64,000 bases of DNA from an uncultured Gammaproteobacteria bacterium (GTDB taxonomy: Bacteria > Pseudomonadota > Gammaproteobacteria > Eutrophobiales > Eutrophobiaceae), in the NCBI GenBank assembly GCA_958295485.1, contig OY282354.1, positions 2,812,042 to 2,876,041 on the forward strand. The letters are read 5' to 3'. Within the stretch, counting starts at the first letter, position 1; each line of letters opens with the position of its first letter. A program made the position numbers and the translations under genes. This document shows positions 1 to 64,000 of the stretch, piece by piece. The notes under the pieces are model-generated. The model worked only from the letters and a program-made list of their open reading frames with translations. It had not been told where the DNA came from and made no database searches.

Positions 1-865
1 CGGCGTGGCGCTGTCGGGTTGGACATTTCTCGCCCTCATCACCGGCACGCTTGCCGAGATCTGGGGCATCATGGTGGCGGCGCTCGTTCTGACAGTCATT
101 TCCTTTATCGATGATATAAGACATGTCCCGCTGTTGCTGCGGTTCGCCGGACATATCATTGCCGTTGCTTTCGGACTTACCCTTTTGCCTGATACGGCGC
201 TGCTTTTCGGAGGATTGCTGCCGTCCTGGGCGGATCGGCTGGTGACCGGCGTTGCCTGGGTGTGGTTCATTAACCTTTTCAACTTCATGGATGGAATCGA
301 CGGGATCACGGGTGTCGAAACCATCGCGGTGGCGGGTGGTCTCGCCACCGCGTTGTCGCTCATGGCTTTGAGCGGGGGCGGTGACTGGTCGATGACGCTG
401 CCGGCTGCCGTGCTGGCCGGCGCGGCCGCGGGTTTTCTTATGCTCAACTGGCATCCGGCGCGCCTGTTCCTGGGCGATGCAGGGAGTATTCCCCTCGGCT
501 ACCTGTTGGGCTGGCTGCTTGTCTGGACCGCCTGCGTAGCGGGCCTTTGGTGGCTCGCGTTGGCGTTGCCGTTGTACTATTGGGCCGACGCCACGACGAC
601 GCTGTTGGCCCGTGGGGCGCGGGGGGAGAAAATCTGGCGCGCCCATCGCCGGCACGCCTACCAGGTCGCAGTACAGGCGGGAGCGAGCCACGCCACCGTT
701 GCGGGATTCATTGCCCTGGTCAATGTCGCGCTAGTCCTCTTGGCGCTGCTGGCAGTGGCTGGGGTGATCCCCGTTTGGCCAATGATTGCCCTGGCCGTCG
801 CCCTGACCTCGATAGCGCTGTGGCGCCTTCGCCACTGGCCCGACAAACAAAGCGGTCTCAATTAA
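1..865 (+). CDS. polyprenyl-phosphate N-acetylhexosamine-1-phosphate transferase (WecA/WbpL/MraY family), 5'-truncated at window edge
   Basis: The ORF is open to the window start. NFMDGIDG and LFLGDAGSIPLGY motifs are characteristic of the MraY/WecA family. Many predicted TM helices. Confidence 0.8.
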   Translation, partial: GVALSGWTFLALITGTLAEIWGIMVAALVLTVISFIDDIRHVPLLLRFAGHIIAVAFGLTLLPDTALLFGGLLPSWADRLVTGVAWVWFINLFNFMDGIDGITGVETIAVAGGLATALSLMALSGGGDWSMTLPAAVLAGAAAGFLMLNWHPARLFLGDAGSIPLGYLLGWLLVWTACVAGLWWLALALPLYYWADATTTLLARGARGEKIWRAHRRHAYQVAVQAGASHATVAGFIALVNVALVLLALLAVAGVIPVWPMIALAVALTSIALWRLRHWPDKQSGLN

Positions 866-899
866 ATGCTTTATAAATCCAAGACATTGGTCGCTTGCG

Positions 900-2564
900 A
901 TGCCCTTGACTGACGATAAAGCCGCGCTCTTCATCCATATTCCCAAGTGCGCCGGCACAAGCGTGGAAATCGCCATGGGGTATGGCCATCGGTACCCGAC
1001 GTTGGGAGAATCAAGAACTGCCACGACACCGGACTACGATGATTTGTTCGGAGGCGGATTACAACACCTTTCCATGCGTGAAGTGAGTGAAAACTATTCG
1101 CATTGCCTGACCCCGGTCAACCTGCGATTTGCAATCATTCGGCATCCCATTGACAGGATTATTTCCGTATACGGTTGGCAAATATACCGGTTTGCCCGCG
1201 ATAACTTGCCCTCCACGCAGACCCTGTCCGGGGAATTTGAAGACTGGTTCGATGAAACCCTTCCCTTTCTGGAAGACAACTCGGTATTGGCGGATCCGCT
1301 TCAAGGTATATTGAGCGCCGAACACGCTTTCGATACACCGGTAATCAACGAAGAAAAAGGGCGCCACCTCATGCCGCAAACCGGCTTCATCTATAATCGC
1401 GGGAAGATAGACGTGGATTTGCTGATAAATTTCGACTCCGTCTCCGAGACTCGGGATATATTGAAAAGTTTCGGGATCAACGTCGGCAGCCTGCCTCACA
1501 GGATGAAGTCCATCAACGTCGCCGAGGTTAAAAGAAGTGTCTCGGAAAAATGTCGGAAACGAATCATGGACTTGTATCATTATGACCTTGAGCTATATGA
1601 AAATCTTCAGGGCCGGGCCTGTGTGGCGACTACGCCAATCGGCGCGGGCGCCGGGCCGGTGACTTCTTTCCCGCGCTCGTCAAAAGGACCGGGTTCCGAA
1701 AATAATATCCCCAAAAGACTATTCATGTATTGGCATCAGGGTTGGGACAACGCGCCGGACATCGTCAAACGCTGTGCCGCAACGTGGCAAAAGCACAACT
1801 CAACCTGGGACATCAACCTGTTGGATGCGACAAACATTGCCGGGAAAGTCGAACTTCCAGCCGCTGTAAAGACGTTGCAGCTGCCGCTCCCTGCGCTTTC
1901 GGACGTCATAAGGATATGCCTGCTCAAAAGGTACGGTGGGGTTTGGGCGGATGCCACGCTCTGGTGCACGCGACCGCTGGATGACTGGATCGAACCTGTT
2001 TGCGCTCGCAACGGTTTTTTCGCTTACGACAAACCGGGCCCCGATCGCCCCATCAGCAGCTGGTTTTTGGCCGCCGGCGCGAATTGTCGAATCATCGACC
2101 TTTGGCACTCCTCAATGCAGCATTTGTTGACAAAAACGCGAGCATACGCTCAATACGATAAGTGGTTCGACAATAAGCAGAAAGGTTGGCTGATTAATGC
2201 GGTTTCCAACCTGTGTATGAGCTACCTCCTGCTACGCTTCAAGTATGGAAAATTGTTGATGCCAACATCTGAAAATCCCGGAGGCAACAACTATTTTTGG
2301 TTTCACTACCTTTTCAGGGATTTGCTGGACCAGGATAGTGAATTTCGTCACCTCTGGACGTCCACTCCCAAGATAAGCGCCGACGGCCCTCACCTGTTGC
2401 AACATACCGGGCTCTTGAACCCGGCAACAGAACGAACCGATTTCGTTATCAGAAACAGATTTTCAAACGTGTTCAAGCTGACGCGTCGTGAAACTTTTCC
2501 TGAAGACATTGCCGGCGCGGTTCTGGATACCCTTTACCGCTCCGAAGATATTGTCAGGTACTGA
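900..2564 (+). CDS. two-domain fusion: carbohydrate sulfotransferase (N-terminal) + capsule-synthesis/OCH1-type glycosyltransferase-like domain (C-terminal)
   Basis: The N-terminus has the IHIPKCAGTS 5'-phosphosulfate-binding motif of Golgi-type/Sulfotransfer_2-like sulfotransferases. The C-terminal half (from about aa 260) has W..GWDNAP...W...N..WDINLLD and LKRYGGVWADATLWC blocks recalled from Caps_synth / DXD-sugar-binding GT families. Confidence 0.6.
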   Translation: MPLTDDKAALFIHIPKCAGTSVEIAMGYGHRYPTLGESRTATTPDYDDLFGGGLQHLSMREVSENYSHCLTPVNLRFAIIRHPIDRIISVYGWQIYRFARDNLPSTQTLSGEFEDWFDETLPFLEDNSVLADPLQGILSAEHAFDTPVINEEKGRHLMPQTGFIYNRGKIDVDLLINFDSVSETRDILKSFGINVGSLPHRMKSINVAEVKRSVSEKCRKRIMDLYHYDLELYENLQGRACVATTPIGAGAGPVTSFPRSSKGPGSENNIPKRLFMYWHQGWDNAPDIVKRCAATWQKHNSTWDINLLDATNIAGKVELPAAVKTLQLPLPALSDVIRICLLKRYGGVWADATLWCTRPLDDWIEPVCARNGFFAYDKPGPDRPISSWFLAAGANCRIIDLWHSSMQHLLTKTRAYAQYDKWFDNKQKGWLINAVSNLCMSYLLLRFKYGKLLMPTSENPGGNNYFWFHYLFRDLLDQDSEFRHLWTSTPKISADGPHLLQHTGLLNPATERTDFVIRNRFSNVFKLTRRETFPEDIAGAVLDTLYRSEDIVRY

Positions 2565-2632
2565 TTTGCCAGGCGCGAGACAGGCATGATTTTCAAACAA
2601 ATTCCGGGTTCCCACAGCGAACGTCGCTGACG

Positions 2633-4267
2633 ATGATGCGAATCCACGAACACTTGCTTGATTTCTTTATGGCGCTTTTTGCGCTGTCAAGCCTGACGCT
2701 ATGGGTAATTATCGTGGGCGGGGGGTCGTTCAGCGTCTACGCTGTCCTGGCGCTGGCAGCCCCGCTGGTTTCCGGTTACCTGGTCATGGTAAACGGTCGA
2801 AAGCATATCCCGGCGGCGCCCCCGGAACCTGTGGCCGAGGGCTACGGCAATCGCTTCAGGGCTGAGTCCGTTGCAATCTTTGTCCTGCTTCTTTTTATTT
2901 TCTTTTCGGAATCCAGCCTGATCATGATTTCCCTCCTGCTGATCGCGCTGTTTCTGCTCCTGCGGCAAACGGAGGTCTGTCCGCGGCCTTTTACCCCACC
3001 TTCAACCATGGAAAAATCACCATTCATGCTTATCGCCGCAGTGGTCATCGCCGTTTCCTATACGTTGATTTCACATCGGCCCACTCAAGACGACGCGCTC
3101 TACCTGTTTTTCGGACTGCTGCCTCTCGATCAGCCTCACTTGGCATTTAATCTCCTGCCAATCAAGACCTGGTATGACGATGGCTGGGTACTGGTCAGTT
3201 ACTCGACCATCGAAGCAGTCGTTTCATATTGGACCGGGGCTGATTTTCTAAAAATATACTACCTCGTTGTTCCTGCCTTGGCGGCCATGCTGTCCGCGCT
3301 CGCCTATTACGGGTTGTTTCAGAAGATCAGCAGTGACTATGCAGGCATGTTGACGCTTATGGCCATCATCATCCTGATATTGTGGGGCGATGGAAACCGG
3401 AGCCCCGGAAATTTCGCATTCGCTACCTTAGGCATTGGCAAGGCAATGTTTTATGCAGTGATCTGCCCTTATCTTTTCAGTTCGGCAATCGGTGTCTTTA
3501 CCGGTCTCCCAGGCAGCAACCTTCGTTTGGCGATGGCAAGCATTTGCGGCATCGGCTTGACCCAATCCGCTATCATCCTGCTCCCCCTGTTTTTTACAGG
3601 CATGATTTTGGCAGGGTGGCTGGTTTACAGGGAGCCACCGAAACGCGCGCGCTACCTGCCCTTTCTGGTGGGGTTGACTGTGTTCCTGACGCTGGGCGCC
3701 AGCGTGGTGATTTACCTGGGGAAAATTCCCATCGGCATTACCCGGGACTCCGGGCTCGTGGAGGCCCTTGATACCGCCTTCTACGACGGTCTGCGCGGAC
3801 CAATCGGCATCGCTTCCTTCGGCTTGTTGCCGCTGCTCGCGCACAACGCCACCAAACATAAAGCGGTTATCGCCGTGAGCGCGGGATTATTGTTGGTCGC
3901 GTTAAATCCTGTCACGGTCTTTCTCGCCGGACAAATCGCCTGGTCATTGACTTGGCGTCTGCAATGGTTGCTGCTGTTAGCCGGAGCGGCAGCCGCAGGC
4001 ATCTTCCTTACAGCCGATTTCATCTCCCGCGGCAAACCGTCTTTACGAGCGCTGCTTTGCGCTTTTGGTTTGATCGGATTCGCCATGCTGGGTCAGACAA
4101 CGTTTTCCATCTCGAACGGCAACCGTATCGGTATCCCCCAGATCAAGACGCCAGCCACCATAGATGGCGTTTTCGAACGTAACTATCGCAACCACTACAG
4201 GCTCCGGGACCACATGGAATATCGCCTGGAAAACGGGCGTATTTGCATGACGAATGGCTGCTACTGA
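2633..4267 (+). CDS. large polytopic inner-membrane protein (about 14 TM), function unknown; possibly Wzy/ArnT-like polysaccharide polymerase or glycosyltransferase
   Basis: 544-aa ORF made almost entirely of hydrophobic helices, with no soluble catalytic motif recognised. Its position is between a sulfotransferase-GT gene and ugd in a glycan locus. Confidence 0.35.
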   Translation: MMRIHEHLLDFFMALFALSSLTLWVIIVGGGSFSVYAVLALAAPLVSGYLVMVNGRKHIPAAPPEPVAEGYGNRFRAESVAIFVLLLFIFFSESSLIMISLLLIALFLLLRQTEVCPRPFTPPSTMEKSPFMLIAAVVIAVSYTLISHRPTQDDALYLFFGLLPLDQPHLAFNLLPIKTWYDDGWVLVSYSTIEAVVSYWTGADFLKIYYLVVPALAAMLSALAYYGLFQKISSDYAGMLTLMAIIILILWGDGNRSPGNFAFATLGIGKAMFYAVICPYLFSSAIGVFTGLPGSNLRLAMASICGIGLTQSAIILLPLFFTGMILAGWLVYREPPKRARYLPFLVGLTVFLTLGASVVIYLGKIPIGITRDSGLVEALDTAFYDGLRGPIGIASFGLLPLLAHNATKHKAVIAVSAGLLLVALNPVTVFLAGQIAWSLTWRLQWLLLLAGAAAAGIFLTADFISRGKPSLRALLCAFGLIGFAMLGQTTFSISNGNRIGIPQIKTPATIDGVFERNYRNHYRLRDHMEYRLENGRICMTNGCY

Positions 4268-4369
4268 ATGCGACGATAATCCGCAAGGGCGGGCCCCTAC
4301 GGGATTTAATGTCTCCTGCCCGTCTGAACCTGAACACCCCTTTTGCAGGAATTCCCGCTGCCAGGCAAA

Positions 4370-5674
4370 CTAACGGCCAACGCAAAAATAGTCAAATCCT
4401 GCCTCGCGCATCAGCTCGGGTTCATAAACATTGCGCAGGTCGATAAATACATTGCCGTGCATTTGCTTTTTGATTTCTTCCAGGTCCATGCCCCGATAAG
4501 CATTCCATTCCGTCATCAACACGACTGCATCCGCCCCGGCTAACGCTTCATGCATATCATTAAAAAATATGACGGTTTCGGGCAAAAGCGCTTTTGCCTC
4601 AGCCATGCCTTTTGGATCATGCGCATGTATCCTTGCGCCGTTTTCAATCAACTTTGGCAGGATGGACAGTGAAGGAGCGTCCCGCATGTCATCCGTCTCC
4701 GGTTTATAGGTCAGACCTAATACAGCTATAGTCTTGCCGATTTCGTTGCCCTCCAATGCTGTCCTGATCTTGCTGATCATTCTCGTCTTTTGCGCCTCGT
4801 TCACTTCGATAACCGATTCAACAATGCGGCTGGTCAAATTGTTTTCCTGCGCCATCCTTACCAGCGCCCTGGTATCTTTAGGGAAACAGGAACCGCCATA
4901 GCCGGGACCCGGGTGAAGGAATTTTCTACCTATCCGGCCATCCAGTCCCATACCTTTGGCAACGACGTGCACATCGGCATTCACAGCTTCGCACAGGACA
5001 GATATTTCATTGATAAAACTTATCTTTGTAGCCAAAAATGCATTGGAGGCATACTTGATTAACTCGGCGGTTTCCAGGTTTGTGATAAGAACGGGTGTTT
5101 CAATCAGGTTCAAGGGACGATACAAACGCTGTATTAATGTCTTTGCCCGCCCTGACTCTACTCCGACCACCACCCGGTCCGGATGCATGAAGTCAGATAT
5201 GGCAGCGCCCTCGCGGAGAAATTCAGGATTGGATGCAACGTCAAAATCAGCGCCTGAATTGACTTCCCTGATAATGCGCCAGACATTTCTTGCCGTGCCT
5301 ACGGGTACTGTGGACTTATTGACAATAACAGTATAGCCACTGAGATATGGGGCGAGGTCTTTTACGGCTTCATAGACGTAGCTTAAATCCGCATGACCAT
5401 CGCCCCTGCGACTGGGGGTGCCTACGGCAATAAAGACCAGGTCACTGTCAGGAATGGCGTCTTGATAACTATCGGTAAATTGCAATCTTGATTGCTTGAA
5501 ATTGCTTGCTACCAAATCATCAAGACCTGGCTCATAAATGAACATCTCACCCCTGTTGAGTTTGTTGATTTTTTCCGAATCGGTATCGATACAGGTGACG
5601 CTTGCGCCAAATTCAGCAAAACAAGCGCCTGAAACCAGGCCGACGTAGCCAGCCCCAACCATTGTGACATTCAT
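4370..5674 (-). CDS. ugd: UDP-glucose 6-dehydrogenase (nucleotide-sugar dehydrogenase family)
   Basis: N-terminal MNVTMVGAGYVGLVSGACFAEFG Rossmann motif. GGSCFPKD catalytic cysteine block. Length 434 aa is typical of Ugd. Confidence 0.8.
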   Translation of the reverse strand: MNVTMVGAGYVGLVSGACFAEFGASVTCIDTDSEKINKLNRGEMFIYEPGLDDLVASNFKQSRLQFTDSYQDAIPDSDLVFIAVGTPSRRGDGHADLSYVYEAVKDLAPYLSGYTVIVNKSTVPVGTARNVWRIIREVNSGADFDVASNPEFLREGAAISDFMHPDRVVVGVESGRAKTLIQRLYRPLNLIETPVLITNLETAELIKYASNAFLATKISFINEISVLCEAVNADVHVVAKGMGLDGRIGRKFLHPGPGYGGSCFPKDTRALVRMAQENNLTSRIVESVIEVNEAQKTRMISKIRTALEGNEIGKTIAVLGLTYKPETDDMRDAPSLSILPKLIENGARIHAHDPKGMAEAKALLPETVIFFNDMHEALAGADAVVLMTEWNAYRGMDLEEIKKQMHGNVFIDLRNVYEPELMREAGFDYFCVGR

Positions 5675-5709
5675 AGCAGTTACCCCTGTCTCCTATCACG
5701 CATTTCTTG

Positions 5710-6705
5710 TCATACCTTGTAATAATCTTTATACCAGTCGATGAATTTCTTTATGCCCTGTTGAAGTGAAACGCGTGTTTCAAATTTGAAATCTTTCAGC
5801 AACCTGGATGAGTCAGACAGGGTGTTGATAACGTCGCCCGGTTGTGCCCCCACAAATTGAATGGCAGCCTCCCTGCCGATTTCAGCCTCGAGAATTTTAA
5901 TGTAACCCATGAGATTCACCGCGTTTTGATTACCGATGTTATAAATCCTGTGTCTTGCCGGGCCGCTTGCAGGCTCAGGCCTGGTTGCATCCCTGGCCGG
6001 AATCTTATCCGTTATTCTTACCGTAGCCTCAACCGCGTCATCAATATAGGTAAAATCCCTTTGGTGCTTGCCCTGGTTGAAAACCCGGAGCGGTTCGCCG
6101 GCGTATATTTTTTTAGTGAAAAGCATGAGTGACATGTCCGGCCTGCCCCAGGGACCGTATACGGTAAAGTACCGCAGGGCGGTCATCGGTATGCCAAACA
6201 GGTGACTGTAGCTGTGCGCCATTAATTCATTTGCGCGTTTCGTGGCCCCATAGAGTGAAACCGGATGTGAAGCCGGGTCTGATTCTGAAAAAGGCATTTT
6301 CTCATTTGCGCCGTAAACCGAACTTGATGAGGCATACACCAGGTGTTCCACGCCTGTTGCGCGACAACCTTCCAGGATATTAAAAAAACCCGCGATGTTT
6401 GAATTAATACAGGTATGGGGGTGAGTAATCGAGTATCGGACACCGGCTTGCGCGGCCAGGTGGACTACGCGTTCAGGGTTAATCTCCTTGAACAGGTTTT
6501 CCACCTGGTTTGCATTCGTAATATCCAGTTTTTTGAAACTGAATTTTTCAAAGCCTGAAATGGCAGCCAACCGGTCCTGTTTGAGCTTGACGTCATAGTA
6601 GTCATTCAAATTATCGACCCCGATTATTTCATCTCCTCTCTCCAATAATAGTTTGGCCAATGCCGCGCCGATAAACCCGGCGCAACCGGTAACAAGAATC
6701 TTCAT
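5710..6705 (-). CDS. NAD-dependent nucleotide-sugar epimerase, UDP-glucuronate 4-epimerase-like
   Basis: MKILVTGCAGFIGAALAKLL Rossmann start and YASSSSVYG...YGATK catalytic motif of the extended SDR family (GalE/Cap1J/LpsL type). Adjacent to ugd. Confidence 0.8.
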   Translation of the reverse strand: MKILVTGCAGFIGAALAKLLLERGDEIIGVDNLNDYYDVKLKQDRLAAISGFEKFSFKKLDITNANQVENLFKEINPERVVHLAAQAGVRYSITHPHTCINSNIAGFFNILEGCRATGVEHLVYASSSSVYGANEKMPFSESDPASHPVSLYGATKRANELMAHSYSHLFGIPMTALRYFTVYGPWGRPDMSLMLFTKKIYAGEPLRVFNQGKHQRDFTYIDDAVEATVRITDKIPARDATRPEPASGPARHRIYNIGNQNAVNLMGYIKILEAEIGREAAIQFVGAQPGDVINTLSDSSRLLKDFKFETRVSLQQGIKKFIDWYKDYYKV

Positions 6706-6924
6706 TTACGCTTAAACCAGGAAAATATGATCCATGTTAAATACAGCTTGATATTTTGGCGTCCCCTGGGGAATTCGCGGAATCCCCAGATGGAATCGCC
6801 AGGCGCTCAGGATTATTGAATACCGGCCAACACACGGCTGCTCCGACAATAAATCTAAAGTCGAGTTGCAAGATCGAGTAAATATAGTAACAGATAAGGT
6901 CTGGACTATCTCACGCTCTCACAA

Positions 6925-8709
6925 CTAATGTGAATTCCTGGGCGTCCCATGGCGCTCAATAATCCGAACATATTCCTCATCTAACTCTAAACATGCTCCC
7001 CTGTCCAGCTGCCCTACTGTCTTTCGATAGAGCTCCTGCCAGGGTGTCGCATTCTCAAGCGCCTCTTTCTTCAATTTCGCTTTGCGGAGTTCCAATTCAG
7101 CAGATTCCACCAGCAGGTTTACACTGTTCGATACCAAGTCAATTTCCAGCATATCGCCATTCTCGAGTACAGCCAGACCGCCACCTGCGGCGGCCTCTGG
7201 AGACACGTTAAGGATCGACGGGCTTGCCGAAGTCCCGCTCTGACGTCCGTCGCCCATACAGGGCAGTTCGCGGATTCCCTGTTTAACCAGTATGGCGGGC
7301 GGCAACATATTGACCACCTCCGCAGAGCCAGGATAGCCCACCGGCCCACAGTTGCGGATAACCAGAATGCAGTGCTGATCAATATCCAATGAAGGATCAT
7401 CTATACGCTGGTGATAGTCTTCCGGCCCCTCAAAAATGACCGCTCTTGCCTGGAAACAATTTGGGTGTTGCGAATGGCTCAGATATTTTTCTCGGAACTC
7501 AGCGCTGATCCCGGACTTTTTCATTAGTGCGGAATCGAACAGGTTTCCGGACATAACGGCAAAGCCAGCGTTTTCCATCAAGGGAGCCGACACTGGTTTA
7601 ATCACTTTGTTATTGCCAGGGAAGCAGCCCGTTATGTTCTCGGCCAGTGTTTTGCCGGTTACGGTCAGGGTGTCACCTTCAATCAACCCTGCAGCAATCA
7701 GTTGGTTTAGAACAGCGGGCATGCCGCCGGCTCGGTAAAAGTCTTCGCCCAGGAATTCCCCTGTGGGCTGGCAGTTCACGATGAGAGGGATATGTTCTCC
7801 ATAGTTTTGCCAATCCGTGATATTTAAATCCTGTAATCCGAGCTGTTTGGCCATAGCCAGCCAATGCACAGGCGCATTGGACGACCCGCCGATGGCGCTG
7901 GTCACCACAATGGCATTATGGAATGCATCGGAGGTCATGATACGGCTGGGGCGAAGATCCTCATGTACCAGTGCAACGCTGCGAAAGCCGGTCTCATAGG
8001 CCATCTGCGCCCGCGCCTGGTAAGTTGCGGGAATCGCAGCACAGCCCGGCAACGACATGCCCAGCGCCTCAGCCATGCAGTTCATGGTCAGGGCAGTACC
8101 CATGGTATTGCAATGACCGACACTGGGACTGGAGTCGCGAACGTTGCGCATAAAGCCTTGATGATCGATTTCCCCGGCGGCGTATTGCTCGCGTGAACGC
8201 CAGATCACCGTACCGGAACCGATTCGCTCATCACCTTGCCAGCCGTTGTTCATGGGGCCGCCGGATAGCACGATAGCGGGGAGGTCAACAGCAGCAGCGG
8301 CCATCAAAGTGGCTGGTGTGGTTTTATCGCAGCCGGTAGTAAGCACCACACCATCAAGCGGATAGCCGTGCAGTATTTCCACCAATCCTAAAAATGCCAG
8401 ATTGCGATCCAGGGCGGCAGTGGGACGGCGACCCTGTTCATGAACAGGATGCACCGGAAACTCCAATGGAATACCGCCTGCGTCACGAATCCCGTCACGC
8501 ACCCGTTTTGCCAGTTCCAGGTGATGACGATTACAGGGCGCCAGATCGCTACCGGTCTGGGCGATGCCAATAATGGGTTTGCCGGACTGTAATTCCCCCG
8601 GGGTCAGGCCGTAGTTAAAATATCGCTCGACATAGAGCGCCGTCTGATCCGGCTGCCCGGGATTGTTAAACCAGTCTTCGCTACGAAGTCTTTTCTTACG
8701 TGAAGCCAT
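6925..8709 (-). CDS. IlvD/EDD-family sugar-acid dehydratase (L-arabinonate/D-xylonate/galactonate dehydratase type)
   Basis: 594 aa. N-terminal RSEDWF...PIIGIAQTGSDLAPCNRHH...TTGCDKTTPA...SGGPMNNGW blocks closely match recalled L-arabinonate dehydratase (AraC/XylD) sequences, including the Fe-S cluster cysteines. Confidence 0.85.
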   Translation of the reverse strand: MASRKKRLRSEDWFNNPGQPDQTALYVERYFNYGLTPGELQSGKPIIGIAQTGSDLAPCNRHHLELAKRVRDGIRDAGGIPLEFPVHPVHEQGRRPTAALDRNLAFLGLVEILHGYPLDGVVLTTGCDKTTPATLMAAAAVDLPAIVLSGGPMNNGWQGDERIGSGTVIWRSREQYAAGEIDHQGFMRNVRDSSPSVGHCNTMGTALTMNCMAEALGMSLPGCAAIPATYQARAQMAYETGFRSVALVHEDLRPSRIMTSDAFHNAIVVTSAIGGSSNAPVHWLAMAKQLGLQDLNITDWQNYGEHIPLIVNCQPTGEFLGEDFYRAGGMPAVLNQLIAAGLIEGDTLTVTGKTLAENITGCFPGNNKVIKPVSAPLMENAGFAVMSGNLFDSALMKKSGISAEFREKYLSHSQHPNCFQARAVIFEGPEDYHQRIDDPSLDIDQHCILVIRNCGPVGYPGSAEVVNMLPPAILVKQGIRELPCMGDGRQSGTSASPSILNVSPEAAAGGGLAVLENGDMLEIDLVSNSVNLLVESAELELRKAKLKKEALENATPWQELYRKTVGQLDRGACLELDEEYVRIIERHGTPRNSH

Positions 8710-8712
8710 GCA

Positions 8713-9606
8713 TCAGCTCTGTGAATTATCCAACCAGGACGCGGGAAAGCGCATATCCGGTATACCCTGAGTATTGGTTTTCAACGCGAATAGCGAACCG
8801 GCCAGAGGCTGCGCCTCTAATTCAGCGTCACTAAGGCCTTTTCTCGCGGTGGTAATGTACAAAGTGCGCAGATCGGAACCACCGAAACAGCAACTGGTGA
8901 CATTGGCTACCGGCATATCGACTACTTGATCCAGTGCGCCTCCAGGCGTATAGCGATGCAACCCCCATCCCGCAAACAACGCCACCCAAATATAACCCTG
9001 TTGATCGACAGTCATACCGTCGGGATATCCGAAATCTTCAGGAATAACAATGAAGGGGCGTTTGTTGGCAATCCCCCCTGCTTCATCAAGGTCAAAAGCG
9101 TAAATTGTCCTGTCCAGGGTTTCCGTGTGGTAAAGGATTTTTCCGTCCGAGCTCAGGGCTGGCCCATTGGTGATACCATAGCCCCTGTCCATGGCAACGA
9201 GTCCGCGATCGTCAAACCGGTAGAGCGTGCCGCAACGGGCGCTCTCCTTGTCATCCATGGTGCCAACCCAATATCGCCCGGATCGATCGAGCTTGCCGTC
9301 GTTGAAACGGTTGTTTTCGGGCTCTTGTTCAGGCCGATTCAGGAGTTTTATCCGGCTGATATCCAGGTCCAGCCTACCCAGTCCGTTTCTATGAGTGCAG
9401 AGATAACCGGCATCGCTACAAGGTACGATGCTGGTTACTTGCTCGGGGAAATACCAGCTTTCTTTCCGATCCATATCGGGTGAAAAACGATACACAAACT
9501 GTTGCTTGATATCGACAAAGAGCAGTTCCGCCTGGTCTTCAATCCAGACTGGCCCTTCACCAAGTTCGCAACCGCTCTGCCAGACGGCTTCTAGAAATCC
9601 ACCCAC
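8713..9606 (-). CDS. SMP-30/gluconolactonase/LRE-family sugar lactonase
   Basis: GEGPVWIEDQAELLFVDI, NDGKLDRSGRYWVGTM and GITNGPALS blocks of the six-bladed beta-propeller lactonases. Confidence 0.8.
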   Translation of the reverse strand: MGGFLEAVWQSGCELGEGPVWIEDQAELLFVDIKQQFVYRFSPDMDRKESWYFPEQVTSIVPCSDAGYLCTHRNGLGRLDLDISRIKLLNRPEQEPENNRFNDGKLDRSGRYWVGTMDDKESARCGTLYRFDDRGLVAMDRGYGITNGPALSSDGKILYHTETLDRTIYAFDLDEAGGIANKRPFIVIPEDFGYPDGMTVDQQGYIWVALFAGWGLHRYTPGGALDQVVDMPVANVTSCCFGGSDLRTLYITTARKGLSDAELEAQPLAGSLFALKTNTQGIPDMRFPASWLDNSQS

Positions 9607-10748
9607 TGACCGTCTGCTGCGGAAGATTTCAACACATTATCGATAAAACGTATGCCTTCCAATCCGTCTTCGACAGTGGGGACAAGCAGGCTACTCTGAT
9701 CCGGTTTACGGTTTTCAATATTAGCCCGAATTTGCTCGGCTGCATCCAGATAGATCTGTGCAAAACCTTCCAGGTAGCCCTCTGGATGGCCGGGAGGTGT
9801 ACGGGTTGCATGGGCAGCGGCCTCACCGGTACCCGCTCCGCCCCTGGTGATGATCTGAGCAGGTTCCCCCAGAGCGCTCCAATACAGACTATTGGGTTCT
9901 TCCTGCCGCCATTCCAGGCCTCCCTTTTCGCCATAAACCCGTATTTTCAGGGCATTAGCATTACCCGGCGCAACCTGGCTGGCCCAGATAGCGCCGCGCG
10001 CGCCATTGCTGTAGCGCAGCATGATTTGCACGTTATCGTCCAGTGCACGACCCTCGACAAAGGTATGCACGTCGGCTGACAATTGCCTTATCTTCAGACC
10101 GGTAATAAAGGCAGCCAGATTAAATGCATGAGTGCCTATATCGCCCAGACAGCCGGCCGGACCTGAGCGCGCCGGATCAGTGCGCCACTCCGCTTGTTTA
10201 ATGCCTTCATTTTCCAGGGGAGTGGAAAGCCAACCCTGAGGGTATTCAGCCTGTACTACGCGGATATTACCGAGCATGCCTTCGGCTACCATGTGCCGCG
10301 CATGTCTGACCAGCGGGTAAGCGGTATAGTTATGCGTCAGTGCAAATACACAGCCGGACTGCCGCACCGCCGTTTCCAGGGCTTCGGCATCGACCAGCGA
10401 TGAAGTCAAGGGCTTGTCGCAGATCACATGGATACCTTGCTCCAGGAAAGCTTTTGCTGCCGGGTAATGCAGATGGTTCGGAGTAACGATCCCTACCACA
10501 TCAATACCGTCTTCGCGCTTTGCCTCTGCCGCGGCCATTTCAGAAAAGTCGTCATAGATGCGGTCCGGGCTGATATTAATATCAGCGCCGGAGGCCTGGT
10601 TGTTTTCCGGGTCAGTTGAGAATACGCCGGCAACGAGCTCATATTGGTCGTCTATGCGTGCGGCAACCCTGTGAACGGCGCCTATAAAAGCCCCGATGCC
10701 GCCACCCACAAACCCAAGTCGTAACCTACGATTTCTTTTAGTCGTCAT
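9591..10748 (-). CDS. Gfo/Idh/MocA-family NAD(P)-dependent oxidoreductase (probable sugar 1-dehydrogenase)
   Basis: [18 protein letters not shown] Rossmann N-terminus and EKPL-type motif (ICDKPLTSS). Confidence 0.8.
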
Positions 10749-10755
10749 GATGCGC

Positions 10756-11814
10756 CTACCGGTCGAGTCCTAACAGCCGCGCATTACCTTTGACATCCGG
10801 GTCGCCATTGGCAAAATCGTCGAAAGCCCGGTCAGCGACATGAATGATATGGTCAGCAATGAATTTGGCGCCTTCCGCAGCGCCGTCGTCGGAATGTTTG
10901 AACACGCATTCCCATTCACAAATCGCCCAACCGTCGTAGTCGTACTTCGCCAACTTCGAGAACACGCTCTTGAAGTCCACCTGTCCGTCTCCGAGCGAGC
11001 GAAAGCGCCCGGCCCGATCTTCCCAGCGCGAATAGCCAGAATACACACCCTGACGGCCATCCGGCACAAATTCCCCATCCTTGGCCACAAACACCTTGAT
11101 ACGATCATGGTAGAGGTCAATGAAATGCAGATAATCCAACTGTTGTAAAACCAGATGACTGGTATCGTAAAGAATATTGCAACGCGGGTGCCCGTCCAGC
11201 AAACCCAGGAAGCGTTCAAAGCTTGCGCCATCAAACAGATCCTCGCCTGGATGGATTTCATAACAGACATCAACGCCCAACTCATCGAACCTGTCCAGTA
11301 TCGGTTTCCAGCGCTTTGCCAGTTCCGCGAATGCCGCTTCCACCAGACCAGCCGGTCGTGGCGGCCAGGGGTAGAGAAAAGGCCAGGCCAGGGCGCCGGA
11401 AAAGGTCGAGTGCCGATCCAGGCCAAGATTGGCGGACGCCTGCGCGGATAGCATAAGCTGTTGAACCGCCCATTCTTGACGGGCCACGTGGTTGCGATGT
11501 ACGCCCGGCGGGGCGAAACCGTCAAACACATCGTCATAGGCCGGATGTACAGCCACAAGCTGTCCCTGCAGATGAGATGTCAGGTCTGTTAATTCCAGAT
11601 TATTCTCAGCCAGTATGCCTTTGATGTCGTCACAGTAGTCTCTATTCTGCGCAGCTTTTTGCAAATCAAAAAACCGCGGATCCCAAGTAGGCAGTTGCAA
11701 ACCCTTGTAGCCCAGAGACGAAGCCCATGCGGCGATATCAGGAAGGTTATTAAAGGGCGGGTTATCCGTGGCAAATTGGGCGATAAAAATAGCCGGGCCT
11801 TTGATGGTTTTCAT
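10756..11814 (-). CDS. xylose-isomerase-like TIM-barrel sugar phosphate isomerase/epimerase
   Basis: 352-aa ORF with the general pattern of AP-endonuclease-2/xylose-isomerase-like barrels. It is the first gene of the minus-strand operon, directly downstream of the operator palindrome. Confidence 0.6.
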   Translation of the reverse strand: MKTIKGPAIFIAQFATDNPPFNNLPDIAAWASSLGYKGLQLPTWDPRFFDLQKAAQNRDYCDDIKGILAENNLELTDLTSHLQGQLVAVHPAYDDVFDGFAPPGVHRNHVARQEWAVQQLMLSAQASANLGLDRHSTFSGALAWPFLYPWPPRPAGLVEAAFAELAKRWKPILDRFDELGVDVCYEIHPGEDLFDGASFERFLGLLDGHPRCNILYDTSHLVLQQLDYLHFIDLYHDRIKVFVAKDGEFVPDGRQGVYSGYSRWEDRAGRFRSLGDGQVDFKSVFSKLAKYDYDGWAICEWECVFKHSDDGAAEGAKFIADHIIHVADRAFDDFANGDPDVKGNARLLGLDR

Positions 11815-11856
11815 TGATTTATCACCTTTCCAGGGTAATTAAGTGACAGAAAATTA

Positions 11857-11872
11857 ATGGTAACGTTACCAT
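11857..11872. promoter_or_regulatory. candidate LacI-family operator, perfect palindrome ATGGTAACGTTACCAT
   Basis: Seen directly in the sequence, 43 bp upstream of the start of the minus-strand dehydratase operon and next to the LacI gene. Has the TGnnAnCGnTnnCA architecture of LacI/GalR/CcpA-type operators. Confidence 0.45.
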
Positions 11873-11923
11873 AGTTTATCGAAATTTCAAAGTGTTCTGA
11901 ACCTGTTAGAGAGCAGCTTAGCT

Positions 11924-12934
11924 CTATCCCCGCAACGGCGCCGTTGAATCCCGAACGACCAGCTTGTGCGAGACAATTTCAAGTGGGTTTGTGATCTGCT
12001 GACCCTGAATCAGACTGCATAGCAGATAGAGTCCGTGCTCGCCGATTTCCTGGGCTGGCTGGGCAATGGTCGTTAAAGGCGGAGTCATCACTTCAGCATA
12101 GCGGGTGTTGTCATAACCCATGATGGAAATATCATCCGGTATCCTAAGGCCGGCAGCCGCTATTTCCGCATAGGCGCCCAAAGCCATTTCATCATTTGTA
12201 CAAAAGATTGCCGTTGGTTTGCCACCCATTTTAAGTATTCGCCGGGTAGCCTTGCGACCACCTTCGATGGAAAGACTGCCGGGCGCCACCCAAGCTTCAT
12301 TCACCTTTAAACCAGCCTCTTTCATGGCTTCGCGAAAACCCATCTCCCGCTCACGCGTCAAAATCGAGCCTTCCTGACCACCGATACAGGCAATCTTTTG
12401 ATGGCCCAATTGCAGCAGGTGTTTCGTCGCATCCTTGCCGGCCGCCAGGTTATCGATCCGCACGGCGGGCAAGGATTCCAATCCAGGTACGACCGCTTCA
12501 CAACAAATAACAATAGGGGGAATTACTCTCGAGTTTTTCAGCGAATCGGAAAATGGAGAGCGTGCGCCCAACAGAATAATGCCGTCGGACTGCTTGGAGA
12601 GAATAAAATTGGTAAGCTCGTCCTTTGCAACCGGGTGGGCATCAGCTTCCTTAATCAGAATCATGTAGCTGAGCTCGCTGGCAACACGGTTGATACCCTC
12701 CATTACATCGGTAAAGAAGGGATCGCCGATGCCAGATACTACTACCACGATAATTCCGGTACTGCCGGTACGGAAATTCCGTGCTATCCGGTTGGGCGCA
12801 AACCCCATTTCCTGAACCACTTCAGCGACCTTACTTCTGGTCGCCGACTTGACGCTGTCCGGATCGTTAAAATATCGCGAAACCGTGGTTACCGATACGC
12901 CTGCCACTTCGGCAACTTCTTTCATTGACGCCAT
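11924..12934 (-). CDS. LacI-family transcriptional regulator
   Basis: N-terminal HTH MASMKEVAEVAGVSVTTVSRYFN and a periplasmic-binding-protein-like sugar-binding core. 336 aa. Confidence 0.9.
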   Translation of the reverse strand: MASMKEVAEVAGVSVTTVSRYFNDPDSVKSATRSKVAEVVQEMGFAPNRIARNFRTGSTGIIVVVVSGIGDPFFTDVMEGINRVASELSYMILIKEADAHPVAKDELTNFILSKQSDGIILLGARSPFSDSLKNSRVIPPIVICCEAVVPGLESLPAVRIDNLAAGKDATKHLLQLGHQKIACIGGQEGSILTREREMGFREAMKEAGLKVNEAWVAPGSLSIEGGRKATRRILKMGGKPTAIFCTNDEMALGAYAEIAAAGLRIPDDISIMGYDNTRYAEVMTPPLTTIAQPAQEIGEHGLYLLCSLIQGQQITNPLEIVSHKLVVRDSTAPLRG

Positions 12935-13079
12935 AAGACAACTTTATCTATCTCCGCATAATTGACCGCATTATACAGCTTGATTTGAAGCCGTCGGGAA
13001 AATCTTTTTCGGATTGCGCTATCAAGCTGTTTGGTCCCGACTGAAAAATGGAACAGCATTCATTTTAACACATCAAAAA

Positions 13080-13095
13080 ATGGTAACGTTTGCAT
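13080..13095. promoter_or_regulatory. degenerate copy of the operator (ATGGTAACGTTTGCAT) plus a TTACCAT half-site at 13117-13123
   Basis: Seen in sequence about 57 bp upstream of the SDR/SDR/mutarotase operon, and divergent from the LacI gene. Confidence 0.3.
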
Positions 13096-13151
13096 TTTTT
13101 TTCATAAACCTGAATAATTACCATCAAATAAACCGAAACAACCCTGACTGA

Positions 13152-13892
13152 ATGGCCGCAAGACTTAAAAACAAAACCATCCTGGTAACGGGTTCTGCCC
13201 AAGGTATTGGGCTGGCCAGCGCCCAGGCGTTTTTGGCTGAAGGCGCCAAGGTGATTGCTACGGATATTAATCTTGGACCGTTAAAAAACTCTGGATTAAG
13301 TGGTAACGCCGAGATCATCCCACTGGACGTGACAGATGCTCAGGCGATTAAGCAACTTGCTATACAGAATCCCGAGGTTTCCGTTTTGATGAATTGCGCT
13401 GGCACGGTGTGCAACGGCGCCGTTTTGGACTGCACCATCGAAGATATGAAGAAAAGCTTTGCGCTGAACGTATTTTCCATCTATAGCACGATACAAGCCT
13501 TCCTCCCCGCTATGCTGGAACGCGCTCAGGGATCAATAATCAATATCGCCTCGGTGGTATCCACTGTTACAACAGCAACTAACCGCTTTGCCTACAGCGC
13601 CAGCAAAGGCGCGGTCATTGCCCTGACTCGTTCCGTTGCGCGCGATTACATTGAATCAGGTGTGCGCTGTAACGCTATCAGCCCGGGAACAGTATATACA
13701 CCTTCCCTGGAGGAGCGTATTTCCGCAACGGATAACCCGGACGCCACCCGCAAAATGTTTATTGACAGGCAGCCCATGAAACGGCTTGGCCGAGCGGAAG
13801 AGATTGCGTCCGCGGCCGTTTATCTGGCCTCTGATGAATCGGCCTTTACCAGCGGAGAGAACCTGGTGATCGACGGCGGTTTCAGCCTGTAA
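13152..13892 (+). CDS. SDR-family oxidoreductase
   Basis: TILVTGSAQGIGLASAQAF Rossmann motif and YSASKGAV catalytic YxxxK. Confidence 0.85.
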   Translation: MAARLKNKTILVTGSAQGIGLASAQAFLAEGAKVIATDINLGPLKNSGLSGNAEIIPLDVTDAQAIKQLAIQNPEVSVLMNCAGTVCNGAVLDCTIEDMKKSFALNVFSIYSTIQAFLPAMLERAQGSIINIASVVSTVTTATNRFAYSASKGAVIALTRSVARDYIESGVRCNAISPGTVYTPSLEERISATDNPDATRKMFIDRQPMKRLGRAEEIASAAVYLASDESAFTSGENLVIDGGFSL

Positions 13893-13911
13893 CCACAAGA
13901 AGAGGGTTTGA

Positions 13912-14718
13912 ATGAACAGACAAACTAACAAAGCGGAAGACAAACTCGCCATTGTCACAGGCGGCGGCGCGGGAATAGGCGTCGATATTGTTCTAAGTCT
14001 CGCCAAACAGGGCTGGGACACAGTGATTAACTATTGGCATTCCGCCGAGCAAGCGAACCAGGTGGCAGAAAAAGCAACGGATTTCGGAGTTCAGGCGTTA
14101 TGCGTGCAGGCCGATGTAGGTAATGCTCAGGATATCGGCAACCTGTTTGATCTGTGCATACAACATTTTGGCAAAACCCCAAACCTGCTGGTAAACAATG
14201 CAGCTGTGCAAACTTGGTCCAGCTTTCTGGATCTTGCCGAGGAAGACTGGGCCAGCACCATCCAAACCAACCTGACCGGCTGCTTCCTCACCTCACAAAA
14301 ATTTGCCAGAAATCTGGTCCGGGATGGTAAAAAAGGAGCGATTGTCAACATTGGCTCAGGCTGTAATAAGTTGGCTTTCCCCAACCTGGTTGACTACACC
14401 GCATCCAAAGGCGGTTTGGAGATGCTGACAAAATCTGTTGCCGTTGAACTGGCCCCCCACGGGATAAGGGTCAATTGCGTGGCGCCGGGTGCGATAGAAA
14501 CCGGGCGCACACAAGCCGAAGCCGATGGTTATGCGGAGATTTGGGGCGATTTCACCCCGATGGGAAGGGTGGGAACACCCGATGATGTCGCCAAGGCAGT
14601 ACTCTTTTTTGCAAACCAGGACTCCGACTATATAACAGGCCAAACACTGTGGGTGGACGGCGGTGTATTTACCAAGGCAAACTGGCCCTATCAAAATGAT
14701 CCGCCTGGAAAAAATTGA
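13912..14718 (+). CDS. SDR-family oxidoreductase
   Basis: LAIVTGGGAGIG Rossmann motif, NNAAV and YTASKGGL catalytic motif. Confidence 0.85.
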   Translation: MNRQTNKAEDKLAIVTGGGAGIGVDIVLSLAKQGWDTVINYWHSAEQANQVAEKATDFGVQALCVQADVGNAQDIGNLFDLCIQHFGKTPNLLVNNAAVQTWSSFLDLAEEDWASTIQTNLTGCFLTSQKFARNLVRDGKKGAIVNIGSGCNKLAFPNLVDYTASKGGLEMLTKSVAVELAPHGIRVNCVAPGAIETGRTQAEADGYAEIWGDFTPMGRVGTPDDVAKAVLFFANQDSDYITGQTLWVDGGVFTKANWPYQNDPPGKN

Positions 14719-15760
14719 TCAACAAAGGATTTCCTCCGGCGAAAAGGTCGGTCTGTACAGGCTATCGAACAGCCAGGGGGTGGAAATTGAGATAATCGAA
14801 CTCGGCGGTGCGATAAGATCGCTTAAAACACCCGACTGGCGGGGCGACCAGGGAGACATTGTCCTCGGTTACCAAGGCGCCCAGGACTATCTGCTTGACG
14901 ACTGCTATATGGGAACCCTGATTGGTCGCTATGCGAATCGCATCGCCGGGGGCCGATTCAGACTGGGTAACAAATCCTACCAATTAACTACCAATGAAGG
15001 CGGCAATCATCTGCACGGGGGTAGAGTCGGTTTCAATAAGCGCCTGTGGCAGGCATCCGAATACCAGGATTCGACCGGGCCGACGCTAAAATTGACCCTG
15101 CGCAGCCCTGATGGCGAAGAAGGTTTTCCCGGCACTCTGGATATCTCGGTGGTCTATTCGCTATCGGAAAACAATCGATTCAATATTTTCTACGAAGCCA
15201 CCACGGATGCCGACACCATCCTTAACCTTACTCAGCATAGCTATTTTAATCTCTCCGCCGGGCAGGTGGATACCATTCTTGAGCATGAGCTGCAGATTCA
15301 GGCATCACACTACTTGCCAATCACCGAAAATCTCATCCCTGACGGTAAATTTGAAAACGTTTCCAGATCACCCCTTAATTTTTTAACTTCGAAACCTATA
15401 GGAAAAGATATTCATTCCACACACCCGCAAATTAATCTGGCCAAAGGTTACGATCACACGCTGGCGCTTGATCCTGGCCACCAGTCTTTCCACAAAGCAA
15501 CGGTTAATGAACCCGTATCCCGACGCCAAATGTTACTTTATACAGATCGACCCGGAGTTCAGCTCTACACGGGAAACTCATTAATAAAACCTTTAAAAAC
15601 AAAGGTAAAATCGGATTTAAACTTTATAAAATGGGGCGCCTTTTGTCTGGAGGCGCAGTCTTTTCCGGATGCTCCCAATCACCCCCTGTTTCCCTCTGCA
15701 AATTTATCCGCAGGCGGGATATACCGCACCGCCAGTAGCTATGAATTTCAATGTATCTAG
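14696..15760 (+). CDS. aldose 1-epimerase (galactose mutarotase family)
   Basis: MIRLEK... N-terminus, with NEGGNHLHGG and FCLEAQSFPDAPNHP blocks typical of mutarotases. Start chosen at the internal Met of ORF 14663..15760, overlapping the upstream SDR stop by 23 bp. Confidence 0.75.
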   Translation: MIRLEKIDQQRISSGEKVGLYRLSNSQGVEIEIIELGGAIRSLKTPDWRGDQGDIVLGYQGAQDYLLDDCYMGTLIGRYANRIAGGRFRLGNKSYQLTTNEGGNHLHGGRVGFNKRLWQASEYQDSTGPTLKLTLRSPDGEEGFPGTLDISVVYSLSENNRFNIFYEATTDADTILNLTQHSYFNLSAGQVDTILEHELQIQASHYLPITENLIPDGKFENVSRSPLNFLTSKPIGKDIHSTHPQINLAKGYDHTLALDPGHQSFHKATVNEPVSRRQMLLYTDRPGVQLYTGNSLIKPLKTKVKSDLNFIKWGAFCLEAQSFPDAPNHPLFPSANLSAGGIYRTASSYEFQCI

Positions 15761-15846
15761 ATCCAATGAGCTCGTCGCGGGAATACTGTCATCTCGCAAA
15801 TATCAATGAACTATTCCGGGTTAAATGTTGTTTTTTGTTTTTAATT

Positions 15847-15862
15847 ATGGTAACGTTACCAT
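15847..15862. promoter_or_regulatory. candidate LacI-family operator ATGGTAACGTTACCAT (copy in duplication unit 1)
   Basis: Perfect 16-bp palindrome identical to the site at 11857. Confidence 0.45.
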
Positions 15863-15955
15863 AATGAATGAATATAAAGCGTAAAACAGTTTTCACATTT
15901 ACTAATACCTGCAAACAACCTGCACAAATACATTACAAAAAGGGGGATTTCCACC

Positions 15956-16090
15956 ATGTTAAATAAAAGCAATCCGTTTGGCTGGCTTAATCCGGCGTTT
16001 TACATAGCCCCACTTATCATATTTGCCGCATCTCCGGCAGTTTTTAATGAGCTCGTTACAAGAATACTGTCATCTCGCAAATATAAATGA
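15956..16090 (+). pseudogene. 44-codon orphan ORF: duplicated signal-peptide start of the TonB-dependent receptor (MLNKSNPFGWLNPAFYIAPLIIFAASPAVF) fused to 14 out-of-context codons
   Basis: Created by the tandem duplication. Has its own AAGGGGG Shine-Dalgarno sequence and the same first 30 residues as the receptor at 16238. Confidence 0.5.
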
Positions 16091-16127
16091 ACTATTCCGG
16101 GCTGAATGTTGTTTTTTGTTTTTCATA

Positions 16128-16143
16128 ATGGTAACGTTACCAT
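16128..16143. promoter_or_regulatory. candidate LacI-family operator ATGGTAACGTTACCAT (copy in duplication unit 2, proximal to the receptor gene)
   Basis: Perfect 16-bp palindrome 95 bp upstream of the receptor start codon. Confidence 0.45.
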
Positions 16144-16237
16144 TATGAATGAATATAAAGCGTAAAACAGTTTTCACATTTACTAATTACCTGCAAACAA
16201 CCTACACAAATGCATTACAAAAAGGGGGATTCCCACC

Positions 16238-18757
16238 ATGTTAAATAAAAGCAATCCGTTTAGCTGGATTAATCCGGCGTTTTACATAGCCCCACTTATC
16301 ATATTTGCCTCATCTCCGGCAGTTTTTATCGCTACCGCAACGATCAGCCCTTCCGTGCTTGCACAGGATGGCGCGTTGGAAGAAGTCGTAGTAAGCGCCC
16401 GTAGAAGGGAAGAAAACCTGCAGGATGTTCCGGATACGGTGGTAGCCTTCACGGCGGAAACCATAGAGCGCGCTAATATCGAGATGGTCAGGGATATAAC
16501 CGCTGCTATTCCAAACGTCTCTATTGAGGAATCTCTAAGCCCGAACTCGACGTTCATTGGAGTACGCGGAATCGTTTCCACCCGGAACGGCGAACCGGCG
16601 GTAGCCATGGTCGTGGATGGTGTGCAAATAGGTAGCGCCGCGGAAGTGTCCCAAGCGTTCAGTGACGTTGAACAAATTGAATTACTAAAAGGTCCTCAGG
16701 GCGCCTTATATGGACGTAACGCCATCGGCGGCGCCTTATTGGTTACCACCAAAAAACCCTCCCAGGAATCCGCGGCTAACTTCACCGCAGGCATTGGTGG
16801 CAACGGGTGGGTCGAGGCTTCAGGGTCCGTCAGCGGTCCGATAAGCGACAACCTGTTTTTCAGGGTTTCAGGAAACTTCAAGGACTTCGACGGCACTATT
16901 GAAAACGAATACCTGGCGGGCTTGCTCGACAACAATGTCGTAATACCCGGCTTCCAGAATGACCTCGATAGTGACGAAACCTACGTAGACTTTGAGAATA
17001 ACAAGGATTGGCGCGCACGGTTGCTTTGGGAGGCATCAGAAAATACCGAAGTTGATTTCAGATACTCCCACAATGAGCTTGAAGCAGGCTCCTTCTGGTA
17101 TCGACCATTGTTTCGACTCGAAACTCCGGGGGTTCTCTATGATTTCCCCATCGGTAACGATGTAAACACTGCCGCCATCAGGGAGCTTGATAATTTTACC
17201 GTCAAAATCGACCATCAGGCATCTTTCGCCACCATTACCTCGATTACCTCCTATACCAGTACCGAGGAGCGTTATGGCGTCGCTTTTGAGGGCCGTGGTT
17301 CGTTTCAAATCGGCGATGTGGATTTCATAAACGACCAGTTCGTCGCCGAATTCGGCACCACGCGCTTCCCCAACGCTTCTCAAGCAGATATTGACCTTCT
17401 GAATGCACAGTTTGGCCAGGACGTGGGTAGTGACCAATTTTACGACATCGAAAACTGGTCACAGGAAATACGTTTTACATCTCCGGATGAAGGGCGTTTC
17501 CGTTGGGTGGCAGGCGCCTACGCTTTATGGACCGATCGCAAAGATACTATCCGCGCGGATTACTATAACAATCAGGGGTTGCCGCTTGACGGTACCTTGA
17601 ATACCTCACCCGATGCGCAGGGGTTGGATGGCGCGCTTCCCAATGCACTTTTGTTTGAAACATCCAATGACCAGGACAATTTCGCCTGGGCCCTTTTCTT
17701 TAATGCTGACTACGATCTGACGGACAGACTAACCTTAACCGGTGCACTTCGCTACGATCGGGATGGCCGGGAACTTACCCGGATTTCCGGACCGACAGTT
17801 GATGACGGTGGCGCCACTGGAGCGCTGCTCCAGACCTGTGTCGCCGATGGCGGCGTGACCTGCACCGCGTCCGGCACGGTAGAAGATGCGACCTTTTCCG
17901 CCTTCCAGCCCAAATTCTCACTCGCCTACGCCTGGTCTGACGACGTCACCCTGTATGGTACTTACGCACGGGGCTTCCGCAGTGGAGGTTTTAACGGAAC
18001 TAACGCGCTGCTGACAGAAACCTACGACAAGGAAATCCTGGACAGTTACGAGCTTGGCTTCAAGTCAACCCTGGTGGGAGGCACGCTACGACTCAATGGC
18101 GCCTTTTTCTACCAGGATTGGGAAAACTCACAAGTATTTGAGTTTGACGGCCAAGTGTTCGTACAAAGCCTGTACAACATACCCGAGAGTGAGGTTTACG
18201 GCGGTGAGCTAAGCTTTGACTGGGCCGCTACCGATAATCTGACTGTAAGTGGTGGCTTCGGCATCATGGAATCCGAGATCAAGGAATTTAATCCGGATAT
18301 TCGCGACAGGCTGCAAGCTGAAATCAATGCCAGATTTAGCAACACCGTTGCCCTGACCCCGGATGTACAAGCCGAATTCGATAGCAATTTTGAAGGCAAC
18401 AAGCTGGTAAAATTCCCACACCAAACGGCTAACCTCTCGCTGGTACACGAACTTCCCCTGAATAGCTTTGGAGGAAGCGATTTAATCACCCGCATTGACT
18501 ACAACGTACGCTCCAAACGGTTCTGGTGGATCGATAATATCAACGAAGAGGACACCGAACAGTTCGTTAATGTCAGTGTTTCCCTGGGCTTTGGCGACAA
18601 CTGGGAATTGCAGGGCTGGTGTAAAAACTGTTTAGACAACCAATCATTATCTGCATATGAACCGGCCGAGATGGTTCTGTTCGGTGGGGCTGCATTAGAC
18701 GTCGCCTACGAGGCAAGGCGCAGAACCTATGGAATAAAAGTGAACTATAGTTTCTAA
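16238..18757 (+). CDS. TonB-dependent outer-membrane receptor
   Basis: Long signal peptide and an EEVVVSARRREENLQDVPDTV TonB-box/plug region. 839 aa with a C-terminal ...YGIKVNYSF ending in Phe. Confidence 0.9.
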   Translation: MLNKSNPFSWINPAFYIAPLIIFASSPAVFIATATISPSVLAQDGALEEVVVSARRREENLQDVPDTVVAFTAETIERANIEMVRDITAAIPNVSIEESLSPNSTFIGVRGIVSTRNGEPAVAMVVDGVQIGSAAEVSQAFSDVEQIELLKGPQGALYGRNAIGGALLVTTKKPSQESAANFTAGIGGNGWVEASGSVSGPISDNLFFRVSGNFKDFDGTIENEYLAGLLDNNVVIPGFQNDLDSDETYVDFENNKDWRARLLWEASENTEVDFRYSHNELEAGSFWYRPLFRLETPGVLYDFPIGNDVNTAAIRELDNFTVKIDHQASFATITSITSYTSTEERYGVAFEGRGSFQIGDVDFINDQFVAEFGTTRFPNASQADIDLLNAQFGQDVGSDQFYDIENWSQEIRFTSPDEGRFRWVAGAYALWTDRKDTIRADYYNNQGLPLDGTLNTSPDAQGLDGALPNALLFETSNDQDNFAWALFFNADYDLTDRLTLTGALRYDRDGRELTRISGPTVDDGGATGALLQTCVADGGVTCTASGTVEDATFSAFQPKFSLAYAWSDDVTLYGTYARGFRSGGFNGTNALLTETYDKEILDSYELGFKSTLVGGTLRLNGAFFYQDWENSQVFEFDGQVFVQSLYNIPESEVYGGELSFDWAATDNLTVSGGFGIMESEIKEFNPDIRDRLQAEINARFSNTVALTPDVQAEFDSNFEGNKLVKFPHQTANLSLVHELPLNSFGGSDLITRIDYNVRSKRFWWIDNINEEDTEQFVNVSVSLGFGDNWELQGWCKNCLDNQSLSAYEPAEMVLFGGAALDVAYEARRRTYGIKVNYSF

Positions 18758-18773
18758 CCCCCCTTCCTCCCCG

Positions 18774-18824
18774 GTTGAGTGCAGCCGTCCTGGCTCTCCC
18801 CACAGCTGCACTCAACTTTCTTTG
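18774..18824 (+). terminator. putative intrinsic terminator
   Basis: 12-bp perfect inverted repeat GTTGAGTGCAGC...GCTGCACTCAAC, followed by TTTCTTTG, 17 bp after the receptor stop. Confidence 0.45.
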
Positions 18825-18947
18825 AACATCGCCGGAAAATTAAGGAACTATAAGACGCTACCGTTAATATACCGGGATTGAACGGGTGGATACATTTTCG
18901 CGAACCACCGCAAACCAGCGCTACTACAACGGTCTTGAAGTAACAGG

Positions 18948-19421
18948 TTATCGCTGTAAGAAGAAATTTTCGCGTGGACAGTATTTCCGCTCCGGAGGAA
19001 CAGTCGGCGTATCACAATCTTCCGCGCTACCACGAAAGGTCAATTCGATCATGATGCCGCTTGGGTCGTATACGAATAGCTGCCAAAGGTCGATTTCCTC
19101 AAGAATATTTTCTCGCCAGGCAAGCCCATGTTGTTCAAATAACGCCCGAAACGATGTGAATCCATGCGCTTCAATGGAGATATGATCGATAACCCCAGAC
19201 CCCACAGCCATTGATCCATCTGGCTCGCGCGCGGTATCTCCGGCATAAAGATGAATAATGATATCGCCGCTGGCCGTACCGGTTCGAAACCAGGCGCCTT
19301 CGAATCCAACATCAGGGCGCGGCGCCGGTTCAAGCCCCATGACGTCAGAGTAAAAGCGTTTCGAAGCGTCAAGGTCCGGAGTCTTTATGGCGATGTGGAA
19401 TAATTTTGTTACCAGCCTCAT
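18948..19421 (-). CDS. VOC-family (glyoxalase/bleomycin-resistance/dioxygenase fold) protein
   Basis: HIAIKTPDLDASKRFYSDVMGL N-terminal paired beta-alpha-beta-beta-beta module. About 157 aa. Confidence 0.65.
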   Translation of the reverse strand: MRLVTKLFHIAIKTPDLDASKRFYSDVMGLEPAPRPDVGFEGAWFRTGTASGDIIIHLYAGDTAREPDGSMAVGSGVIDHISIEAHGFTSFRALFEQHGLAWRENILEEIDLWQLFVYDPSGIMIELTFRGSAEDCDTPTVPPERKYCPRENFFLQR

Positions 19422-19462
19422 GGTTTTTTCCTCATGGTTTTTTCCTCACAGTCGTTTCGTCA

Positions 19463-20446
19463 TTAGCCAGTCAGCAGCGCCCCGGGAAATCTAAGACGAT
19501 GGCGTTCAAGCGCATCCGGATTAATGAAATTGATCGGCGTTTCGCCTTGCAGTATGCGCAGCGTTTCCTCAACCGCTGCCACACCCAGACGCTCGAGACT
19601 ATCAGAGGTGACTCCGGCCATGTGAGGCGTCAGGATGACATTATCCATATGAAAAAGAGGATCCGTCGGGTCGAGCGGTTGATTCTCAAACACATCAAGA
19701 GCTGCACCCGCAATTTTTCCGGACTCCAAGGCTGCCAATAACGCGCTGCTATTGACGATCGGTCCGCGAGCGACATTGATCAGGAAGGCGTTATCTTTCA
19801 TCTTTGAAAATACGTCCATACTAAAAAGACCGCGGGTTTGCTCAGTGAGCGGGCATGTCAGGGCGACAATATCGCATGTTGAAATAACCTCTTCGAAATC
19901 CCGGCCTTGCACGGATGAATCGAAATTGTTGCAAGAAGGGTCGCACGCAAGGATGGTCATATCGAAAGCAGCCGCTCGCCTGGCAACGGCCCTGCCAACA
20001 TTGCCATAGCCGATGACCCCTAACTTTCGGCCAGCCAGGTCCTGGCCCTGCGTCGAATGAGCACGGCCGGCGAACCATCCATCTTTATGAAGATCACGTT
20101 GCACGACTGGAAAGCGGCGCAACAAGGCGATGGCGGCGAAAATGACATGTTCGGCAACAGTAGTGGCATTCAAGCCCGGCGCATTGGCGACTAAAACGCC
20201 GGCTTGGGTCGCCGCCTCAACCGGAATCATATCGAGCCCGGCGCCGTGGCGGATAGCAGCTCTCAGGCGTGGCGCATCAAATAGCTCTGGCGGCAAATGA
20301 GCGCGAACAATAATGACGTCAGCGTCCCGCACGCCTGCAACCAGCCCCGCAGCAGTATGGTCTTCCACAACGGAAATTTCTGCATGAGGCGCTAACAGCG
20401 CATGTGCCCTCGGATATAATGGATGCGTCGAGACAACCTGCGGCAT
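19463..20446 (-). CDS. D-isomer-specific 2-hydroxyacid dehydrogenase (glyoxylate/hydroxypyruvate-reductase type)
   Basis: LAGRKLGVIGYGNVGRAVARRA NAD-binding motif and catalytic R...E...H arrangement. 327 aa. Confidence 0.85.
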   Translation of the reverse strand: MPQVVSTHPLYPRAHALLAPHAEISVVEDHTAAGLVAGVRDADVIIVRAHLPPELFDAPRLRAAIRHGAGLDMIPVEAATQAGVLVANAPGLNATTVAEHVIFAAIALLRRFPVVQRDLHKDGWFAGRAHSTQGQDLAGRKLGVIGYGNVGRAVARRAAAFDMTILACDPSCNNFDSSVQGRDFEEVISTCDIVALTCPLTEQTRGLFSMDVFSKMKDNAFLINVARGPIVNSSALLAALESGKIAGAALDVFENQPLDPTDPLFHMDNVILTPHMAGVTSDSLERLGVAAVEETLRILQGETPINFINPDALERHRLRFPGALLTG

Positions 20447-20518
20447 GTTACTTTTCTTTCTTGTATCGTCGATGTTGAAGGAATGGCAATATATCAGCTA
20501 CGAGAGCGGGTTGACGAT

Positions 20519-21751
20519 TCACGATTGGTTCTCTCTTGATACAAAACGTTTCAGTGCATCCGTATTGATAGTAACACCCAATCCGACACGATCAGGAACG
20601 GGAATGCAACCTTCAACCGGTTGAATGCTTTCTTCAATGACATCATGTAGAACAGGGTTCGCGCCAAGCGAATACTCCACAATCCAGCCTGTAGGACTAG
20701 ACGCAAGAACGTGCAGGCCAGACATAAAACCAAGGGCGCCAGTCCACAGATGTGGCGCAAGCGGGACATCATAAGCAGCCGCCAAAGCGGCGATACGTAC
20801 ACCCTCGCTAATGCCGCCACAGACCGCCATATCCGGCTGAAGTATGTCGACGCACCGCAGATCAAGGAGATCTCGAAAATCGAAACGTGTAAATTCACTC
20901 TCGCCAGCGGCAATTGGAATATCGGTAAAACAGCGGACCTCCGCCATCCCGCGTTTATTGTCTCCGGTCACCGGCTCCTCCAGCCACCCTATATTTTCGG
21001 ATGTGACCATTCGGCAAAAACGCTTGGCTTCACTTACGGAAAATGTGCCGTGCGCATCACAAAAAATCTGAACGTCAGGTCCAAGCGCCGCGCGCGCCGC
21101 TTTTACTCGGCGCGCTGACAGTTCAGGCGAACCATCAAGCGCGCCAACACGCATCTTGACGGACGAAAAGCCGCCCTTTTCTATGTAGCCTGTCAATTCT
21201 TCACCTATGCCATCGACGTCGGCCCAACCACCGGAGGCATAGGCAGGAAAGCGCTCTTTGCGGCGTCCGCCAAGTAATTGCCAAACCGGCGCCTGCAATG
21301 ATTTACCAAGCAAATCCCAAAGCGCAATATCGACGGCTGACAAAGCCGCTATAGTCACACCGCGTCGTGAAAGTTCTGGAAAAACACGTCCGGCCCGATT
21401 GGCATGACCGGCCCGCACACCGTTATAAACGAGCTCCCAAATCGATTGAATGTCACGCGCAGACCGCCCAGGCAGTAACGGCACGATGTCTTCACGCAGA
21501 ATAGCGGCTAACCCCCCATATCGTCCCGTGCTGCCAGCCGCATTCTTTGCTTCGCCCCAACCTTCCAGACCACTTTCAGTGGTTATGCGCACAAAGACCG
21601 TATCGAATGTACTGACTTTCCCGAAATCGCTGACATGCTGCTTAGCCGGTGGGATGGGAGCGCTCAGCTGAAATACATCTACGCTCTCGATACGCGAATC
21701 TCGAAATGGCGCGCCCCCAAGCATCTTGGCCGGCGCCGTAGAACTCATCAT
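20519..21751 (-). CDS. enolase-superfamily (mandelate racemase/muconate-lactonizing enzyme-type) sugar-acid dehydratase or cycloisomerase
   Basis: KVSTFDTVFVRITTESGLEGWGEA capping domain and a barrel with metal-ligand Asp/Glu blocks (FCDAHG..., WLEEP...). 410 aa. Confidence 0.8.
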   Translation of the reverse strand: MMSSTAPAKMLGGAPFRDSRIESVDVFQLSAPIPPAKQHVSDFGKVSTFDTVFVRITTESGLEGWGEAKNAAGSTGRYGGLAAILREDIVPLLPGRSARDIQSIWELVYNGVRAGHANRAGRVFPELSRRGVTIAALSAVDIALWDLLGKSLQAPVWQLLGGRRKERFPAYASGGWADVDGIGEELTGYIEKGGFSSVKMRVGALDGSPELSARRVKAARAALGPDVQIFCDAHGTFSVSEAKRFCRMVTSENIGWLEEPVTGDNKRGMAEVRCFTDIPIAAGESEFTRFDFRDLLDLRCVDILQPDMAVCGGISEGVRIAALAAAYDVPLAPHLWTGALGFMSGLHVLASSPTGWIVEYSLGANPVLHDVIEESIQPVEGCIPVPDRVGLGVTINTDALKRFVSRENQS

Positions 21752-21791
21752 TTATTCCTTATTTGAAAAACCCGCAGGCCAGGAAAATCCC

Positions 21792-22703
21792 TTACGAGTG
21801 GACTTGCCGCCGACCTTTTCCGATAAGTGGCAGCAAAGTGTCTGCGGTCCTCTCGAAAAGCATTGTGTAGAACTCCTCGCTGAGCAAGCTTGAACCGTGA
21901 TCCTCAATGAACTTTAGTTGCTCGGGTGATATATCAACCGGATTGGTCTCGACTTGATTTGTCCAAGGGGAAGCTGGCGTACGATCAACCGACGCCACCA
22001 TCTCTGCGGTGAGCGCGCCCTCGTATCCAATTTCCTCCAATACACTGACGATCATGGGGAAATCAAGCGCCCCCATGCCAGCCGAAAGGCGATTATTGTC
22101 CGCTACGTGAAAATCGAATAGTTTTTTTCCAGCAAGTCGAATGGCTGCAGCAATATCTACCTCCTCAATATTCATATGAAAACAATCCAGGCATACGCCG
22201 CAATCGGGTCCAACTTCTTTCGCAAGCAGCAACGCCTGGTCAGCGCGATTGAGAAAATACGTCTCGAATCGGTTGAGCGGTTCGATCGCAAGACGAATAC
22301 CAAGCTGTTGAGACAAGTCGTAAACTTCACGTAGCGCGTCAACGACCCAACGCCATTCCTCTTCAGGCGTACCATCGGGGACGATTTTACTGACGGTTGC
22401 AGGCACAACAGTCACCTCCTCGCCGCCAAGGTCGTTTGAGAATTGAACAACGCTACGCATGTAATCGACGGTGGCCGCACGCTGCCCTTCATCCCGGGCT
22501 GCGAGATTGCGATCACCAAGTGTCAAGGTAACGCAACCCCAACAACGCATGCCATACTCTTTCAACGTCGCGCGTACTTCCGACGCGCGGTACTGAGCAG
22601 GTTCTCCACTGATTTCAATGCTTTCAAATCCTAAGCGTTTTATTCGCTTAATAGTAGTTTGGACGGGTTCTGCGCGCATCCAATTATGAGTTGAGAGGTG
22701 CAT
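21792..22703 (-). CDS. xylose-isomerase-like TIM-barrel sugar isomerase/epimerase (tagatose-3-epimerase-like)
   Basis: LGFESIEIS, LAIEPLNRFETYFLN and DCFHMNIEE metal-ligand blocks. Confidence 0.75.
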   Translation of the reverse strand: MHLSTHNWMRAEPVQTTIKRIKRLGFESIEISGEPAQYRASEVRATLKEYGMRCWGCVTLTLGDRNLAARDEGQRAATVDYMRSVVQFSNDLGGEEVTVVPATVSKIVPDGTPEEEWRWVVDALREVYDLSQQLGIRLAIEPLNRFETYFLNRADQALLLAKEVGPDCGVCLDCFHMNIEEVDIAAAIRLAGKKLFDFHVADNNRLSAGMGALDFPMIVSVLEEIGYEGALTAEMVASVDRTPASPWTNQVETNPVDISPEQLKFIEDHGSSLLSEEFYTMLFERTADTLLPLIGKGRRQVHS

Positions 22704-22725
22704 CGGGAAAATTCCTGAAATAGTT

Positions 22726-22741
22726 ATGGTGATACTACCAT
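22726..22741. promoter_or_regulatory. operator-like imperfect palindrome ATGGTGATACTACCAT (same ATGGT/ACCAT arms, different centre)
   Basis: Seen 23 bp upstream of the first gene of the minus-strand isomerase/enolase/hydroxyacid-DH/VOC operon. Confidence 0.2.
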
Positions 22742-22855
22742 TTTGGTACAGCCATTAGATTATTGTCAATAGCTACACAAAAACTCACGCCAAGTGACCC
22801 ACCACCCTGGACTGTTGTATTCATTACAATATCCGACTGGATGGTGGGGATAGTC

Positions 22856-22931
22856 TGGCGTCCCCTAGGGGATTCGAACCCCTGTCGCCGCCGTGAAAGG
22901 GCGGTGTCCTAGGCCTCTAGACGAAGGGGAC
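22856..22931 (-). tRNA. tRNA-Glu (anticodon UUC)
   Basis: The reverse complement reads GTCCCCTTCGTCTAGAGGCCTAGGACACCGCCCTTTCACGGCGGCGACAGGGGTTCGAATCCCCTAGGGGACGCCA. It is near-identical to E. coli tRNA-Glu, is 76 nt long and has an encoded CCA. Confidence 0.9.
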
Positions 22932-22946
22932 AGGTAGGGAAAATCC

Positions 22947-23022
<76 letters not shown>

Positions 23023-23223
23023 ACTGAAAACTTTCTCGGTCGCTCCTCCATGGCGACGCAATCGAAATATCGCCCGACGCCGGGCCCGCTCTCCCGGTTC
23101 GCCGCGCGACCGAATCATTCCTCATTGTCCAAAGCGGCGGCAAACTGTACGTCACGGCATGGAAGCTGTCAAGTCCGCGTTCGGGTTCAGCGGAGCAACT
23201 TCTCGCCTTGCCGGCATGTCAAC

Positions 23224-24711
23224 CTATACGGCCGACAGCCGCCGGCCTATGTATTCCAGGGCGAGAGCCAGGCGGGACAGAACTTTATCCCGTCCCAATA
23301 GCTGCAAGGTAATATCAATGGAGGGTGACACGGTATTGCCTGTTACGGCGACTCTCAGGGGCTGCGCAATTTTGCCAAACTTCATTGCATGTTTTTCAGC
23401 CGAAGAATTTATGACATCATGAATTGCCGGCTTTTCCCATTTTTCAAGCCGGGACAAAGATTCTTTAACATGCTGCATTGCTTCGAGCACAACCGGACGC
23501 AGGTGTTTTTTTGCGGCGGCTTCATCAAACGCGGCAAAGTTTATATAAAAGAGACGGCTTTGCTCGGCCATTTCCCTTATTGTCTTTACCCGCTCCTTCT
23601 GCACTTTGGCCAATTCGACAAGGCCGGGCGGCCCGACAACGTCAACCCCGAGTTCCTTTAACTTTGCTTCGAGCAGCCCGGCAATTTTTTCCGGCGCGCT
23701 TTCCCTGAGGTAATGCTGGTTCAACCAGGCCAGTTTTTCCGGGTTAAGGGCGGCGGCGGATTTGTTGACGCGTTCTATATCGAACAATTCAATCATCTCA
23801 TCAAGCGTGAAAATCTCCTGGTCTCCATGGGACCAGCCCAGGCGCACCAGGTAATTAAGCAGCGCCTCCGGCAAAAAACCCTGATTTTTATATTCCAACA
23901 CACTGGCGGCGCCCTGCCGTTTGGATAATTTCCCGCCATCGGGACCCAGGATGAGCGGCACGTGGGCGTACTTCGGCGGTGTCAGACCCAACGCCTTGAA
24001 GATATTAACCTGCCGCGGCGTATTATTGAGGTGATCATCTCCACGGATGACGTGGGTGATACCCATGTCGGCATCATCCGCAACCACGGTTAAATTATAG
24101 GTCGGGGAGTCATCAGAACGGGCAATGATCAAGTCATCGAGCTCCCTGTTGTCAATGACTACCCGGCCTTGAATAAGATCGTCGATGACGACTTCCCCGT
24201 CAGGGGGATTTTTGAACCTGACCACCGATTTCGGTTGGTCTTCAGGCACGTCAAGGAACTCCCTGGTCGCATGGGCCACGGACGACGCATCGTCCAGCGG
24301 CGGGAGTTGCGGCGGTTGGACTCCATCCCGACACTTGCCGTTATACCTGGGTTTTTCCCCTTTGCTCACGGCGTCCGCTCGCATGGCTTCCAATTCCTCC
24401 TTACTGCAATAACAATGATAAGCCTGACCTTCGTCCAACAGTCGTTGTATCGTGGTTTCATAAATTGCCGTGCGCCGCGACTGGTAAACCACGTCCCGGG
24501 CATGATCCAGCCCCAACCATGCCATGCCTTCCAGGATGACGTTTGTGGCCGCATCGGTTGTTCTCCGGCGATCCGTATCCTCGATTCTCAGCATGAATTC
24601 CCCCTGGTGACGCTTGGCGAACAACCAGGCAAACAAGGCCGTTCGTATGCCGCCTATATGCAGGTCGCCCGTAGGACTGGGGGCAAAGCGCGTTTTTACC
24701 TTATCAATCAT
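23224..24711 (-). CDS. gltX: glutamyl-tRNA synthetase
   Basis: RFAPSPTGDLHIGGIRTALFAW (HIGH motif) and GGKLSKRQGA (KMSKS-type motif). 495 aa. Confidence 0.9.
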   Translation of the reverse strand: MIDKVKTRFAPSPTGDLHIGGIRTALFAWLFAKRHQGEFMLRIEDTDRRRTTDAATNVILEGMAWLGLDHARDVVYQSRRTAIYETTIQRLLDEGQAYHCYCSKEELEAMRADAVSKGEKPRYNGKCRDGVQPPQLPPLDDASSVAHATREFLDVPEDQPKSVVRFKNPPDGEVVIDDLIQGRVVIDNRELDDLIIARSDDSPTYNLTVVADDADMGITHVIRGDDHLNNTPRQVNIFKALGLTPPKYAHVPLILGPDGGKLSKRQGAASVLEYKNQGFLPEALLNYLVRLGWSHGDQEIFTLDEMIELFDIERVNKSAAALNPEKLAWLNQHYLRESAPEKIAGLLEAKLKELGVDVVGPPGLVELAKVQKERVKTIREMAEQSRLFYINFAAFDEAAAKKHLRPVVLEAMQHVKESLSRLEKWEKPAIHDVINSSAEKHAMKFGKIAQPLRVAVTGNTVSPSIDITLQLLGRDKVLSRLALALEYIGRRLSAV

Positions 24712-24762
24712 TCGTGTCGGTTTTCAACGCTCCGTCCTCGAATATCTGCTCAAAACCAACAA

Positions 24763-25401
24763 CTAAACAGGTATGTATTTATTCGCCTCGAGATAACCGA
24801 TTACCTCCGCGACTGATTCTGCAACTGTTTTCTCGCCCGTCTTTATCCGCAACTCCGGGGCATCGGGCGCTTCGTAGGGGGCGGAAATGCCGGTAAATTC
24901 AGGTATTTCCCCGGCGCGGGCCTTCCGGTATAAACCTTTGACGTCCCGGCTTTCGCATACCTCCAGCGACGCGTCCACGTACACCTCTATAAACCCCCCC
25001 GCCGGGTGTCTTTCCCGAACCAAATTCCGGTCCGATTTATACGGTGAAATAAAAGCCGAAAAAACAATCAACCCGGCATCGGTGAACAACTTGCACACTT
25101 CGCCGATGCGACGGATGTTCTCGGTCCTGTCTTCGGGTGAAAACCCCAGGTTGGAATTAAGACCATGCCGTACATTGTCGCCATCAAGAATGAATGCCTT
25201 GACGCCCCGCTTGACCAGGGTGACTTCACAGGCCCTGGCTATGGTGGATTTGCCCGCGCCTGACAGGCCCGTAAACCAGACCGTAACCGGTTTATGGCCC
25301 ATGAGGCCGGCGCGTAGCTCCGCGGCGACCAAGCTGTCACTCCAGGCTATATTTTCACTCTTTGGTTGTTGCGCTGATATGGTTTCTTTATTTTTCATCA
25401 T
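24763..25401 (-). CDS. cysC: adenylylsulfate (APS) kinase
   Basis: VWFTGLSGAGKSTIA P-loop and DGDNVRHGLN, FISPY blocks of APS kinases. 212 aa. Its start overlaps the stop of the upstream gene. Confidence 0.9.
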   Translation of the reverse strand: MMKNKETISAQQPKSENIAWSDSLVAAELRAGLMGHKPVTVWFTGLSGAGKSTIARACEVTLVKRGVKAFILDGDNVRHGLNSNLGFSPEDRTENIRRIGEVCKLFTDAGLIVFSAFISPYKSDRNLVRERHPAGGFIEVYVDASLEVCESRDVKGLYRKARAGEIPEFTGISAPYEAPDAPELRIKTGEKTVAESVAEVIGYLEANKYIPV

Positions 25402-26945
25402 TATTTCCGCCTTGCCTCCGGGGTCAACAACGACGCGCCTGATTGCGCTCGTCTCCTCAGCCAGGAGCTTACCCGATAACGCGGGTCATTGGTAAGCCTG
25501 AACATATTATTTAATATTCCGACGATTTTGGCGCCGCCGACCTTGTCCCCCCAGGCTAAAGGCCCCAAAGGATAACCCAGGCCCAGGGTGACTGCATCTT
25601 CTATATCAGGCACGGTCGCAATGCCGCGTTGGGCGATATTGCCGGCGATATTCACGATTGTAGCCAGGATTCTCTGGCTGATAAAGCCGGGGCTGTCGTT
25701 GATCACGGTGACCGGAACCTTGTCCACCGATAACAAGCCGTGCATGCCGTTCCGCACCTCAACAGTGGTAACCGGCGACAGCATCAGGGTTCGTCTTGAT
25801 CTCAGGTCGGGCAAAGGATCAAGGGCAACCGCCCGGGTCGGGTCCAAATTCAACTCCGCGCAGGCATTGCTGACGTCATTGCCCCAGAATTGCAACATGA
25901 GCATCGTATCCTTGCCAGCGGCGGAATCCATTAGCCGCGCGCCATTGGCTTTCAATACCTGCGCCAGTTGTCGGGAATGATCGGTTCCATCCTGAGCCAG
26001 CCACACCTTGGTTAAACCGATTTTGGTTGGATCGATTTTCGGGGTCGGGCTGGCTTCCGGTTCGACTTTTTGATTATTTTCGTATCGGTAAAACCCCCTG
26101 CCGGTTTTTCGGCCAAATAATCCCGCCGCCATTCTCGGTGGCAGCAACGACGACGGGCGAAACAGGGGGTCTTGTTGAAACTGGTCATACACGGACTGCG
26201 CGACTTTCCCTGACACGTCCAGCCCGGTCAGGTCGAGCAACTCGAAGGGTCCCATTCGGAACCCCAGCGCCTCCCGCATGACCCGGTCGATGTCCGCGGG
26301 ACCTGCCACTCCCTCCTCTAAAATGCGCAAGGCCTCGGTGGTAAAGCCGCGGCCGGCATGATTGACCAGGAACCCGGGTTGGTCCGCGGCGACGACGGCG
26401 CGGTGTCCCGTCGAGGAGACCAGTGAGACCAGTTCATCGATAACAGCCTGTTCGGTTAAAACAGCCGGGATGATCTCGACCACCCGCATGAGCGGGGCCG
26501 GATTAAAAAAGTGCAAGCCGGCAACCCGGCCCGGATTGGCGCAGGCCGAGGCAATGTCTGCCACCAATAGTGAAGACGTATTGCTCGCCAGGATGGCCGA
26601 GGTGGGAACAAGCCGCTCCAATTCCGCAAACAGTTGTTTCTTTGCCTCTAAAATTTCAACGATTGCCTCAATCAGGACGTGACAACCGGATAATTCTTCC
26701 AGCTTGTTGCAGGCAATGAGGTTCGAGAGGATTTTTTCCCCTTCAGGCCTGGCGTATTTGCCTTTGTCCACTTGGCGGTTGACCATCTTGCGAATAAAGC
26801 CGACGGCATCGTTGACCGCGCCGGCATCCGCATCATAAAGGCACACCGGGTAACCGGATTGCGCAAATAACTGGGCAATCCCCCGCCCCATGACACCGGC
26901 CCCGACAATGCCAATCCGGCTTTTATCTTTTTCGCTGCCTGACAT
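25401..26945 (-). CDS. 3-hydroxyacyl-CoA dehydrogenase family protein (NAD-binding N-terminal domain plus duplicated C-terminal domains)
   Basis: IGIVGAGVMGRGIAQLFAQSG Rossmann motif. 514 aa, typical of the PaaH/FadB-like long form. Confidence 0.75.
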   Translation of the reverse strand: MSGSEKDKSRIGIVGAGVMGRGIAQLFAQSGYPVCLYDADAGAVNDAVGFIRKMVNRQVDKGKYARPEGEKILSNLIACNKLEELSGCHVLIEAIVEILEAKKQLFAELERLVPTSAILASNTSSLLVADIASACANPGRVAGLHFFNPAPLMRVVEIIPAVLTEQAVIDELVSLVSSTGHRAVVAADQPGFLVNHAGRGFTTEALRILEEGVAGPADIDRVMREALGFRMGPFELLDLTGLDVSGKVAQSVYDQFQQDPLFRPSSLLPPRMAAGLFGRKTGRGFYRYENNQKVEPEASPTPKIDPTKIGLTKVWLAQDGTDHSRQLAQVLKANGARLMDSAAGKDTMLMLQFWGNDVSNACAELNLDPTRAVALDPLPDLRSRRTLMLSPVTTVEVRNGMHGLLSVDKVPVTVINDSPGFISQRILATIVNIAGNIAQRGIATVPDIEDAVTLGLGYPLGPLAWGDKVGGAKIVGILNNMFRLTNDPRYRVSSWLRRRAQSGASLLTPEARRK

Positions 26946-26997
26946 GCTTTCCTGTTGAGAAATTAAGGTAATATGAGGGAAAAATTCTGATCGTCAG

Positions 26998-27819
26998 GTG
27001 GTTATTATACCGGCAACCATCGAATATAGAAGAATGAACAGAAAAAACCCAAACAAGAGAAACAGGGAGATACGGTTATTGCCCCTTAACGACATGCCGA
27101 TGGCGCTGCCCGGGGATAACCTGGCGGAATTGCTGCTGGCGCGTTTTCAGGAGACCCCTCCCAAAGACAACGATATTATTGTTATCGCGCAGAAGATTGT
27201 GTCAAAGGCGGAGAACCGCTACGTCAACCTGGCGGATATAAGGCCCTCGGACGATGCCATGCAACTGGCCGCGGAAACGGGCAAGGACCCGCGCCTGGTG
27301 GAATTGATACTGTCCCAGTCGAAACGGGTTGTCAGGCGACGGCGAGACGTCTTAATCGTGGAGCACGAATTGGGATTTGTGCATGCCAACGCCGGCATCG
27401 ATCATTCCAATATCCCACAAAATGATAACAGGGAAATGGTCTTGCTGTTGCCCGAAGACGCCAATGCCAGCGCGCGTGAAATCCATGCTGAAATCAAAAA
27501 CCGCCTGGGCATTCACCTTGCCGTCATTATCAATGACAGCCTGGGTCGAGCCTGGCGCAACGGGGTTACAGGTATCGCCATAGGCGCGGCCGGCCTGCCC
27601 TGCCTGTTGAATCTTTGTGGTGAGAAAGACCTTTACGGGAATACTCTCAGGGCGACCGAAGTCGGTATCGCCGATGAAATAGCCGCCGCTGCCTCGCTGG
27701 TCATGGGGCAGGCGGCGCAGGGAATACCCGCAGTGTTGGTCAGGGGGCTTGAATTCAGCGACCGAACCGGGGATGCCTCTGCCCTGATAAGAGCCCCGGA
27801 CAAGGACTTGTTCAGGTAA
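26998..27819 (+). CDS. cofE: coenzyme F420-0:L-glutamate ligase-like protein (CofE family)
   Basis: LPLNDMPMALPGDNLAELL, IIVIAQKIVSKAE and GFVHANAGID blocks recalled from CofE. The real start may be the internal Met at 27034. Confidence 0.65.
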   Translation: MVIIPATIEYRRMNRKNPNKRNREIRLLPLNDMPMALPGDNLAELLLARFQETPPKDNDIIVIAQKIVSKAENRYVNLADIRPSDDAMQLAAETGKDPRLVELILSQSKRVVRRRRDVLIVEHELGFVHANAGIDHSNIPQNDNREMVLLLPEDANASAREIHAEIKNRLGIHLAVIINDSLGRAWRNGVTGIAIGAAGLPCLLNLCGEKDLYGNTLRATEVGIADEIAAAASLVMGQAAQGIPAVLVRGLEFSDRTGDASALIRAPDKDLFR

Positions 27820-27828
27820 TAGTTAGCG

Positions 27829-28779
27829 ATGGGTAAATCAATTTTAGCCCTGTGTGGCGGGGTGGGGGGGGCAAAATTAGTTCAGGGACTCGGTAAAACG
27901 CTCCGGCCGGGAAACCTGTTTGTTTTCGTCAATACCGGCGATGACTTTCATCACCTGGGCCTGCCCGTCTCGCCTGATCTCGACACGGTTATGTACACGT
28001 TGGCGGGAGTGGCAGACCAGGCCAAGGGCTGGGGCATCGCCGGTGAAACCTGGCATTTTATGGAAATGATTTCCCGGTTTGATGATTTATCCTGGTTCAA
28101 TTCAGGTGATAAAGACCTTGCCACCCATTTATACAGGGCACGGGCGGCAAGGGAGGGCCTCAGGCTGGATGAGATAACCCGGTCACTCAGCCGTTCATTC
28201 GGCATCGAACACAACATTATCCCCATGAGCAATGATCCCGTGCGGACACTGGTGGTCACCGACCGGGGAACGCTCGCCTTCCAGGATTATTTTGTCCGGT
28301 TAAACTGCTCACCCAGGGTGAAAGCGATCAAATTCGCCGGTTGCGACAAGGCCCGCGTCCCTGGGAGCTTTACCGACCTGCTCAACGAAAACAAGCCGGA
28401 TGCAATCATCATCGCCCCTTCGAATCCGCTCCTGAGCATAGCCCCCATCCTGTCCCTGAAAGACGTGCGTTCGGCCCTGCAATCAGCTTCCGTTCCCATT
28501 GTCGCCGTCTCACCCATTATCAGCGGAAAGGCACTGAAAGGGCCGACGGCCAAAATCATGGAGCAAATGGACATGCCCGTAAATAACGTATCAATTGCCG
28601 AATTTTATCGTGATTTTTTAGATGGATTGGTCATCGATAACAAAGATGAACATGAAACCGGTGAAATCGAGAAACTGGGCATCAGGGTAAAAACCACCGG
28701 CACACTCATGAATTCGATACGGGACCGGATTGCTTTAGCTGAAACGACCATCCGGTTTGCCGACTCGCTAAGCGCCTAA
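27829..28779 (+). CDS. cofD: 2-phospho-L-lactate transferase-like protein (CofD / UPF0052 family)
   Basis: N-terminal ILALCGGVGGAKLVQGL glycine-rich motif of CofD/YvcK. 316 aa. Translationally adjacent to the cofE-like gene. Confidence 0.7.
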   Translation: MGKSILALCGGVGGAKLVQGLGKTLRPGNLFVFVNTGDDFHHLGLPVSPDLDTVMYTLAGVADQAKGWGIAGETWHFMEMISRFDDLSWFNSGDKDLATHLYRARAAREGLRLDEITRSLSRSFGIEHNIIPMSNDPVRTLVVTDRGTLAFQDYFVRLNCSPRVKAIKFAGCDKARVPGSFTDLLNENKPDAIIIAPSNPLLSIAPILSLKDVRSALQSASVPIVAVSPIISGKALKGPTAKIMEQMDMPVNNVSIAEFYRDFLDGLVIDNKDEHETGEIEKLGIRVKTTGTLMNSIRDRIALAETTIRFADSLSA

Positions 28780-29547
28780 ACGCTTTTCCCAGGCCACTTG
28801 ATTTCGACGGGCGTCCTGTATGAACGGCGACAGCCGGATCAGTTGGAGCACGAGCCGGTTGAGCAACGAGCCGGGAAATTTCAACGGGCGCAGCACGTCT
28901 AAAAACAGCACCACCCGCATGCCATCCGTATTGTTTTGCACGCGATGTTTATAAGTGTCATCAAAAACGATGCACCTGCCCTCTTCCCATGCAGTTGACT
29001 TATCACCGACCTCTATCCAACAATCCTCCCGCGGTTCAGGGACGATCAAGGCCAGGTGGCAGCGCAACAACCCCTTGTAGGGACCCCGGTGCCTTGGTAT
29101 GTGTTTGCCCGGCGCCAGAACGGAAAAAAAAGCCGTGAACATGCCGGGTATGTTTTCGATGATCCGCGTCGTTTCGGGACATTCATTACAGTTGCCGGCC
29201 ATTTTATAGCCATAGCCGTAGAGAAAATAAGATTTCCATTTATCGTCCCGGGTGATATTAGTTTGATCCCGTGAGATGTCCTGAAAGTTCGGGATGCGTT
29301 CAGGGGCTTTCAGCAACCGGTCCAGCTCCTTGCGAATCACCTTCCAGTCGGACTCCAGCAAGTCAACCCAGGCAAATTCCGCGGGGGACAGGAAGGGGGT
29401 ATCGCCAACCGGTGAGAATTTAACTAAAATCCGCTCTATCCGTTTGATTATCCACAATCCCAGGGCCACGCTGATACGGTGCTTTTTCTTCCCCTTGCCG
29501 GGCGGCGGGGCTGGCGGCGGGACAGCGGGATTCATCCGATCCATCAT
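28768..29547 (-). CDS. aspartyl/asparaginyl beta-hydroxylase-family Fe(II)/2-oxoglutarate oxygenase (LpxO-like)
   Basis: Central HIPRHRGPYKGLLRCHLALIVPE block resembles the AspH/LpxO cupin core. 259 aa. The 3' ends of this gene and the cofD-like gene overlap convergently by 12 bp. Confidence 0.55.
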   Translation of the reverse strand: MMDRMNPAVPPPAPPPGKGKKKHRISVALGLWIIKRIERILVKFSPVGDTPFLSPAEFAWVDLLESDWKVIRKELDRLLKAPERIPNFQDISRDQTNITRDDKWKSYFLYGYGYKMAGNCNECPETTRIIENIPGMFTAFFSVLAPGKHIPRHRGPYKGLLRCHLALIVPEPREDCWIEVGDKSTAWEEGRCIVFDDTYKHRVQNNTDGMRVVLFLDVLRPLKFPGSLLNRLVLQLIRLSPFIQDARRNQVAWEKRLGA

Positions 29548-29569
29548 CTAATAAACCTGTCCCCGCGGG

Positions 29570-30529
29570 CTAACGTAAAACATCCCGCTTGACCAGGCGC
29601 CGGAATACCCGCCAGCCGAATAACAAGGGATGGCGTCGGAGCTCAGGGGTGATTTCGACGGCCACGTCGGTATGCCGGCGGATCTTCCAGGCGGCGTAAT
29701 CAACGCCGCTCTCAAACGTCAAGGCGGCTTTCATCAGCCTCAGGACGGACAATATACGCCCCTGCCGGCTGCGCAGAGACCACAGGAACAAGGCCTTCTT
29801 CCGGGCGGCGTCATCACGACGGCGCAAGTAACCGGTTTCATCATGCCGGCGCAATAAACCATCCAGCCCGGGCAATGCCGCAGCCGTCAACCTGGCATAG
29901 TCGTCCAAACCGGATCGGGCCAATCGGCTGGCTCTTGACTTGGATTCAGGCCGGTATTCCGCGGCATAGGACAGGGATAAGGCCCTGGTCCAAATCGCTT
30001 CGATGCTGTTAAGCTCATCTTCCAGGGTCGGGGTCGTGGTTTTCAGGAGGGTCAGCGCCGCCTGCGCCAGGGTCGCGTGAAGCTCATGCCGCACTTTTTC
30101 ATCCCGCGCGTAAAGTATCCGCGCCGGCTGGGAAAACCGCCCCCACAGGTAGGAATGGAACCAATTCAAGACCCCATTGTTAAAATCCGCCAAACTGATT
30201 ACGGCCGACTTGATCCGTATTAACCCGTTGCTGCCTGGTATTTCCCGGTAAAAGACGTTGGGCGGCAACCAGGCATTCAAATACGCAAGGTATGGTTTTT
30301 GATATATCTTTTTGTAGTCATCGACAATAACGTAAATATCGGCAACGTTGTTTTCAAGGTCTTCGTCCTTCAAACAGGAACCATAGAACAAAATTCCGAG
30401 GAGCGCATCACCGTATGATTCTTGAATTTCCCGGGGTATGGCCTGGTATGCCCGGGGTACGGTGGCGGCGCACTGTCGCCCCACGACGGCAACCAGTTCC
30501 GTGGGTAATTCCGGGGGGGCGTTTTTCAT
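29570..30529 (-). CDS. hypothetical protein; nucleotidyltransferase-fold candidate (Tam41/Mmp37-like CDP-diacylglycerol synthase family?)
   Basis: GILFYGSCLKDEDLENNVADIYVIVDDY fits a minimal NTase G-S...D.D signature, and NAWLPPNVFY resembles a block recalled from Tam41. The assignment is tentative. Confidence 0.3.
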   Translation of the reverse strand: MKNAPPELPTELVAVVGRQCAATVPRAYQAIPREIQESYGDALLGILFYGSCLKDEDLENNVADIYVIVDDYKKIYQKPYLAYLNAWLPPNVFYREIPGSNGLIRIKSAVISLADFNNGVLNWFHSYLWGRFSQPARILYARDEKVRHELHATLAQAALTLLKTTTPTLEDELNSIEAIWTRALSLSYAAEYRPESKSRASRLARSGLDDYARLTAAALPGLDGLLRRHDETGYLRRRDDAARKKALFLWSLRSRQGRILSVLRLMKAALTFESGVDYAAWKIRRHTDVAVEITPELRRHPLLFGWRVFRRLVKRDVLR

Positions 30530-30635
30530 GGCGGATGAGTACTTTATAATGATAGTCTTGTTGCAGCGCCGATAATTTTAATACAGGAAACTTCAATGCG
30601 CCACGTCCCCGGTTCAATAAAGTGAGGCTGTCAGC

Positions 30636-31532
30636 TTGAAAATCGCACACATTTCCGACCCCCACATGACGTCATTAGACGACGTTAAATGGCATGAATT
30701 ATTGAACAAACGCATTTTAGGCTATTTTTCATGGCGATTAAATCGGCGTAATTCGCACAGCGTTGAAATACTGTCCCACACGCTCGATGACCTGGCCCGG
30801 CGGCAACCCGACCACGTGATCATCAGCGGTGATCTCACTCACCTGGGCACGATAAATGAATGCCTGGAGGCCAGCGCCTGGTTAAACCGCACAGGCGCGC
30901 CTGAGCATATCTCAATCGTGCCGGGAAATCATGATTGCTACGTGGCCGCCGATTTCGATGCGACAATTGGCCGGTGGCTTGCCTACATGCAAGGCGACCC
31001 GAATGAAACGGACGCCGTTAATCGCTTTCCATACCTGCGCATTCGCGACCCGGTGGCGGTCATCGGCCTTTCAACCGCAGTCCCCACTGCGCCTTTCTTT
31101 GCCACGGGCAGGTTAGGCGCCGAACAACTGCAACGGCTGCATCACCTTCTTGAAACAACTGCGAACCGGGGCCTGTACCGCATTATCGTGCTGCATCACG
31201 GCCCGCAGCCCGGCGCCTCGGGCCATCGGCGGAGATTGGTGGACGCAGGGGAGTTTCTGTCAACCCTGGAGGAGGCCGGCGCGGAGCTGATCATCCACGG
31301 TCATGGACACCGGCAGGTTCACCAGATGTTAGAGTCAGGCGGTCGCTCAATACCGGTCTTCGGTGTCCCGTCGGCATCGGCTCATTACAGCAAGCCGGAA
31401 AAAAAGGCTGGCTATAACATTTACGAAGTGAACAAAACCCCGAACGGATGGCTGACTCAGGTTGAATCCTTTGTTCTTGACGATGCTGATCAGAAATTTG
31501 TAAAAAACTTCTCCCGAGTCTTCAAAACCTGA
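30636..31532 (+). CDS. calcineurin-like metallophosphoesterase
   Basis: IAHISDPH, ISGDLTHLG and VPGNHDCY metal-ligand motifs. Confidence 0.8.
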   Translation: MKIAHISDPHMTSLDDVKWHELLNKRILGYFSWRLNRRNSHSVEILSHTLDDLARRQPDHVIISGDLTHLGTINECLEASAWLNRTGAPEHISIVPGNHDCYVAADFDATIGRWLAYMQGDPNETDAVNRFPYLRIRDPVAVIGLSTAVPTAPFFATGRLGAEQLQRLHHLLETTANRGLYRIIVLHHGPQPGASGHRRRLVDAGEFLSTLEEAGAELIIHGHGHRQVHQMLESGGRSIPVFGVPSASAHYSKPEKKAGYNIYEVNKTPNGWLTQVESFVLDDADQKFVKNFSRVFKT

Positions 31533-31612
31533 CCAGACGTCGCAAAAATCCAGCGCTCCCACGGCGATGGCCCGTAGAACCTGCCCCGGCGGTTGTGATG
31601 CCTGATGTCTGG

Positions 31613-32674
31613 CTAAGCGACCCGTTGCAGCCACAGGCGGGCCGTCAATATCAGGATAAATCCGGGCGCCAACGCAACCAACGCATAGTTCAAGTCAAGT
31701 AATAATCCTGCATTGGATAAAATTTGATCCAGCAGGTATACGCACATCCCGGTGATGCCTGCCAACACCAGGCGATTGCCAAGCCCCGTCCGTATCGAGC
31801 CGAAGACAAAGGGCACTGACAACAACAACATGGCGATCATGATAAAACCAGCGCCTAATTTTCTCCAAAAGACCAGCGAAATCTCATCGTGTTGTTGCCC
31901 TGTTTGCTTCAGGTAACGAATATGCTGGTATAAATCCAGCGGCGACAAACTTTCTGTCGGCTTGGTCAAGGTGGTAACCTGGTCAGGGCTTAAAAAGGGC
32001 TGCCAGCTCACTTGCTTCATATGTTTCGTGTTCGCCTGAGAAACGTAGAATTCCTTCTTTGTTACGTTATTCAAGTTCCATTTTTCATCGCTGATTATTT
32101 CTGCATTCTCTGCATGCATATATTCGGAGAGCAAACCCTTCTCATCCATTTTAAAAATTTCTATGTCTTTCATGTAGGAAGCATGTATCGACTCTCCTAT
32201 TCTCAAAACATGATTTTCATCGCGCGTCCATATGCCCAGGTCCTCTCCCAATTCCGCGCTCTTGTTCAGCGCCTCCGAACGATAGGCGATCGCTTTCTGT
32301 TGCAATAAGGGCGCGCCAAATTGCTCCAGCAGAACCAACAGCGCCAACAAGCCTATGCCGACCTTGAATGATGCAAGACTGAGTTTCGCGGGAGACAGCC
32401 CGGCGGCGCGCATGGAAATAATTTCCGAATGAATCGCCAAGCGCCCCAGCGCAATCACGTTGCCAATCAGCGCGATAAACGGAAGTAGTTGAATTAGCCT
32501 CCTGGGGAGCAATAACAAGACAAAGTAGAACGCATCCTGCGTGCGATAATATCCCTCGCCAACGTCATCCAACTGCTCAATCAGGTCCAAAAAGCTGAAA
32601 AGGGGTAGTAAAACAGCCGCCGCGATTAATAATCCCTGGCCAATCTGCCGCATCAGGTATTTTTCAATTATCAT
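31613..32674 (-). CDS. lptG: LPS export ABC transporter permease LptG
   Basis: YjgP/YjgQ-family permease. The start (MIIEKYLMRQ...) overlaps the lptF stop in an ATGA arrangement. Confidence 0.75.
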   Translation of the reverse strand: MIIEKYLMRQIGQGLLIAAAVLLPLFSFLDLIEQLDDVGEGYYRTQDAFYFVLLLLPRRLIQLLPFIALIGNVIALGRLAIHSEIISMRAAGLSPAKLSLASFKVGIGLLALLVLLEQFGAPLLQQKAIAYRSEALNKSAELGEDLGIWTRDENHVLRIGESIHASYMKDIEIFKMDEKGLLSEYMHAENAEIISDEKWNLNNVTKKEFYVSQANTKHMKQVSWQPFLSPDQVTTLTKPTESLSPLDLYQHIRYLKQTGQQHDEISLVFWRKLGAGFIMIAMLLLSVPFVFGSIRTGLGNRLVLAGITGMCVYLLDQILSNAGLLLDLNYALVALAPGFILILTARLWLQRVA

Positions 32675-33741
32675 CCAAAAACTTTTCTCTTGAACCCCGG
32701 GGAAAGAAATACAAGAACGACTGCCACCATCAAAAGATGCAACCACCAAATACCAGGAAATTCATCAACCGCGCCTTGTTCCACCCAGGTCCGGGCGACG
32801 CCACTGAGGTTATAGTAAACCGCGAATATCAAGGCAGCCATAAAGGCTTTTTCATTTTTCCCCTGCCTGGGTGATGAGCGACTCAGCGGAATGGCAATCA
32901 GCGCAAGCAATATGGTTACTATGGGCCTGGACAGCCTCCATTGGACTTCTGCAATATCCGACGGGATATCGGAATCGAGCAAGCTGGAAGTCGCTGCCGC
33001 TTTACGCTTATACCCGATACTGATCGCAAGATCTTCCTGGAACTTGACCAGCTTATCAAAATCAACCAGCTCATCGTCCGCCGAATTCCGCTTCAACTTG
33101 TACAGGCGACCATCCTTCAAATGCACTTGAAGTCCCTGGCCATCCTCCCCTTGGCGCTGGTTCGCGGTCACGGCCATGATGATTTCACTGTTGTTTCCAT
33201 TACGCGTGTAATGAAACACGTTGGATACCTCGCTGGTTGCTTCAGCCTTGTCATTAACGTAAACAACGGCGCCGGTTTCTTCGTTGCCATAAAACCGGCC
33301 CGGCTGAAACCGGTCGATGTTCAAATCGGCATTTGCCCTGGCATCAAGAATATAACTGCTCTCGTATGCCCAAGGCCGTCCTTGCAAAGAAAGCGCCCCT
33401 ACCACCATGCCGATTGGCACGGCAATGATAACTATTGAATGAATGATATGCTTGTCACCGCCGCCGGCCGCCTGCAAGGCGACTATCTCCTGGTCACGGT
33501 GCAACCTGCCTAATCCCATCACTATGGAAACATAAAGAGCGACAGGGATTAAAACTTCGAGGGCTATAAACGTCTTTAATAAAATCAATTTGAACATGAA
33601 ATAGATGCCCAGGGTCTCAGCAACCGCTTCCGCCAGGTATCTTGCGCTGCTAAAGCAGGCAAACAAGGCGACTAAAATGATTAATACGAAGCTGAAGGGC
33701 TTGAGTACTTCGAAGATGATATAACGTTCGATATTGGCCAT
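32671..33741 (-). CDS. lptF: LPS export ABC transporter permease LptF
   Basis: YjgP/YjgQ-family permease with an N-terminal MANIERYIIFEVLKPF and a periplasmic beta-jellyroll insert. Paired with lptG. Confidence 0.75.
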   Translation of the reverse strand: MANIERYIIFEVLKPFSFVLIILVALFACFSSARYLAEAVAETLGIYFMFKLILLKTFIALEVLIPVALYVSIVMGLGRLHRDQEIVALQAAGGGDKHIIHSIVIIAVPIGMVVGALSLQGRPWAYESSYILDARANADLNIDRFQPGRFYGNEETGAVVYVNDKAEATSEVSNVFHYTRNGNNSEIIMAVTANQRQGEDGQGLQVHLKDGRLYKLKRNSADDELVDFDKLVKFQEDLAISIGYKRKAAATSSLLDSDIPSDIAEVQWRLSRPIVTILLALIAIPLSRSSPRQGKNEKAFMAALIFAVYYNLSGVARTWVEQGAVDEFPGIWWLHLLMVAVVLVFLSPGFKRKVFG

Positions 33742-33845
33742 GCGCTGTCCGGCTGAATTTTACGGATGCCGATTTTATCCATATCCTGTAACATGCCGGA
33801 TTGTATTATAAATTCCGTTAAACTTCCCGAAAGAAACAAACATCC

Positions 33846-34592
33846 ATGGTTAACGCGATTATATTGAGCGCGGGACAGGGCAAAAGGCTGCTGCCCCTGA
33901 CGGAAACGCGCCCCAAGTGCATGCTTCCCGTCGCCGGAAAAACGATATTGGAATGGCAAATTCATTCATTACTGGAAGCGGACATCGACAAGCTGTTTAT
34001 CGTCACCGGGTTCAATACGGAGCTTGTTGAAGAGCATATCAACAAGCAATTCAGCGATGACCTGGCAAGGTTGAATATCATATTCAATCCCTTTTATAAC
34101 GTATCCGATAACCTGGCCAGTTGCTGGATGGCTGGTCATGCAATGGATGAAGATTTCATTTTATTAAACGGCGATACACTCTTCGAACCATTATTATTGG
34201 ACACCGTCCTTAATTCACCTTCCTGGCCGGTCACCTTGACTATCGACTATAAAGATGGTTACGACGATGACGATATGCGGGTCGAACTGCATGCTTCCAT
34301 GGTGAAATCTGTCAGTAAAGCATTAACGGACGAGCAAACCCATGCAGAATCCATCGGCCTGCTGTATTTTCGTGAAAACGGGCCAGCCTTGTTCCATGAC
34401 CATTTGAACCGGCAAATGAAAAAAAATGATGGCTTGAAGTTATGGTTTTTAAGCGTGGTCGATTTATTGGCCGGGCAATCCCTGGTGCGCCCCTGCAGCA
34501 TAAACGGTCATCGCTGGCGCGAAATCGATTTCAAAAAAGATCTGGACTCGGCAGAAAACATCGTTCTTCCCCGGATACAGCCAACTGCCTGA
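33846..34592 (+). CDS. sugar-phosphate/phospho-alcohol nucleotidyltransferase (LicC / CTP:phosphocholine cytidylyltransferase-like NTP-transferase)
   Basis: N-terminal NAIILSAGQGKRLLPLT motif and LNGDTLF block. 248 aa. Confidence 0.6.
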   Translation: MVNAIILSAGQGKRLLPLTETRPKCMLPVAGKTILEWQIHSLLEADIDKLFIVTGFNTELVEEHINKQFSDDLARLNIIFNPFYNVSDNLASCWMAGHAMDEDFILLNGDTLFEPLLLDTVLNSPSWPVTLTIDYKDGYDDDDMRVELHASMVKSVSKALTDEQTHAESIGLLYFRENGPALFHDHLNRQMKKNDGLKLWFLSVVDLLAGQSLVRPCSINGHRWREIDFKKDLDSAENIVLPRIQPTA

Positions 34593-34646
34593 ATCCCCCC
34601 TTGCCGGCCCCATCATCCATCGTAACAGGCATCGCCTGACACCGGG

Positions 34647-37460
34647 TCAGGAGAACAGGAAGTCTCCCGCGTCCAGGTCGGCAATATCGAAATTCTCAAG
34701 CCGGATCGTTCCCCCGCCATGGGCCACCAAGTCGATTGTAACACCGCCCGAGCCGGACGATACGACGAGTTCATCAAAGCCCGACAGACCAAAGGCGCTG
34801 AGGTCGATCAGGTTATCACCATCGGTAAAGTCGGCAATGACATCGTCGCCATGTCCAAAATCGAATATGAATACGTCGTCACCGCCCCTGCCCAAGAGCC
34901 TGTCATTGCCGCCACCACCGGACAGCCGGTTAGCGCCGTCGTCACCCCCCAGCACGTCCCCGTAGCCAGACCCCAGCACGTTCTCAAAGTTAACAATTAC
35001 ATCGCCTTCCGCATCGCCTCTCTTTACCGTGCCCTCTGACAGGTACACTATTACCCCCCGGTCCGACCCCGCATAGGACACCGTGTCCACGCCCGCGCCG
35101 CCGAACAGCTGGTCTGCGCCCGCGCCCCCTTCCAGCATATCGTCACCGGCCCCACCCAAGAGCCGGTCATTGCCGCCACCACCGGACAGCCGGTTGGCGC
35201 CGTCGTCACCCCCCAGCACGTCCCCGTGAACAGACCCCAGCACGTTCTCAAAGTTAACAATCACATCGCCCTGCGCATCGCCTCTCTTTACCGTGCCCTC
35301 CGACAGGTACACTGTTACCCCCCGGTCCGACCCCGCATAGGACACCGTGTCCACGCCCGCGCCGCCGAACAGCTGGTCTGCGCCCGCACCCCCTTCCAGC
35401 ATATCGTCACCGGCCGCGCCCAAGAGCCTGTCATTGCCGCCACCACCGGACAGCCGGTTGGCGCCGTCGTCACCCCCCAACACGTCCCTGTGAACAGACC
35501 CCAGCACGTTCTCAAAGTTAACAATCACATCGCCCTGCGCATCGCCTCGCTTTACCGTGCCCTCCGACAGGTACACGATTACCCCCAGGTCCGACCCCGC
35601 ATAGGACACCGTGTCCACGCCCGCGCCGCCAAGCAACCGGTCCGCGCCGGCGCCCCCGTCTAACATGTCATCACCATCGCCACCGGACAGCCGATTGGCG
35701 CTGCCATCACCCCCCAGTACATCCTCGTAACCAGATCCCAGCACGTTCTCAACGTCAACAATCACATCACCCTCGGCATGACCACCCTCTCCCGTGCCTG
35801 CCTCGAGATCCACCATCACCGCTCCGTCCGAACTACTATAGGACACCGTGTCTACGCCAGCGCCGCCAAGCAGCCGGTCCGCGCCCGCGCCCCCCTCCAG
35901 CACGTCGTCGCCACCCCTGCCCGAGAGATTGTCATTGCCACCACCACCGGACAGCCGGTTGGCGCCGTCGTCACCTTCCAAAACATCCTCATATCCAGAC
36001 CCCAGCACGTTCTCAACATCCACAATCACATCACCCTCGGCGTGACCACCCTCTCCCGTGCCCGTCTCGAGATCCACCGTCACTGCCTCGTCCGACCCAC
36101 TATAGGACACCGTGTCCATGCCCGCGCCGCCGTCCAGCTGGTCCGCGCCAACGCCCCCCTCCAACACGTCGGCGCCACCCCTGCCCGAGAGATTGTCATT
36201 GCCGCCACCACCGGACAGCCGATTGTCGTCGTCGTCACCCCCCAGCACGTCCCCGTAACCAGACCCCTGCACGTTCTCAACATCCACAATCACATCACCC
36301 TCCGCATGGCCTCCCGCCACTGTGCCCGTCTCAAGGTCCACTGTCACCGCTTCGTCCGACCCGCTATATAACACCGTGTCAGCGCCAAGACCACCCTCCA
36401 ACCGGTCGGCGCCGGCGCCCCCCTCCAACACGTCGTCACCGCCATTACCCCACAACTCATCATTGCCCGCGCCCCCCACCAGACGATTCACAACAGCATT
36501 GCCAATTATCCTGTCGTTGCCAGACCCGGCAATGACATTCTCAATCCAGGTATCACGCGCAATCACCACGTTGCCAACGAAGCCGTAAACATCCGAAATG
36601 CCCTCCGGACGCAAGTCAATCCGCTGGTCAAAGATATCCGTGCGCCCGTCCAGCGTGTCGCTGCCACCCGTGTCGTAGATCGTCAGCGTCACCGGCCAGT
36701 CAAGAGAAAAGTCCTCGGTCACCTGTGCAAAAAGCTGACCGAGGTAACCACCCACGTTGGATTCGTAACCATAGACGGTATCGCCGGCATTGATGTCAGT
36801 GGGCGCCCCATAGAGATTCTGGATCGCGATGATGTCCGCGATCATCGGTGTAACGACGTAAGCATAGCTCGCATTGATGTAGGTGTTCTCGGTCTGGCTG
36901 AAGTAGGACATGACCGTCGCTTGCCAGGAGTCGCCCGGGAATATGTTGTCGGCGCCGTAGGCGCCAGAACTGTTATAGGGCCCCGCGTGGCCCAGGCCGA
37001 GCGCGTGACCGATCTCGTGGATGTAGGTGGAGAAGCTGTAACTGTCAATTGTTGAGCCGTTGGCATCAAGCCAGTTCGTCGAGACATTGACGTGCGAGGA
37101 AATGATTTGGCTGCCCGACCAACTCGTGGATGCAAAGGCGCCTTCTTCTGCATCATCGAAGGTGATGTCGGCATCACCCCTCACGAACCGGAAGTCGATG
37201 TCGGTGACGTTAGTCCAGGCCTCCAGCGCCCAACGGGCAAGCTGCTGGCCTGCGGCGGTCAGACCGGTGATGTCGGCGTTCAGCGTACCGCCGGGCGCCA
37301 CGTCGAAGGCGTGACGGGAACCGCCATCCCACTCCCAATAACCGTCGGCCAGGTAGTCGGCAATTTGATCATAGTTGACTTTGGGGGGTTCGTTTCCCCC
37401 TGATGATTGGGTTTCAGCGCCCGTCACCGCCACGCCGTGATTGCTTTTCGGAATTGTCAT
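34647..37460 (-). CDS. secreted serralysin-family (M10B) zinc metalloprotease with an extended RTX calcium-binding repeat region and a C-terminal T1SS signal
   Basis: HEIGHALGLGH zinc motif plus ATVMSY Met-turn. Dozens of GGxGxDxL nonapeptides sit in about 7 tandem 88-aa modules. The acidic C-terminus is ...DLDAGDFLFS. Confidence 0.9.
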   Translation of the reverse strand: MTIPKSNHGVAVTGAETQSSGGNEPPKVNYDQIADYLADGYWEWDGGSRHAFDVAPGGTLNADITGLTAAGQQLARWALEAWTNVTDIDFRFVRGDADITFDDAEEGAFASTSWSGSQIISSHVNVSTNWLDANGSTIDSYSFSTYIHEIGHALGLGHAGPYNSSGAYGADNIFPGDSWQATVMSYFSQTENTYINASYAYVVTPMIADIIAIQNLYGAPTDINAGDTVYGYESNVGGYLGQLFAQVTEDFSLDWPVTLTIYDTGGSDTLDGRTDIFDQRIDLRPEGISDVYGFVGNVVIARDTWIENVIAGSGNDRIIGNAVVNRLVGGAGNDELWGNGGDDVLEGGAGADRLEGGLGADTVLYSGSDEAVTVDLETGTVAGGHAEGDVIVDVENVQGSGYGDVLGGDDDDNRLSGGGGNDNLSGRGGADVLEGGVGADQLDGGAGMDTVSYSGSDEAVTVDLETGTGEGGHAEGDVIVDVENVLGSGYEDVLEGDDGANRLSGGGGNDNLSGRGGDDVLEGGAGADRLLGGAGVDTVSYSSSDGAVMVDLEAGTGEGGHAEGDVIVDVENVLGSGYEDVLGGDGSANRLSGGDGDDMLDGGAGADRLLGGAGVDTVSYAGSDLGVIVYLSEGTVKRGDAQGDVIVNFENVLGSVHRDVLGGDDGANRLSGGGGNDRLLGAAGDDMLEGGAGADQLFGGAGVDTVSYAGSDRGVTVYLSEGTVKRGDAQGDVIVNFENVLGSVHGDVLGGDDGANRLSGGGGNDRLLGGAGDDMLEGGAGADQLFGGAGVDTVSYAGSDRGVIVYLSEGTVKRGDAEGDVIVNFENVLGSGYGDVLGGDDGANRLSGGGGNDRLLGRGGDDVFIFDFGHGDDVIADFTDGDNLIDLSAFGLSGFDELVVSSGSGGVTIDLVAHGGGTIRLENFDIADLDAGDFLFS
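34850..36420. repeat. about 7 tandem 264-bp near-identical repeats inside the RTX protease gene
   Basis: The nested reverse-frame ORFs MLTLRTCWGL... recur with ends at 34996, 35260 and 35524 (period 264). Protein modules DTVSY.GSD..V.V.L..GT...GDA.GDVIV..ENVLGS...DVLGGDDGANRLSGGGGND repeat almost verbatim. Confidence 0.8.
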
Positions 37461-37479
37461 GTCTCTTTCCTCTTTACCG

Positions 37480-37917
37480 TCAGAAGACGGGATAGCTCAC
37501 TTTCAAAAGACCCCGGACGAATTGCTGGTAAGCGCTCGGACCCAGCGGCGCATCCATGCCCCAGATCTCGACGGGTGGACCTGTCGTCCGGCCCGCGCCG
37601 CTTTTCTGCCCTGCCACCCCCCAGGTTAAACGCCCCTCCCAGCTATGGGGCTCAGTGCGTAGCACCTCGAGCACAATGTCTCGCGCCCCCGCAGGATAGG
37701 GTTCGGACTGAACGCGCCGCTGAACCACGCGGCCTGGCTCTCGCTCGCTGAGTTCTGCTTCGAGTACGGCGCAAAGCTCCGTAACAACCGCCTCGTCAGT
37801 ATTTGTCTCGCCATGGCAGGATAACACAATCGGCGTCGCATCCCCCCACGCCGCTAGCGCCATCCCCAAGACAAGGCCGGCGCCCAGAAACTGTGTCCGT
37901 GAGGGAAGCCTATTCAC
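37480..37917 (-). CDS. small secreted protein of unknown function; candidate cognate periplasmic protease inhibitor
   Basis: 145 aa with a signal peptide (LGAGLVLGMALAAWG) and two Cys. It ends 19 bp before the RTX protease start and is co-oriented with it. No confident similarity to AprI/Inh was recognised. Confidence 0.35.
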   Translation of the reverse strand: MNRLPSRTQFLGAGLVLGMALAAWGDATPIVLSCHGETNTDEAVVTELCAVLEAELSEREPGRVVQRRVQSEPYPAGARDIVLEVLRTEPHSWEGRLTWGVAGQKSGAGRTTGPPVEIWGMDAPLGPSAYQQFVRGLLKVSYPVF

Positions 37918-37928
37918 GACTGGTTCGG

Positions 37929-38774
37929 TCAGTCATGGTGAACACCCTGATCTTCAGGCCATTGTCCTTCGACTCCTGAAAGTATTCTCTCTACTAATTC
38001 CTTGTCAGCCGGGGTATCCACGTCGATGCTGGCGCGGGCAAACGGCAACTCGACGAAATTCACCCTGACTTCAGTGTTTTTAAAAACAGAACGCCTGGCT
38101 TGATCAATACTCAATAATCCGAAGAAATATTTTACCAGCGCGCTAAAACCAAACAGTCTGACAACTATTTGCCAGGGTTTTTTACGATTCGCTTCAACCC
38201 GGCGCCAGAATGAAATAATGCCTCTGCCTCTCCTGGTGGAAACAGCATATAAATTACAGCTACAGAATTCACCATCAGAAAACCGCAGGACAGTGCGCTG
38301 CGCGCCCGGATACGTCTCTTTAACCAGGCTGTAATTTACCAGCCCGATATTGAAGTCAACGCGACTTTCATCCACTCTGTCTAAAAAACAATCAAGCGCG
38401 TCTACGTCCAACAAAGCGTGGTCTGCCGTTGTTATTAAAACAAGTGAATCAGGATCAATCTTTTCCAGGCCTGCCCGTATGCTATTACTGAGGCTTTTTT
38501 CGCCGGAGGTCCAGGTGACATTATTTTGTTTAATGAATTGTTGCAATCGAGGACAGCCATCAACGGCCGATTGAGACGGACCACATAGCACATACGAATC
38601 AATGCGTTCACATGCTTCCAGCGCATTTATTACCCGGATGATCATCGGTGTTCCCAATATCGGCGCTAATGCCTTGCATTCAGAGTTGGAAACACGCGCA
38701 ACGGCATCGTTGTCCGTCCGGTCACCGGCCAGCAATAACGCTACGATTTCCCGCCCGTTTTCTTTTTTCACCAC
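37929..38774 (-). CDS. MobA-like NTP-transferase-fold protein (NTP_transf_3-type nucleotidyltransferase)
   Basis: IVALLLAGDRTDNDAV...KALAPILGTPMI N-terminus and LITTADHALLDVDAL block resemble MobA/CofC-type guanylyl/cytidylyl-transferases. 281 aa. Confidence 0.45.
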   Translation of the reverse strand: MVKKENGREIVALLLAGDRTDNDAVARVSNSECKALAPILGTPMIIRVINALEACERIDSYVLCGPSQSAVDGCPRLQQFIKQNNVTWTSGEKSLSNSIRAGLEKIDPDSLVLITTADHALLDVDALDCFLDRVDESRVDFNIGLVNYSLVKETYPGAQRTVLRFSDGEFCSCNLYAVSTRRGRGIISFWRRVEANRKKPWQIVVRLFGFSALVKYFFGLLSIDQARRSVFKNTEVRVNFVELPFARASIDVDTPADKELVERILSGVEGQWPEDQGVHHD

Positions 38775-38856
38775 AGTTTATCTATAAAATAAACATCGTC
38801 TTAACCACGAGACTACGGGGAATATGCTTCCTGTTGCCTGTTGCCTGTTGTCTGAT

Positions 38857-39996
38857 TCATAAGTATTTTTGGTATATCCGGTAAGTTTTGTACAAGCTGC
38901 TCCCTATCCTCTCGAGGATGCTGCGCATCCCCAGGTTGTCTTCCAGAATCCATGACATCTCCACCGCTTCGACCCCCCGGGCCATGAGCGCCTCCTTGAC
39001 GCAATTTATCACTAAAAAGGCTAATGCCATTCCCAGGGGCGTGTTTTGCAATACCTTCCTGACACCCATTAACGGCACTCTTCCCGTTTTGATTTCCTGT
39101 TTTTTCAAGGCCCGAATTAACCTGAATATGCCCAGTGGCAATAATCTGCCATCCAGGCCCTTCAAAACCTCATTCAAATTGGGCAACGCCACGATAAAAG
39201 CGACCGGCGTTCCTTCATACTCCGCAATATAGACGTAATCATCCGGGACGAATAATCGTAGACTCGCTCCCAGCTCGGCGAACTCCGCCTGCGTGATGGG
39301 GGTAAACCCCCAGTTATCAGACCAGGCGTCATTGAAAATATTCCTGATAAGCTCCAATTCCTGTTTGAATTTTTTTCGATTCAGTTCTCTCAAGGTGACG
39401 GATTTTCCATACCTGTCGACCAGGGCTCGCATGACGCGGGGCGCGGTAAAATCGGTTTTGACCCAATAGGCGTACAGGTCTTTTACCGCGCAGTACCCCT
39501 GTTGTTCCAGCAATTCGCCGTACCATTCACGGTTATGGGGCATCATCAATGCTGGGGGAGTGTCAAATCCATCCACCAGCAGACCGCATTCCTGGTTGAT
39601 GGAAAAATTGAAGGGGCCTGTAACGACTTCGGTCTGTTGTTGCAGCAGCCAACCCTCGCTCTTTGCCACGAGCGCGCTGGCTACGTCATGGTTATTTTCA
39701 TACTCCAATAATCCGAAGTGACCGGATTTCACGGAATAATGGCGGCGATGCAATTCATCAACCTGGGCGCTGACCCTGCCCACAGGCTGGTTGCCCCGAT
39801 AAGCAACCCACGCTTGCCACCGGCCATGGGCAAAATAAGGATTTAAAGAGGAAAAATGCAGTCTTCGCTCCAATTTCAGCGGAGGGACCCAATTGGGATC
39901 ATCTGCATATATCTGCCAGGGCACGCGGATAAATGCCGCCAGGCGACGCCGATCGCTGACAGGCAAGACCCGTATGCTGCCAGAAGTAGCCGCCAA
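38857..39996 (-). CDS. GNAT-fold acyltransferase-like protein (FemAB/BioF2-like); candidate bacterial ceramide synthase
   Basis: 379-aa soluble protein with an acetyltransferase-like C-terminal half (...VAFIVALPNLNEV...). It is divergently adjacent to the spt/acp/acyl-ACP-synthetase/reductase set. The function is inferred from context only. Confidence 0.4.
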   Translation of the reverse strand: MAATSGSIRVLPVSDRRRLAAFIRVPWQIYADDPNWVPPLKLERRLHFSSLNPYFAHGRWQAWVAYRGNQPVGRVSAQVDELHRRHYSVKSGHFGLLEYENNHDVASALVAKSEGWLLQQQTEVVTGPFNFSINQECGLLVDGFDTPPALMMPHNREWYGELLEQQGYCAVKDLYAYWVKTDFTAPRVMRALVDRYGKSVTLRELNRKKFKQELELIRNIFNDAWSDNWGFTPITQAEFAELGASLRLFVPDDYVYIAEYEGTPVAFIVALPNLNEVLKGLDGRLLPLGIFRLIRALKKQEIKTGRVPLMGVRKVLQNTPLGMALAFLVINCVKEALMARGVEAVEMSWILEDNLGMRSILERIGSSLYKTYRIYQKYL

Positions 39997-40166
39997 CGCT
40001 TCCCCCCTTTATAATCCTTGCCGCGCCATTACCGCGGGCTGATAGCCCGCTTCACTAAAGAAAAGCAAGAATTCTTCTCAACTTTGAAGCACAACTGATT
40101 AAATTAACTGGAAAAATCATTTTAGTAGTGTAAACTGCGCCTATTTTTACCATAATAATCAGCGGA

Positions 40167-40619
40167 ATGACAGAAGATATTAGCATCCCGAATAAGACGA
40201 TGCTGAAATTCGGGGCGCCGGAGACCAGTATTCACTCCTATTCCTCCTGGTTGGTGTTACTGCGTCCGGTCCAAGTAACGTTGGGCGCCCTTGTACTGGT
40301 CGCCCGTGAGCCAGTGACTGCATTTTCACAGCTCAGCCCGGCTGGTTTTACTGAACTTGCCAAAGTCACGCATGACGTTGAGACAGTATTATCTCATCTC
40401 TTTCACTATGATAAACTGAACTACCTGATGCTGATGATGATTGACCCTGACGTCCATTTTCATGTGATACCCCGTTACGCAAAAAATCAGCAGTATGCCG
40501 CCCGGGATTTTTTCGATTTTGCCTGGCCCGGGCCACCAGATCTGGGACAAAATAATAAGGTCGATGATGAAATTTTTAATCATCTGCGGGATGAATTGAA
40601 GGCCAACTGGCCGGCTTGA
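40167..40619 (+). CDS. HIT-family (histidine triad) nucleotide-binding protein
   Basis: HFHVIPR histidine-triad motif. 150 aa. Confidence 0.65.
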   Translation: MTEDISIPNKTMLKFGAPETSIHSYSSWLVLLRPVQVTLGALVLVAREPVTAFSQLSPAGFTELAKVTHDVETVLSHLFHYDKLNYLMLMMIDPDVHFHVIPRYAKNQQYAARDFFDFAWPGPPDLGQNNKVDDEIFNHLRDELKANWPA

Positions 40620-40860
40620 GTGTGATAAGTAATGGATATAAAAGGATGCACGTTTTTACAAGGTGGTGTAATATTCCGTGTTGTGCTTCTTGGGAGGAGG
40701 GGTATGATAAATGGTTTTTTTATAGCAACTATTCATTTCTTTAACAGAACAGCTTAAGAGTTTTTTGCTTTTGCATGGATATTTGATATATTGTGATATG
40801 ATAGAAAATAAATCTATCGCCGTTAACGGACGTAAAAAATAAGACAGAGGTTTATCAGCC

Positions 40861-42612
40861 GTGAACCGAAAAGCAACGACCACTGCTAATGTACTAGCGC
40901 AAAATTTAGCGGGTTTTCCCAGTTTGTCTGAGGCGTTGGACTACGCAGCCGCCGGTGTTACCGGATGTAATTTTTATGATGCAAGGGGAAAACTCTCTGT
41001 AGTTTTACCTTATAGTGAGCTACAGCAACAAGCGAAAATTACCGCCCGGCGTCTCTTACAACTCAATTTAAAACGCGGTGATCATGTTGCCCTGGTCGCC
41101 GATACCCATCCTGATTTCATTGTCCTGTTCTTTGCCTGCCAGTACATCGGTCTTGTGCCATTCGCAATGCCAATACCATTGAATTTGGGCAGCCACGCCG
41201 TTTATGTTCAACAACTCCGCGGCTTGCTGACCGGTGGCAATGCAAAGGTGGCTATAGCCCCCAAAGAATTCATCGGTTTTTTAGAAGAAGCGACGGTTGA
41301 TGATAAAACCCTCGAGTGGGTTGGAACACCGGAGCAATTAGCGACCATTCCCCCATTAGACCATCCCCTTAGTCCAAGCAAACCCAACGAACCTGCGTAC
41401 CTGCAATTTACCTCGGGCAGCACCAGGTTCCCTCAAGGAGTCGTTATTACCGGTAAAGCGGTAATGAGTAACCTGCAAGGAATAGTGAGAACCGGTTTAA
41501 AGGTCCACCATGGTGACCGTTGCGCGTCCTGGTTGCCGTTTTACCATGACATGGGGTTGGTCGGATTTGTCCTGGGTCCAATCGTATCCCAGTTATCAGT
41601 GGATTATTTACGTACCCGTGATTTTGCAATCCGTCCCCTGCAGTGGTTACACCTAATCAGCCGTAACCGCTGTACCATCGCATTTGCGCCACCCTTCGGC
41701 TATGAGCTTTGCACCCGCCGAATTCGTAAAGCGGATCTGCAAAAATTGAACCTGGCCAGTTGGCGCATTGCCGGCATCGGCGCCGAGATGCTTCGCTCCA
41801 GCACCTTTGATAATTTTGCGGCAAAGATGACTGAAACAGGTTTTGACTCCAAGGCTTTTTTACCTTGCTATGGACTTGCCGAAGCTTCGCTTGCAGCTAC
41901 GTTTTCGGAACTGGATCGCGGTCTGAACGTAATGTCTATCGACGCGCTGACCATGGCCGAGCGAGGCACTGCTGTGCGGGTTAAATCGGATCACAGAAAA
42001 GTGAATGAAATCGTAAATTGCGGCCGCGCCATTCCTGATCATGACATCAAGATCGTCGATAACAAAGGAAGCTCCCTGCCTGATCTGCGAGTCGGCAGGA
42101 TCCTGATAAAAGGGCCCAGCCTGATGAGCGGCTATTTAAACGATCAACAATCAACCGACCGGGTTTTATTGGATGACGACTGGCTGGACACTGGCGACCT
42201 GGGTTATTTATTCGAGCATAACCTTTATTTAACCGGGCGGCGTAAAGACATCATCATTGTAAACGGCAGAAATATTCGCGCCCAGGATCTCGAAGAGATC
42301 GCAGAAGACCTGGACGAGGTAAGAATGGGTGAGGCCTCCGCGTTCGACACTGAAGATACCGATGGAAGGCAAACTGTCGTATTAGTGGTTGAATGTCGTC
42401 TTACAGACAGCACGACCAGACAATCATTAATTAAACGCCTGCAAAGAAAAGTTTACGAAGGCTTTGGAATTTATTGCTATGTGGATTTGGTAGTGCCGCA
42501 TACGCTGCCACGCACCTCCTCAGGGAAACTATCCCGTGTCGCCGCGCGTAAAGGGTTCATGGAAAGAGTAGACCTGAAGCAGACCGATTCAGGGCAGCTG
42601 GAAACCGGATAA
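40861..42612 (+). CDS. fatty acyl-AMP ligase-type adenylating enzyme (acyl-ACP synthetase candidate)
   Basis: FTSGSTRFPQGV (AMP-binding core A3) and GDLGYL...GRRKDIIIVNGRNI, SSGKLSR (A8/A10) motifs. GTG start. 583 aa. An ACP gene lies two genes downstream. Confidence 0.8.
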   Translation: MNRKATTTANVLAQNLAGFPSLSEALDYAAAGVTGCNFYDARGKLSVVLPYSELQQQAKITARRLLQLNLKRGDHVALVADTHPDFIVLFFACQYIGLVPFAMPIPLNLGSHAVYVQQLRGLLTGGNAKVAIAPKEFIGFLEEATVDDKTLEWVGTPEQLATIPPLDHPLSPSKPNEPAYLQFTSGSTRFPQGVVITGKAVMSNLQGIVRTGLKVHHGDRCASWLPFYHDMGLVGFVLGPIVSQLSVDYLRTRDFAIRPLQWLHLISRNRCTIAFAPPFGYELCTRRIRKADLQKLNLASWRIAGIGAEMLRSSTFDNFAAKMTETGFDSKAFLPCYGLAEASLAATFSELDRGLNVMSIDALTMAERGTAVRVKSDHRKVNEIVNCGRAIPDHDIKIVDNKGSSLPDLRVGRILIKGPSLMSGYLNDQQSTDRVLLDDDWLDTGDLGYLFEHNLYLTGRRKDIIIVNGRNIRAQDLEEIAEDLDEVRMGEASAFDTEDTDGRQTVVLVVECRLTDSTTRQSLIKRLQRKVYEGFGIYCYVDLVVPHTLPRTSSGKLSRVAARKGFMERVDLKQTDSGQLETG

Positions 42613-42621
42613 CGGGTTAAA

Positions 42622-43542
42622 ATGTCGAAGCAGGTGGCGCTGACAGGAGCCACAGGCTTCATTGGAAGGAACCTGCTCACTTCACTGGTTAAATCAAGGG
42701 TCCCGACGCGGGCGTTAACGCGCCGGCAACAAACCGGGTCTGAATTGTCCGGGCTTGTTCATTGGATCAACGGCGATTTAAACAATCATTCCGCATTAAA
42801 TGAATTAGTCGAAGGCTGCGCTTCCGTAATACATTGCGCCGGCGTCGTCAGGGGAAATTCACTGGAAGATTTTTTGGAAGTCAACCTCAAGGGAACTGAA
42901 AATCTTCTTAATGAAATCTGCAAAAAGGCATATAAACCAAAATTCCTCCTGATCTCATCGCTCGCCGCGCGCTACCCTGATTATTCCTGGTATGCCCAGA
43001 GTAAATCACTGGCGGAAACATTGCTGCTGTCGGAGAAGCATTCCGGGTTGCCCCGGACGGTCTACCGCCCAACCGCGGTTTACGGTCCCGGCGATAAGGA
43101 AATGCGTCCCTTATTCAGCGCCATGCGTCATGGTTTCTTGTTGGCGCCGAAAGTAGCTGACTCAAGGATCAGCCTGCTCCACATTGATGACTTGGTGAAT
43201 GCCGTCTTAAAATGGTTAACGGCAAAAAATACCGGGGGCATATTTGAGTTGGACGACGGTACTGAAGATGGTTACCAATGGAAAGACATCGTGGCCATTG
43301 GACAGGACACCTGGAATAATTCGATAAAACAGGTCCGGGTTCCAATTCCATTATTAAACACTTTCGCCCATATTAATCTCCTGCTGGCCAGGATTTTTCG
43401 GTATCCGGCCATGCTGACTCCGGGTAAAATCAATGAGATTACCCATAAGGATTGGGTATGCGATAATGCTCCCTTGACAACCTGTCTGGGATGGGAACCA
43501 AAAATAAATTTAATCGATGCGATTAATGGGGCTTCAATTTAA
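42622..43542 (+). CDS. NAD(P)-dependent epimerase/dehydratase-family reductase (ceramide/3-ketosphinganine reductase candidate)
   Basis: ALTGATGFIGRNL Rossmann motif and YAQSK catalytic YxxxK. 306 aa. Confidence 0.7.
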   Translation: MSKQVALTGATGFIGRNLLTSLVKSRVPTRALTRRQQTGSELSGLVHWINGDLNNHSALNELVEGCASVIHCAGVVRGNSLEDFLEVNLKGTENLLNEICKKAYKPKFLLISSLAARYPDYSWYAQSKSLAETLLLSEKHSGLPRTVYRPTAVYGPGDKEMRPLFSAMRHGFLLAPKVADSRISLLHIDDLVNAVLKWLTAKNTGGIFELDDGTEDGYQWKDIVAIGQDTWNNSIKQVRVPIPLLNTFAHINLLLARIFRYPAMLTPGKINEITHKDWVCDNAPLTTCLGWEPKINLIDAINGASI

Positions 43543-43628
43543 TCCATTTAGAGGCAGCCCTCGCGCCGGCCCTGGACAGGGCCGGCGCATACCAAGGTCG
43601 GGGATGATTTAAATTCGGGGAATGACCT

Positions 43629-43883
43629 ATGCCTTCAAGTTATGAAGAAATATCGACAAAGATCACGAGTGAGCTATCCGGCCTCGTTCCGCCGGGCGTC
43701 AGATTAAGCGATGATTCCGAACTGGCTACGGAGCTCGGGCTGGATTCATTCAAGGTCCTGGACCTGTTGCTGGACATCGAAGATGAGTTCGACATAACCA
43801 TGCCCGTGAATCTCCTCGCAGACGTTCACACCGTTAAAGACCTGGTGGATAAGATCCACGAAGTAGTCAATTCTTCCCCATGA
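43629..43883 (+). CDS. acyl carrier protein
   Basis: 84 aa with an ELGLDSFKVLDLL phosphopantetheine-attachment-like DS motif and the acidic helix-II pattern. Confidence 0.8.
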   Translation: MPSSYEEISTKITSELSGLVPPGVRLSDDSELATELGLDSFKVLDLLLDIEDEFDITMPVNLLADVHTVKDLVDKIHEVVNSSP

Positions 43884-43890
43884 GCGCCCC

Positions 43891-45084
43891 ATGAGCCTGT
43901 TCGCCAAATTTCAACCCCTGGCGCAAGACCGGGAAGCCCTGCTTTCACAGGGCGTCGACCCCTTCGGGGCGCCCATCGAAGAAATCTACTCGCCCACGGA
44001 GGCCAGGATAAACGGGAAGAAGACGATTCTTGCCGGCACCAACAATTACCTGGGACTTACTTTCGATAAAAAGTGCCTCGATGCAGCCCATGCGGCGATT
44101 GATGAACAAGGCACGGGAACAACGGGCTCAAGGATGGCGAACGGCAGTTTCTCGGGGCACCGGGCGCTGGAAAAAGAAATAGCCACCTTTTATACCTGTG
44201 AAAAAGCCATTGTATTTACCACCGGTTACCAGGCAAACCTGGCCGTGATCTCCGGCTTGGCCAATAATGAAGATGTTATCCTTATCGACGCCGACAGCCA
44301 TGCCAGTATTTATGACGGCTGCCAGCTGAGCGGGGCAGACATAGTCCGGTTTCGCCACAATAATCCCGATGATTTACACAAACGACTGGAACGACTGGGG
44401 GAGCGCGCGGCAAACGCCCTGATCATCATCGAAGGTATTTACAGCATGTTGGGGGACAGGGCCCGGATCCGGGAAATCATCGAAGTCAAAAAATCCTTTG
44501 GCGCATTTTTATTAGTTGACGAAGCGCACTCACTGGGGGTGCTGGGGGAAAAAGGCAGGGGGCTGGTTGAAGAAGCCGGCGTTATCGGCGAGGCGGATTT
44601 CATTGTCGGCACCTTCAGTAAAAGCCTGGCAAGCACCGGGGGATACTGTGTCAGCAATCACCCGCAGCTTGATTTCATCCGCTATGCCAGCAGGCCCTAC
44701 GTTTTTACGGCGTCATCTCCTCCCTCAGTGATAGCGTCCACGCGGGAAGCCTTGAGGAGGATAGAGAAGGGCGGCGACCTTCGCGCAACGCTTTGGAAAC
44801 ATACCAATCGCCTGTACAAACACCTGCAGGATTCAGGCTATGAACTGGGTCCTGAACCCTGCCCGGTGATCGCGGCGCTCCTGCACACCCGCGAGCAGGC
44901 GCTGAGGTTATGGCGCGGCCTTTACGAACATGGAATATACGTGAATTTGATCTTCCCTCCTGCAACGCCGGGCGGCAAGTCGCTCGTGCGCATCAGCGTC
45001 AGCGCCGCGCACACCGCTGAGCAAATCGAAAAAATATGCCATGCCTTCACCACCTTAGCCGAAACGGCGTCAGCTTCTGATTGA
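43891..45084 (+). CDS. spt: serine palmitoyltransferase (alpha-oxoamine synthase family)
   Basis: Block-for-block similarity to recalled Sphingomonas paucimobilis SPT: GTNNYLGL, GSRMANGSF, DSHASIYDGCQ, DIVRFRHNN, EGIYSMLGD, LVDEAHSLG, VGTFSKS (PLP lysine), YVFTASSPPSV and GIYVNLIFPPATP. Confidence 0.85.
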   Translation: MSLFAKFQPLAQDREALLSQGVDPFGAPIEEIYSPTEARINGKKTILAGTNNYLGLTFDKKCLDAAHAAIDEQGTGTTGSRMANGSFSGHRALEKEIATFYTCEKAIVFTTGYQANLAVISGLANNEDVILIDADSHASIYDGCQLSGADIVRFRHNNPDDLHKRLERLGERAANALIIIEGIYSMLGDRARIREIIEVKKSFGAFLLVDEAHSLGVLGEKGRGLVEEAGVIGEADFIVGTFSKSLASTGGYCVSNHPQLDFIRYASRPYVFTASSPPSVIASTREALRRIEKGGDLRATLWKHTNRLYKHLQDSGYELGPEPCPVIAALLHTREQALRLWRGLYEHGIYVNLIFPPATPGGKSLVRISVSAAHTAEQIEKICHAFTTLAETASASD

Positions 45085-45135
45085 AAAGGGTTGGGTGAGA
45101 GCTGCGGGTTATAACCCGTCTTGAAATAAAGCGCC

Positions 45136-46476
45136 ATGCCGGTAACGCCTGAAAGTACAGACAGGTTCGAAGCAGCGGTGGATGACGGCCTGTTCCGTCG
45201 TGTTTTTAAAAATTCCGCCATGTTGACCGGTGGAAAAATATACACGGCCCTGGTGGGACTGATCTACCTGGCGCTGGCCACCCGGTCCCTGGGCGCGCAT
45301 GACTTCGGCGTGCTTATCCTCATCCATGCTTACGTCGTCGCAATCCGGGATTTTACGACGCTGAAAACGGCGCAGTGCGTCGTCAGATATGGCGCTATTT
45401 GCCTGGAAAGCAACGATAAGGCAGGTTTTCAAAAGCTGGTCAAATTCACCACGCTGCTGGATTTCGGCTTTTGTCTTGCGGGAACATTATTGGGCATGTT
45501 GGCCGTTGCCGTAGTCGGGCCGTGGTTCAGCATAACGCCGGAATTGATGCCCATGGCGACAATTTATTGCTGCGCCATCCTGTTCAGCTTCAAGTCAACC
45601 CCCCTGGGATTACTGCGTCTGTTCAACCGTTTCGACCTCGTCGCAATCATGCTCATGGTCGTTCCGTCAATCCGCCTGATCGGCGCCTGCGCGGCATTCA
45701 TGTTTTACCGGGACATCGTCTCATTTCTTTTCGTCTGGTTTATCGCCGGCGCCTGTAACTGTCTCGCCACCGTTTATTTCGGCTGGCGCGAATTCAGGCG
45801 GCAGGGCTTCGTTGAAGGAATGGATTATCGGCTCGATCAACTGACGCGCCCCCATGAAAACATATGGTCTTTTGTCTGGACCTCGAACATTCACAGGACG
45901 CTGGTTACTTCCCAGGTGCACTTCTCGACCCTCGCCGTCGGTTTTTTACTAGGCCCGGTCGGGGCCGGTCTTTTCAAGGTCGCCCAGGAGTCTGCGTCCA
46001 TATTAATCAAACCCGCGCAGTTATTTAATGAAACGATCTACCCGGAAATGGCCAAAATCGCCACCGGCGGGCGTGGCCGTCAACTCTGGAAAGTAATCAC
46101 CCACTCGGCCATGGTTGCCGGGGCTATAGCCGGCGTCATTTTTCTGGTCGTGTTCGTCTTCGGCAAACCTTTGTTGAACCTGATCTTCGGCGCCGAGTTC
46201 ATCGGTTCCTATAACGTATTGATCCTGCTCATGATCGCGGCGGTAATCACCATGGCCACGTTTGCCCTGGACCCGGCCATGTACGCCATAGGCAGGCCCG
46301 CCATAGCCATGAACATCAGGATACTCACGTCACTCCTCCATGTAGGGGTAATGATAATGCTACTGATGGAAATCGGATTGATCGGAGCGGGCATTGCCGG
46401 CATCATCAGCAGCTTTACAACGGCCTTCTTGTTGCTGTTTTATGCCAACCGCCTGATAAAAAACAAGTCCTCCTGA
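45136..46476 (+). CDS. MOP-superfamily (Wzx/polysaccharide-biosynthesis-protein-type) flippase
   Basis: 446 aa, about 12-14 TM, with an N-terminal ...MLTGGKIYTALVGLIYLALATRSLG typical of PST-family exporters. Confidence 0.6.
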   Translation: MPVTPESTDRFEAAVDDGLFRRVFKNSAMLTGGKIYTALVGLIYLALATRSLGAHDFGVLILIHAYVVAIRDFTTLKTAQCVVRYGAICLESNDKAGFQKLVKFTTLLDFGFCLAGTLLGMLAVAVVGPWFSITPELMPMATIYCCAILFSFKSTPLGLLRLFNRFDLVAIMLMVVPSIRLIGACAAFMFYRDIVSFLFVWFIAGACNCLATVYFGWREFRRQGFVEGMDYRLDQLTRPHENIWSFVWTSNIHRTLVTSQVHFSTLAVGFLLGPVGAGLFKVAQESASILIKPAQLFNETIYPEMAKIATGGRGRQLWKVITHSAMVAGAIAGVIFLVVFVFGKPLLNLIFGAEFIGSYNVLILLMIAAVITMATFALDPAMYAIGRPAIAMNIRILTSLLHVGVMIMLLMEIGLIGAGIAGIISSFTTAFLLLFYANRLIKNKSS

Positions 46477-46524
46477 CAAGGGGGATTCGCGCCGGGGTCG
46501 AGGGGGTTGTCGCGGCGCCCCCTT

Positions 46525-47562
46525 TTATCCTCCCTTGTCAGGGGAGAAATTGCGCAAGCTGTCCGTTATCTGGGCCATAACGGATATGGCTATTTCAGCT
46601 GGTGACTGGGCGCCGATATCGAGACCAATCGGCGCATCGAGGCGGGCGATCTCAGCCTGTTTGAATCCGGCCCGCTCCAATCGTTTTACCCTTGCGGCCT
46701 GGGTTTTCCTGCTGCCCAACGCGCCGATATAAAATGCCTGGGACCGCAGGGCAACGTTCAGGGCCGGGTCGTCCAATTTCGGATCATGGGTCAATGTAGT
46801 TATCGCCGTTCGGCTGTCTATGCCCAAATTCGTCAAAGCGACATCGGGCCAATCCCTGTTGATTGTCACGCCGGGAAAGCGCTCCTCACTGGCGAACGCC
46901 TGTCTCGGATCAACCATGATGACTTCATAGCCACAGGACAGGGCGCTGGCCGCCAGGTATTGACCTATATGCACGGCGCCGATGATGATCAACCTTAACG
47001 GCGGGTTAAACGGCTGTATGAAATAATCCTGTCCCTGAAATTGTCGATGGAAACACCGGTCATTCGTCAAGGCGTTCACGGCACAGTCATGCAGTTCGGC
47101 GTCCTGGGCGGTTACATGAAGGCCGGGATTCATCACGTAGCTATCATGGGTATCCAGATTTCTTATCAATACGCATGGTTTGTTTTCCCCAAGATAACCG
47201 TTTATTTGCTCCAATAACGCTCTTCGCGGGAGCTGGTCCGGCTCAATCGACTCAACGTAGACTTTGATCTGCCCGCCGCAGGCCAAGCCGACTTCCCAGG
47301 CCATATCGTTGGTGACGCCAAATTCCAGCATACGCGGTTGTCTGGTCTTTATCACGTCAAGCGCTTCACTGATGACCGCGGTTTCGACGCAACCCCCGGA
47401 AACGGAACCTTCAAAGTGGGACCCTGTGTCCACCACCAACTGACTCCCCCTTGGACACGGCGCCGACCCCCAGGTTTCGACCACGGTGGCAAGGGCGATA
47501 TTGCGGCCTTCTTCAAGCCAGCGATTCGCCGTCGTAATGATGTCTTCTGTTGCCATGCTCAC
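46525..47562 (-). CDS. XdhC/CoxI-family molybdoenzyme maturation protein
   Basis: The GSVSGGC...E block and the second Rossmann-like half (IIIGAVHIGQ) are typical of XdhC. Confidence 0.7.
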   Translation of the reverse strand: MSMATEDIITTANRWLEEGRNIALATVVETWGSAPCPRGSQLVVDTGSHFEGSVSGGCVETAVISEALDVIKTRQPRMLEFGVTNDMAWEVGLACGGQIKVYVESIEPDQLPRRALLEQINGYLGENKPCVLIRNLDTHDSYVMNPGLHVTAQDAELHDCAVNALTNDRCFHRQFQGQDYFIQPFNPPLRLIIIGAVHIGQYLAASALSCGYEVIMVDPRQAFASEERFPGVTINRDWPDVALTNLGIDSRTAITTLTHDPKLDDPALNVALRSQAFYIGALGSRKTQAARVKRLERAGFKQAEIARLDAPIGLDIGAQSPAEIAISVMAQITDSLRNFSPDKGG

Positions 47563-47785
47563 TTTTCCACTATAACGTTATTGCAGGGACTGGTTTCAAA
47601 CCCGTCCCTGCTGGAAGGAGGACGTCGTAAAAGCCCCGGCGGCGCCACCGACGCTGACCCACTGGGACAAGCTCCGTGGTTGCCCCTGCGGGATTAATGT
47701 CTCCGGTCATTTCGGAGACAGTTTACTTAATTCTTCGTAATTAAGTAAACTGTCCCCCCCAATTGGAATTATTCAAGGGTATAAC

Positions 47786-49078
47786 ATGTCCAAGCTGAAA
47801 TATCCTGGTTTTGATACTTTGAGCCTGCACGGCGGGCAACAGCCAGACCCCGTCACCGGCGCCCGCGCGGCGCCCATTTATCAAACAACGTCTTTTGTAT
47901 TCAAGGAAACAGATCACGCATCTTCAATGTTCGACCTGGCGAGATCCGGTCACGTGTACTCGCGCATCTCCAACCCGACCGTCGCCGTCCTGGAAGAACG
48001 CATTGCCGGGCTGGAAGGAGGAGTCGGGGCCGTGGCAACGGCAAGCGGCATGGCTGCAATCCACCTGGCTGTATGCACAATCATGGACGGCGGCAGCCAC
48101 ATCGTCTCATCACGCGCCTTGTACGGCGGCACCCATAACCTGTTTACCTATACCTTGCCCCGCTTCGGGATCCATGCCACTTTCGTGGACCCGGGAAATC
48201 CGGCGGAATTCAAACGCGCGATCACGCCTGAAACCAGGTTAATTTACGCCGAGACCATAGGCAATCCCCGTTGTGAAGTGTTGGACATCGAGACGGTCGC
48301 CAGGATAGCCCATGAGGCGGAAATTCCACTGATGTTGGACTCGACCCTGACCACGCCTTACCTGTTGAAGCCCTTCGACCACGGCGCCGACCTCGTCATC
48401 CATTCCCTCACCAAGTTTATCGGCGGCCACGGCGTCGCCATCGGCGGCATGGTGGTGGACTCCGGCAAGTTCAATTGGGACGACTCCGGCAAGTTCAAGA
48501 CACTGACGGAACCTTACGAGGGGATATTGAACATCGACTTTGCCGAAGATTTCGGCCCCGGCGCCTTCCTCCATCGGGCGCGGCGTGAAGGACTGAGAGA
48601 TTTCGGCGCCGCCTTGAGTCCCACCAATGCGTTTTATATCCTGCAAGGCGCTGAAACACTTTCAGTAAGGATGGATAAACATGTATCCAACACGAAAAAA
48701 ATCGTCGAGCGCCTTGACGGCAATGAAGCCGTCGAATACGTTACCTACCCGGAACTGCCCTCTCACCAGGATTACGATCTGGCGAAAAAACTGCTGCCGA
48801 AAGGCTGCGGTTCGGTATTCAGTTTTGAATTGAAAGGCGGACGTGAAGCGGGACGAAAATTCATTGAATCGCTGAAGGTCTTTTCTCATCTCGCCAACGT
48901 CGGCGATGCCAAATCCCTGGTGATACACCCGGCCTCAACTACCCATAGCCGCATGGATGACAAGGCATTAAAAGAGGCCGGCATTACCGAAGGCCTGGTC
49001 AGGCTGTCCGTCGGCATGGAAGACCCGGAAGACCTGATCAACGATTTGAACCGGGCGCTTTATCAATCCCAAAAATGA
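47786..49078 (+). CDS. metY: O-acetylhomoserine sulfhydrylase (aminocarboxypropyltransferase)
   Basis: GFDTLSLHGGQ start and IYQTTSFVF, HSLTKFIGGHG (PLP lysine) blocks. 430 aa. Confidence 0.9.
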   Translation: MSKLKYPGFDTLSLHGGQQPDPVTGARAAPIYQTTSFVFKETDHASSMFDLARSGHVYSRISNPTVAVLEERIAGLEGGVGAVATASGMAAIHLAVCTIMDGGSHIVSSRALYGGTHNLFTYTLPRFGIHATFVDPGNPAEFKRAITPETRLIYAETIGNPRCEVLDIETVARIAHEAEIPLMLDSTLTTPYLLKPFDHGADLVIHSLTKFIGGHGVAIGGMVVDSGKFNWDDSGKFKTLTEPYEGILNIDFAEDFGPGAFLHRARREGLRDFGAALSPTNAFYILQGAETLSVRMDKHVSNTKKIVERLDGNEAVEYVTYPELPSHQDYDLAKKLLPKGCGSVFSFELKGGREAGRKFIESLKVFSHLANVGDAKSLVIHPASTTHSRMDDKALKEAGITEGLVRLSVGMEDPEDLINDLNRALYQSQK

Positions 49079-49115
49079 GAATGCCGCAAAAGCGCATTAT
49101 ATTTCCCCCTCCCCT

Positions 49116-49919
49116 ATGGAAATCAAGATAAATAACGACGTGGCCTTTGCCGCCACCGGCACGAAAGCCTTTGACCCCGACCTGCCGAGCATCGTCTTCA
49201 TTCACGGGGCCGGCCTGGACCACACGGCTTGGACCTTGTTCAACCGTTACTATGCCAGACATGAATTCAATTCAATCGCTGTTGACCTGCCCGGCCACAA
49301 TCGCTCGGGCGGGAAACCATTGGCGTCCATCGAAGAAATTGCCCGGTGGCTAATCGAATACATAAAGACCCTGGAAATAGAAAAGACCGCATTGGTAGGC
49401 CACAGCATGGGCTCACTTGTCGCATTGGAAGCGGCTTATCAAGCCGGAGAAACTGTTGATAAACTTGTCTTGCTGGGCACGGCGGTACCGATGTTGGTAG
49501 GTGAACCCTTATTGAATGCCGCAAAAGAAAACGACCACAGCGCCGTTGACATGATCATGTTGTATTCGCATTCTTACGCATCTCAAACAGGCGGAAATCC
49601 TGTAGCGGGCATTAACATAGTAAACAGCAACATGCGATTATTGGAACGTTCACTGAAAAACGTTTTATATACCGACCTTAACGCCTGCCATGAATACAAG
49701 AATGGAATCGAGGCCGCGAGAAGTATTGCCATACCGGTGAACCTGATTTCAGGGGAAGAAGACAAGATGACGCCACCTGCAATGGCGGCTGATCTCATTA
49801 ATGCGCTGGTAAAGGCGGAGGTCGATATCCTGCCCCATTGCGGTCACATGATGTTGTCCGAACAACCGGAAGCCGTGCACCGGTCATTGGTGAAAATATT
49901 GAGGGGAAATAATGGTTAA
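49116..49919 (+). CDS. alpha/beta-hydrolase fold protein
   Basis: IVFIHGAG, GHSMGS nucleophile elbow and C-terminal HCGHMM. 267 aa, so too short for MetX. Confidence 0.75.
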   Translation: MEIKINNDVAFAATGTKAFDPDLPSIVFIHGAGLDHTAWTLFNRYYARHEFNSIAVDLPGHNRSGGKPLASIEEIARWLIEYIKTLEIEKTALVGHSMGSLVALEAAYQAGETVDKLVLLGTAVPMLVGEPLLNAAKENDHSAVDMIMLYSHSYASQTGGNPVAGINIVNSNMRLLERSLKNVLYTDLNACHEYKNGIEAARSIAIPVNLISGEEDKMTPPAMAADLINALVKAEVDILPHCGHMMLSEQPEAVHRSLVKILRGNNG

Positions 49920-50811
49920 GCGACTGAATCAATTAGAGAATTCCCTCAATTCAGGAAGATTTTGTTTCACTGCGGAATTGGTGCCGCCGTTATCGACCGA
50001 ACCGGACAGGATACTTGAACAGGTAGATTCGATTAAAGGTCGAGTTGAAGCGATCAACGTCACCGACGCCGCCGCTGCCAAGACCACCATGTCCAGTTGT
50101 GCCGCGGCCGCCCTGCTCGCCCTCAATAATATAGAACCGGTCCTTCAACTTACTTGCCGGGACCGCAATCGTATCGCTTTATGCGCGGATTTAATCGGCT
50201 CAGCCGCATTCGGCATATGCAACCTGTTGCTGTTAACCGGGGATGACCCGGCTAACGGCGACCAACCTGACGCCAAGGCAGTCCATGATATTAACAGCGC
50301 CAGCTTGACCGCCCTTGTCAGGGATATGGGGGAGAAAGGAATATTGCCGAATGGCCGCCAAATTGATTCGCCACCGCATTTTTATATCGGTTCGGCAGAC
50401 GTGCCGCAAAGGTTCGATAATAAAGGGGTCCCTCCTGCCATAATAAAAAAAATAGACGCGGGCGCGCGTTTTATACAGACTCAGTTGTGTTATGACATTG
50501 ACCTGATCGAAGCATACATTGCTGCATTGGGTGATTGGGGCATCCTGGACAAGGTGAAAGTGCTTATCGGCCTGGGGCCTGTGGCGTCCGTCCGGTCGGC
50601 CCTATGGATGAAAGATAATCTTTGGGGCGTGGCAATCCCTGATTCTGTCCTGCAACGTTTGCAAGACAGTACTGATCCGAAACAGGAGGGCAGACGGATT
50701 TGCATCGAATTGATTGAGAACATGCAAAAGATAGACGGCATAGCCGGGGCGCACCTGATGGCGCCGGGCCAATCTATTCCATCGATTGCGGCTTTATTAT
50801 CAGAACTTTGA
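49912..50811 (+). CDS. methylenetetrahydrofolate reductase family protein (MetF-like)
   Basis: FCFTAELVPP and LQLTCRDRN...LLLLTGDDP blocks parallel the FEFFPP / HLTC / ALRGDPP blocks of MetF. Confidence 0.65.
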   Translation: MVKRLNQLENSLNSGRFCFTAELVPPLSTEPDRILEQVDSIKGRVEAINVTDAAAAKTTMSSCAAAALLALNNIEPVLQLTCRDRNRIALCADLIGSAAFGICNLLLLTGDDPANGDQPDAKAVHDINSASLTALVRDMGEKGILPNGRQIDSPPHFYIGSADVPQRFDNKGVPPAIIKKIDAGARFIQTQLCYDIDLIEAYIAALGDWGILDKVKVLIGLGPVASVRSALWMKDNLWGVAIPDSVLQRLQDSTDPKQEGRRICIELIENMQKIDGIAGAHLMAPGQSIPSIAALLSEL

Positions 50812-51034
50812 CAACCCCCCCCTCCAGGCAGGAAAGACTGGCCCCTTTGGGACGGGATACTGACATGGACTTCGACTTTGACACCTCCTCCAGGCAAGAA
50901 GGGCTGGTCCTGTGGTTGTTCTGCCCCCGGTACGCGCCGGCGCGCTCAGGGCTGGCGCGGGGCCTGCCCCTGCCTGGTCGGGGGGCTTGCAAGGTTCTGT
51001 ACCCCATCCTGTTTTAGCTGTATAATCTCGCTCC

Positions 51035-51541
51035 ATGAAAAAACTCGGTGTAATTATAGTCGTGCTGTGCCTGTCAATCACACCGGCGCTCGCTGACTTT
51101 AACGATGGCGTTTATGCTTATTCGATTGGTGAATATCGCAGGGCGTATAACACCATGCGGTCACTGGCTGAAACTTCCGACCATGGCCTGGCTCAATACT
51201 ATTTGGCCATGATGTACTTCAGGGGAAATGGGGCAGAGCAAAGTTACGAAGAGGCGGCGAAATGGTTTCGAAAAGCGGCGGAACAACGAGTCAAACAGGC
51301 CCAATACCAGTTAGGGGAGTTTTATATGAACGGCAGGGGTCTGCCAAGAGATTATGAGTACGCCTATGCCTGGTATCGGGTGGGCGCTGAACACAAGCAT
51401 AAAAAATCAATAGACGCGTTAGATGCGGCAAAATCGAACCTTTCGGATGAGGAACTGAAAGAAGCAGAGAAACTCTCGCGGGAATTTATAAAGAAATTCG
51501 GCCCGTTGCCTGACCAACCTGAAAAAAACATCGGCCCTTAA
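51035..51541 (+). CDS. Sel1-repeat (TPR-like) secreted protein
   Basis: Signal peptide, then repeated A.YYLA.MYF.G.G...EA.KWFRKAAEQ Sel1 modules. Confidence 0.8.
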   Translation: MKKLGVIIVVLCLSITPALADFNDGVYAYSIGEYRRAYNTMRSLAETSDHGLAQYYLAMMYFRGNGAEQSYEEAAKWFRKAAEQRVKQAQYQLGEFYMNGRGLPRDYEYAYAWYRVGAEHKHKKSIDALDAAKSNLSDEELKEAEKLSREFIKKFGPLPDQPEKNIGP

Positions 51542-51855
51542 TCCGGGAGAAACGGAGAGTATCGTGCCGTCAACCGGGAGGATTTGGGGGCTGTTTTTCC
51601 GTTCCGCGCAAAGTCTCTCCAAAACAGCCCCCAAATCCTCTCTCAGCCCGGTGGCTTTACAAGCATGAGCTTGCCTTGGCAAACGCGGCCTTTTCCGGAA
51701 AGTGGGAAATCCGGGAGAAATAGAGAATATCGTGCCGTCAACCGGGGGGATTTGCGGGCTGTTTTTCCGTTCCGCGCAAAGTCTCTCCAAAACAGCCCGC
51801 AAATCCCCCCTCGGCCCGGTCGGCTTTACAAACGTGGTCTTGCCTTGGTCAAACT
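51541..51855. repeat. two tandem about 168-bp repeat units, each containing an 18-bp-stem hairpin (GGATTTGGGGGCTGTTTT...AAAACAGCCCCCAAATCC)
   Basis: Unit 1 is 51541-51708 and unit 2 is 51709 to about 51855. The hairpins are at 51580-51638 and about 51748-51806. Unit 2 carries a compensatory G/C to C/G change in the stem. Confidence 0.8.
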
Positions 51856-51870
51856 ATCAGGGTAAATGCA

Positions 51871-52497
51871 TCAAAAATCAAAGACCTGGCCCCTTGCGCT
51901 TTGAAGATCTTCAGGCCGATCAATATCACGCCGCCTGACTAATTCATACGACTTTAATTTCAATTGCGCAACCCTCTCCCGGGTTTTTTCCAAAACCCTG
52001 TCTGTTCCCCACTCGATATTGATGAATAGTTGTCGATATGATTTTGTCAGTCCAATTAAATAATATCCGCCGTCATAAGCCGGACCTAAAACGACATCAC
52101 AGCCGTTTATTAATTTTTCCAAGGCAAGTTCAAGGTCAAACTCGCTCAATTCAATGCAGTCACTCCCGATGAGCAATACACCGTTATAACTTCGCAAGGC
52201 CTGCTCAATGGCAAAACACATGCGTTCTCCTAAATCACCGCCGGCCTGGGTTTTAAGCGTAATCGAAAAATTTTCAGCATGGGCGGCCAATACTTGATGC
52301 TCAGTGGTAGGCGTACACCATAACTCTATATGCTTGATGGACGACCGTTTGGCGGTTTCAATCGTCTGTTTTAATAATTCAGTATGGATTTCAACCGCCC
52401 CGGCCTCACCTGTTATCGGTATAAGGCGGGTTTTTACCTTTCCCGGAATGGGTGTCCTGGTAAATATAAGCAATACCACCTCTTTTTTAACCCGCAT
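51871..52497 (-). CDS. DUF2064-type glycosyltransferase-A-fold protein (TIGR04282-like)
   Basis: VVLLIFTRTPIPGKVKTRL N-terminus recalled from the DUF2064 family. Paired with the downstream GT2. Confidence 0.55.
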   Translation of the reverse strand: MRVKKEVVLLIFTRTPIPGKVKTRLIPITGEAGAVEIHTELLKQTIETAKRSSIKHIELWCTPTTEHQVLAAHAENFSITLKTQAGGDLGERMCFAIEQALRSYNGVLLIGSDCIELSEFDLELALEKLINGCDVVLGPAYDGGYYLIGLTKSYRQLFINIEWGTDRVLEKTRERVAQLKLKSYELVRRRDIDRPEDLQSARGQVFDF

Positions 52498-52602
52498 ATA
52501 GGGTACGCCCCGGTTTTGCAGGGATTAAATTCGACGTGGAAAGAAGTCGGTTGCTGTCATATGTCCGGCCTCTGTGTGGGGTGTATTTGCGAGATATGCG
52601 GG

Positions 52603-53277
52603 TTAATCATACTGATCGGCCAAAACCCGCGGGTCAAACCCGATGGCATAGCATAATCTTAATTTCCACATCGTCAGGATTGTCCTGATTATTCCATGCT
52701 TTTCCCATCGGCGGGATGAGCTGGTGACCGTTTTATCAACGCAAACAGGCGGAGAAATTCTTTTAAGCCTTGACGTCAAGTCTATGTCTTCCATTAATGG
52801 AATATCTGCATATCCATCGACTTCCCGAAAAATACGCTGGCCGACAAAAACAGCCTGGTCGCCCGTGGCGATGCCGGTGATGCGGGAACGGATGTTCATG
52901 AGCCTTTCGATACACCTGTACATCGGGTGTTCACCTGACAACTTGATATTAAACCGTCCCCAGGCGTCTCCTGAGATAGGCGGATTATCCAGTATCTTAT
53001 CAAAATCACTATCTAACAAAGTATCGGCATGAAGAAAAACATAAACGTCTCCGGTAGCGATTTCCGCGCCATAATTCATCTGCCTGGCCCGGCCCGGCCC
53101 GCATTTTAAAACATGATCTACATGGTCTGCCGCTATCCCGCGCGTATCGTCAATACTGCCGCCATCCACAAGGATGACCTCATGGCCCCTGCCGCGCGCG
53201 GCCTGAAGGCGCTCCAGGGTTTTGCTTATGTAACCCGCTTCATTCAGGGCGGGTATTATGACCGAGTACTTTTGCAT
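52603..53277 (-). CDS. GT2-family glycosyltransferase
   Basis: YSVIIPALNEAGYISKTLERL, ILVDGGSIDDT and DAD (DxD) motifs. Confidence 0.75.
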   Translation of the reverse strand: MQKYSVIIPALNEAGYISKTLERLQAARGRGHEVILVDGGSIDDTRGIAADHVDHVLKCGPGRARQMNYGAEIATGDVYVFLHADTLLDSDFDKILDNPPISGDAWGRFNIKLSGEHPMYRCIERLMNIRSRITGIATGDQAVFVGQRIFREVDGYADIPLMEDIDLTSRLKRISPPVCVDKTVTSSSRRWEKHGIIRTILTMWKLRLCYAIGFDPRVLADQYD

Positions 53278-53439
53278 AAGGATAATGAACGGCTGGTTTA
53301 ATATGACATATAGTCAAGCCGCCTCGAAAGTTTACCTGCTTGATGCGATTTTGTCCCATGGCTGAGGGCTGCTATCCCACGGGCAGCGTTCCGGTTTAGC
53401 GCATTATAAGACAAACCCGGGGTCAAGACCCATGAGGCA

Positions 53440-53580
53440 AGGACAGCGGTTCCCGCTAACAGTGGGTTTGGGGGCTGTTTTGGAGTGACTAACGTCAGGG
53501 ATGAGCATGGGATGGGCTATGGAACGGAAAAGCAGCCACCAAACCCGCTTTCGACGAACAGCGGGAACTCTTGGGGTAAG
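53440..53580. repeat. third, diverged copy of the hairpin element (GGGTTTGGGGGCTGTTTT...AAAAGCAGCCACCAAACCC) within a long imperfect palindrome
   Basis: Seen in sequence. The flanking arms CAGCGGTTCCCGCT / AGCGGGAACTC are also partly complementary. About 150 bp upstream of tRNA-Arg. Confidence 0.6.
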
Positions 53581-53731
53581 GACAGATATTCCCTATCGGC
53601 CAAGTCCGCAGGGGCAATGAAGCAATCTCCTGCCTTTCCGGCTTCGCCGATAAGGTATTGATGCCAACGATATATCCCTGTATTGTTGGATGATGTTTTC
53701 AAGATTGTCTACAGATAGCCTTTATAGCTAC

Positions 53732-53808
53732 GCCCTGATAGCTCAGATGGATAGAGCGTCCGCCTCCTAAGCGGAAGGTCAGAGGTTCGAATCCTCTTCA
53801 GGGCGCCA
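53732..53808 (+). tRNA. tRNA-Arg (anticodon CCU)
   Basis: GCCCTGATAGCTCAGATGGATAGAGCGTCCGCCTCCTAAGCGGAAGGTCAGAGGTTCGAATCCTCTTCAGGGCGCCA folds as a cloverleaf with anticodon loop CUCCUAA. Confidence 0.9.
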
Positions 53809-53969
53809 TTTACCACCCCTTTACACTCCCATCCTCTCGTGATAAACTCTTGTAAGTGGTTATTTTGACTGATATTATGTCTCTCATACGCTATTATTCA
53901 TTTCTAATCGTTATCAGACACTCTCATTTTTAGCGTGGGGAAAAACGTGGGAAAAATGAGAGTTGAGCC

Positions 53970-54107
53970 ATGAAAAAAGCCATCACCGCCGCCGAAGCGA
54001 AATCCATCACGAATCCCAGCTCTTATTATGCCGGCGAGACCCTGTACCTGTCTATTGCGCCCGGCGGCTCGAAATCCTGGGTGCAGCGCCTCACTATTTG
54101 TTCTTAA
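53970..54107 (+). pseudogene. N-terminal 45-codon remnant of a P4-type tyrosine integrase (arm-binding DUF4102-like domain)
   Basis: It translates to MKKAITAAEAKSITNPSSYYAGETLYLSIAPGGSKSWVQRLTICS*. The pattern (K..Y.L.DG.GLYL.V.P.GSK.W..R) is the start of tRNA-associated integrases. It lies 160 bp 3' of tRNA-Arg in an AT-rich stretch. Confidence 0.55.
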
Positions 54108-54203
54108 TGTATTTAATATCATCTCCTTGCTTTTATTCCCACGATTTCCCCAACAAGATTTGGATTGATAAAGACGAGTGATTCCAGGGCCTGTACTGAT
54201 ATC

Positions 54204-54983
54204 TTATTCGGTGAACCGTTGCCGCAAATCTTCCAGCATAGCGGCTGAAATTGAAAATCTTTCCTCCAGATAGCGCTCAATTGTTCCGTGATTGTCTTCC
54301 ATATAGTTCAGGGCGCCCAATATATATTCCGCTTTCACGCCCAGCATGGCAAGGACAGAGGCCCTGTCCATCCCGGTATCCTCCCAGCCGTACCTGGCCG
54401 AAGCCTGGGCAACCTGCTGTTCAGGCACAAAACATTTGCCGGAAAGCAGGTAATCTTCAACAACAATTTCCCTGGGTACGCCCAGGGCCGATAGCAGAAG
54501 AGTTGAGCCAAAACCCGTGCGGTCCTTGCCGGCCGAGCAATGAATGAGCATCGCCCCATGCTCAAGCTCCGACAGGTACCGGAACATGCCGCTGAATTCA
54601 TCAACATGGCTTGAAGCAAACTCAACATATATACCACGCATCATGTCGTCTATACACTGTATGGAGATTCTCTTTCCCGGTCCTGGTTTCACATAGGATT
54701 CCATTTGTCCCGGATCGATCGCCAGCTGCATAACCTGAGCGTTATCCGGCAATCGGCTGGGGTCTTTTCGTCTTTCATTTTGCCCCCGGAAATCACAGCA
54801 ATAGACAATATCAAGACCGGAAAGATATTCGATGTCCCTGTCTGTCAGGTCACTCAATTGGCCTGACCGGAATAACCGGTTCCACTTGACCTGCCGCCCG
54901 TCGGTGGTTGGATAACCCCCAAGGTCGCGAAAGTTGACCCCGCCCTCCAGCGGTAATAATCGTTCCGGCATTCGGCTATTCAA
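54204..54983 (-). CDS. protein-tyrosine/dual-specificity phosphatase-like protein (Y_phosphatase3-type)
   Basis: HCSAGKDRTG CX5R P-loop. 259 aa. Confidence 0.75.
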   Translation of the reverse strand: MNSRMPERLLPLEGGVNFRDLGGYPTTDGRQVKWNRLFRSGQLSDLTDRDIEYLSGLDIVYCCDFRGQNERRKDPSRLPDNAQVMQLAIDPGQMESYVKPGPGKRISIQCIDDMMRGIYVEFASSHVDEFSGMFRYLSELEHGAMLIHCSAGKDRTGFGSTLLLSALGVPREIVVEDYLLSGKCFVPEQQVAQASARYGWEDTGMDRASVLAMLGVKAEYILGALNYMEDNHGTIERYLEERFSISAAMLEDLRQRFTE

Positions 54984-55258
54984 CAGATTGCGACCACAAT
55001 TTCCCTGACCACAGATTTCATATCAGGCTCCTGAAATTTAAAACGGCAATCATGGTCTTGCCCCGGGAATATTATCTGAATGTTGGTTTAAAGTGTTTCG
55101 TTGTCGATTCCTTCGGCGCCACCTCCGAGACAACCGCCAGGCGCAGGGGCAGTGGCAATTGCCTGAGACCGTTAATCTGCAGGCGCACTCCTTCAGCGAG
55201 TGTGTAGTATGAATGTTATCCATATTCGTGTCCATGCCACTGGTCATTTGCTCTATTT

Positions 55259-55272
55259 CGTAAACAGGTTTA
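55259..55272. promoter_or_regulatory. candidate TetR operator, palindrome GTAAAC-AG-GTTTAC
   Basis: 14-bp inverted repeat 33 bp upstream of the TetR start. Confidence 0.3.
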
Positions 55273-55304
55273 CACTTAACGAACATTCAGTCAGAAGACT
55301 CTTC

Positions 55305-55886
55305 ATGAACACAACCGCTTCACATTTGATCTCGGTCGCTGCAAAACAGTTTGCCGAAAAGGGTTATTCAGGCGCTTCCATGCGCAGTATTGCCAACGCC
55401 GCCGGGACGACTCAGGCAGCGATATACCACCATTTTTCGAACAAGAACGCTCTCTACCTGGCCGTGCTGGCCAGACATTTTGATGCTAAATCCAGTGACA
55501 TGGCTGATGATCTGGCCCAGGTCAGTGATCCGGAAAAGCGTTTGAAAATCCTGGTTCACCGTTTGCTTGAACTGGTGGAGGAAGATGAACAGTTTCGCCA
55601 GCTCTATTTTCGCGAACTGCTGGAGACTGACGAAGAGCGTTTGCGCGTACTGGCAGACAACGTGTTTGGCGAATTGGCTGTCACCCTGACCGAACTTCTG
55701 AAGGAGCTGGCGCCGCGAATGGACTCTCACCTTATGCTGCTCTCACTCGGCGGCCTGGTTTGCCACCACCTTGAGGCGCGCAAGCTCAGTCCCTTCCTGC
55801 CGGGAGGCAAACGTAAACACCAACAGCTGGATGTGCTGGCTGAACACATTACGGAACTCCTCCTTCACGGAGTACAGCGGTCATGA
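55305..55886 (+). CDS. TetR-family transcriptional regulator
   Basis: LISVAAKQFAEKGYSGASMRSIANAAGTTQAAIYHHF HTH. Start taken at the internal Met of ORF 55200..55886. The stop overlaps the start of the MMPL gene. Confidence 0.85.
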   Translation: MNTTASHLISVAAKQFAEKGYSGASMRSIANAAGTTQAAIYHHFSNKNALYLAVLARHFDAKSSDMADDLAQVSDPEKRLKILVHRLLELVEEDEQFRQLYFRELLETDEERLRVLADNVFGELAVTLTELLKELAPRMDSHLMLLSLGGLVCHHLEARKLSPFLPGGKRKHQQLDVLAEHITELLLHGVQRS

Positions 55887-58324
55887 GGCAGGGAAAAAGC
55901 GACTATCTGCACAAGGCCGATGAGATGTTCGGTCACCTGGGCCTTTGGATGTACGGCCACAAACTCATCGTCCTGCTGTGCGCACTGGGATTACTGAGCA
56001 CCGGTCTTTACTTCGCCGGCAAGACTCGTGCCGACAACGGTCTGGATAGTTTTTTTGATGCGACAGACACTGCCTATAACGCCTATGTAATCTACCAGGA
56101 TGAGTTCGGTTCAGACGAGGTGGCTTATATCCTTTACACGGTTCCCAACAGTCCCTACGGCCCCTTTGACCTGGACGCCATGCAGCGCATAGCGCAACTG
56201 ACCGAGGCCCTGGAATACGAGGTGCCTTTCGTAAGGGACGTAACCAGCCTGAGTAACGTGGAGTTCATCACTGCCGATGGCGATTTCCTTGAGATCCACG
56301 AGTTGGCGCTGGATATGCCGGAGGACCAGGCCGGCCTGCTGGAGCGCGGCCTGGCGATGATGCAAAAGCCCAGTTACCGTGGCGCCATCGTCAACAACGA
56401 GGCCACCCATGGCGCTATCATCCTGGAAATGACTATTTCCATCAACGATCCGCTGGACGAAATAAGACTGGACCCGGAAGGTGGCGACGGGCTGCCCAAC
56501 CTGTATCCGCAGGCGGCCAAACACAAGATCGACGAGATCCTGTCCCGGCCGGAATACACCGGTATTGACTTTTACCTGGGCGGCGATGTCCAGATGAGCA
56601 CGGCCTATAACGAGACCATCACACGTGACACGGCACGGCAAACCCTGTTGACACTGGCCCTGGTCAGTATCATTGCCATGATATGCTTCCGCATGCAGCT
56701 TCTGGGGCTGGCCGGGCCGCTTTCAGTTGTGATTCTCGCCCTGATCCTGACCATAGGCTTCATGGGCCTTGTCGGCTACGAGATGGGGATTCTGTTCCTC
56801 ATTGTGCCCACCTTCCTGACCGCCATCGGTGTTGCGCAGTCGGTACACCTGATCACCGAATTCAACCTGATGCGCGCCCGGGGCCTGGACCGGCGAGAGG
56901 CAGTAAAACAGGCCATGGAACACGTGGCCATGCCCTGCCTCCTGGCGGCATTTACCACGGCGGCAGGGTTCCTGGTCATGGCGACCTCTAAACTGCGCCC
57001 CTTGTCGGAAATAGCCGTGTACCAGAGCGTTGGTGTGATGCTTGCCTTCCTTGCCAGCATCACCGTCATGGTCTGTTACATGTCCATGGGCAAAGACAGA
57101 CCACACAAATCACTCGATCCGTCGGAGAGGAAATCCGGCCTGTTGTATTATTTCCTCCACCGCGTTGCAGCATTGAACCTTAAGCGTCCCTTCGCCATCA
57201 TGGCGGTGTTCGGTGTAATTCTGACAGGTTCCATGATCGGGATCGGCAAACTGCACGTAGGCTTCAACTTCCTGGAGGAATTCAAGCCACATACCCGGTT
57301 CCGGCTGGATACCGACTACATACAAAACGTGATGGGCGGCATGCTTAACGTGGTTTTCATCTACGACAGCGGTAAGGCCGATGGCATCAAGAGCAGCGAG
57401 ATGCTTGCCCACCTTGAAGGGCTCCAGGCCTATGCTGAGCGGTCGACCATTGTCGAAAAGAGCTACTCTGTGGTCGATATTCTCAAGGATATAAACCAGA
57501 GTTTTCACAGTGATGACCCGGCCTACTACCGACTGCCGGAAAGCGGCGAGTTAATCGCACAGTACCTGTTGTTGTATGAGATCTCCGGCGGCGAAGAACT
57601 CAGTGATTTCGTAAGTGGCGACTACCGCCGGACTGCCCTGGAACTGCGAGTGGATATTACCGATTCGAGACATATCAAGGCCTTGATCGACGACCTGGAG
57701 CGCTATATGGCGGCGCACCCTGTATCCGGCGCAGAGATCCGGACCACAGGCATGGGTTTATTATGGGTCAGGTTAGCCAGTTATATCGCCGAGAGCCAGA
57801 TGTGGTGCTACGGGCTTGCCTTCATCATAATCGCCCTGGTAATGTGCCTGGCTTTCCGTTCAGTGAAAGTTGGTCTGCTTGTCATGATTCCCAACCTGTT
57901 TCCTGCTGTTCTGGTTCTGGGCTTTATGGGCTTGAACGGCATGCAACTGGACTATTTCAAGCTGATGCTGGCGACGGTAGCCATCGGTATCGCGGTTGAC
58001 GACACGGTGCACATTTCCACCCGCATACGAAAAGAGTTCCACCGTTCCGGCAACTACGAGGAAGCCATTCGGACCAGCCTGTTGAGCACGGGCCGGGCTC
58101 TTGTCATTACCACTATCATCCTTTCACTGTCCTTCCTTGTATACACGGTTTCCGATATGGCAATACTGGCAGATTTCGGGATACTGCTATCTGCCACCAT
58201 GGTTTCGGCATTGGTCGCCGACCTGTTCCTGTTACCTTGCCTGGTGCTGGTGCTGAAGCCCTTTGGGTCGGAATACGAACCGGCCACTGTCAGTGATCCA
58301 GCGCCCGCAGCCCACACATTATGA
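55883..58324 (+). CDS. RND-superfamily exporter of the MMPL/HpnN-like type
   Basis: 813 aa with two 6-TM bundles, each followed by a sterol-sensing-domain-like region, and two large periplasmic loops. Confidence 0.8.
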   Translation: MRQGKSDYLHKADEMFGHLGLWMYGHKLIVLLCALGLLSTGLYFAGKTRADNGLDSFFDATDTAYNAYVIYQDEFGSDEVAYILYTVPNSPYGPFDLDAMQRIAQLTEALEYEVPFVRDVTSLSNVEFITADGDFLEIHELALDMPEDQAGLLERGLAMMQKPSYRGAIVNNEATHGAIILEMTISINDPLDEIRLDPEGGDGLPNLYPQAAKHKIDEILSRPEYTGIDFYLGGDVQMSTAYNETITRDTARQTLLTLALVSIIAMICFRMQLLGLAGPLSVVILALILTIGFMGLVGYEMGILFLIVPTFLTAIGVAQSVHLITEFNLMRARGLDRREAVKQAMEHVAMPCLLAAFTTAAGFLVMATSKLRPLSEIAVYQSVGVMLAFLASITVMVCYMSMGKDRPHKSLDPSERKSGLLYYFLHRVAALNLKRPFAIMAVFGVILTGSMIGIGKLHVGFNFLEEFKPHTRFRLDTDYIQNVMGGMLNVVFIYDSGKADGIKSSEMLAHLEGLQAYAERSTIVEKSYSVVDILKDINQSFHSDDPAYYRLPESGELIAQYLLLYEISGGEELSDFVSGDYRRTALELRVDITDSRHIKALIDDLERYMAAHPVSGAEIRTTGMGLLWVRLASYIAESQMWCYGLAFIIIALVMCLAFRSVKVGLLVMIPNLFPAVLVLGFMGLNGMQLDYFKLMLATVAIGIAVDDTVHISTRIRKEFHRSGNYEEAIRTSLLSTGRALVITTIILSLSFLVYTVSDMAILADFGILLSATMVSALVADLFLLPCLVLVLKPFGSEYEPATVSDPAPAAHTL

Positions 58325-58333
58325 GAGATCGTC

Positions 58334-59131
58334 ATGTTTGCAAAGAAATACATGTATTTGATTACCCTGGCCATGAGCTCCCCGGCGCTTGCGCAGGCGG
58401 TCCATGATCGGGACGCCGTGGAAAAAGGCATCGCCATCGCCGCCGAAGCAGATCGCCGCGACAGCGGTTACGTGGACAGCGAGGAGTCCTTCACCATGGT
58501 GCTGCGGGACAGCAAGGGGCGCGAGCGTTTTCGTACCCTGCGCACGAAAACCCTGGAACGCACTGATGACGGCGACTGGAGCCTGACCATCTTCGACGAA
58601 CCGGCGGACGTTAAAGGCACCGCCATGCTCACCTACAGCCACGGCCTGGAGCCTGACGACCAGTGGCTTTACCTGCCGGCCTTAAAACGCGTGAAACGTA
58701 TTTCCTCCAAAAATCGCTCCGGGCCGTTCATGGGCAGCGAGTTTGCCTTTGAGGATTTGAGCGACTTCGAGTTGGAAAAATACAGCTATCGATACCTGCG
58801 TGATGAGCCGTGTGGCGAGCACAGCTGTTTTGTCTCCGAGTGGGTGCCCGCCTATGAGCACTCCGGTTACACCCGGATCGAAGTCTGGCACGACCGGGAG
58901 GAATACCGTGAGCAAAAAATAGAGTTCTACGATAAAGTCGGCAAGCACCTGAAAACACTGGTGCTTAACGACTACTCACTTTACCGGGAACGCTTCTGGC
59001 GCCCCCTGAAGATGGAGATGACCAACCACAAGACAGGCAAGGCCACCCTGCTCCACTTCAACAATATTGAGTTGGGAGCAGGTCTGACCGAGCGTGAGTT
59101 CGACCAGAACTCCCTCAGGCGTGCCAAGTAA
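58334..59131 (+). CDS. LolA-like outer-membrane lipoprotein-sorting-fold protein (DUF1329-type)
   Basis: Signal peptide. The size and the blocks ...LYLPALKRVKRISS...GSEFAFEDL... are recalled from DUF1329 proteins that partner MMPL exporters. Confidence 0.6.
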   Translation: MFAKKYMYLITLAMSSPALAQAVHDRDAVEKGIAIAAEADRRDSGYVDSEESFTMVLRDSKGRERFRTLRTKTLERTDDGDWSLTIFDEPADVKGTAMLTYSHGLEPDDQWLYLPALKRVKRISSKNRSGPFMGSEFAFEDLSDFELEKYSYRYLRDEPCGEHSCFVSEWVPAYEHSGYTRIEVWHDREEYREQKIEFYDKVGKHLKTLVLNDYSLYRERFWRPLKMEMTNHKTGKATLLHFNNIELGAGLTEREFDQNSLRRAK

Positions 59132-60350
59132 CCGTTTCGGTACCGGCGCCAGGCTATCCGGCGCTATCCTGGCCGGTATCCTGGCTACACCCGCCGCCAT
59201 TGCAATGGATCCGGAGAAAATGCAGTGGTCCGGCCACGTGGGCGGGGAGTACCGGTATTTCACGGATGCCGGCGCCGGCGGGGCACGCTACCAGCACAAT
59301 TTTTCCCTTGTCGCCGAACCGGAGCTTTACTATCCCGTCCGCGCCTCCGGCGACAGCCTGCGTCTCACGGCGTTCCTGCGCCTGGACGAGCACGATGATG
59401 AGCGCTCCCATGGTGACATACGCGAAATGAAGTGGCACAAGGTGGCGGACCGCTGGGAATTGACCCTGGGAGTCGACCGGATATTCTGGGGTGTCACCGA
59501 GACCATTCACCTGGTAAATATCATAAACCAGCAGGACTTTGTGGAGAACCCGGATGGCGAGGACCTGCTCGGGCAACCCATGATACGCCTCGAGCTTGTG
59601 CGGGACTGGGGAACACTGGGTTTATTTGTCCTGCCCTACTTCCGTGAACGTTCCTATCCCGGCACAGAAGGACGCCCGGGATCCGCCCTCGTGGTGAACA
59701 CCGACAATCCCGTTTATGAGTCCGGCACGGAACAATGGCACACGGACTTTGCCCTGCGCTGGAGCCACTATATCGGCAACTGGGACCTGGGCGCTTCCTA
59801 TTTCTACGGCACCAGCCGCGAGCCGCGCTTCGACCCGATGTTCTCAAGTATAACGAAGCAAGGCGTAACAACCCTGCGGCCTGTCTACGATATCATTCAC
59901 CAGGCGGGTGTTGACGTGCAGGGCACCTTCGATGCGTGGTTGTGGAAGCTGGAGGCCATCTACCGGGATGGGCAGGACGATGCGTTTTTCGCCGGCGCCG
60001 TCGGACTGGAATACACCTTCTTCGATATCTCCGGCCACGGTATCGATATCGGCCTGGTCACCGAGTATCTCTACGATGAGCGGACATTTTTCATCAGTAC
60101 CGATAATGATCTCAGCCTGGGCATGAGACTGACATTGAACGATATCGATTCGACCGAATTTCTGGCCGCCGTGGTGCAGGACCTGGACAATCAGTCACGC
60201 TATTTCTTTGTGGAGGCCAGCCGGCGTATCGGGGATTCCTTCAAACTCTCCGTGGAAGCCCGCGGCATTAACAACGTCGCTGAGGGTGACCCCCTGCAAT
60301 TCTATGACGGCGACAATTTTATCCAGGTGGAGCTGGCGTACTACTTCTGA
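59094..60350 (+). CDS. outer-membrane beta-barrel protein (DUF1302-like) partnering the MMPL exporter
   Basis: Signal peptide (AILAGILATPAAIA) and alternating-hydrophobic beta-strand pattern. The C-terminal ...IQVELAYYF ends in an aromatic residue. Confidence 0.5.
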   Translation: MSSTRTPSGVPSNRFGTGARLSGAILAGILATPAAIAMDPEKMQWSGHVGGEYRYFTDAGAGGARYQHNFSLVAEPELYYPVRASGDSLRLTAFLRLDEHDDERSHGDIREMKWHKVADRWELTLGVDRIFWGVTETIHLVNIINQQDFVENPDGEDLLGQPMIRLELVRDWGTLGLFVLPYFRERSYPGTEGRPGSALVVNTDNPVYESGTEQWHTDFALRWSHYIGNWDLGASYFYGTSREPRFDPMFSSITKQGVTTLRPVYDIIHQAGVDVQGTFDAWLWKLEAIYRDGQDDAFFAGAVGLEYTFFDISGHGIDIGLVTEYLYDERTFFISTDNDLSLGMRLTLNDIDSTEFLAAVVQDLDNQSRYFFVEASRRIGDSFKLSVEARGINNVAEGDPLQFYDGDNFIQVELAYYF

Positions 60351-60351
60351 A

Positions 60352-60564
60352 ATTATGCCTCCGGTTGGCTCTCAGTGTTCTTACAATGTCGTCAACGCCG
60401 AAATTTCTCTAAGTAGTGCCGACGAAAGGTGGAAATTTAAAATTTGGGCAAAAAATCTGTTTGAAGAAGACTATTCCATATTTACCAACACAGGTCAGTT
60501 TGGTGATCTGGTGGCATTTGCACCACCACGCGTTGCGGGTGCCAGAGTAGAATTTAATTTCTAA
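60352..60564 (+). pseudogene. C-terminal about 70-aa remnant of a TonB-dependent receptor
   Basis: It translates to MPPVGSQCSYNVVNAEISLSSADERWKFKIWAKNLFEEDYSIFTNTGQFGDLVAFAPPRVAGARVEFNF*. This is the canonical last beta-strands and terminal Phe of TBDRs, with no upstream barrel or plug. Confidence 0.55.
60354..60376. repeat. 23-bp direct repeat, left copy (TATGCCTCCGGTTGGCTCTCAGT)
   Basis: 22/23 identical to 63080-63102. Confidence 0.7.
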
Positions 60565-60584
60565 TATTCTTACGACATCTTCAT

Positions 60585-61679
60585 CTATTCATCCATTTTT
60601 AATATAGGTTTGATTGTTTTACCGGAATGGGTGTCGGCAACCGCTTCGTTGATCTGCTCCAACGAATAAAAACCCGCGAGCTTGTCCATAGGGAATGAAC
60701 CGTCAAGATACATTTCTATCAATTGCGGAATAATTGCAACTGGATCGCAATCACCATTTACCACACCACGAATGACTTTACCGCTTATCAGTGGTAGCAC
60801 ATTTAGTGTAACCTGCGGTTCCTTCGAGGCACCAAGCAAGGTCAATGTTCCACGTGTTTTTAAAGCGTCAGCCGCAGTAGAGATAAGCGCCGGTACACCG
60901 CTGGTATCAACACCTTGATCAATCCCGCCCAGTTCTGCCAGTTCGCCGGCAAGATCCTGGTCCGCAGTATTAATAGAATCACTGGCTCCAAGCTCACGTG
61001 CCAAAGCAAGACGGCTCTCAACTCGGTCCACTGCAATAATTTTGCCTGCATTCATGGCTTTCGCAGCCATCAAGGCCGCCATACCGACGGCACCGGCGCC
61101 AAATACAGCAAGTGTCGTGTCCGGCCCTGGTCTTAATACATTCATCACTGTACCGGCACCTGTTAAATAACCACAGCCTAGTGGCCCCATGAGCTCCAGT
61201 GGTACGTCCTTACGGATCTTGATGGCATTCCGCGCCTGCGCTAGAGAGTAAGTTGCAAAGGAAGACTGGGAAAAAAAACCACCGCCAATGGCTTCTCCAC
61301 TTTCGGCATGCAATGTGGGTGAACCATCCAGACGACGCCCCATGAAATTTAAAGGCATGTACTGCTCACAATAGGCTGGGTGTGAATCGCTACAGGGAGC
61401 ACAGGCCCCGCAGGTATTGAATGTAAGAACGACGTGATCACCCGGCTCATAGCCGCTGACATTGGCCCCCACTTTTTCGACTACACCTGCACCTTCATGT
61501 CCAAGTACAAAGGGAAGCGGCAAAGGCATGATCTGGTCGACGATTGACAAATCCGTATGACAAATTCCAGTGGCGACGATCTGCACCAATAATTCATCGT
61601 CATTTGGGTCTGCCAGATCTATTCCTTCTACACTAAATTGACCTCCTGCCTCCCGTGCAACAGCAGCTTTTATTTTCAT
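60585..61679 (-). CDS. zinc-dependent alcohol dehydrogenase (aryl/benzyl-alcohol dehydrogenase-like MDR)
   Basis: GICHTDLS and GHEGAGVVEKVG zinc-site motifs. Structural zinc cysteines CGACAPC. GAGAVG Rossmann motif. Confidence 0.85.
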   Translation of the reverse strand: MKIKAAVAREAGGQFSVEGIDLADPNDDELLVQIVATGICHTDLSIVDQIMPLPLPFVLGHEGAGVVEKVGANVSGYEPGDHVVLTFNTCGACAPCSDSHPAYCEQYMPLNFMGRRLDGSPTLHAESGEAIGGGFFSQSSFATYSLAQARNAIKIRKDVPLELMGPLGCGYLTGAGTVMNVLRPGPDTTLAVFGAGAVGMAALMAAKAMNAGKIIAVDRVESRLALARELGASDSINTADQDLAGELAELGGIDQGVDTSGVPALISTAADALKTRGTLTLLGASKEPQVTLNVLPLISGKVIRGVVNGDCDPVAIIPQLIEMYLDGSFPMDKLAGFYSLEQINEAVADTHSGKTIKPILKMDE

Positions 61680-61705
61680 ATTACTTCCCCCTGAGTCCGT
61701 CTTGC

Positions 61706-62953
61706 TTAATTACGTTCGCTTATTATCATTGGTAGTGTTTCAAGACCCCGGAAGGCCATGGGCGGTGAAAAATCCAACTCATCATTTACCAAACTAAATT
61801 CAAAACGCTCGATAAAGGCAGGAAAAAATTCACTCAATACCATCTTTGCAAGGCGAAGACCAATACAGTGATGCATGCCCGGTGCAAATACCAGGTTTTG
61901 GCCCTGATCCCGTTCAAAATTAAATTCATGAGGCTCAGCAAACACAGACGGATCCTGGTTTGCTGCACTTTGAAAAAGCAACACAAATTGTCCTTTCTTT
62001 ATTATATTTCCATCCCACTCAAAATCTTCCGCGACAACCCGAGACATGAAGGTCGACATCTGTGCGCGCCGTTGAATCTCCATTATCGCATCTATGTCAA
62101 TATCGTCGGATTGTCGTAACTTGTCGATAGATTCAGGCTGACGAGCCAGTTCAGCCACACCCAATGCCATGGTATTCACAGTCGTGTCATGACCGGCAAT
62201 CAACACAATATGGCAAACGCCAAGCATCTCTTCCTCTGTTAACTTATCTCCCGCATCAACCGCCAATACCAATTCGGAAATAAAATCGCCGGTGGGATTT
62301 TTGCGTTTTTCCTCAAACTTGGGTTTGAATAATTCGTTCAACTCATTGATGACGCCGTCAACCTTGAATAATTGCTCAAGCGGTACATTGATGTTACCGA
62401 TGGTATTCAAGTCGATTGACCAGCGTTGCATCTCGTTAATCAATGTATCGTCAAAGTCACAGACCTTCAGGATCATGCGAGCCGGAATGATGCGTGCCAC
62501 GTTTTCAACAAATTCAACCGGGCCATCTATTTCTGCAACCGCATCCAGCGCCTCCTTAATATAGCGCTGCACATCAGGACGAATCGCTTCTACCACTGCG
62601 CGCCCAAATGCCCTTTGAATCAAGCGACGTATTCTCTGGTGCTCGTCACCGTCCATGTTCAGCAGCCAGGTCTTCGGCGTCTGCATCACAGCAGGAATCT
62701 GCGTCCTCTCTTCATCGCTCAGGTGTGCGGTGGCAAAAAACGGCAACCTCTCATTGGATAGTGGGAGTTTTCCCGAATAACCCATGAGAACTTCGCAATG
62801 ACCCGTCACCATCCAGGCCTGGTTGATCTCACTCCAGTATATCGGGCTGGTCTTTCGTAAATCGTCCAGGCGTTCTGTCAGGGAACTACCCAGGCTCTGT
62901 ATGTCCAGTGGGAAATCCAGCTCGCTGGCAACACTTTGACTAGGACCGGTCAT
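61706..62953 (-). CDS. cytochrome P450 monooxygenase
   Basis: I-helix AGHDTT, EXXR, and heme-ligand loop FAPGMHHCIGLRLA. 415 aa. Confidence 0.9.
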   Translation of the reverse strand: MTGPSQSVASELDFPLDIQSLGSSLTERLDDLRKTSPIYWSEINQAWMVTGHCEVLMGYSGKLPLSNERLPFFATAHLSDEERTQIPAVMQTPKTWLLNMDGDEHQRIRRLIQRAFGRAVVEAIRPDVQRYIKEALDAVAEIDGPVEFVENVARIIPARMILKVCDFDDTLINEMQRWSIDLNTIGNINVPLEQLFKVDGVINELNELFKPKFEEKRKNPTGDFISELVLAVDAGDKLTEEEMLGVCHIVLIAGHDTTVNTMALGVAELARQPESIDKLRQSDDIDIDAIMEIQRRAQMSTFMSRVVAEDFEWDGNIIKKGQFVLLFQSAANQDPSVFAEPHEFNFERDQGQNLVFAPGMHHCIGLRLAKMVLSEFFPAFIERFEFSLVNDELDFSPPMAFRGLETLPMIISERN

Positions 62954-63079
62954 GTCTAAAACTCCTTGCGGGATGTTTAGGAACGAATAATTTTAACCCA
63001 TATTATAACAAACGCTATACAAAAAAGTTATCACCAGCCCGGATGTTGTGCAAGTAACTTATAAGGCGCAGTAATTGGG

Positions 63080-63102
63080 TATGCCTCCGGTTGGCTCCCA
63101 GT
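63080..63102. repeat. 23-bp direct repeat, right copy (TATGCCTCCGGTTGGCTCCCAGT)
   Basis: Matches 60354-60376. Here it is followed by only 8 further sense codons before a stop. Confidence 0.7.
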
Positions 63103-63194
63103 ACGTTCGTTGAGTTTAACGGGCAGGCGTTCAAGGCCGCGCAACGACATGGCAGGAGAGAATACAAAGTCCAGACTATCCCGTATCCGGTCAG

Positions 63195-63965
63195 TCAAAG
63201 CTGCCAACCCCCATCGACGGCCAGGTTCACACCCGATATGTACCTGCCTTTTTCTGATGCCAGGAAGACTACCGCATTGGCGATGTCTTCAGGTGTACCC
63301 AGGTTACCCAGGGGGACTTGCGCGGTAATCGCCTTGATGGCCTTCTCGTCCATCTGGCCGTCCATACCTCTTGCCAGTTTTCCTCCTGCCAACCAGCCCG
63401 AACGGATGCTGTTTGCCCGGATGCCATAGCGACCATTTTCCCTGGCCACCACCTCCAGCAGGTTCTCAATGGCTGCCTTGGGCGCGCTGGAGAGCACACT
63501 CTTCGGCAGGTGTCGTGTCGCCTGGGTGGTGGTCACTGCGGTAATACTGCCGCCGCCGGTATCCTTCAATACGGGAAGCGCAGCCTGGATCAGGTTGAAA
63601 CAGGCATGGGTGTCCTGCGTAAAGATGTTTTTCCAGGCTTCCAGACTTGTGGAACCGACAAAATCTATGGGTATTGCCGGACCTGCTGCATACACAACGC
63701 TATGGACGGCGACGTACTTTTCCTTGACCTGCTGCATAAATGAATGGGTGGCAGCCTCATCATGCAAAGCCAGTTGATAGTAGTCCACTGCAATGTCTGA
63801 AGATATACAGGATTGCATTACCTGTCGCGCCCCCTGCTCGTTCAGGTGATAGGTGAACGCCACCGGCGATCCCGACCTCGCAAACGCCTCTACGATTGCC
63901 GCGCCGATCCCCCCGCTACCGCCGGCCACAACCGCAACCCCCTCTTTAAACTCCTTTACACCCAT
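63195..63965 (-). CDS. SDR-family oxidoreductase
   Basis: VAVVAGGSGGIGAAIV Rossmann motif and YAAGPA... catalytic region. 256 aa. Confidence 0.8.
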   Translation of the reverse strand: MGVKEFKEGVAVVAGGSGGIGAAIVEAFARSGSPVAFTYHLNEQGARQVMQSCISSDIAVDYYQLALHDEAATHSFMQQVKEKYVAVHSVVYAAGPAIPIDFVGSTSLEAWKNIFTQDTHACFNLIQAALPVLKDTGGGSITAVTTTQATRHLPKSVLSSAPKAAIENLLEVVARENGRYGIRANSIRSGWLAGGKLARGMDGQMDEKAIKAITAQVPLGNLGTPEDIANAVVFLASEKGRYISGVNLAVDGGWQL

Positions 63966-64000
63966 TATTCATTCAGCGCCAGATACGGCGATCAATCAGC

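Follow-up and report, generated by a model that had tools for sequence, protein, structure and literature searches.

E. coli O9a WbdA/WbdD and Klebsiella/Raoultella WbbB fuse catalytic modules that act on an Und-PP-linked chain, and are encoded beside Wzm/Wzt. ABC-transporter pathways often modify the non-reducing end of the chain by such multi-domain enzymes, WbdD capping with phosphate/methyl and WbbB with Kdo. The modules are kinase/methyltransferase or Kdo-transferase domains, combined with coiled-coil rulers, and we know of no sulfotransferase module in enzymes of this type. Sulfotransferases do occur beside glycosyltransferases and export genes in the Synechocystis xss (synechan) cluster and in the Cobetia marina KMM 1449 capsule cluster, but there the two activities are described as separate genes (PMC8205485, PMC11766843). 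Recent papers restrict bacterial sulfated polysaccharides to cyanobacteria (PMC8205485; PMC13390465), although marine Gammaproteobacteria are known to make sulfated capsules from ABC-type clusters (PMC11766843).

The sulfotransferase family relevant here, PF03567, also contains the heparan sulfate 2-O/6-O-sulfotransferases and the CHST chondroitin/dermatan sulfotransferases. It is characterized by a 5'-phosphosulfate-binding strand-loop-helix with a conserved Lys, and by a 3'-phosphate-binding motif defined as PxxRxxS (PMC11625862). On the glycosyltransferase side, described relatives are the yeast alpha-1,6-mannosyltransferase Och1 and the pneumococcal PF05704 protein WciE, a retaining GT32 enzyme described as attaching an alpha-Gal branch at the cytoplasmic side (PMC10462825).

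In a stretch of 64,000 nucleotides from an uncultured gammaproteobacterium (hereafter the window), a sequence-only reading had proposed that a single polypeptide joins a carbohydrate sulfotransferase to a capsule-type glycosyltransferase. This was borne out (Table 1). The frame is uninterrupted, while the two other forward frames contain 20 and 24 stop codons, and a single T6 run is the only homopolymer of at least six bases. Codon-position GC is equal between the two halves, and within the range of the neighbouring genes. A database protein (P0001) is 100% identical to the 554-aa fusion, and four other assemblies carry copies of 552-554 aa at 96-98% identity.

Table 1. Features of the fusion gene and its surroundings; positions are those of the window.
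Feature	Position	Strand	Remarks
GT4-family polyprenyl-phosphate sugar-phosphate transferase (WecA/WbpL-like), C-terminal 286 aa	5..865	+	truncated by window start
Sulfotransferase-GT32 fusion ORF	900..2564	+	554 aa; stop codon included
Sulfotransfer_2 (PF03567) domain	900..1637	+	aa 1-246
5'-phosphosulfate-binding loop IHIPKCAGTS (Lys16)	933..962	+	aa 12-21; by sequence motif
3'-phosphate-binding motif IRHPIDRIIS (R81, P83, R86, S89)	1137..1166	+	by sequence motif
Disordered Gly/Pro/Ser-rich linker	1638..1694	+	aa 247-265; pLDDT <50
Putative Caps_synth / GT32 retaining GT-A glycosyltransferase domain	1695..2561	+	aa 266-554; by sequence and fold
WDINLLD	1806..1826	+	aa 303-309
GT32 core motif LSDVIRICLLKRYGGVWADATLWC	1896..1967	+	D351-A-T353 at DXD position
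LKRYGGVWADATLWC	1923..1967	+	aa 342-356
YFWFH block (Y465, W467, H469)	2292..2306	+	invariant in alignment A1
DUF6077-family polytopic membrane protein	2633..4267	+	544 aa; homologues annotated PF19554
Ugd, UDP-glucose 6-dehydrogenase-like nucleotide-sugar dehydrogenase	4370..5674	-	three UDPG_MGDP_dh Pfam domains
SDR nucleotide-sugar epimerase/dehydratase	5710..6705	-	Pfam Epimerase 204.5 bits
cysC, adenylyl-sulfate kinase (PAPS synthesis)	24763..25401	-	APS_kinase 226.5 bits

Two neighbouring genes joined through a frameshift or misassembly could give the same appearance. Frame errors do arise in such data, since in one 11x long-read assembly (locus L002, protein P0040) the two halves lie in different frames. 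That case is however the opposite one, a fusion disrupted by a frameshift: P0040 was rejected as a true stand-alone sulfotransferase, the GT32 part following it in another frame. With a clean frame and uniform codon-position GC in the window copy, and with over 50 independent clusters, drawn from many assemblies and from several phyla, encoding the same colinear protein, the merged-gene artefact was rejected, and we give it a negligible probability.

The whole protein was modelled confidently by AlphaFold (pLDDT 86.1, pTM 0.84), as two folded domains separated by a disordered linker, and no transmembrane segment was found in its 554 residues. Both domains scored above their Pfam cut-offs, and the IHIPKCAGTS, WDINLLD and LKRYGGVWADATLWC motifs reported earlier were all located in the ORF.

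In the N-terminal half, the match to Sulfotransfer_2 covers aa 5-234 (49.6 bits against a cut-off of 22, E 7.8e-13) and spans profile positions 7-250 of 252. Conservation was followed in an alignment of 32 fusions sharing 29-72% identity (A1). R81, P83, R86 and S89 are all invariant in it, Q55/H56 and R155/H156/P159/Q160 are invariant or nearly so, and IHIPKCAGTS is kept in all aligned fusions whose called N-terminus extends that far. Loss of this motif in proteins P0018-P0022 was considered and rejected: tblastn found query residues 1 onward encoded in the corresponding loci (L004-L006), so that the gene calls simply start late. The model of this half resembles HS 6-O-sulfotransferase, with the PAPS-sulfotransferase alpha/beta fold, at only about 15% identity to the structural match; a search by sequence against PDB chains gave chance-level matches only. 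This half is thus predicted to be a PAPS-dependent carbohydrate sulfotransferase. The phosphosulfate-binding motif had been called eukaryote-like. The motif is indeed present, but the label mirrors which members of the family are characterized rather than the origin of the domain. A horizontally acquired “eukaryotic” gene was rejected, the fusion being conserved in bacteria and having the codon-position GC of its neighbours. Compared with the heparan sulfate and CHST enzymes, the protein is bacterial and soluble, has neither type-II membrane anchor nor Golgi stem, and is joined to a glycosyltransferase. It also differs from the heparan sulfate N-deacetylase/N-sulfotransferase NDST, by a partner domain that is a glycosyltransferase instead of a deacetylase, by its sulfotransferase subfamily, and by its prokaryotic, cytoplasmic setting.

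The C-terminal half matches Caps_synth (PF05704, 135.9 bits against 24.5, E 2.3e-39) and, over aa 297-364, Gly_transf_sug (PF04488, 27.3 bits against 23). Its AlphaFold model has an Och1/SetA-like GT-A fold, whereas the search of PDB chains by sequence returned a marginal Och1 match only (E 0.22). In the phmmer alignment with Och1 (9n3s), GGVWADAT lies opposite GGIYSDMD. The canonical DXD is therefore absent: D351-A-T353 aligns with D-M-D of Och1, Thr replacing the second Asp, which distinguishes the fusion from Och1 and WciE, as do a helical insertion at aa ~397-448, including a hydrophobic stretch, and the N-terminal sulfotransferase. However, DxT/S was found in 128 of the 131 GT32-containing homologues retrieved, stand-alone members included. 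D-A-T is thus a subfamily variant and not a decay of the present copy, and metal-dependent catalysis is not to be taken for granted. D335, R338, G346, G347, W349 and D351 are invariant among the 32 fusions, the Y277-W282 block is invariant or nearly so, and the YFWFH block is a possible candidate for a metal or diphosphate ligand. From family and fold, this half would be a retaining nucleotide-sugar hexosyltransferase. Its closest structural relatives are toxin and effector glucosyltransferases, which would suit an enzyme whose acceptor for sugar and sulfate is a protein or small glycolipid rather than a polysaccharide; we hold such an acceptor to be very improbable.

The PAPS-binding and GT32 residues being invariant or nearly so in 32 fusions, both halves are under purifying selection. 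The clusters containing the fusion (more than 50 at 90% identity) come from Gamma- and Alphaproteobacteria, Desulfobacterota and Myxococcota. Among roughly 2,000 Caps_synth relatives, it was found in about 15 of the top 150 clusters at 50% identity. The architecture, first described as unusual, is therefore a minority one, but it recurs in several phyla: it is uncommon yet recurrent in many uncultured bacteria. Both orders of the two domains occur, with one GT-ST-ST case, and Caps_synth has further fusion partners in pyruvyltransferase, FkbM methyltransferase and GT8 domains. The two orders and the other partners fit a glycosyltransferase whose product is routinely decorated. Distant fusions lie in ABC-type or Wzx-type glycan loci, and some homologues lie outside glycan loci, for instance the 538-aa protein (L024) of the cultured Fundidesulfovibrio agrisoli SG106.

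Close relatives of the fusion include unfused orthologues of 313 aa. These retain the 5' leader of the fusion, its first ~9 codons and the C-terminal part of the linker. Judged from these remnants, they arose by in-frame deletion of the sulfotransferase domain, a new observation; L001 and L008 represent this type of allele. Since such alleles exist naturally, coupling is optional and not obligatory, and the GT32 half can do without its partner. The existence of a GT32 half on its own, the modest Sulfotransfer_2 score and the non-canonical DXD would also be expected if a single half were catalytic, the other having degenerated into a module for binding or scaffolding, such as a sulfotransferase fold that binds PAP(S) or a glycan and localizes the glycosyltransferase. 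But the PAPS-binding residues, the conserved His and the GT32 signature residues are kept in fusions with as little as about 29% identity, and DxT/S is the norm family-wide rather than a decay peculiar to the window copy. We consider a single active half quite unlikely.

Assignment of the neighbours was taken further than in the sequence-only reading. The gene fragment upstream matches Glycos_transf_4 (97.3 bits), its WecA/MraY NCBIfam matches being weak and every one below cut-off. The downstream polytopic protein shows some 12-13 peaks in its hydropathy profile and contains an SHRPxxDDALY block that is invariant. A profile search of this protein against PDB sequences gave no match, its AlphaFold model (pLDDT 40.8, from 22 closely related sequences) was too low for use, and our literature search found no paper naming DUF6077 or PF19554. 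Ugd holds at the subfamily level (TIGR03026, 478 bits against 190), its best equivalog TuaD staying under cut-off (532 bits against 700). The proposed UDP-GlcA epimerase did not hold at that precision: no NCBIfam equivalog reached its cut-off, leaving a generic SDR protein. A promoter and terminator scan of positions 1-7000 gave the same counts as shuffled controls.

The context of the gene was taken from orthologous loci. In L001, L003 and L008-L012, full-length GT4 orthologues (343-345 aa) lie immediately upstream of the GT32 gene and the DUF6077 gene comes after it, with a 4-nt overlap in L003; the epimerase and Ugd are found together near this trio in L008, L011 and L012. In L003 (73% identity), Wzm and Wzt are directly upstream of the GT4 gene, and a 1711-aa Sulfotransfer_3-GT1-methyltransferase protein and three further sulfotransferase genes surround the core. 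In L001 too, Wzm/Wzt immediately precede the GT4 gene; this locus also has a giant sulfotransferase-GT-methyltransferase protein and a sulfatase. The conserved trio, standing in orthologues beside Wzm/Wzt and more sulfotransferases, points to an ABC-transporter-type surface glycan locus, the type of export on which the Cobetia cluster also depends (PMC11766843). Wzm/Wzt are missing from the window, as the locus is truncated at nucleotide 1, in agreement with the earlier proposal of a surface-glycan locus reaching upstream past the window's edge. The portion inside the window has no second sulfotransferase. From this context, the surface glycan is probably sulfated.

Wzm/Wzt dependence of the orthologous loci, and the position of a distant fusion (P0038) directly downstream of ABC2_membrane and ABC_tran genes, bring to mind a chain-terminating cap: the protein would add and sulfate one terminal sugar at the non-reducing end, halting polymerization and setting chain length. 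The Wzt of L003, however, is only 251 aa long with a lone ABC_tran domain, so that it has no space for a cap-recognizing carbohydrate-binding domain. The adjacent 1711-aa protein combines sulfotransferase, coiled-coil, GT1 and methyltransferase regions, which makes it a better candidate terminator and the closest match to the WbdA/WbdD/WbbB class; the fusion has no coiled coil. In addition, fusions also occur in Wzx-type loci, which use no terminators, and the GT32 gene comes right behind the gene of the initiating GT4 enzyme, a position no less suited to an early step. A role as terminator is therefore unlikely in our view.

As claimed previously, an APS kinase is encoded in the window: cysC scores 291 bits with NF003013 (cut-off 163) and 252 bits with TIGR00455 (cut-off 139). 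It stands 22 kb from the fusion, between gltX and a 3-hydroxyacyl-CoA dehydrogenase, a housekeeping setting. Being unlinked, on the opposite strand and in that context, it is weak evidence for a role in sulfation, and could serve plain sulfate assimilation. No cysD, cysN, cysH, cysQ or sulfatase was found among the annotated window ORFs of at least 150 aa. The Cobetia cluster contains cysNC, cysD and cysQ, whereas the fusion locus has no linked PAPS genes.

The reading we prefer, with a probability of about 0.6, is that the fusion is a soluble, cytoplasmic, two-headed glycan-tailoring enzyme acting on a lipid-linked surface polysaccharide. The upstream GT4 enzyme would put a sugar phosphate onto undecaprenyl phosphate, and the GT32 domain, working at the membrane's inner face, would then use a nucleotide sugar to attach a sugar in alpha linkage. 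Using PAPS supplied by CysC and an ATP sulfurylase encoded beyond the window, the Sulfotransfer_2 domain would sulfate a hydroxyl of the sugar added by GT32, or of an adjacent residue. Lys16 would contact the 5'-phosphosulfate, and Arg81 and Ser89 the 3'-phosphate, His56 or His156 acting as catalytic base. Export of the completed chain would fall to a Wzm/Wzt transporter whose genes lie shortly before the start of the window. In such a scheme, the fusion of domains would hold glycosylation and sulfation on one intermediate. We infer both catalytic activities, the donor and the acceptor, the sequence of steps, and whether the glycan ends up as O-antigen or capsule; that the same enzyme both adds and sulfates that sugar, as first suggested, is plausible.

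Bacterial sulfated polysaccharides are a poorly understood field. If the two-headed reading is true, a single soluble polypeptide that glycosylates and sulfates would be a compact biocatalyst for defined sulfated glycans, and in uncultured bacteria the fusion would serve as a genomic marker of sulfated surface glycans. The alleles deleted for the sulfotransferase offer a natural comparison for what sulfation contributes. Judged from record names (RHO3_bin, CAR2_bin), the gammaproteobacterial clade is apparently sponge-associated. It is conceivable, though doubtful, that the protein is a self-contained add-and-sulfate module whose in-frame loss switches the glycan of a symbiont between sulfated and unsulfated, tuning host mimicry or discrimination, and that the trio is an undescribed three-gene module. 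If the association with sponges is real, comparing fused and deleted alleles may help explain what surface a symbiont shows to a host with abundant sulfated glycans in its own matrix.

The 554-aa fusion ORF and the three motifs quoted from it in the sequence-only reading were all recovered from the ORF listing and by motif location. With Pfam hmmscan, Sulfotransfer_2 (PF03567) matched aa 5-234, nearly the entire profile, at 49.6 bits (cut-off 22, E 7.8e-13). Caps_synth (PF05704) scored 135.9 bits (cut-off 24.5, E 2.3e-39) and Gly_transf_sug (PF04488) 27.3 bits (cut-off 23), while no NCBIfam model matched the protein. Both domain matches are thus far beyond chance, and the calls of a sulfotransferase and a capsule-type glycosyltransferase (GT32) are correct.

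Positions of the fusion, its motifs and the genes compared with it (window coordinates unless a related locus, L, is named)
Feature	Position	Strand	Remark
Fusion ORF	900..2564	+	ATG start, 554 aa
Motif IHIPKCAGTS	aa 12-21		in fusion
Motif WDINLLD	aa 303-309		in fusion
Motif LKRYGGVWADATLWC	aa 342-356		in fusion
GT4 initiating transferase	5..865		directly before fusion; truncated by window edge
DUF6077 polytopic membrane protein	2633-4267	+	544 aa; directly after fusion
1711-1749-aa protein	L003:2053-7188, L001:1-3499	-	N-terminal Sulfotransfer_3, coiled coil, GT1 domain(s), C-terminal methyltransferase; adjoins Wzm/Wzt
Unfused alleles	L001:8001, L008:10016, L011:9974		compared with window 870-930
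cysC		-	between gltX and a fatty-acid oxidation gene, 22 kb from fusion

An artefact, two genes merged by a frameshift or by misassembly, would yield the same architecture. The frame holds no internal stop (20 and 24 in the other two forward frames), its only homopolymer of at least 6 bases is a single T6 run, and codon-position GC is essentially equal in the two halves (0.53/0.39/0.60 versus 0.50/0.42/0.61). A 100% identical copy of the protein is present on a public 3.57-Mb contig, copies of 552-554 aa at 96-98% identity occur in four other assemblies, and more than 50 clusters (90% identity) encode a colinear protein. On these grounds the merged-ORF reading was rejected, an artefact being hardly credible, and the single polypeptide is borne out. 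An apparent stand-alone Sulfotransfer_2 gene, P0040 (L002:8001-9633), was rejected as split: GT32 sequence follows in a different frame. It is a frameshift-broken fusion (a pseudogene, or else an error of sequencing) and comes from a low-coverage, 11x long-read assembly.

In the AlphaFold2 model, for which 32 fusions were used (mean pLDDT 86.1, pTM 0.84), two domains are folded and the linker, aa 247-265, is disordered. Fold matches of the N-terminal half are PAPS-dependent carbohydrate sulfotransferases, namely HS6ST3 (8.9), 3-OST-5 (8.1), a bacterial sulfotransferase (8.0) and NDST (7.7), and Foldseek was in agreement on the glycosyltransferase half. Among fusions aligned at 29-72% identity, invariant or nearly invariant positions in the sulfotransferase half are the 5'-phosphosulfate-binding (PSB) loop with Lys16, Q55-H56, R81/P83/R86/S89 and R155-H156-x-x-P159-Q160. 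The third set makes up PxxRxxS, the motif by which a recent review defines the Sulfotransfer_2 family (PMC11625862). In the GT32 half they are Y277-W-x-Q-G-W282, S334-D335-x-x-R338, G346-G347-x-W349-x-D351 and Y465-x-W467-x-H469. Aligned with Och1, the DXD position reads D351-A-T353, Thr replacing the second Asp. This is not decay of the window copy, because DxT or DxS occurs in 128 of the 131 domain-containing homologues retrieved, fused and unfused alike; that one half is a pseudo-enzyme is quite improbable. With no transmembrane segment (peak 19-residue hydropathy 1.15), the fusion is predicted to be a soluble or peripheral cytoplasmic enzyme, suited to PAPS and nucleotide sugars.

The DUF6077 gene is followed by convergent genes for Ugd and an SDR epimerase. 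By tblastn over 50-odd related loci, the GT4, GT32 and 544-aa proteins form a conserved trio in a gammaproteobacterial clade (L001, L003, L008-L012), with Ugd and the epimerase near it in several of these loci. In the best orthologue locus, L003 (73% identity), the region that corresponds to sequence upstream of the window edge encodes, in divergent orientation, Wzm (ABC2_membrane), Wzt (ABC_tran, 251 aa) and a 1711-aa protein, and three more sulfotransferase genes lie downstream; L001 has the same core and a 969-aa sulfatase. This gene content supports, by synteny, the earlier supposition that the locus continues upstream. Synteny places the 1711-1749-aa protein immediately beyond the window's left edge, on the upstream side; it resembles a polymerase/terminator of the WbdA/WbdD or WbbB type, apart from its sulfotransferase head. 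Gene content thus points to a pathway that is most likely ABC-transporter-dependent and that, in relatives, involves heavy sulfation. Among distant fusions, P0038 directly follows genes of an ABC-2 transporter and has KpsS-like and rml genes nearby, the locus of P0020 is of the Wzx type and includes a Bac_transf initiator as well as a Sulfotransfer_1 gene, and P0058 adjoins Ugd and a GT29-like gene. GC varies along the window locus, 1-900 against 900-6700 (GT4 fragment 0.63, fusion about 0.52, DUF6077 0.54, Ugd/epimerase 0.48; window mean 0.53), a mosaic typical of recombining glycan loci. The window has a second glycan-like run (40861-46476, +), comprising an AMP-binding enzyme, an SDR epimerase, a class I/II aminotransferase and a Wzx-like Polysacc_synt flippase.

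The membrane partner was assigned to DUF6077 via the annotation of its homologues. Its hydrophobic segments number about 12-13, the SHRPxxDDALY block at aa 147-157 is invariant, and its C-terminal beta tail contains Cys. Its gene is always downstream of the GT32 gene within the trio, and close homologues are confined to the trio clade. Structure prediction was of low confidence (pLDDT 41), and neither PDB nor literature searches gave a lead.

The cysC gene, put forward earlier as a PAPS source, is a genuine APS kinase gene, but it is compatible with sulfation rather than specific evidence for it. Among annotated window ORFs of at least 150 aa, no cysD, cysN, cysH, cysQ, sulfate permease, sulfatase or second sulfotransferase was found. 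The sulfated-capsule cluster of Cobetia marina carries cysNC, cysD and cysQ internally (PMC11766843), whereas in the window only cysC was found among these ORFs, at a distance from the fusion. Elsewhere in the window, a CofE-like F420-0:gamma-glutamyl ligase (26998-27819, +) adjoins CofD (27829-28779, +), coenzyme F420 biosynthesis genes in an apparently gammaproteobacterial genome. A protein of the Asp/Asn beta-hydroxylase family (28768-29547, -), possibly LpxO-like, near the LPS export permeases LptF/LptG (31613-33741, -), confirms an LPS-bearing Gram-negative envelope. A 937-aa protein (34647-37460, -) combines RTX calcium-binding repeats with M10 peptidase regions of the serralysin type.

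We infer all catalytic steps of the following pathway, to which we give a probability of about 0.6. The GT4 enzyme would make an Und-PP-sugar, to which the GT32 domain would add an alpha-linked residue at the cytoplasmic face; for WciE, a characterised family member, addition of a branching alpha-Gal at this face has been proposed (PMC10462825). The tethered sulfotransferase domain, with PAPS as donor, would sulfate this residue or a neighbour, and Wzm/Wzt would export the product. The main alternative, a terminal capping role for the fusion, appears unlikely, and an acceptor other than a polysaccharide very improbable.

A word-indexed search yielded 167 relatives of the fusion; 134 sequences were compared by BLASTP, and 63 of the 134 have both halves. 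The commonest order is sulfotransferase then GT32. It is reversed in P0095, P0101, P0116 and P0118 (GT motif near aa 80, PSB near aa 242-260) and, by Pfam, in P0072/74/77/78, and P0081 has a GT-ST-ST arrangement; the two domains were therefore joined more than once. Other Caps_synth partners (pyruvyltransferase PF04230, FkbM methyltransferase PF05050, GT8 and TPR modules) suggest that the glycosyltransferase product is habitually decorated. When 1.84 billion 50%-identity representatives were scanned exhaustively with HMMER, 2,166 relatives were recovered at E <= 1e-10, with only about 15 colinear fusions among the best 150. The architecture is therefore recurrent and ancient, yet a small minority of the family: "unusual", as it was first called, holds for its share but not for its recurrence.

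Carriers include uncultured Gammaproteobacteria, Hyphomicrobiales, Rhodoblastus, Marinosulfonomonas, Desulfosarcina, Polyangiaceae and the cultured Fundidesulfovibrio agrisoli SG106. A literature search found no paper describing the sulfotransferase-GT32 architecture, and database labels are generic ("sulfotransferase family 2 domain-containing protein", "capsular polysaccharide synthesis protein"). Overall, the sequence-only observation was confirmed and its interpretation borne out in part. The fusion belongs to an uncharacterised, recurrent family, a variant among multi-domain glycan assembly and tailoring enzymes with no categorical novelty. The nearest genomes are labelled "MAG: Gammaproteobacteria bacterium", with one match to Candidatus Spongiihabitans, and several related record names are typical of sponge-microbiome bins; sponge association is a lead only. 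The window also encodes a small Sel1-repeat protein (51035-51541, +), a eukaryote-like repeat class often noted in host-associated bacteria.

Within the trio, unfused GT32 proteins (P0023-P0036) have 313 aa and are 63-73% identical to the window's glycosyltransferase half. They begin MPLTKDKT or MPLSKDKT, the fused ones MPLTDDKA (window) or MPLTNDKT (L003), and after about nine residues the unfused proteins continue directly with the linker and GT domain of the fusion (…PVTSxPRSSK..G.ENNIPKRLFMYWHQGW). In the DNA, homology of fused to unfused alleles covers about 30 nt of 5' leader and the first nine codons (ATGCCCTTGACTnnnGATAAAACCGCC), and the alleles diverge from about codon 10. Distantly related fusions of other classes likewise begin MP[LIV]… just ahead of the PSB strand, so that the first codons belong to the sulfotransferase domain. 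The unfused genes are thus most plausibly in-frame deletions that removed aa ~10-250. In a neighbour-joining tree of the GT32 domain, built without bootstrap, the unfused alleles branch from within the radiation of fused ones and are interspersed with three fused sequences. The genome OZ220714.1 has an unfused trio (L011) and, at another site, a fused paralogue (L004/L054). Since unfused alleles occur, the GT32 half does not depend on the sulfotransferase half for its function. As a consequence of such deletions, sulfation by the fusion module would be an optional, variable trait, present or absent within an otherwise conserved locus, and these natural alleles lacking the sulfotransferase domain make a biochemical test of the fusion attractive and worthwhile.

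What the first reader, a model, noticed from the sequence alone, without database searches (positions are those of the whole stretch)
11857..16143. Perfect 16-bp palindrome ATGGTAACGTTACCAT recurs at the promoters of the sugar-oxidation operons and the TonB receptor: probable operator of the adjacent LacI regulator
- **Seen directly:** identical copies sit at 11857, 15847 and 16128. A degenerate copy sits at 13080, and a TTACCAT half-site at 13117. All lie in intergenic regions immediately upstream of operon starts, and one is directly between the LacI gene and the dehydratase operon.
- **Established:** LacI/GalR/CcpA operators are about 16-bp palindromes with a central CG of this form.
- **Inference:** a single LacI regulon covers three units. 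These are a Gfo/Idh/MocA dehydrogenase-lactonase-IlvD/EDD dehydratase-isomerase operon, an SDR/SDR/mutarotase operon, and the outer-membrane receptor. This would be a complete import-plus-oxidative-catabolism system for one sugar.
Basis: partly seen in the sequence, partly recalled or inferred. Interest (0 to 1): 0.5.

Follow-up and report, generated by a model that had tools for sequence, protein, structure and literature searches.

The report
Sugar-repressor binding sites, one duplicated
A 16-base palindrome repeated in front of neighbouring sugar-use genes is very probably the docking site of the repressor gene beside it, an ordinary bacterial on/off switch. Two of its three perfect copies come from one duplication, and the gene set is a patchwork rather than one complete pathway.

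Summary
ATGGTAACGTTACCAT is exact at 11857, 15847 and 16128, and has 2 mismatches at 13080. All four copies are intergenic and lie within 4.3 kb of the only LacI-family gene in the 64-kb window. No shuffle reached this count.

Sites 15847 and 16128 are not independent. They sit in a 281-bp tandem duplication of the receptor promoter plus its first 30 codons.

Comparative evidence supports the operator reading:
- The nearest LacI homologues carry CG-centred palindromes at the same two positions around their gene.
- The window's palindrome differs from theirs only at the two half-site positions read by recognition-helix residues 15 and 16, where the protein also differs (Ala16 to Thr).
- In relatives, the site is kept at the same -50.5 position although the flanks cannot be aligned.
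- Across other bacteria, the exact 16-mer sits beside LacI-family genes in 22 of 118 sampled loci.

The claim of a complete one-sugar pathway is not supported. The regulon is a mosaic:
- One module is the receptor, a 2-hydroxy-3-keto-glucal-hydratase homologue and a Gfo oxidoreductase.
- The other is a xylose-type oxidative module.
- No inner-membrane transporter or final cleavage enzymes are present.

Verdict: an ordinary new member of a known kind.

The parts
11857..11872 (.). O1: perfect palindrome ATGGTAACGTTACCAT. It lies between the LacI stop (11924) and the start of the hydratase-Gfo-lactonase-dehydratase operon (ATG 11814), with its centre at -50.5.
   Evidence: The same position (-50.5) holds GTGGTA[A/G]CGTTACCAT in relatives L202-L205, whose flanks cannot be aligned. 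Sigma-70-like candidates overlap or abut it.
13080..13095 (.). O2: degenerate site ATGGTAACGTTTGCAT (2 mismatches) in the divergent LacI / SDR1 region. Its centre is -64.5 from SDR1 and -153.5 from the LacI ATG. The right half resembles the TGTAAAC half-site of the homologues.
   Evidence: Homologues carry their palindrome 84-215 nt upstream of their LacI gene. It overlaps the candidate -35 TTGCAT.
15847..15862 (.). O3: perfect palindrome in the upstream copy of the duplicated receptor promoter.
16128..16143 (.). O4: perfect palindrome, centre -102.5 from the TonB-receptor ATG. It is the core of a perfect 28-bp palindrome at 16122-16149.
   Evidence: (I9).
15765..16328 (+). Tandem duplication (2 x 281/282 bp, 93-96% identical) of the receptor promoter, operator and first 30 codons. 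Copy 1 ends in a 44-codon remnant ORF at 15956-16090.
11924..12934 (-). LacI-family regulator (336 aa; the database copy starts at Met4). Its recognition helix is V13-S-V15-T16-T-V-S-R20, with A51, F54 and R55 in the hinge region. It has no C-terminal tetramerisation extension. It is the only LacI-family gene in the window.
10756..11814 (-). Xylose-isomerase-like TIM barrel. It is a full-length homologue (537 bits, about 69% identity) of PDB 8ro4, '2-hydroxy-3-keto-glucal hydratase'.
9591..10748 (-). Gfo/Idh/MocA oxidoreductase. It is the conserved partner of the hydratase homologue.
8713..9606 (-). SMP-30/gluconolactonase-family lactonase. Its best solved relative is PDB 7plb (an Smp-30/Cgr1-family protein), which from my memory is the Caulobacter xylonolactonase.
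6925..8709 (-). IlvD/EDD sugar-acid dehydratase. Its best solved relatives are 7m3k ('galactonate dehydratase') and 5oyn (an IlvD/Edd-family dehydratase), which from my memory is the Caulobacter xylonate dehydratase. It is 68% identical to the dehydratase of the Microbulbifer Weimberg-type cluster.
13152..13892 (+). SDR1. Its best solved relative is L-2-keto-3-deoxyfuconate 4-dehydrogenase (8xwk, 8y11, 8y4j), which also binds D-2-keto-3-deoxypentonate.
13912..14718 (+). SDR2, similar to glucose-1-dehydrogenase. It is 55% identical to the SDR that lies divergent from the LacI homologue in Microbulbifer thermotolerans. It is a candidate aldose 1-dehydrogenase.
14663..15760 (+). Aldose 1-epimerase (mutarotase). 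The likely start is the ATG at 14696.
   Evidence: GalM lies divergent from the LacI homologue in 7 metagenome loci.
16238..18757 (+). TonB-dependent outer-membrane receptor (839 aa).
   Evidence: Its 81%-identical orthologue lies divergent from the hydratase-Gfo pair in L202-L205.
22726..22741 (.). Possible fifth site, degenerate at the centre: ATGGTgatacTACCAT. The outer arms are intact and the central CG is lost. Its centre is -30.5 from the start (22703) of a minus-strand operon encoding a ketose-epimerase-like TIM barrel, an enolase-superfamily dehydratase, a 2-hydroxyacid dehydrogenase and a glyoxalase-fold protein.
   Evidence: (ATGGT-N6-ACCAT gives 4 hits against 0.06 expected). This is tentative.

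Best explanation
**What it is.** The palindrome is the operator of the adjacent LacI-family repressor (11924-12934).

**How it works.** A repressor dimer binds each site. The recognition helices read the outer ATGGT / ACCAT arms and the hinge helices insert at the central CG. Binding occludes promoters that overlap the sites. A sugar effector bound to the C-terminal domain releases the repressor.

**Units controlled:**
1. hydratase homologue, Gfo oxidoreductase, lactonase and IlvD/EDD dehydratase (O1);
2. SDR1, SDR2 and mutarotase, probably together with the repressor's own divergent gene (O2, the weakest site);
3. the TonB-dependent receptor, through two tandem promoter-operator copies (O3, O4);
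4. possibly, and weakly, the neighbouring epimerase-like / enolase-type dehydratase operon (site at 22726).

**Composition.** The regulon is a mosaic of two modules:
- A xylose-type oxidative module: aldose dehydrogenase, mutarotase, XylC-like lactonase, XylD-like dehydratase and a 2-keto-3-deoxy-acid 4-dehydrogenase. This is the kind of set that the regulator's nearest homologues control.
- A receptor + 2-hydroxy-3-keto-glycal hydratase + Gfo oxidoreductase trio of the non-hydrolytic glycoside route.

**Effector.** It is probably D-xylose or a related aldose or oligosaccharide (my estimate about 0.4 for xylose itself).

**Shown here:** the sites, their statistics and geometry; the gene identities; the comparative pattern.

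**Inferred:** binding by this protein, repression, the effector, and the operon boundaries.
For: 1. **Statistics and clustering.** All four hits lie within 4.3 kb around the only LacI-family gene in 64 kb. All 6 occurrences of TGGTAACG in the window fall in that stretch. No other CG-centred palindrome lies in the three flanking intergenic regions.

2. **Form and position fit the family.** LacI-family sites are typically even palindromes with a central CG, and over 75% lie -140 to -30 from start codons. 72% of LacI-family regulators are autoregulated. The window's sites are at -50.5, -64.5 and -102.5.

3. **Same layout in homologues.** In the Microbulbifer thermotolerans locus, ATGTAAACGTTTACA lies both in the SDR/LacI divergent region and just after the LacI gene, before the next operon. 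About 20 metagenome loci with 45-54%-identical regulators carry ATGTAAACGTTTACAT or a one-base variant of it beside the gene.

4. **Coupled change of protein and site.**
   - The homologues have Ile/Val15-Ala16 and (NT-5, NT-4) = TA, as the published code predicts.
   - The window has Val15-Thr16, and its site differs from theirs only at NT-5/NT-4 (GT).
   - These are the positions that covary with residues 15 and 16.
   - G at NT-6 is paired with Arg20, and Ala51 is kept.

5. **Independent Val-Thr example.** A Paenibacillus regulator with the same VSVTTVSR helix sits in an operon headed by the exact 16-mer. Regulators with Val15-Ser16 are catalogued with TGGTAACGTTACCA.

6. **Phylogenetic footprint.** In relatives L202-L205 the hydratase is 87%, Gfo 81% and the receptor 81% identical. 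blastn homology stops at the start codon, yet GTGGTA[A/G]CGTTACCAT sits at -50.5 exactly as O1 does.

7. **The sequence is a LacI-type operator in general.** Of 118 sampled loci with the exact 16-mer, 26 hold a LacI-family gene, and in 22 of these the gene is within 320 nt of the palindrome.

8. **Promoter overlap.** The best sigma-70-like candidates overlap each site.

9. **Xylose link.**
   - Homologues sit beside xylA/xylB or Weimberg-type genes.
   - The lactonase and dehydratase best match PDB 7plb and 5oyn, which I recall are the Caulobacter XylC and XylD.
   - The Xanthomonas xyl-box is TGGTAGCGCTAACA, and the TGGTAGC half occurs in the relatives' site.
Against: - The published code lists Val15-Thr16 with (NT-5, NT-4) = AA (9 sites), not GT. 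GT is listed for Val-Ser, and as a minor variant for Pro-Met, Thr-Met, Ala-Ile and Ile-Asn. The pairing here therefore rests on one independent example.
- Relatives L202-L205 keep good sites but have no LacI gene in 21 kb. No protein more than 55% identical to this LacI exists in the 5.8-billion-protein search. Either the sites there are relics or another regulator reads them.
- The autoregulatory site O2 is the poorest.
- Promoter calls are weak consensus matches, and the palindrome itself contains TAnnnT hexamers.
- The whole source genome could not be scanned, so the regulon's size and the absence of scattered copies are known only for 64 kb.
- No binding or expression data exist.
Confidence: 0.72

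Rival explanations
1. The palindrome is a genuine LacI-type operator, but its binder is a different LacI-family regulator encoded elsewhere in the 3.57-Mb genome, for example one with Pro-Ile, Pro-Met or Val-Ser at helix positions 15 and 16. The adjacent LacI would recognise something else, or only the hybrid site O2.
For: - The recognition code lists Val-Thr with AA, whereas GT goes with Val-Ser and is a minor variant for Pro-Met. Pro-Ile regulators carry TGGTAGCGCTACCA in that paper's binding-site data.
- Most regulators found next to the exact 16-mer elsewhere are Pro-Ile.
- Relatives L202-L205 keep the sites without this LacI nearby, and no orthologue was found anywhere.
- A TGAAAACGTTTCCA sequence of the Val-Thr to AA type exists at 15352, although inside the mutarotase gene.
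Against: - The sites flank this LacI gene on both sides, in the layout seen for its homologues.
- No alternative palindrome lies in its flanking intergenic regions.
- The Ala16-to-Thr change coincides with a change at exactly NT-5/NT-4.
- The Paenibacillus Val-Thr regulator sits behind the identical 16-mer.
- In the relatives the receptor-side site evolves at least as fast as its flanks: 4 of 16 positions differ and the central CG is lost in L204. That fits relic sites after loss of the regulator.
Confidence: 0.17
2. The palindromes act as nucleic-acid structures (an RNA hairpin in the 5' leader, a processing or attenuation signal, or a cruciform), or are copies of a generic repeat element, rather than protein-binding sites.
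For: The receptor copies are embedded in longer palindromes. O4 is a perfect 28-mer that folds at -15.8 kcal/mol (z = -5.2), and O3 folds at -11.1 kcal/mol.
Against: - O1 and O2 do not fold better than shuffles (z = -1.0 and -0.2). Only the 16-bp DNA palindrome is common to all four.
- No T-run terminator follows the sites.
- There is no Rfam match.
- There are no copies in the other 60 kb.
- The flanks share nothing beyond the palindrome, apart from the duplication.
- The exact 16-mer lies beside LacI-family genes in many other bacteria.
Confidence: 0.04

Closest known systems
XylR (LacI family) / xyl-box regulon of Xanthomonas campestris (Dejean et al. 2013, as cited in PMC7748154)
   Same: - A LacI-family repressor.
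- A 14-bp core palindrome of the same type: TGGTAGCGCTAACA against TGGTAACGTTACCA here. The TGGTAGC half is present in the relatives' site.
- Control of a TonB-dependent receptor together with xylose-related catabolic genes.
   Different: - 3 of 14 core positions differ.
- The targets here are oxidative-route enzymes plus a 3-keto-glycal hydratase homologue, not xylA/xylB or xylanases.
- Orthology to the Xanthomonas protein was not tested.
- The inducer is unknown.
Caulobacter crescentus XylR and the PxylX operator controlling xylXABCD (Stephens et al. 2007, as cited in PMC7198004)
   Same: - A LacI-type repressor with a 14-bp operator inside the promoter.
- It controls an oxidative pathway. 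The lactonase and dehydratase here best match PDB 7plb (249 bits) and 5oyn (772 bits), which from my memory are the Caulobacter XylC and XylD.
   Different: - No XylX (FAH family) or XylA (aldehyde dehydrogenase) lies behind the sites here.
- An L-KDF-4-dehydrogenase-like SDR is present instead.
- The operator sequence was not compared directly.
LacI homologues of Cellvibrionales-like marine bacteria (Microbulbifer, Agaribacterium and metagenome loci L122-L141) with operator ATGTAAACGTTTACAT
   Same: - 45-54% protein identity.
- The same site layout around the gene.
- Neighbouring SDR, mutarotase, lactonase and IlvD/EDD dehydratase genes, or xylAB.
   Different: - The operator differs at NT-5/NT-4 (TA against GT).
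- The regulator differs at residue 16 (Ala against Thr).
- None of them has the receptor or the hydratase-Gfo pair behind the same operator, except that L126 has the pair about 3 kb away.
Non-hydrolytic glycoside utilisation loci (3-keto-glycoside route; PDB 8ro4 hydratase; Nasseri et al. preprint 10.1101/2024.03.25.586180)
   Same: - The first gene of the O1 operon is about 69% identical to the 8ro4 hydratase and is paired with a Gfo/Idh/MocA oxidoreductase.
- In other loci the pair sits with a GMC oxidoreductase, a gluconate-2-dehydrogenase-subunit-3 protein and further TIM barrels, under a LacI with operator ATGTAACCGGTTACAT.
   Different: - No 3-keto-glycoside lyase or glycoside 3-dehydrogenase is recognisable behind the sites here.
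- The pair is fused into an operon with a lactonase and a sugar-acid dehydratase.

Membership tests
LacI/GalR-family repressor-operator system | The regulator has an N-terminal LacI-type helix-turn-helix and a periplasmic-binding-protein-like effector domain. | tested here: met
   PF00356 covers residues 3-48, with Peripla_BP_1/3/4 after it; the best NCBIfam match is CytR-like, 320 bits, below the equivalog cut-off.
LacI/GalR-family repressor-operator system | The operator is an even palindrome of 16-22 bp with a central CG. | tested here: met
   One search gives the 16-bp perfect palindrome with central CG. The criterion comes from Ravcheev 2014.
LacI/GalR-family repressor-operator system | Sites lie about -140 to -30 from the start codons of target genes, and one lies near the regulator's own gene. 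| tested here: met
   sites at -50.5, -64.5 and -102.5. O2 is -153.5 from the LacI start and shares the divergent region.
LacI/GalR-family repressor-operator system | The DNA-contact residues are consistent with the site: Arg20 with G at NT-6, Ala51 and a hydrophobic residue 54 with the central CG, and residues 15/16 with NT-5/NT-4. | tested here: inconclusive
   - Arg20/G6, Ala51 and Phe54 fit.
- Val15-Thr16 with GT is not the catalogued pair. The catalogue gives Val-Thr with AA and Val-Ser with GT.
- One independent Val-Thr/GT case exists, in Paenibacillus.
LacI/GalR-family repressor-operator system | The site is conserved at orthologous promoters while the flanks diverge. | tested here: met
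   the site is at -50.5 of the hydratase gene in L202-L205. blastn homology ends at the ATG.
LacI/GalR-family repressor-operator system | The protein binds the site, and a small-molecule effector releases it. | not testable with these tools
   This needs EMSA or footprinting and expression assays.
LacI-type XylR / xyl-box xylose regulon | The regulator is orthologous to characterised XylR proteins of Xanthomonas or Caulobacter. | not tested
The support is indirect: the 45-54% homologues sit beside xylAB or Weimberg-type genes.
LacI-type XylR / xyl-box xylose regulon | The operator matches the xyl-box TGGTAGCGCTAACA. | tested here: inconclusive
   11 of 14 positions match. The relatives' site has the TGGTAGC half.
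LacI-type XylR / xyl-box xylose regulon | The targets are xylose or xylan utilisation genes, including a TonB-dependent receptor. | tested here: inconclusive
   - XylC-like and XylD-like enzymes and a receptor are present.
- The best dehydratase hit is named galactonate dehydratase.
- SDR1 resembles an L-fucose-route enzyme.
- There is no xylA/xylB and no XylX/XylA.
LacI-type XylR / xyl-box xylose regulon | Xylose or xylo-oligosaccharides act as the inducer. | not testable with these tools
   This needs an expression or binding assay with sugars.

The most novel reading that the evidence does not exclude
A xylose-type LacI repressor changed its DNA specificity: Ala16 became Thr, and the operator half-site changed from TGTAAAC to TGGTAAC. 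O2 would be a surviving hybrid intermediate. With the new operator the repressor captured a foreign module, the TonB-dependent receptor with a 2-hydroxy-3-keto-glycal hydratase and a Gfo oxidoreductase.

The result would be a hybrid pathway. Imported glycosides are cleaved by the non-hydrolytic 3-keto route, and the released aldose is burnt through the lactone, sugar acid and 2-keto-3-deoxy-acid 4-dehydrogenase route. The receptor promoter-operator was then duplicated in tandem to raise inducible uptake. Sister lineages that lost the repressor show the operators decaying.
Probability: 0.2. Interest if true: 0.5.

Novelty: new member of a known kind. Interest (0 to 1): 0.3.

Why it matters
It gives a testable regulon assignment in a poorly sampled marine-type gammaproteobacterium. 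The assignment is one repressor, four or five operators, and a receptor plus enzymes whose substrate can be found by testing a handful of sugars.

Three modest wider points follow:
- It adds a natural example of coupled change between LacI residue 16 and operator positions NT-5/NT-4. The pairing (Val-Thr with GT) is not in the published recognition code.
- It links a homologue of the recently named 2-hydroxy-3-keto-glucal hydratase to a TonB-dependent receptor and to sugar-acid enzymes. That hints at a combined route.
- It shows a promoter-operator tandem duplication.

None of this changes how LacI-family regulation is understood.

Tried and rejected
- **Whole-collection scan for the exact 16-mer.** The hits were used instead to measure adjacency to LacI-family genes.
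- **Exact look-ups of the window's LacI and receptor and cluster members.** They gave no record name, so the organism is unidentified. The best homologues are marine Gammaproteobacteria.
- **Close orthologues of the LacI for fine footprinting.** None exists above 55% identity. I used the hydratase gene's 87% relatives instead.
- **Published recognition code as a direct test.** It confirms the homologues (Ile/Val-Ala with TA) but does not list Val-Thr with GT. I recorded this as inconclusive, not as support.
- **RNA-structure and Rfam explanations.** Rejected.
- **Chance.** Rejected.
- **Receptor orthologues at 54-62% identity (L206-L208).** They belong to other regulons: a different LacI with TGAAACGTTTCA-like sites, or a FecR/ECF sigma pair. 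They give no footprint for this site.
- **Selective constraint on the sites among the four relatives.** None was detectable.
- **DNA looping between O3 and O4 by a tetramer.** This is unlikely. The 336-aa protein ends where dimeric family members end, which is an inference from length only.

Full report
**1. The observation**

A search for ATGGTAACGTTACCAT with up to 3 mismatches gives four hits in the 64-kb window:
- exact at 11857, 15847 and 16128;
- ATGGTAACGTTTGCAT at 13080.

The expected count is 0.25, and no shuffle of 100 reached four. The TTACCAT half-site is real but starts at 13118.

- Minus strand:
  - LacI-family regulator, 11924-12934;
  - xylose-isomerase-like TIM barrel, 10756-11814;
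  - Gfo/Idh/MocA oxidoreductase, 9591-10748;
  - SMP-30-type lactonase, 8713-9606;
  - IlvD/EDD dehydratase, 6925-8709.
- Plus strand:
  - two SDRs, 13152-13892 and 13912-14718;
  - aldose 1-epimerase, about 14696-15760;
  - TonB-dependent receptor, 16238-18757.

Every site is intergenic.
- O1 lies between the LacI stop and the TIM-barrel gene, at -50.5.
- O2 lies in the divergent LacI/SDR1 region, -64.5 from SDR1 and -153.5 from LacI.
- O4 lies -102.5 from the receptor start.

**2. A correction: two copies are one**

Positions 15765-16046 and 16046-16328 are a head-to-tail duplication of 281/282 bp with 93-96% identity. It copies the receptor's upstream region, the palindrome and the first 30 codons. 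The upstream copy now ends in a 44-codon remnant ORF at 15956-16090.

O3 and O4 therefore share one origin. The independent evidence is two perfect sites plus one degenerate site. That is still far beyond chance for a 16-mer.

With about 6% divergence between the copies, an unchanged 16-mer is not in itself evidence of selection. By my estimate it has roughly a 0.4 chance of surviving unchanged.

Around O4 the symmetry extends to a perfect 28-bp palindrome at 16122-16149 (I9).

**3. Is it a protein-binding site or something else?**

- Only the receptor copies fold into a strong hairpin as RNA: -15.8 and -11.1 kcal/mol. O1 and O2 fold no better than shuffles.
- No Rfam family matches.
- No copy lies in the other 60 kb.
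- All six TGGTAACG octamers of the window fall within 11858-16129.
- The three intergenic regions around the LacI gene contain no other CG-centred palindrome.
- The window holds only one LacI-family gene.
- The form fits the family: an even palindrome with a central CG. So does the position, since more than 75% of LacI-family sites lie -140 to -30 from the start codon and 72% of these regulators are autoregulated (Ravcheev et al. 2014).
- The best sigma-70-like candidates overlap each site: -10 or +1 at O1, -35 at O2, -10 at O3 and O4. These are weak consensus matches, and the palindrome itself contains TAnnnT hexamers.

**4. Comparative evidence that the adjacent LacI is the binder**

*Homologues.* The protein has no relative above 55% identity among 5.8 billion proteins. 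The nearest, at 45-54%, are in Microbulbifer, Agaribacterium, Marinimicrobium, Halioglobus and metagenomes.
- In M. thermotolerans the homologue sits in the cluster SDR <-> LacI - MFS - lactonase - FAH - aldehyde dehydrogenase - IlvD/EDD, a Weimberg-type xylose cluster.
- There, ATGTAAACGTTTACA occurs once in the divergent region and once just after the LacI gene. This is the same layout as O2 and O1.
- About 20 further loci carry ATGTAAACGTTTACAT or a one-base variant of it beside the gene.
- More distant clades, at 35-40% identity, carry ATGTAACCGGTTACAT or ATGTAATCGATTACAT.

*Coupled change.* Numbering from the centre, the window's half-site ATGGTAAC differs from ATGTAAAC only at NT-5 and NT-4 (GT against TA).
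- Camas et al. 2010 showed that exactly these positions covary with recognition-helix residues 15 and 16, with residue 16 the stronger determinant.
- The homologues have Ile/Val15-Ala16, and their TA fits the published table.
- The window's protein has Val15-Thr16.
- Protein and site have therefore changed together.

*Caveat on the code.* That table lists Val-Thr with AA (9 sites). It lists GT with Val-Ser, whose catalogued sites include the exact core TGGTAACGTTACCA.

*One independent case.* A Paenibacillus regulator with the identical VSVTTVSR helix is encoded in an operon of binding protein, permease, unknown, LacI and PfkB kinase. That operon is headed, about 80 nt upstream, by the exact 16-mer.

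**5. Footprint in related genomes**

The TIM-barrel protein has close relatives on four long, transposase-rich contigs of one ENA assembly.
- There the receptor (81% identical) lies divergent from the TIM-barrel gene (87%) and Gfo (81%).
- The dehydratase survives only as fragments.
- LacI, the lactonase, both SDRs and the mutarotase are absent.
- blastn homology to the window stops at the TIM-barrel start codon. Even so, GTGGTAGCGTTACCAT (GTGGTAACGTTACCAT in L204) sits with its centre at -50.5, exactly as O1 does.
- A second, poorer site (TTAGTAACGCTACCAT) lies nearer the receptor. In L204 it reads TTGGTAAGGTTACTAT and has lost the central CG.

This supports co-control of the receptor and the first operon in the common ancestor.

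Among the four relatives the sites change no more slowly than their flanks. That fits relics left after loss of the regulator, but it also leaves room for a regulator encoded elsewhere. That is the main rival explanation, to which I give 0.17.

**6. The 16-mer elsewhere**

A scan of species-representative genomes stopped at 118 loci and did not reach the source genome.
- In 26 of the 118 loci a LacI-family gene lies in the same stretch of up to 8 kb.
- In 22 of them it is within 320 nt of the palindrome.
- These regulators are mostly from Chloroflexota and have a Pro-Ile recognition helix.

By my rough estimate, a random position would lie that close to a LacI-family gene well under 1% of the time. 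The sequence is thus a generic, strong LacI-type operator that several lineages reached independently.

**7. What the regulon encodes**

- The lactonase best matches PDB 7plb (249 bits). The dehydratase matches 7m3k, 'galactonate dehydratase' (829 bits), and 5oyn (773 bits), well ahead of arabinonate dehydratases. From my memory, 7plb and 5oyn are the Caulobacter xylonolactonase and xylonate dehydratase.
- The dehydratase is 68% identical to the Microbulbifer one, and SDR2 is 55% identical to the SDR lying divergent from that LacI.
- SDR1 best matches L-2-keto-3-deoxyfuconate 4-dehydrogenase, which also binds D-2-keto-3-deoxypentonate.
- The first gene of the O1 operon is not a simple isomerase. 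It aligns end to end, at about 69% identity and 537 bits, with PDB 8ro4, '2-hydroxy-3-keto-glucal hydratase'.
- Its Gfo partner is conserved with it in about 35 other loci. In the two loci annotated (L126, L144) the pair lies beside a GMC oxidoreductase, a gluconate-2-dehydrogenase-subunit-3 protein and further TIM barrels. That is the enzyme set of the non-hydrolytic 3-keto-glycoside route (preprint 10.1101/2024.03.25.586180).

The regulon is therefore a mosaic of two modules:
- an oxidative aldose module of the kind the regulator's homologues control;
- a receptor + hydratase + Gfo trio.

No inner-membrane transporter, aldolase, FAH-type enzyme or semialdehyde dehydrogenase follows any site. 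'Complete' and 'one sugar' are not supported.

D-xylose or xylo-oligosaccharide is the most likely effector, for three reasons:
- the homologues neighbour xylAB;
- the enzymes are XylC-like and XylD-like;
- the Xanthomonas xyl-box TGGTAGCGCTAACA is similar.

Galactose, arabinose, fucose and glycosides cannot be excluded.

**8. A possible fifth site**

ATGGTgatacTACCAT at 22726-22741 keeps both outer arms but not the centre. The pattern ATGGT-N6-ACCAT occurs four times against 0.06 expected.

Its centre lies 30.5 nt before the start of a minus-strand operon. That operon encodes:
- a ketose-epimerase-like TIM barrel;
- an enolase-superfamily sugar-acid dehydratase;
- a 2-hydroxyacid dehydrogenase;
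- a glyoxalase-fold protein.

Without the CG it may be a weak or decayed site.

**9. Mechanism, novelty, verdict**

The most likely mechanism is classical. A dimeric LacI-family repressor occupies operators that overlap the promoters of three, perhaps four, units and of its own gene. A sugar releases it. I put this at 0.72.

The tandem duplication gives the receptor two repressible promoters in series. Its effect on expression is an inference.

The 336-aa protein lacks a tetramerisation tail, judged from length only, so looping between O3 and O4 is unlikely.

This is a new member of a well-known kind. The mildly interesting points are:
- the coupled shift in protein and operator specificity;
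- the mosaic gene content;
- the duplicated operator;
- the decaying sites in relatives that lack the repressor.

I score interest at 0.3.

Noticed in passing
window 15765-16328: A 281/282-bp tandem duplication (93-96% identical) of the TonB-receptor promoter, operator and first 30 codons. The upstream copy ends in a 44-codon remnant ORF at 15956-16090.
   Followed up: yes
window 16122-16149 and 15841-15868: Around O4 the symmetry extends to a perfect 28-bp palindrome, TTCATAATGGTAACGTTACCATTATGAA. O3 and O4 differ at the two symmetric positions just outside the 16-mer (T...A against A...T), a change that preserves the symmetry. The reason for the long arms is unexplained. Possibilities are an extended contact, a second factor or a leader hairpin.
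   Followed up: partly
window 22726-22741: ATGGTgatacTACCAT has the outer arms of the operator intact and the central CG lost. It lies 30.5 nt upstream of a neighbouring operon: a ketose-epimerase-like TIM barrel, an enolase-type dehydratase, a 2-hydroxyacid dehydrogenase and a glyoxalase-fold protein (22703 down to 18948).
   Followed up: partly
L202-L205 (ENA ERZ22155170 contigs, 438-691 kb): The nearest relatives of this locus are rich in transposases and carry pseudogenes. The receptor is split in 2 of 4 contigs. The IlvD/EDD dehydratase is reduced to fragments in three of the four contigs. LacI, the lactonase, the SDRs and the mutarotase are gone. This looks like genome decay, as in a host-restricted lineage.
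   Followed up: partly
window 15352-15365: TGAAAACGTTTCCA, a CG-centred near-palindrome, lies inside the mutarotase gene. Its left half is the type that the published code assigns to Val15-Thr16 regulators. It is probably chance, since fewer than 1% of LacI sites are in coding DNA.
   Followed up: no
L004-L121 (for example L017, L083, L091, L099): The identical 16-mer lies directly beside LacI-family genes with a Pro-Ile recognition helix in many Chloroflexota (Anaerolineae) genomes. This is convergent use of the same operator.
   Followed up: partly
L144-L198 (about 30 metagenome loci): There is a conserved arrangement: a LacI with operator ATGTAACCGGTTACAT lies divergent from the Gfo and hydratase-homologue pair. 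In L144 the pair is followed by a nucleoside-symporter-like MFS transporter, a further TIM barrel, a GMC oxidoreductase and a gluconate-2-dehydrogenase-subunit-3 protein. This is a widespread candidate 3-keto-glycoside locus.
   Followed up: partly
window 26998-28779: Genes for F420-0:gamma-glutamyl ligase and 2-phospho-L-lactate transferase (CofE and CofD). From my own knowledge, these are unusual in a gammaproteobacterium-like genome.
   Followed up: no
window 5-6705: A polysaccharide-biosynthesis cluster borders the regulon. It includes a family-4 glycosyltransferase, a fused sulfotransferase / capsule-synthesis protein (900-2564), a UDP-glucose dehydrogenase and an NAD-dependent epimerase. 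It is not preceded by the palindrome.
   Followed up: no
window 22856-23022 and 34647-37460: tRNA-Glu and tRNA-Ala lie between the sugar cluster and gltX. Further on is a 937-aa protein with RTX repeats and a serralysin-type C-terminal domain.
   Followed up: no
window 11932-11945 and 13411-13424: The exact 14-mer GCAACGGCGCCGTT occurs twice, in the 3' end of the LacI gene and inside SDR1. Each copy contains the palindrome AACGGCGCCGTT. No meaning was found.
   Followed up: no

What the first reader, a model, noticed from the sequence alone, without database searches (positions are those of the whole stretch)
15765..16327. 281-bp tandem duplication copying promoter, LacI-type operator and signal-peptide start of a TonB-dependent receptor, creating an orphan 44-codon leader ORF
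Two direct copies sit at 15765-16045 and 16046-16327, with about 96% identity. Each contains the palindrome ATGGTAACGTTACCAT, an AAGGGGG Shine-Dalgarno sequence, and the ATG plus first 30 codons of the receptor. Copy 1 therefore encodes a stand-alone extended signal peptide (15956-16090) that runs into a stop. The about 12 differences between copies argue against a simple assembly artefact. They point to an older duplication that doubled the operator and promoter dosage upstream of the receptor. A possible consequence is altered repression or induction of substrate uptake. Another is a cis-acting leader peptide.
Basis: seen in the sequence. Interest (0 to 1): 0.55.

Follow-up and report, generated by a model that had tools for sequence, protein, structure and literature searches.

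The report
Diverged tandem duplication upstream of receptor
A 281-bp stretch holding a repressor binding site, the ribosome binding site and the first 30 codons of an outer-membrane sugar-uptake receptor gene is present twice in a row, which is a real but ordinary type of mutation that leaves the gene intact and adds a spare binding site and a short orphan reading frame.

Summary
Two head-to-tail copies lie at 15765-16045 and 16046-16327. The numbers need correcting: 16 substitutions plus 1 indel, 94.0% identity, not about 12 differences and 96%.

The unit starts 5 nt after the stop of an aldose-1-epimerase gene. It ends 30 codons into a TonB-dependent receptor gene (TBDR, 16238-18757).

The operator reading is well supported. 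The 16-bp palindrome ATGGTAACGTTACCAT also sits, exact, upstream of the AP_endonuc_2/GFO operon (11857-11872). A version with two mismatches sits in the divergent LacI/SDR promoter region (13080-13095). The motif is also kept in the only close relative found.

The "promoter" is assumed, not shown; a sigma-70 consensus scan found nothing. The 44-codon ORF (15956-16090) exists but has no homologue and looks like a by-product.

The repressor is 336 aa and lacks LacI's tetramerisation tail, so LacI-style looping is not supported.

No other genome or metagenome holds this region, so one copy versus two cannot be compared.

The most likely reading is a moderately old, near-neutral tandem duplication by illegitimate recombination. 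It adds an auxiliary operator and possibly a second repressible promoter. It is a new member of a known kind, of low to moderate interest.

The parts
15765..16045 (+). Copy 1 of the tandem duplication (281 nt). It begins 5 nt after the epimerase stop codon (15758-15760). It carries an operator, a Shine-Dalgarno sequence, an ATG and 30 codons of the receptor's signal peptide.
16046..16327 (+). Copy 2 (282 nt). It is continuous with the intact receptor gene and is presumably the working regulatory region.
15847..15862 (.). Operator-like palindrome ATGGTAACGTTACCAT in copy 1. The extended palindrome 15841-15868 matches 13 of 14 per arm.
16128..16143 (.). Operator-like palindrome ATGGTAACGTTACCAT in copy 2, 95-110 nt upstream of the receptor ATG. 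The extended perfect 28-nt palindrome spans 16122-16149.
15940..15946 (+). Shine-Dalgarno-like AAGGGGG of copy 1, 9 nt before ATG 15956.
   Evidence: read directly
16222..16228 (+). Shine-Dalgarno-like AAGGGGG of copy 2, 9 nt before ATG 16238.
   Evidence: read directly
15956..16090 (+). Orphan 44-codon ORF MLNKSNPFGWLNPAFYIAPLIIFAASPAVFNELVTRILSSRKYK. It is 30 codons of truncated signal peptide plus 14 codons read from the 5' end of copy 2. It has a hydrophobic core and a basic tail.
16023..16045 (+). Weak terminator-like hairpin (6-bp stem, 4 G-C pairs) followed by U5 at the end of copy 1. It folds at -9.7 kcal/mol, against -5.4 for the equivalent in copy 2. The difference comes from G16028 versus T16310.
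16238..18757 (+). Intact TonB-dependent receptor gene (839 aa; Plug and beta-barrel domains).
14663..15760 (+). Aldose 1-epimerase (mutarotase) gene directly upstream of the duplication. The likely real start is ATG 14696.
11924..12934 (-). LacI-family regulator (336 aa; HTH plus periplasmic-binding-protein fold; no C-terminal tetramerisation segment). It is the presumed binder of the palindromes.
11857..11872 (.). Third exact copy of ATGGTAACGTTACCAT, 43 nt upstream of the AP_endonuc_2/GFO operon start. The relative L001 has it at the same spacing.
13080..13095 (.). Related site ATGGTAACGTTTGCAT (2 mismatches) in the divergent LacI/SDR promoter region, 57-72 nt upstream of the SDR start.

Best explanation
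This is a genuine, not very recent, tandem segmental duplication. It covers the whole epimerase-receptor intergenic region plus the first 30 codons of a LacI-regulated TonB-dependent receptor gene.

It most likely arose by illegitimate recombination or replication slippage, because the junction shares only one base. A tandem duplication breaks nothing, so the receptor gene stays intact behind copy 2, which serves as its working control region.

Copy 1 is a redundant relic. It still carries a perfect repressor binding site, a ribosome binding site and a start codon. That automatically yields a 44-codon orphan ORF: a truncated signal peptide that runs into a stop.

Inferred consequences:
- an auxiliary operator 281 bp upstream of the main one;
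- if the unit contains a promoter, a second promoter under the same repressor. Its transcripts would either end at the weak hairpin plus U5 at the end of copy 1 or read on into the receptor gene.

The net effect on receptor expression is probably small, so the duplication is near-neutral or mildly beneficial. The anatomy and the operator assignment are shown. Promoter activity, repressor binding and any change in expression are inferred.
For: Anatomy of the repeat:
- It is found by three methods.
- The junction reads ...GTTTTTA|ATGAGCTC..., with only 1 nt shared between the two ends.
- The differences are 16 substitutions against 1 indel. This argues against sequencing or assembly noise and for elapsed time.
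- The longest identical runs between the copies are 42, 41 and 29 nt. Recombinational collapse is therefore still possible but slowed.

Operator assignment:
- The exact 14-mer core occurs 3 times in the window, all within one 4.3-kb gene cluster around a LacI-family gene, plus a 2-mismatch site in that gene's divergent promoter. Shuffles give a mean of 1.6 hits even when 3 mismatches are allowed.
- The site positions fit the -140 to -30 rule, and the motif fits the central-CG even-palindrome rule for LacI-family sites (PMC4052901; distances).
- The relative L001, whose TBDR is 81% identical, has the motif at the same 43-nt spacing from AP_endonuc_2. It has a second degenerate copy upstream of its own TBDR.

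Gene and ORF:
- The receptor is intact, with Plug and barrel domains.
- The orphan ORF has no homologue other than the receptor's own N-terminus.
- No Rfam family reaches its gathering score in the region. The only match at E<=1 is a chance-level SraB hit, 19.5 bits against a 130-bit gathering score.
Against: - No second genome of this species exists in any collection searched. The single-copy ancestral state and the reality of the two copies in the cell were not confirmed independently.
- Neutrality is a default, not a result.
- Persistence to 6% divergence, despite possible recombinational loss, could mean the duplication is selected.
- Both operators are still perfect, although chance alone gives about a 0.37 probability of no hit in 16 bp at 6% divergence.
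- Two of the substitutions are mirror-symmetric in the palindrome arms (about p = 0.014 by simulation, post hoc). That hints at constraint on both copies.
Confidence: 0.6

Rival explanations
1. Adaptive regulatory duplication. The two operators, and two tandem repressible promoters, are kept by selection. They would either tighten repression through cooperative binding to two sites or raise induced receptor expression by adding promoter P1 to promoter P2.
For: - Both 16-bp operator cores are intact after 6% divergence.
- The substitutions at 15846 and 15863 are mirror positions (+/-9 from the palindrome centre) and keep symmetry in both copies. The simulated probability is about 0.014.
- About 20% of LacI-family-regulated operons carry more than one site (PMC4052901).
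- The relative L001 also has two operator-like sites, 106 bp apart, between AP_endonuc_2 and its TBDR.
- The duplication has survived although identical runs of 29-42 nt remain.
Against: - The repressor is 336 aa. It aligns only to LacI residues 6-330 of 360, so it lacks the tetramerisation helix needed for LacI-type looping.
- The 281-bp spacing equals 26.8 helical turns, which is not clearly in phase.
- No consensus promoter is detectable in either copy.
- The chance that a 16-bp block escapes all hits at 6% divergence is about 0.37, so intact operators are weak evidence.
- No second genome shows conservation of the arrangement.
Confidence: 0.25
2. Functional leader. The 44-codon ORF is translated. 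Together with the hairpin plus U5 at 16023-16045, which lies inside the ORF, it would couple translation to read-through of P1 or epimerase-operon transcripts into the receptor gene (attenuation). Alternatively the ORF encodes a small membrane peptide.
For: - The ORF has the same Shine-Dalgarno sequence and ATG as the receptor.
- The hairpin plus U5 is stronger in copy 1 (-9.7 kcal/mol, z -2.75) than in copy 2 (-5.4), and it lies within the ORF.
- The peptide has a hydrophobic core and a basic C-terminal tail.
Against: - The ORF is an automatic by-product of duplicating a gene start.
- There is no homologue and no conservation.
- No alternative antiterminator structure or regulatory codons were identified.
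- The hairpin is weak: a 6-bp stem, with a single base accounting for the difference between copies.
- All 3 differences in the duplicated coding part change the amino acid (G9S, L11I, A25S).
- No known RNA family matches.
Confidence: 0.07
3. Assembly artefact. Two alleles of the region from a mixed population, or a mis-joined bubble, were laid down in tandem, and the cell has only one copy.
For: - Two copies that differ by 6% are also what two haplotypes placed head to tail would look like.
- No reads or second assembly were available.
- The exact receptor protein is on record from one 3.57-Mb contig only.
Against: - The unit is only 281 bp. Its ends are sharp and non-homologous, with 1 nt of shared sequence. 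Haplotype tandemisation normally happens at read-length scale and between homologous ends.
- The flanks show no sign of it.
- The window contains another diverged intergenic tandem repeat (51540-51854), so such structures seem to be a feature of this genome.
- The differences are substitutions, not the homopolymer indels typical of long-read errors.
Confidence: 0.06

Closest known systems
Spontaneous tandem segmental duplications in bacterial genomes, formed by illegitimate or short-homology recombination. The tandem duplication behind the Cit+ trait in the E. coli long-term evolution experiment is an example. (Own knowledge.)
   Same: The copies are head to tail with no spacer. The junction has minimal microhomology. 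No gene is disrupted. The duplicated segment includes regulatory DNA.
   Different: - No new promoter-gene combination is created, because the gene's own control region is duplicated in front of itself.
- The unit is very short (281 bp).
- The copies have diverged by 6%, so this is an old fixed variant rather than an unstable amplification.
LacI-family operators with auxiliary sites: lac O1/O2/O3, gal OE/OI, and the multi-site operons catalogued in PMC4052901.
   Same: The site is a 16-bp even palindrome with a central CG. It lies about 100 nt upstream of the start codon. A second identical site is nearby. A LacI-family gene sits in the cluster and appears to regulate itself.
   Different: - The two sites are 281 bp apart and arose by duplication of the whole region, not as separate sites.
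- The regulator has no tetramerisation tail.
- Binding and cooperativity are untested.
Sugar-regulated TonB-dependent receptors in carbohydrate-utilisation loci of marine and plant-associated Gammaproteobacteria. (Own knowledge.)
   Same: The TBDR is embedded in a sugar oxidation cluster with mutarotase, SDR dehydrogenases, a lactonase, an IlvD/Edd-type dehydratase, GFO/IDH/MocA and AP_endonuc_2 genes, together with a LacI-family regulator. TBDR homologues at 58-62% identity also sit next to LacI-family genes.
   Different: The substrate is unknown. The duplicated control region is peculiar to this genome.
Leader-peptide attenuators (trp, his, pheA type).
   Same: There is a short ORF upstream of a gene, and a hairpin plus U-run lies within it.
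   Different: There are no regulatory codons, no alternative antiterminator and no conservation. The ORF is a truncated copy of the downstream gene's own signal peptide.

Membership tests
Tandem segmental duplication | Two or more head-to-tail copies with no intervening sequence, at an identity far above chance | tested here: met
   281/282 nt, 94.0% identity, E 5e-122, abutting at 16045/16046
Tandem segmental duplication | Single-copy state in related genomes | tested here: inconclusive
   The only close relative (L001/L002, TBDR 81% aa) has no tandem repeat upstream of its TBDR. Its intergenic DNA cannot be aligned apart from the operator. No genome of the same species was found.
LacI-family operator | Even palindrome of 16-22 nt with a central CG | tested here: met
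   ATGGTAACGTTACCAT is 16 nt and a perfect palindrome with a central CG. The criterion is from PMC4052901.
LacI-family operator | Located about 30-140 nt upstream of the regulated start codon | tested here: met
   Copy 2 lies 95-110 nt upstream of ATG 16238. Copy 1 lies 94-109 nt upstream of the orphan ATG, but 376-391 nt upstream of the real gene.
LacI-family operator | A LacI-family regulator gene nearby, and the same motif at other operons of the cluster, including the regulator's own promoter | tested here: met
   The LacI-family gene is at 11924-12934. There is an exact site at 11857-11872 and a 2-mismatch site at 13080-13095.
LacI-family operator | Conservation of the motif at orthologous positions in another genome | tested here: met
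   L001 has ATGGTAACGTTACCAC 43 nt upstream of AP_endonuc_2, the same spacing as in the window. It has a second, degenerate site upstream of its TBDR.
LacI-family operator | Physical binding by the regulator and release by an effector | not testable with these tools
   This needs EMSA, footprinting or ChIP.
Sigma-70 promoter (duplicated) | Recognisable -35 and -10 hexamers at 16-18 nt spacing | tested here: not met
   The scan found 0 sites in 15500-16500 at its threshold, against 2.5 expected in shuffles. By eye, only partial matches appear, for example CATAAT overlapping the palindrome arm.
LacI-type repression loop (auxiliary operator) | Repressor able to bridge two operators through a C-terminal tetramerisation helix, as in LacI residues about 340-357 | tested here: not met
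   The regulator is 336 aa. Its alignment to LacI chains covers LacI residues 6-330 only.
LacI-type repression loop (auxiliary operator) | Operators spaced by an integral number of helical turns | tested here: inconclusive
   281 bp is 26.8 turns at 10.5 bp per turn.
Leader-peptide attenuator | A short translated ORF overlapping mutually exclusive terminator and antiterminator structures, conserved among relatives | tested here: not met
   The ORF is present and there is a weak hairpin plus U5. No alternative structure was found, no homologue of the peptide exists and no Rfam match reaches significance.
TonB-dependent receptor (the downstream gene) | N-terminal signal peptide, Plug domain and 22-strand barrel domain | tested here: met
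   PF07715 Plug (E 2.8e-16) and PF00593 barrel (E 1.9e-30). The N-terminus is hydrophobic and ends in VLA-QD. Homology to relatives begins at the mature end.

The most novel reading that the evidence does not exclude
The duplication is kept by selection as a regulatory device. It gives two identical operators and two tandem repressible promoters in front of a sugar-uptake receptor. Upstream transcripts would be gated by translation of the 44-codon truncated signal-peptide ORF across a hairpin plus U5. This would be a control circuit built in one step by duplicating a gene's own start region.
Probability: 0.12. Interest if true: 0.5.

Novelty: new member of a known kind. Interest (0 to 1): 0.22.

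Why it matters
If the two-copy state changes the receptor's repression or induction, it would be a clean natural example of regulatory evolution by duplication of a short control region. One copy against two copies is easy to compare with a reporter. The result would also help define the regulon of an uncharacterised LacI-family repressor that controls an oxidative sugar pathway and its outer-membrane importer. Otherwise it is an ordinary, harmless structural variant. Its main practical value is as an annotation warning: the 44-codon ORF should not be called a gene, and the receptor's true start is 16238.

Tried and rejected
1. Same-species comparison, all negative:
- Exact-protein look-ups of the receptor found no contig on record.
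- Two genome-contig scans found nothing closer than 62%.
- A metagenome-contig scan with a 32-mer shared by both copies found nothing.
So one copy versus two could not be checked.

2. Mobile or repeated element: the unit has no other copy in the window or in the fetched loci beyond the operator core. Rejected.

3. Known RNA element or riboswitch: the Rfam E-value scan of 15400-16700 gave only a chance-level SraB hit (19.5 bits against a gathering score of 130). Rejected.

4. Insertion of a LacI-SDR-SDR-epimerase cassette as the cause of the duplication:
- The relative L001 lacks these four genes between AP_endonuc_2 and its TBDR.
- Neither the epimerase nor the regulator has a homologue above 48% and 55% identity respectively.
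- However, L001/L002 carry relic fragments of the neighbouring dehydratase gene, IS elements and a frameshifted TBDR. Loss in that lineage is therefore at least as likely as gain here.
The direction is unresolved, and no link to the duplication could be shown.

5. The idea that the signal peptide and promoter were 'replaced': dropped. Signal peptides of all relatives are mutually unalignable, and intergenic DNA is not expected to align at 74% coding identity.

6. The hairpin just after the epimerase stop (-8.3 kcal/mol in copy 1, -1.1 in copy 2): not better than shuffles (z -0.43). It stays a remark only.

7. The XbaI and SacI sites at the left boundary as a sign of engineering: rejected. The copies differ by 6%, and there is no vector sequence.

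8. A literature search for the motif string found nothing. A general search for comparable promoter or operator duplications gave no useful paper.
Full report
**Observation**

The sequence at 15765-16327 is two abutting direct copies of a 281/282-nt unit.
- The repeat finder reports two families with start-to-start spacing of 281 and 282 nt.
- Tandem Repeats Finder reports 15765-16328, period 282, 2.0 copies, 93% matches, score 1007.
- A global alignment gives 16 substitutions (10 transitions, 6 transversions) and one 1-nt indel, which is 94.0% identity.

The coordinates and content are right. BLAST of the unit against the window gives E = 5e-122 for the partner copy. It finds nothing else except the palindrome core.

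**Anatomy**

- The unit starts 5 nt after the TAG stop (15758-15760) of an aldose-1-epimerase gene (PF01263, E 9e-77).
- It ends exactly 30 codons into an 839-aa TonB-dependent receptor gene (TBDR), 16238-18757, which has Plug and barrel domains.
- Each copy holds the 16-bp palindrome ATGGTAACGTTACCAT (15847-15862 and 16128-16143).
- Each copy holds AAGGGGG nine bases before an ATG (15956 and 16238).
- The junction reads GTTTTTA|ATGAGCTC. Comparison with the outer ends (..ATCCA|ATGAGCTC and GTTTTTA|TCGCTACC) shows one shared base. I read this as illegitimate recombination or slippage. That is an inference.
- Copy 1's ATG opens a 44-codon ORF (15956-16090). It consists of 30 signal-peptide codons followed by 14 codons read from the start of copy 2, then TGA.
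- The receptor behind copy 2 is intact. ATG 16238 is the only in-frame start that leaves a signal peptide.

**Is the palindrome an operator?**

- A LacI-family gene (HTH PF00356 plus sugar-binding fold) lies at 11924-12934 on the minus strand.
- The exact 14-mer core TGGTAACGTTACCA occurs three times in 64 kb. Two are in the repeat. The third is at 11858-11871, 43 nt upstream of the AP_endonuc_2/GFO-IDH-MocA operon.
- A 2-mismatch version lies at 13081-13094, in the divergent region between the LacI-family gene and the SDR-SDR-epimerase genes.
- Dinucleotide shuffles give a mean of 1.6 hits even when three mismatches are allowed.
- The motif is an even palindrome with a central CG, and the sites lie 43-110 nt from start codons. 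These are the properties reported for the great majority of LacI-family sites. The same study reports that about three quarters of local regulators are autoregulated and that about 20% of operons have more than one site (PMC4052901).
- The closest relative that could be found is a metagenome contig, L001, whose TBDR is 81% identical. It has ATGGTAACGTTACCAC at the same 43-nt distance from its AP_endonuc_2 gene. It has a second, degenerate site (TAGTAACCTTACCA) upstream of its TBDR.

**Is a promoter duplicated?**

This is not shown. The consensus scan finds no sigma-70-like site anywhere in 15500-16500. By eye there are only partial matches. A CATAAT hexamer overlaps the right palindrome arm in copy 1 and the left arm in copy 2. 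An operator about 100 nt upstream of the ATG makes a receptor-specific promoter likely, but its position is unknown. The receptor might also be partly co-transcribed with the epimerase operon.

**Consequences that can be judged from sequence**

*Looping.* The regulator is 336 aa. It aligns to LacI chains only over LacI residues 6-330 of 360. It therefore lacks the C-terminal helix that makes LacI a tetramer. The spacing of 281 bp is 26.8 helical turns. LacI-style looping between the two sites is therefore not supported. Independent or weakly cooperative binding remains possible.

*Structure at the end of copy 1.* Copy 1 ends in a hairpin followed by U5 (16023-16045). It folds at -9.7 kcal/mol (z -2.75). 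The homologous stretch of copy 2 folds at -5.4. A single G/T difference (16028 versus 16310) accounts for this. It could stop some transcripts that start in, or pass through, copy 1, but it is weak.

*The 44-residue product.* It has a hydrophobic core and a basic tail. It has no homologue other than the receptor's own N-terminus. All three differences in the duplicated coding part change the amino acid (G9S, L11I, A25S). No Rfam family matches the region. Nothing singles the ORF out as more than a by-product.

**Signs of constraint**

Both 16-bp cores are untouched, but at 6% divergence that happens by chance about 37% of the time.

A more interesting point concerns the substitutions at 15846 (T/A) and 15863 (A/T). 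They are mirror positions, nine bases either side of the palindrome centre, and they keep complementarity in both copies. Copy 2 is a perfect 28-nt palindrome (16122-16149; -15.3 kcal/mol as RNA, z -5.4). Copy 1 matches 13 of 14 per arm.

A simulation of 16 random substitutions gives about 0.014 for such a symmetric pair. That is post hoc, so it is only suggestive. It could reflect selection on an extended operator. It could equally reflect template-switch 'correction' of a quasi-palindrome, which is a known mutational mechanism (own knowledge).

Four transitions are clustered at 15776-15780, 11-16 nt from the junction side of copy 2. They may be a single mutational event near the breakpoint.

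**Age and history**

Coding DNA of the flanking genes is 74% identical to L001, whereas the two copies are 94% identical. The duplication is therefore much younger than the split from that relative, but it is not recent. Identical runs of 42, 41 and 29 nt remain, so loss by homologous recombination is slowed but not excluded.

L001 has its TBDR directly divergent from AP_endonuc_2, 312 bp away, and has no tandem repeat. It lacks the LacI-SDR-SDR-epimerase block. The best other homologue of the epimerase is 48% identical and that of the regulator is 54-55% identical, out of 5.8 billion proteins.

L001 and L002 also carry relic fragments of the adjacent IlvD/Edd-type dehydratase gene and nearby transposases. 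In L002 the TBDR is split. Loss in that lineage is therefore at least as likely as gain in this one. No link between that rearrangement and the duplication could be demonstrated.

**Artefact?**

No reads were available. The exact receptor protein is on record from one 3.57-Mb contig only. Four things argue against an artefact:
- The unit is short.
- Its ends are sharp and non-homologous.
- The differences are dominated by substitutions.
- The same window holds a second diverged intergenic tandem repeat (51540-51854).

Two haplotypes laid head to tail cannot be formally excluded.

**Verdict**

- The operator, the ribosome binding site, the start codon, the orphan ORF and the 'older duplication' all hold.
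- The promoter, a dosage effect and a leader-peptide function are unproven.
- LacI-type looping is disfavoured.

The best explanation is a moderately old, near-neutral tandem duplication that left a spare operator and a pseudo gene start (confidence about 0.6). An adaptive two-operator or two-promoter arrangement is the main rival (about 0.25). It is a new instance of a well-known kind of event, and interest is low to moderate.

Noticed in passing
window 51540-51854: A second intergenic tandem repeat: period 168, 1.9 copies, 89% matches. It lies between a Sel1-repeat gene (51035-51541, +) and a DUF2064 gene (51871-52497, -). Each unit contains an internal inverted repeat (GGGGGCTGTTTT...AAAACAGCCCCC), so it resembles a REP- or MITE-like element present twice.
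   Followed up: partly
window 34647-37460 (-): A 937-aa ORF with serralysin-like peptidase M10 and RTX calcium-binding repeats. It is built from units of about 264 bp (88 aa) repeated several times at 79-93% DNA identity.
   Followed up: partly
window 15841-15868 and 16122-16149: The substitutions at 15846 and 15863 are mirror-symmetric around the palindrome centre and preserve complementarity in both copies. Copy 2 is a perfect 28-nt palindrome, far longer than the 16-bp core found at the other operators of the cluster.
   Followed up: partly
window 11924-15760: The best other homologue of the LacI-family regulator is 54-55% identical, and that of the epimerase is 48% identical, out of 5.8 billion proteins. 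The flanking TBDR has an 81%-identical relative, and the GFO and AP_endonuc_2 genes are 74% identical to that relative at the DNA level. The middle block is thus either a foreign acquisition or was lost from every sampled relative.
   Followed up: partly
L001 3098-3418; L002 1-3368 and 6001-8489: The relative lineage carries two short relic fragments of the IlvD/Edd-type dehydratase gene (homologous to window 6926-7119 and 7503-7605). L002 has transposase genes next to the cluster and a TBDR split into 484-aa and 353-aa ORFs, and its operator-like sites are mutated. This looks like a decaying locus.
   Followed up: partly
window 6925-18757: The gene content suggests a non-phosphorylative oxidative sugar pathway with its own outer-membrane importer, all carrying the same operator. 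The genes are an IlvD/Edd-family sugar-acid dehydratase, an SMP-30/gluconolactonase, GFO/IDH/MocA, a xylose-isomerase-like TIM barrel, two SDR dehydrogenases, a mutarotase and the TBDR. The substrate is unknown.
   Followed up: partly
window 15776-15780 vs 16057-16061: Four transitions are clustered within 5 nt, 11-16 nt from the duplication junction. They fall in the 5' arm of a hairpin (GCGGGA-N9-TCTCGC) that exists only in copy 1, just after the epimerase stop. It folds at -8.3 against -1.1 kcal/mol, but this is not better than shuffles.
   Followed up: partly
window 19416-19448: A perfect 14-bp tandem repeat, CCTCATGGTTTTTT, in 2.4 copies. It lies at the start of the glyoxalase-family gene (18948-19421, -), next to the end of the 2-hydroxyacid dehydrogenase gene.
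   Followed up: no
window 15755-15773 and 16049-16054: An XbaI site (TCTAGA, overlapping the epimerase stop codon) and SacI sites (GAGCTC) lie at the left edge of each copy. This is most likely coincidence, since there is no vector sequence and the copies differ by 6%.
   Followed up: no
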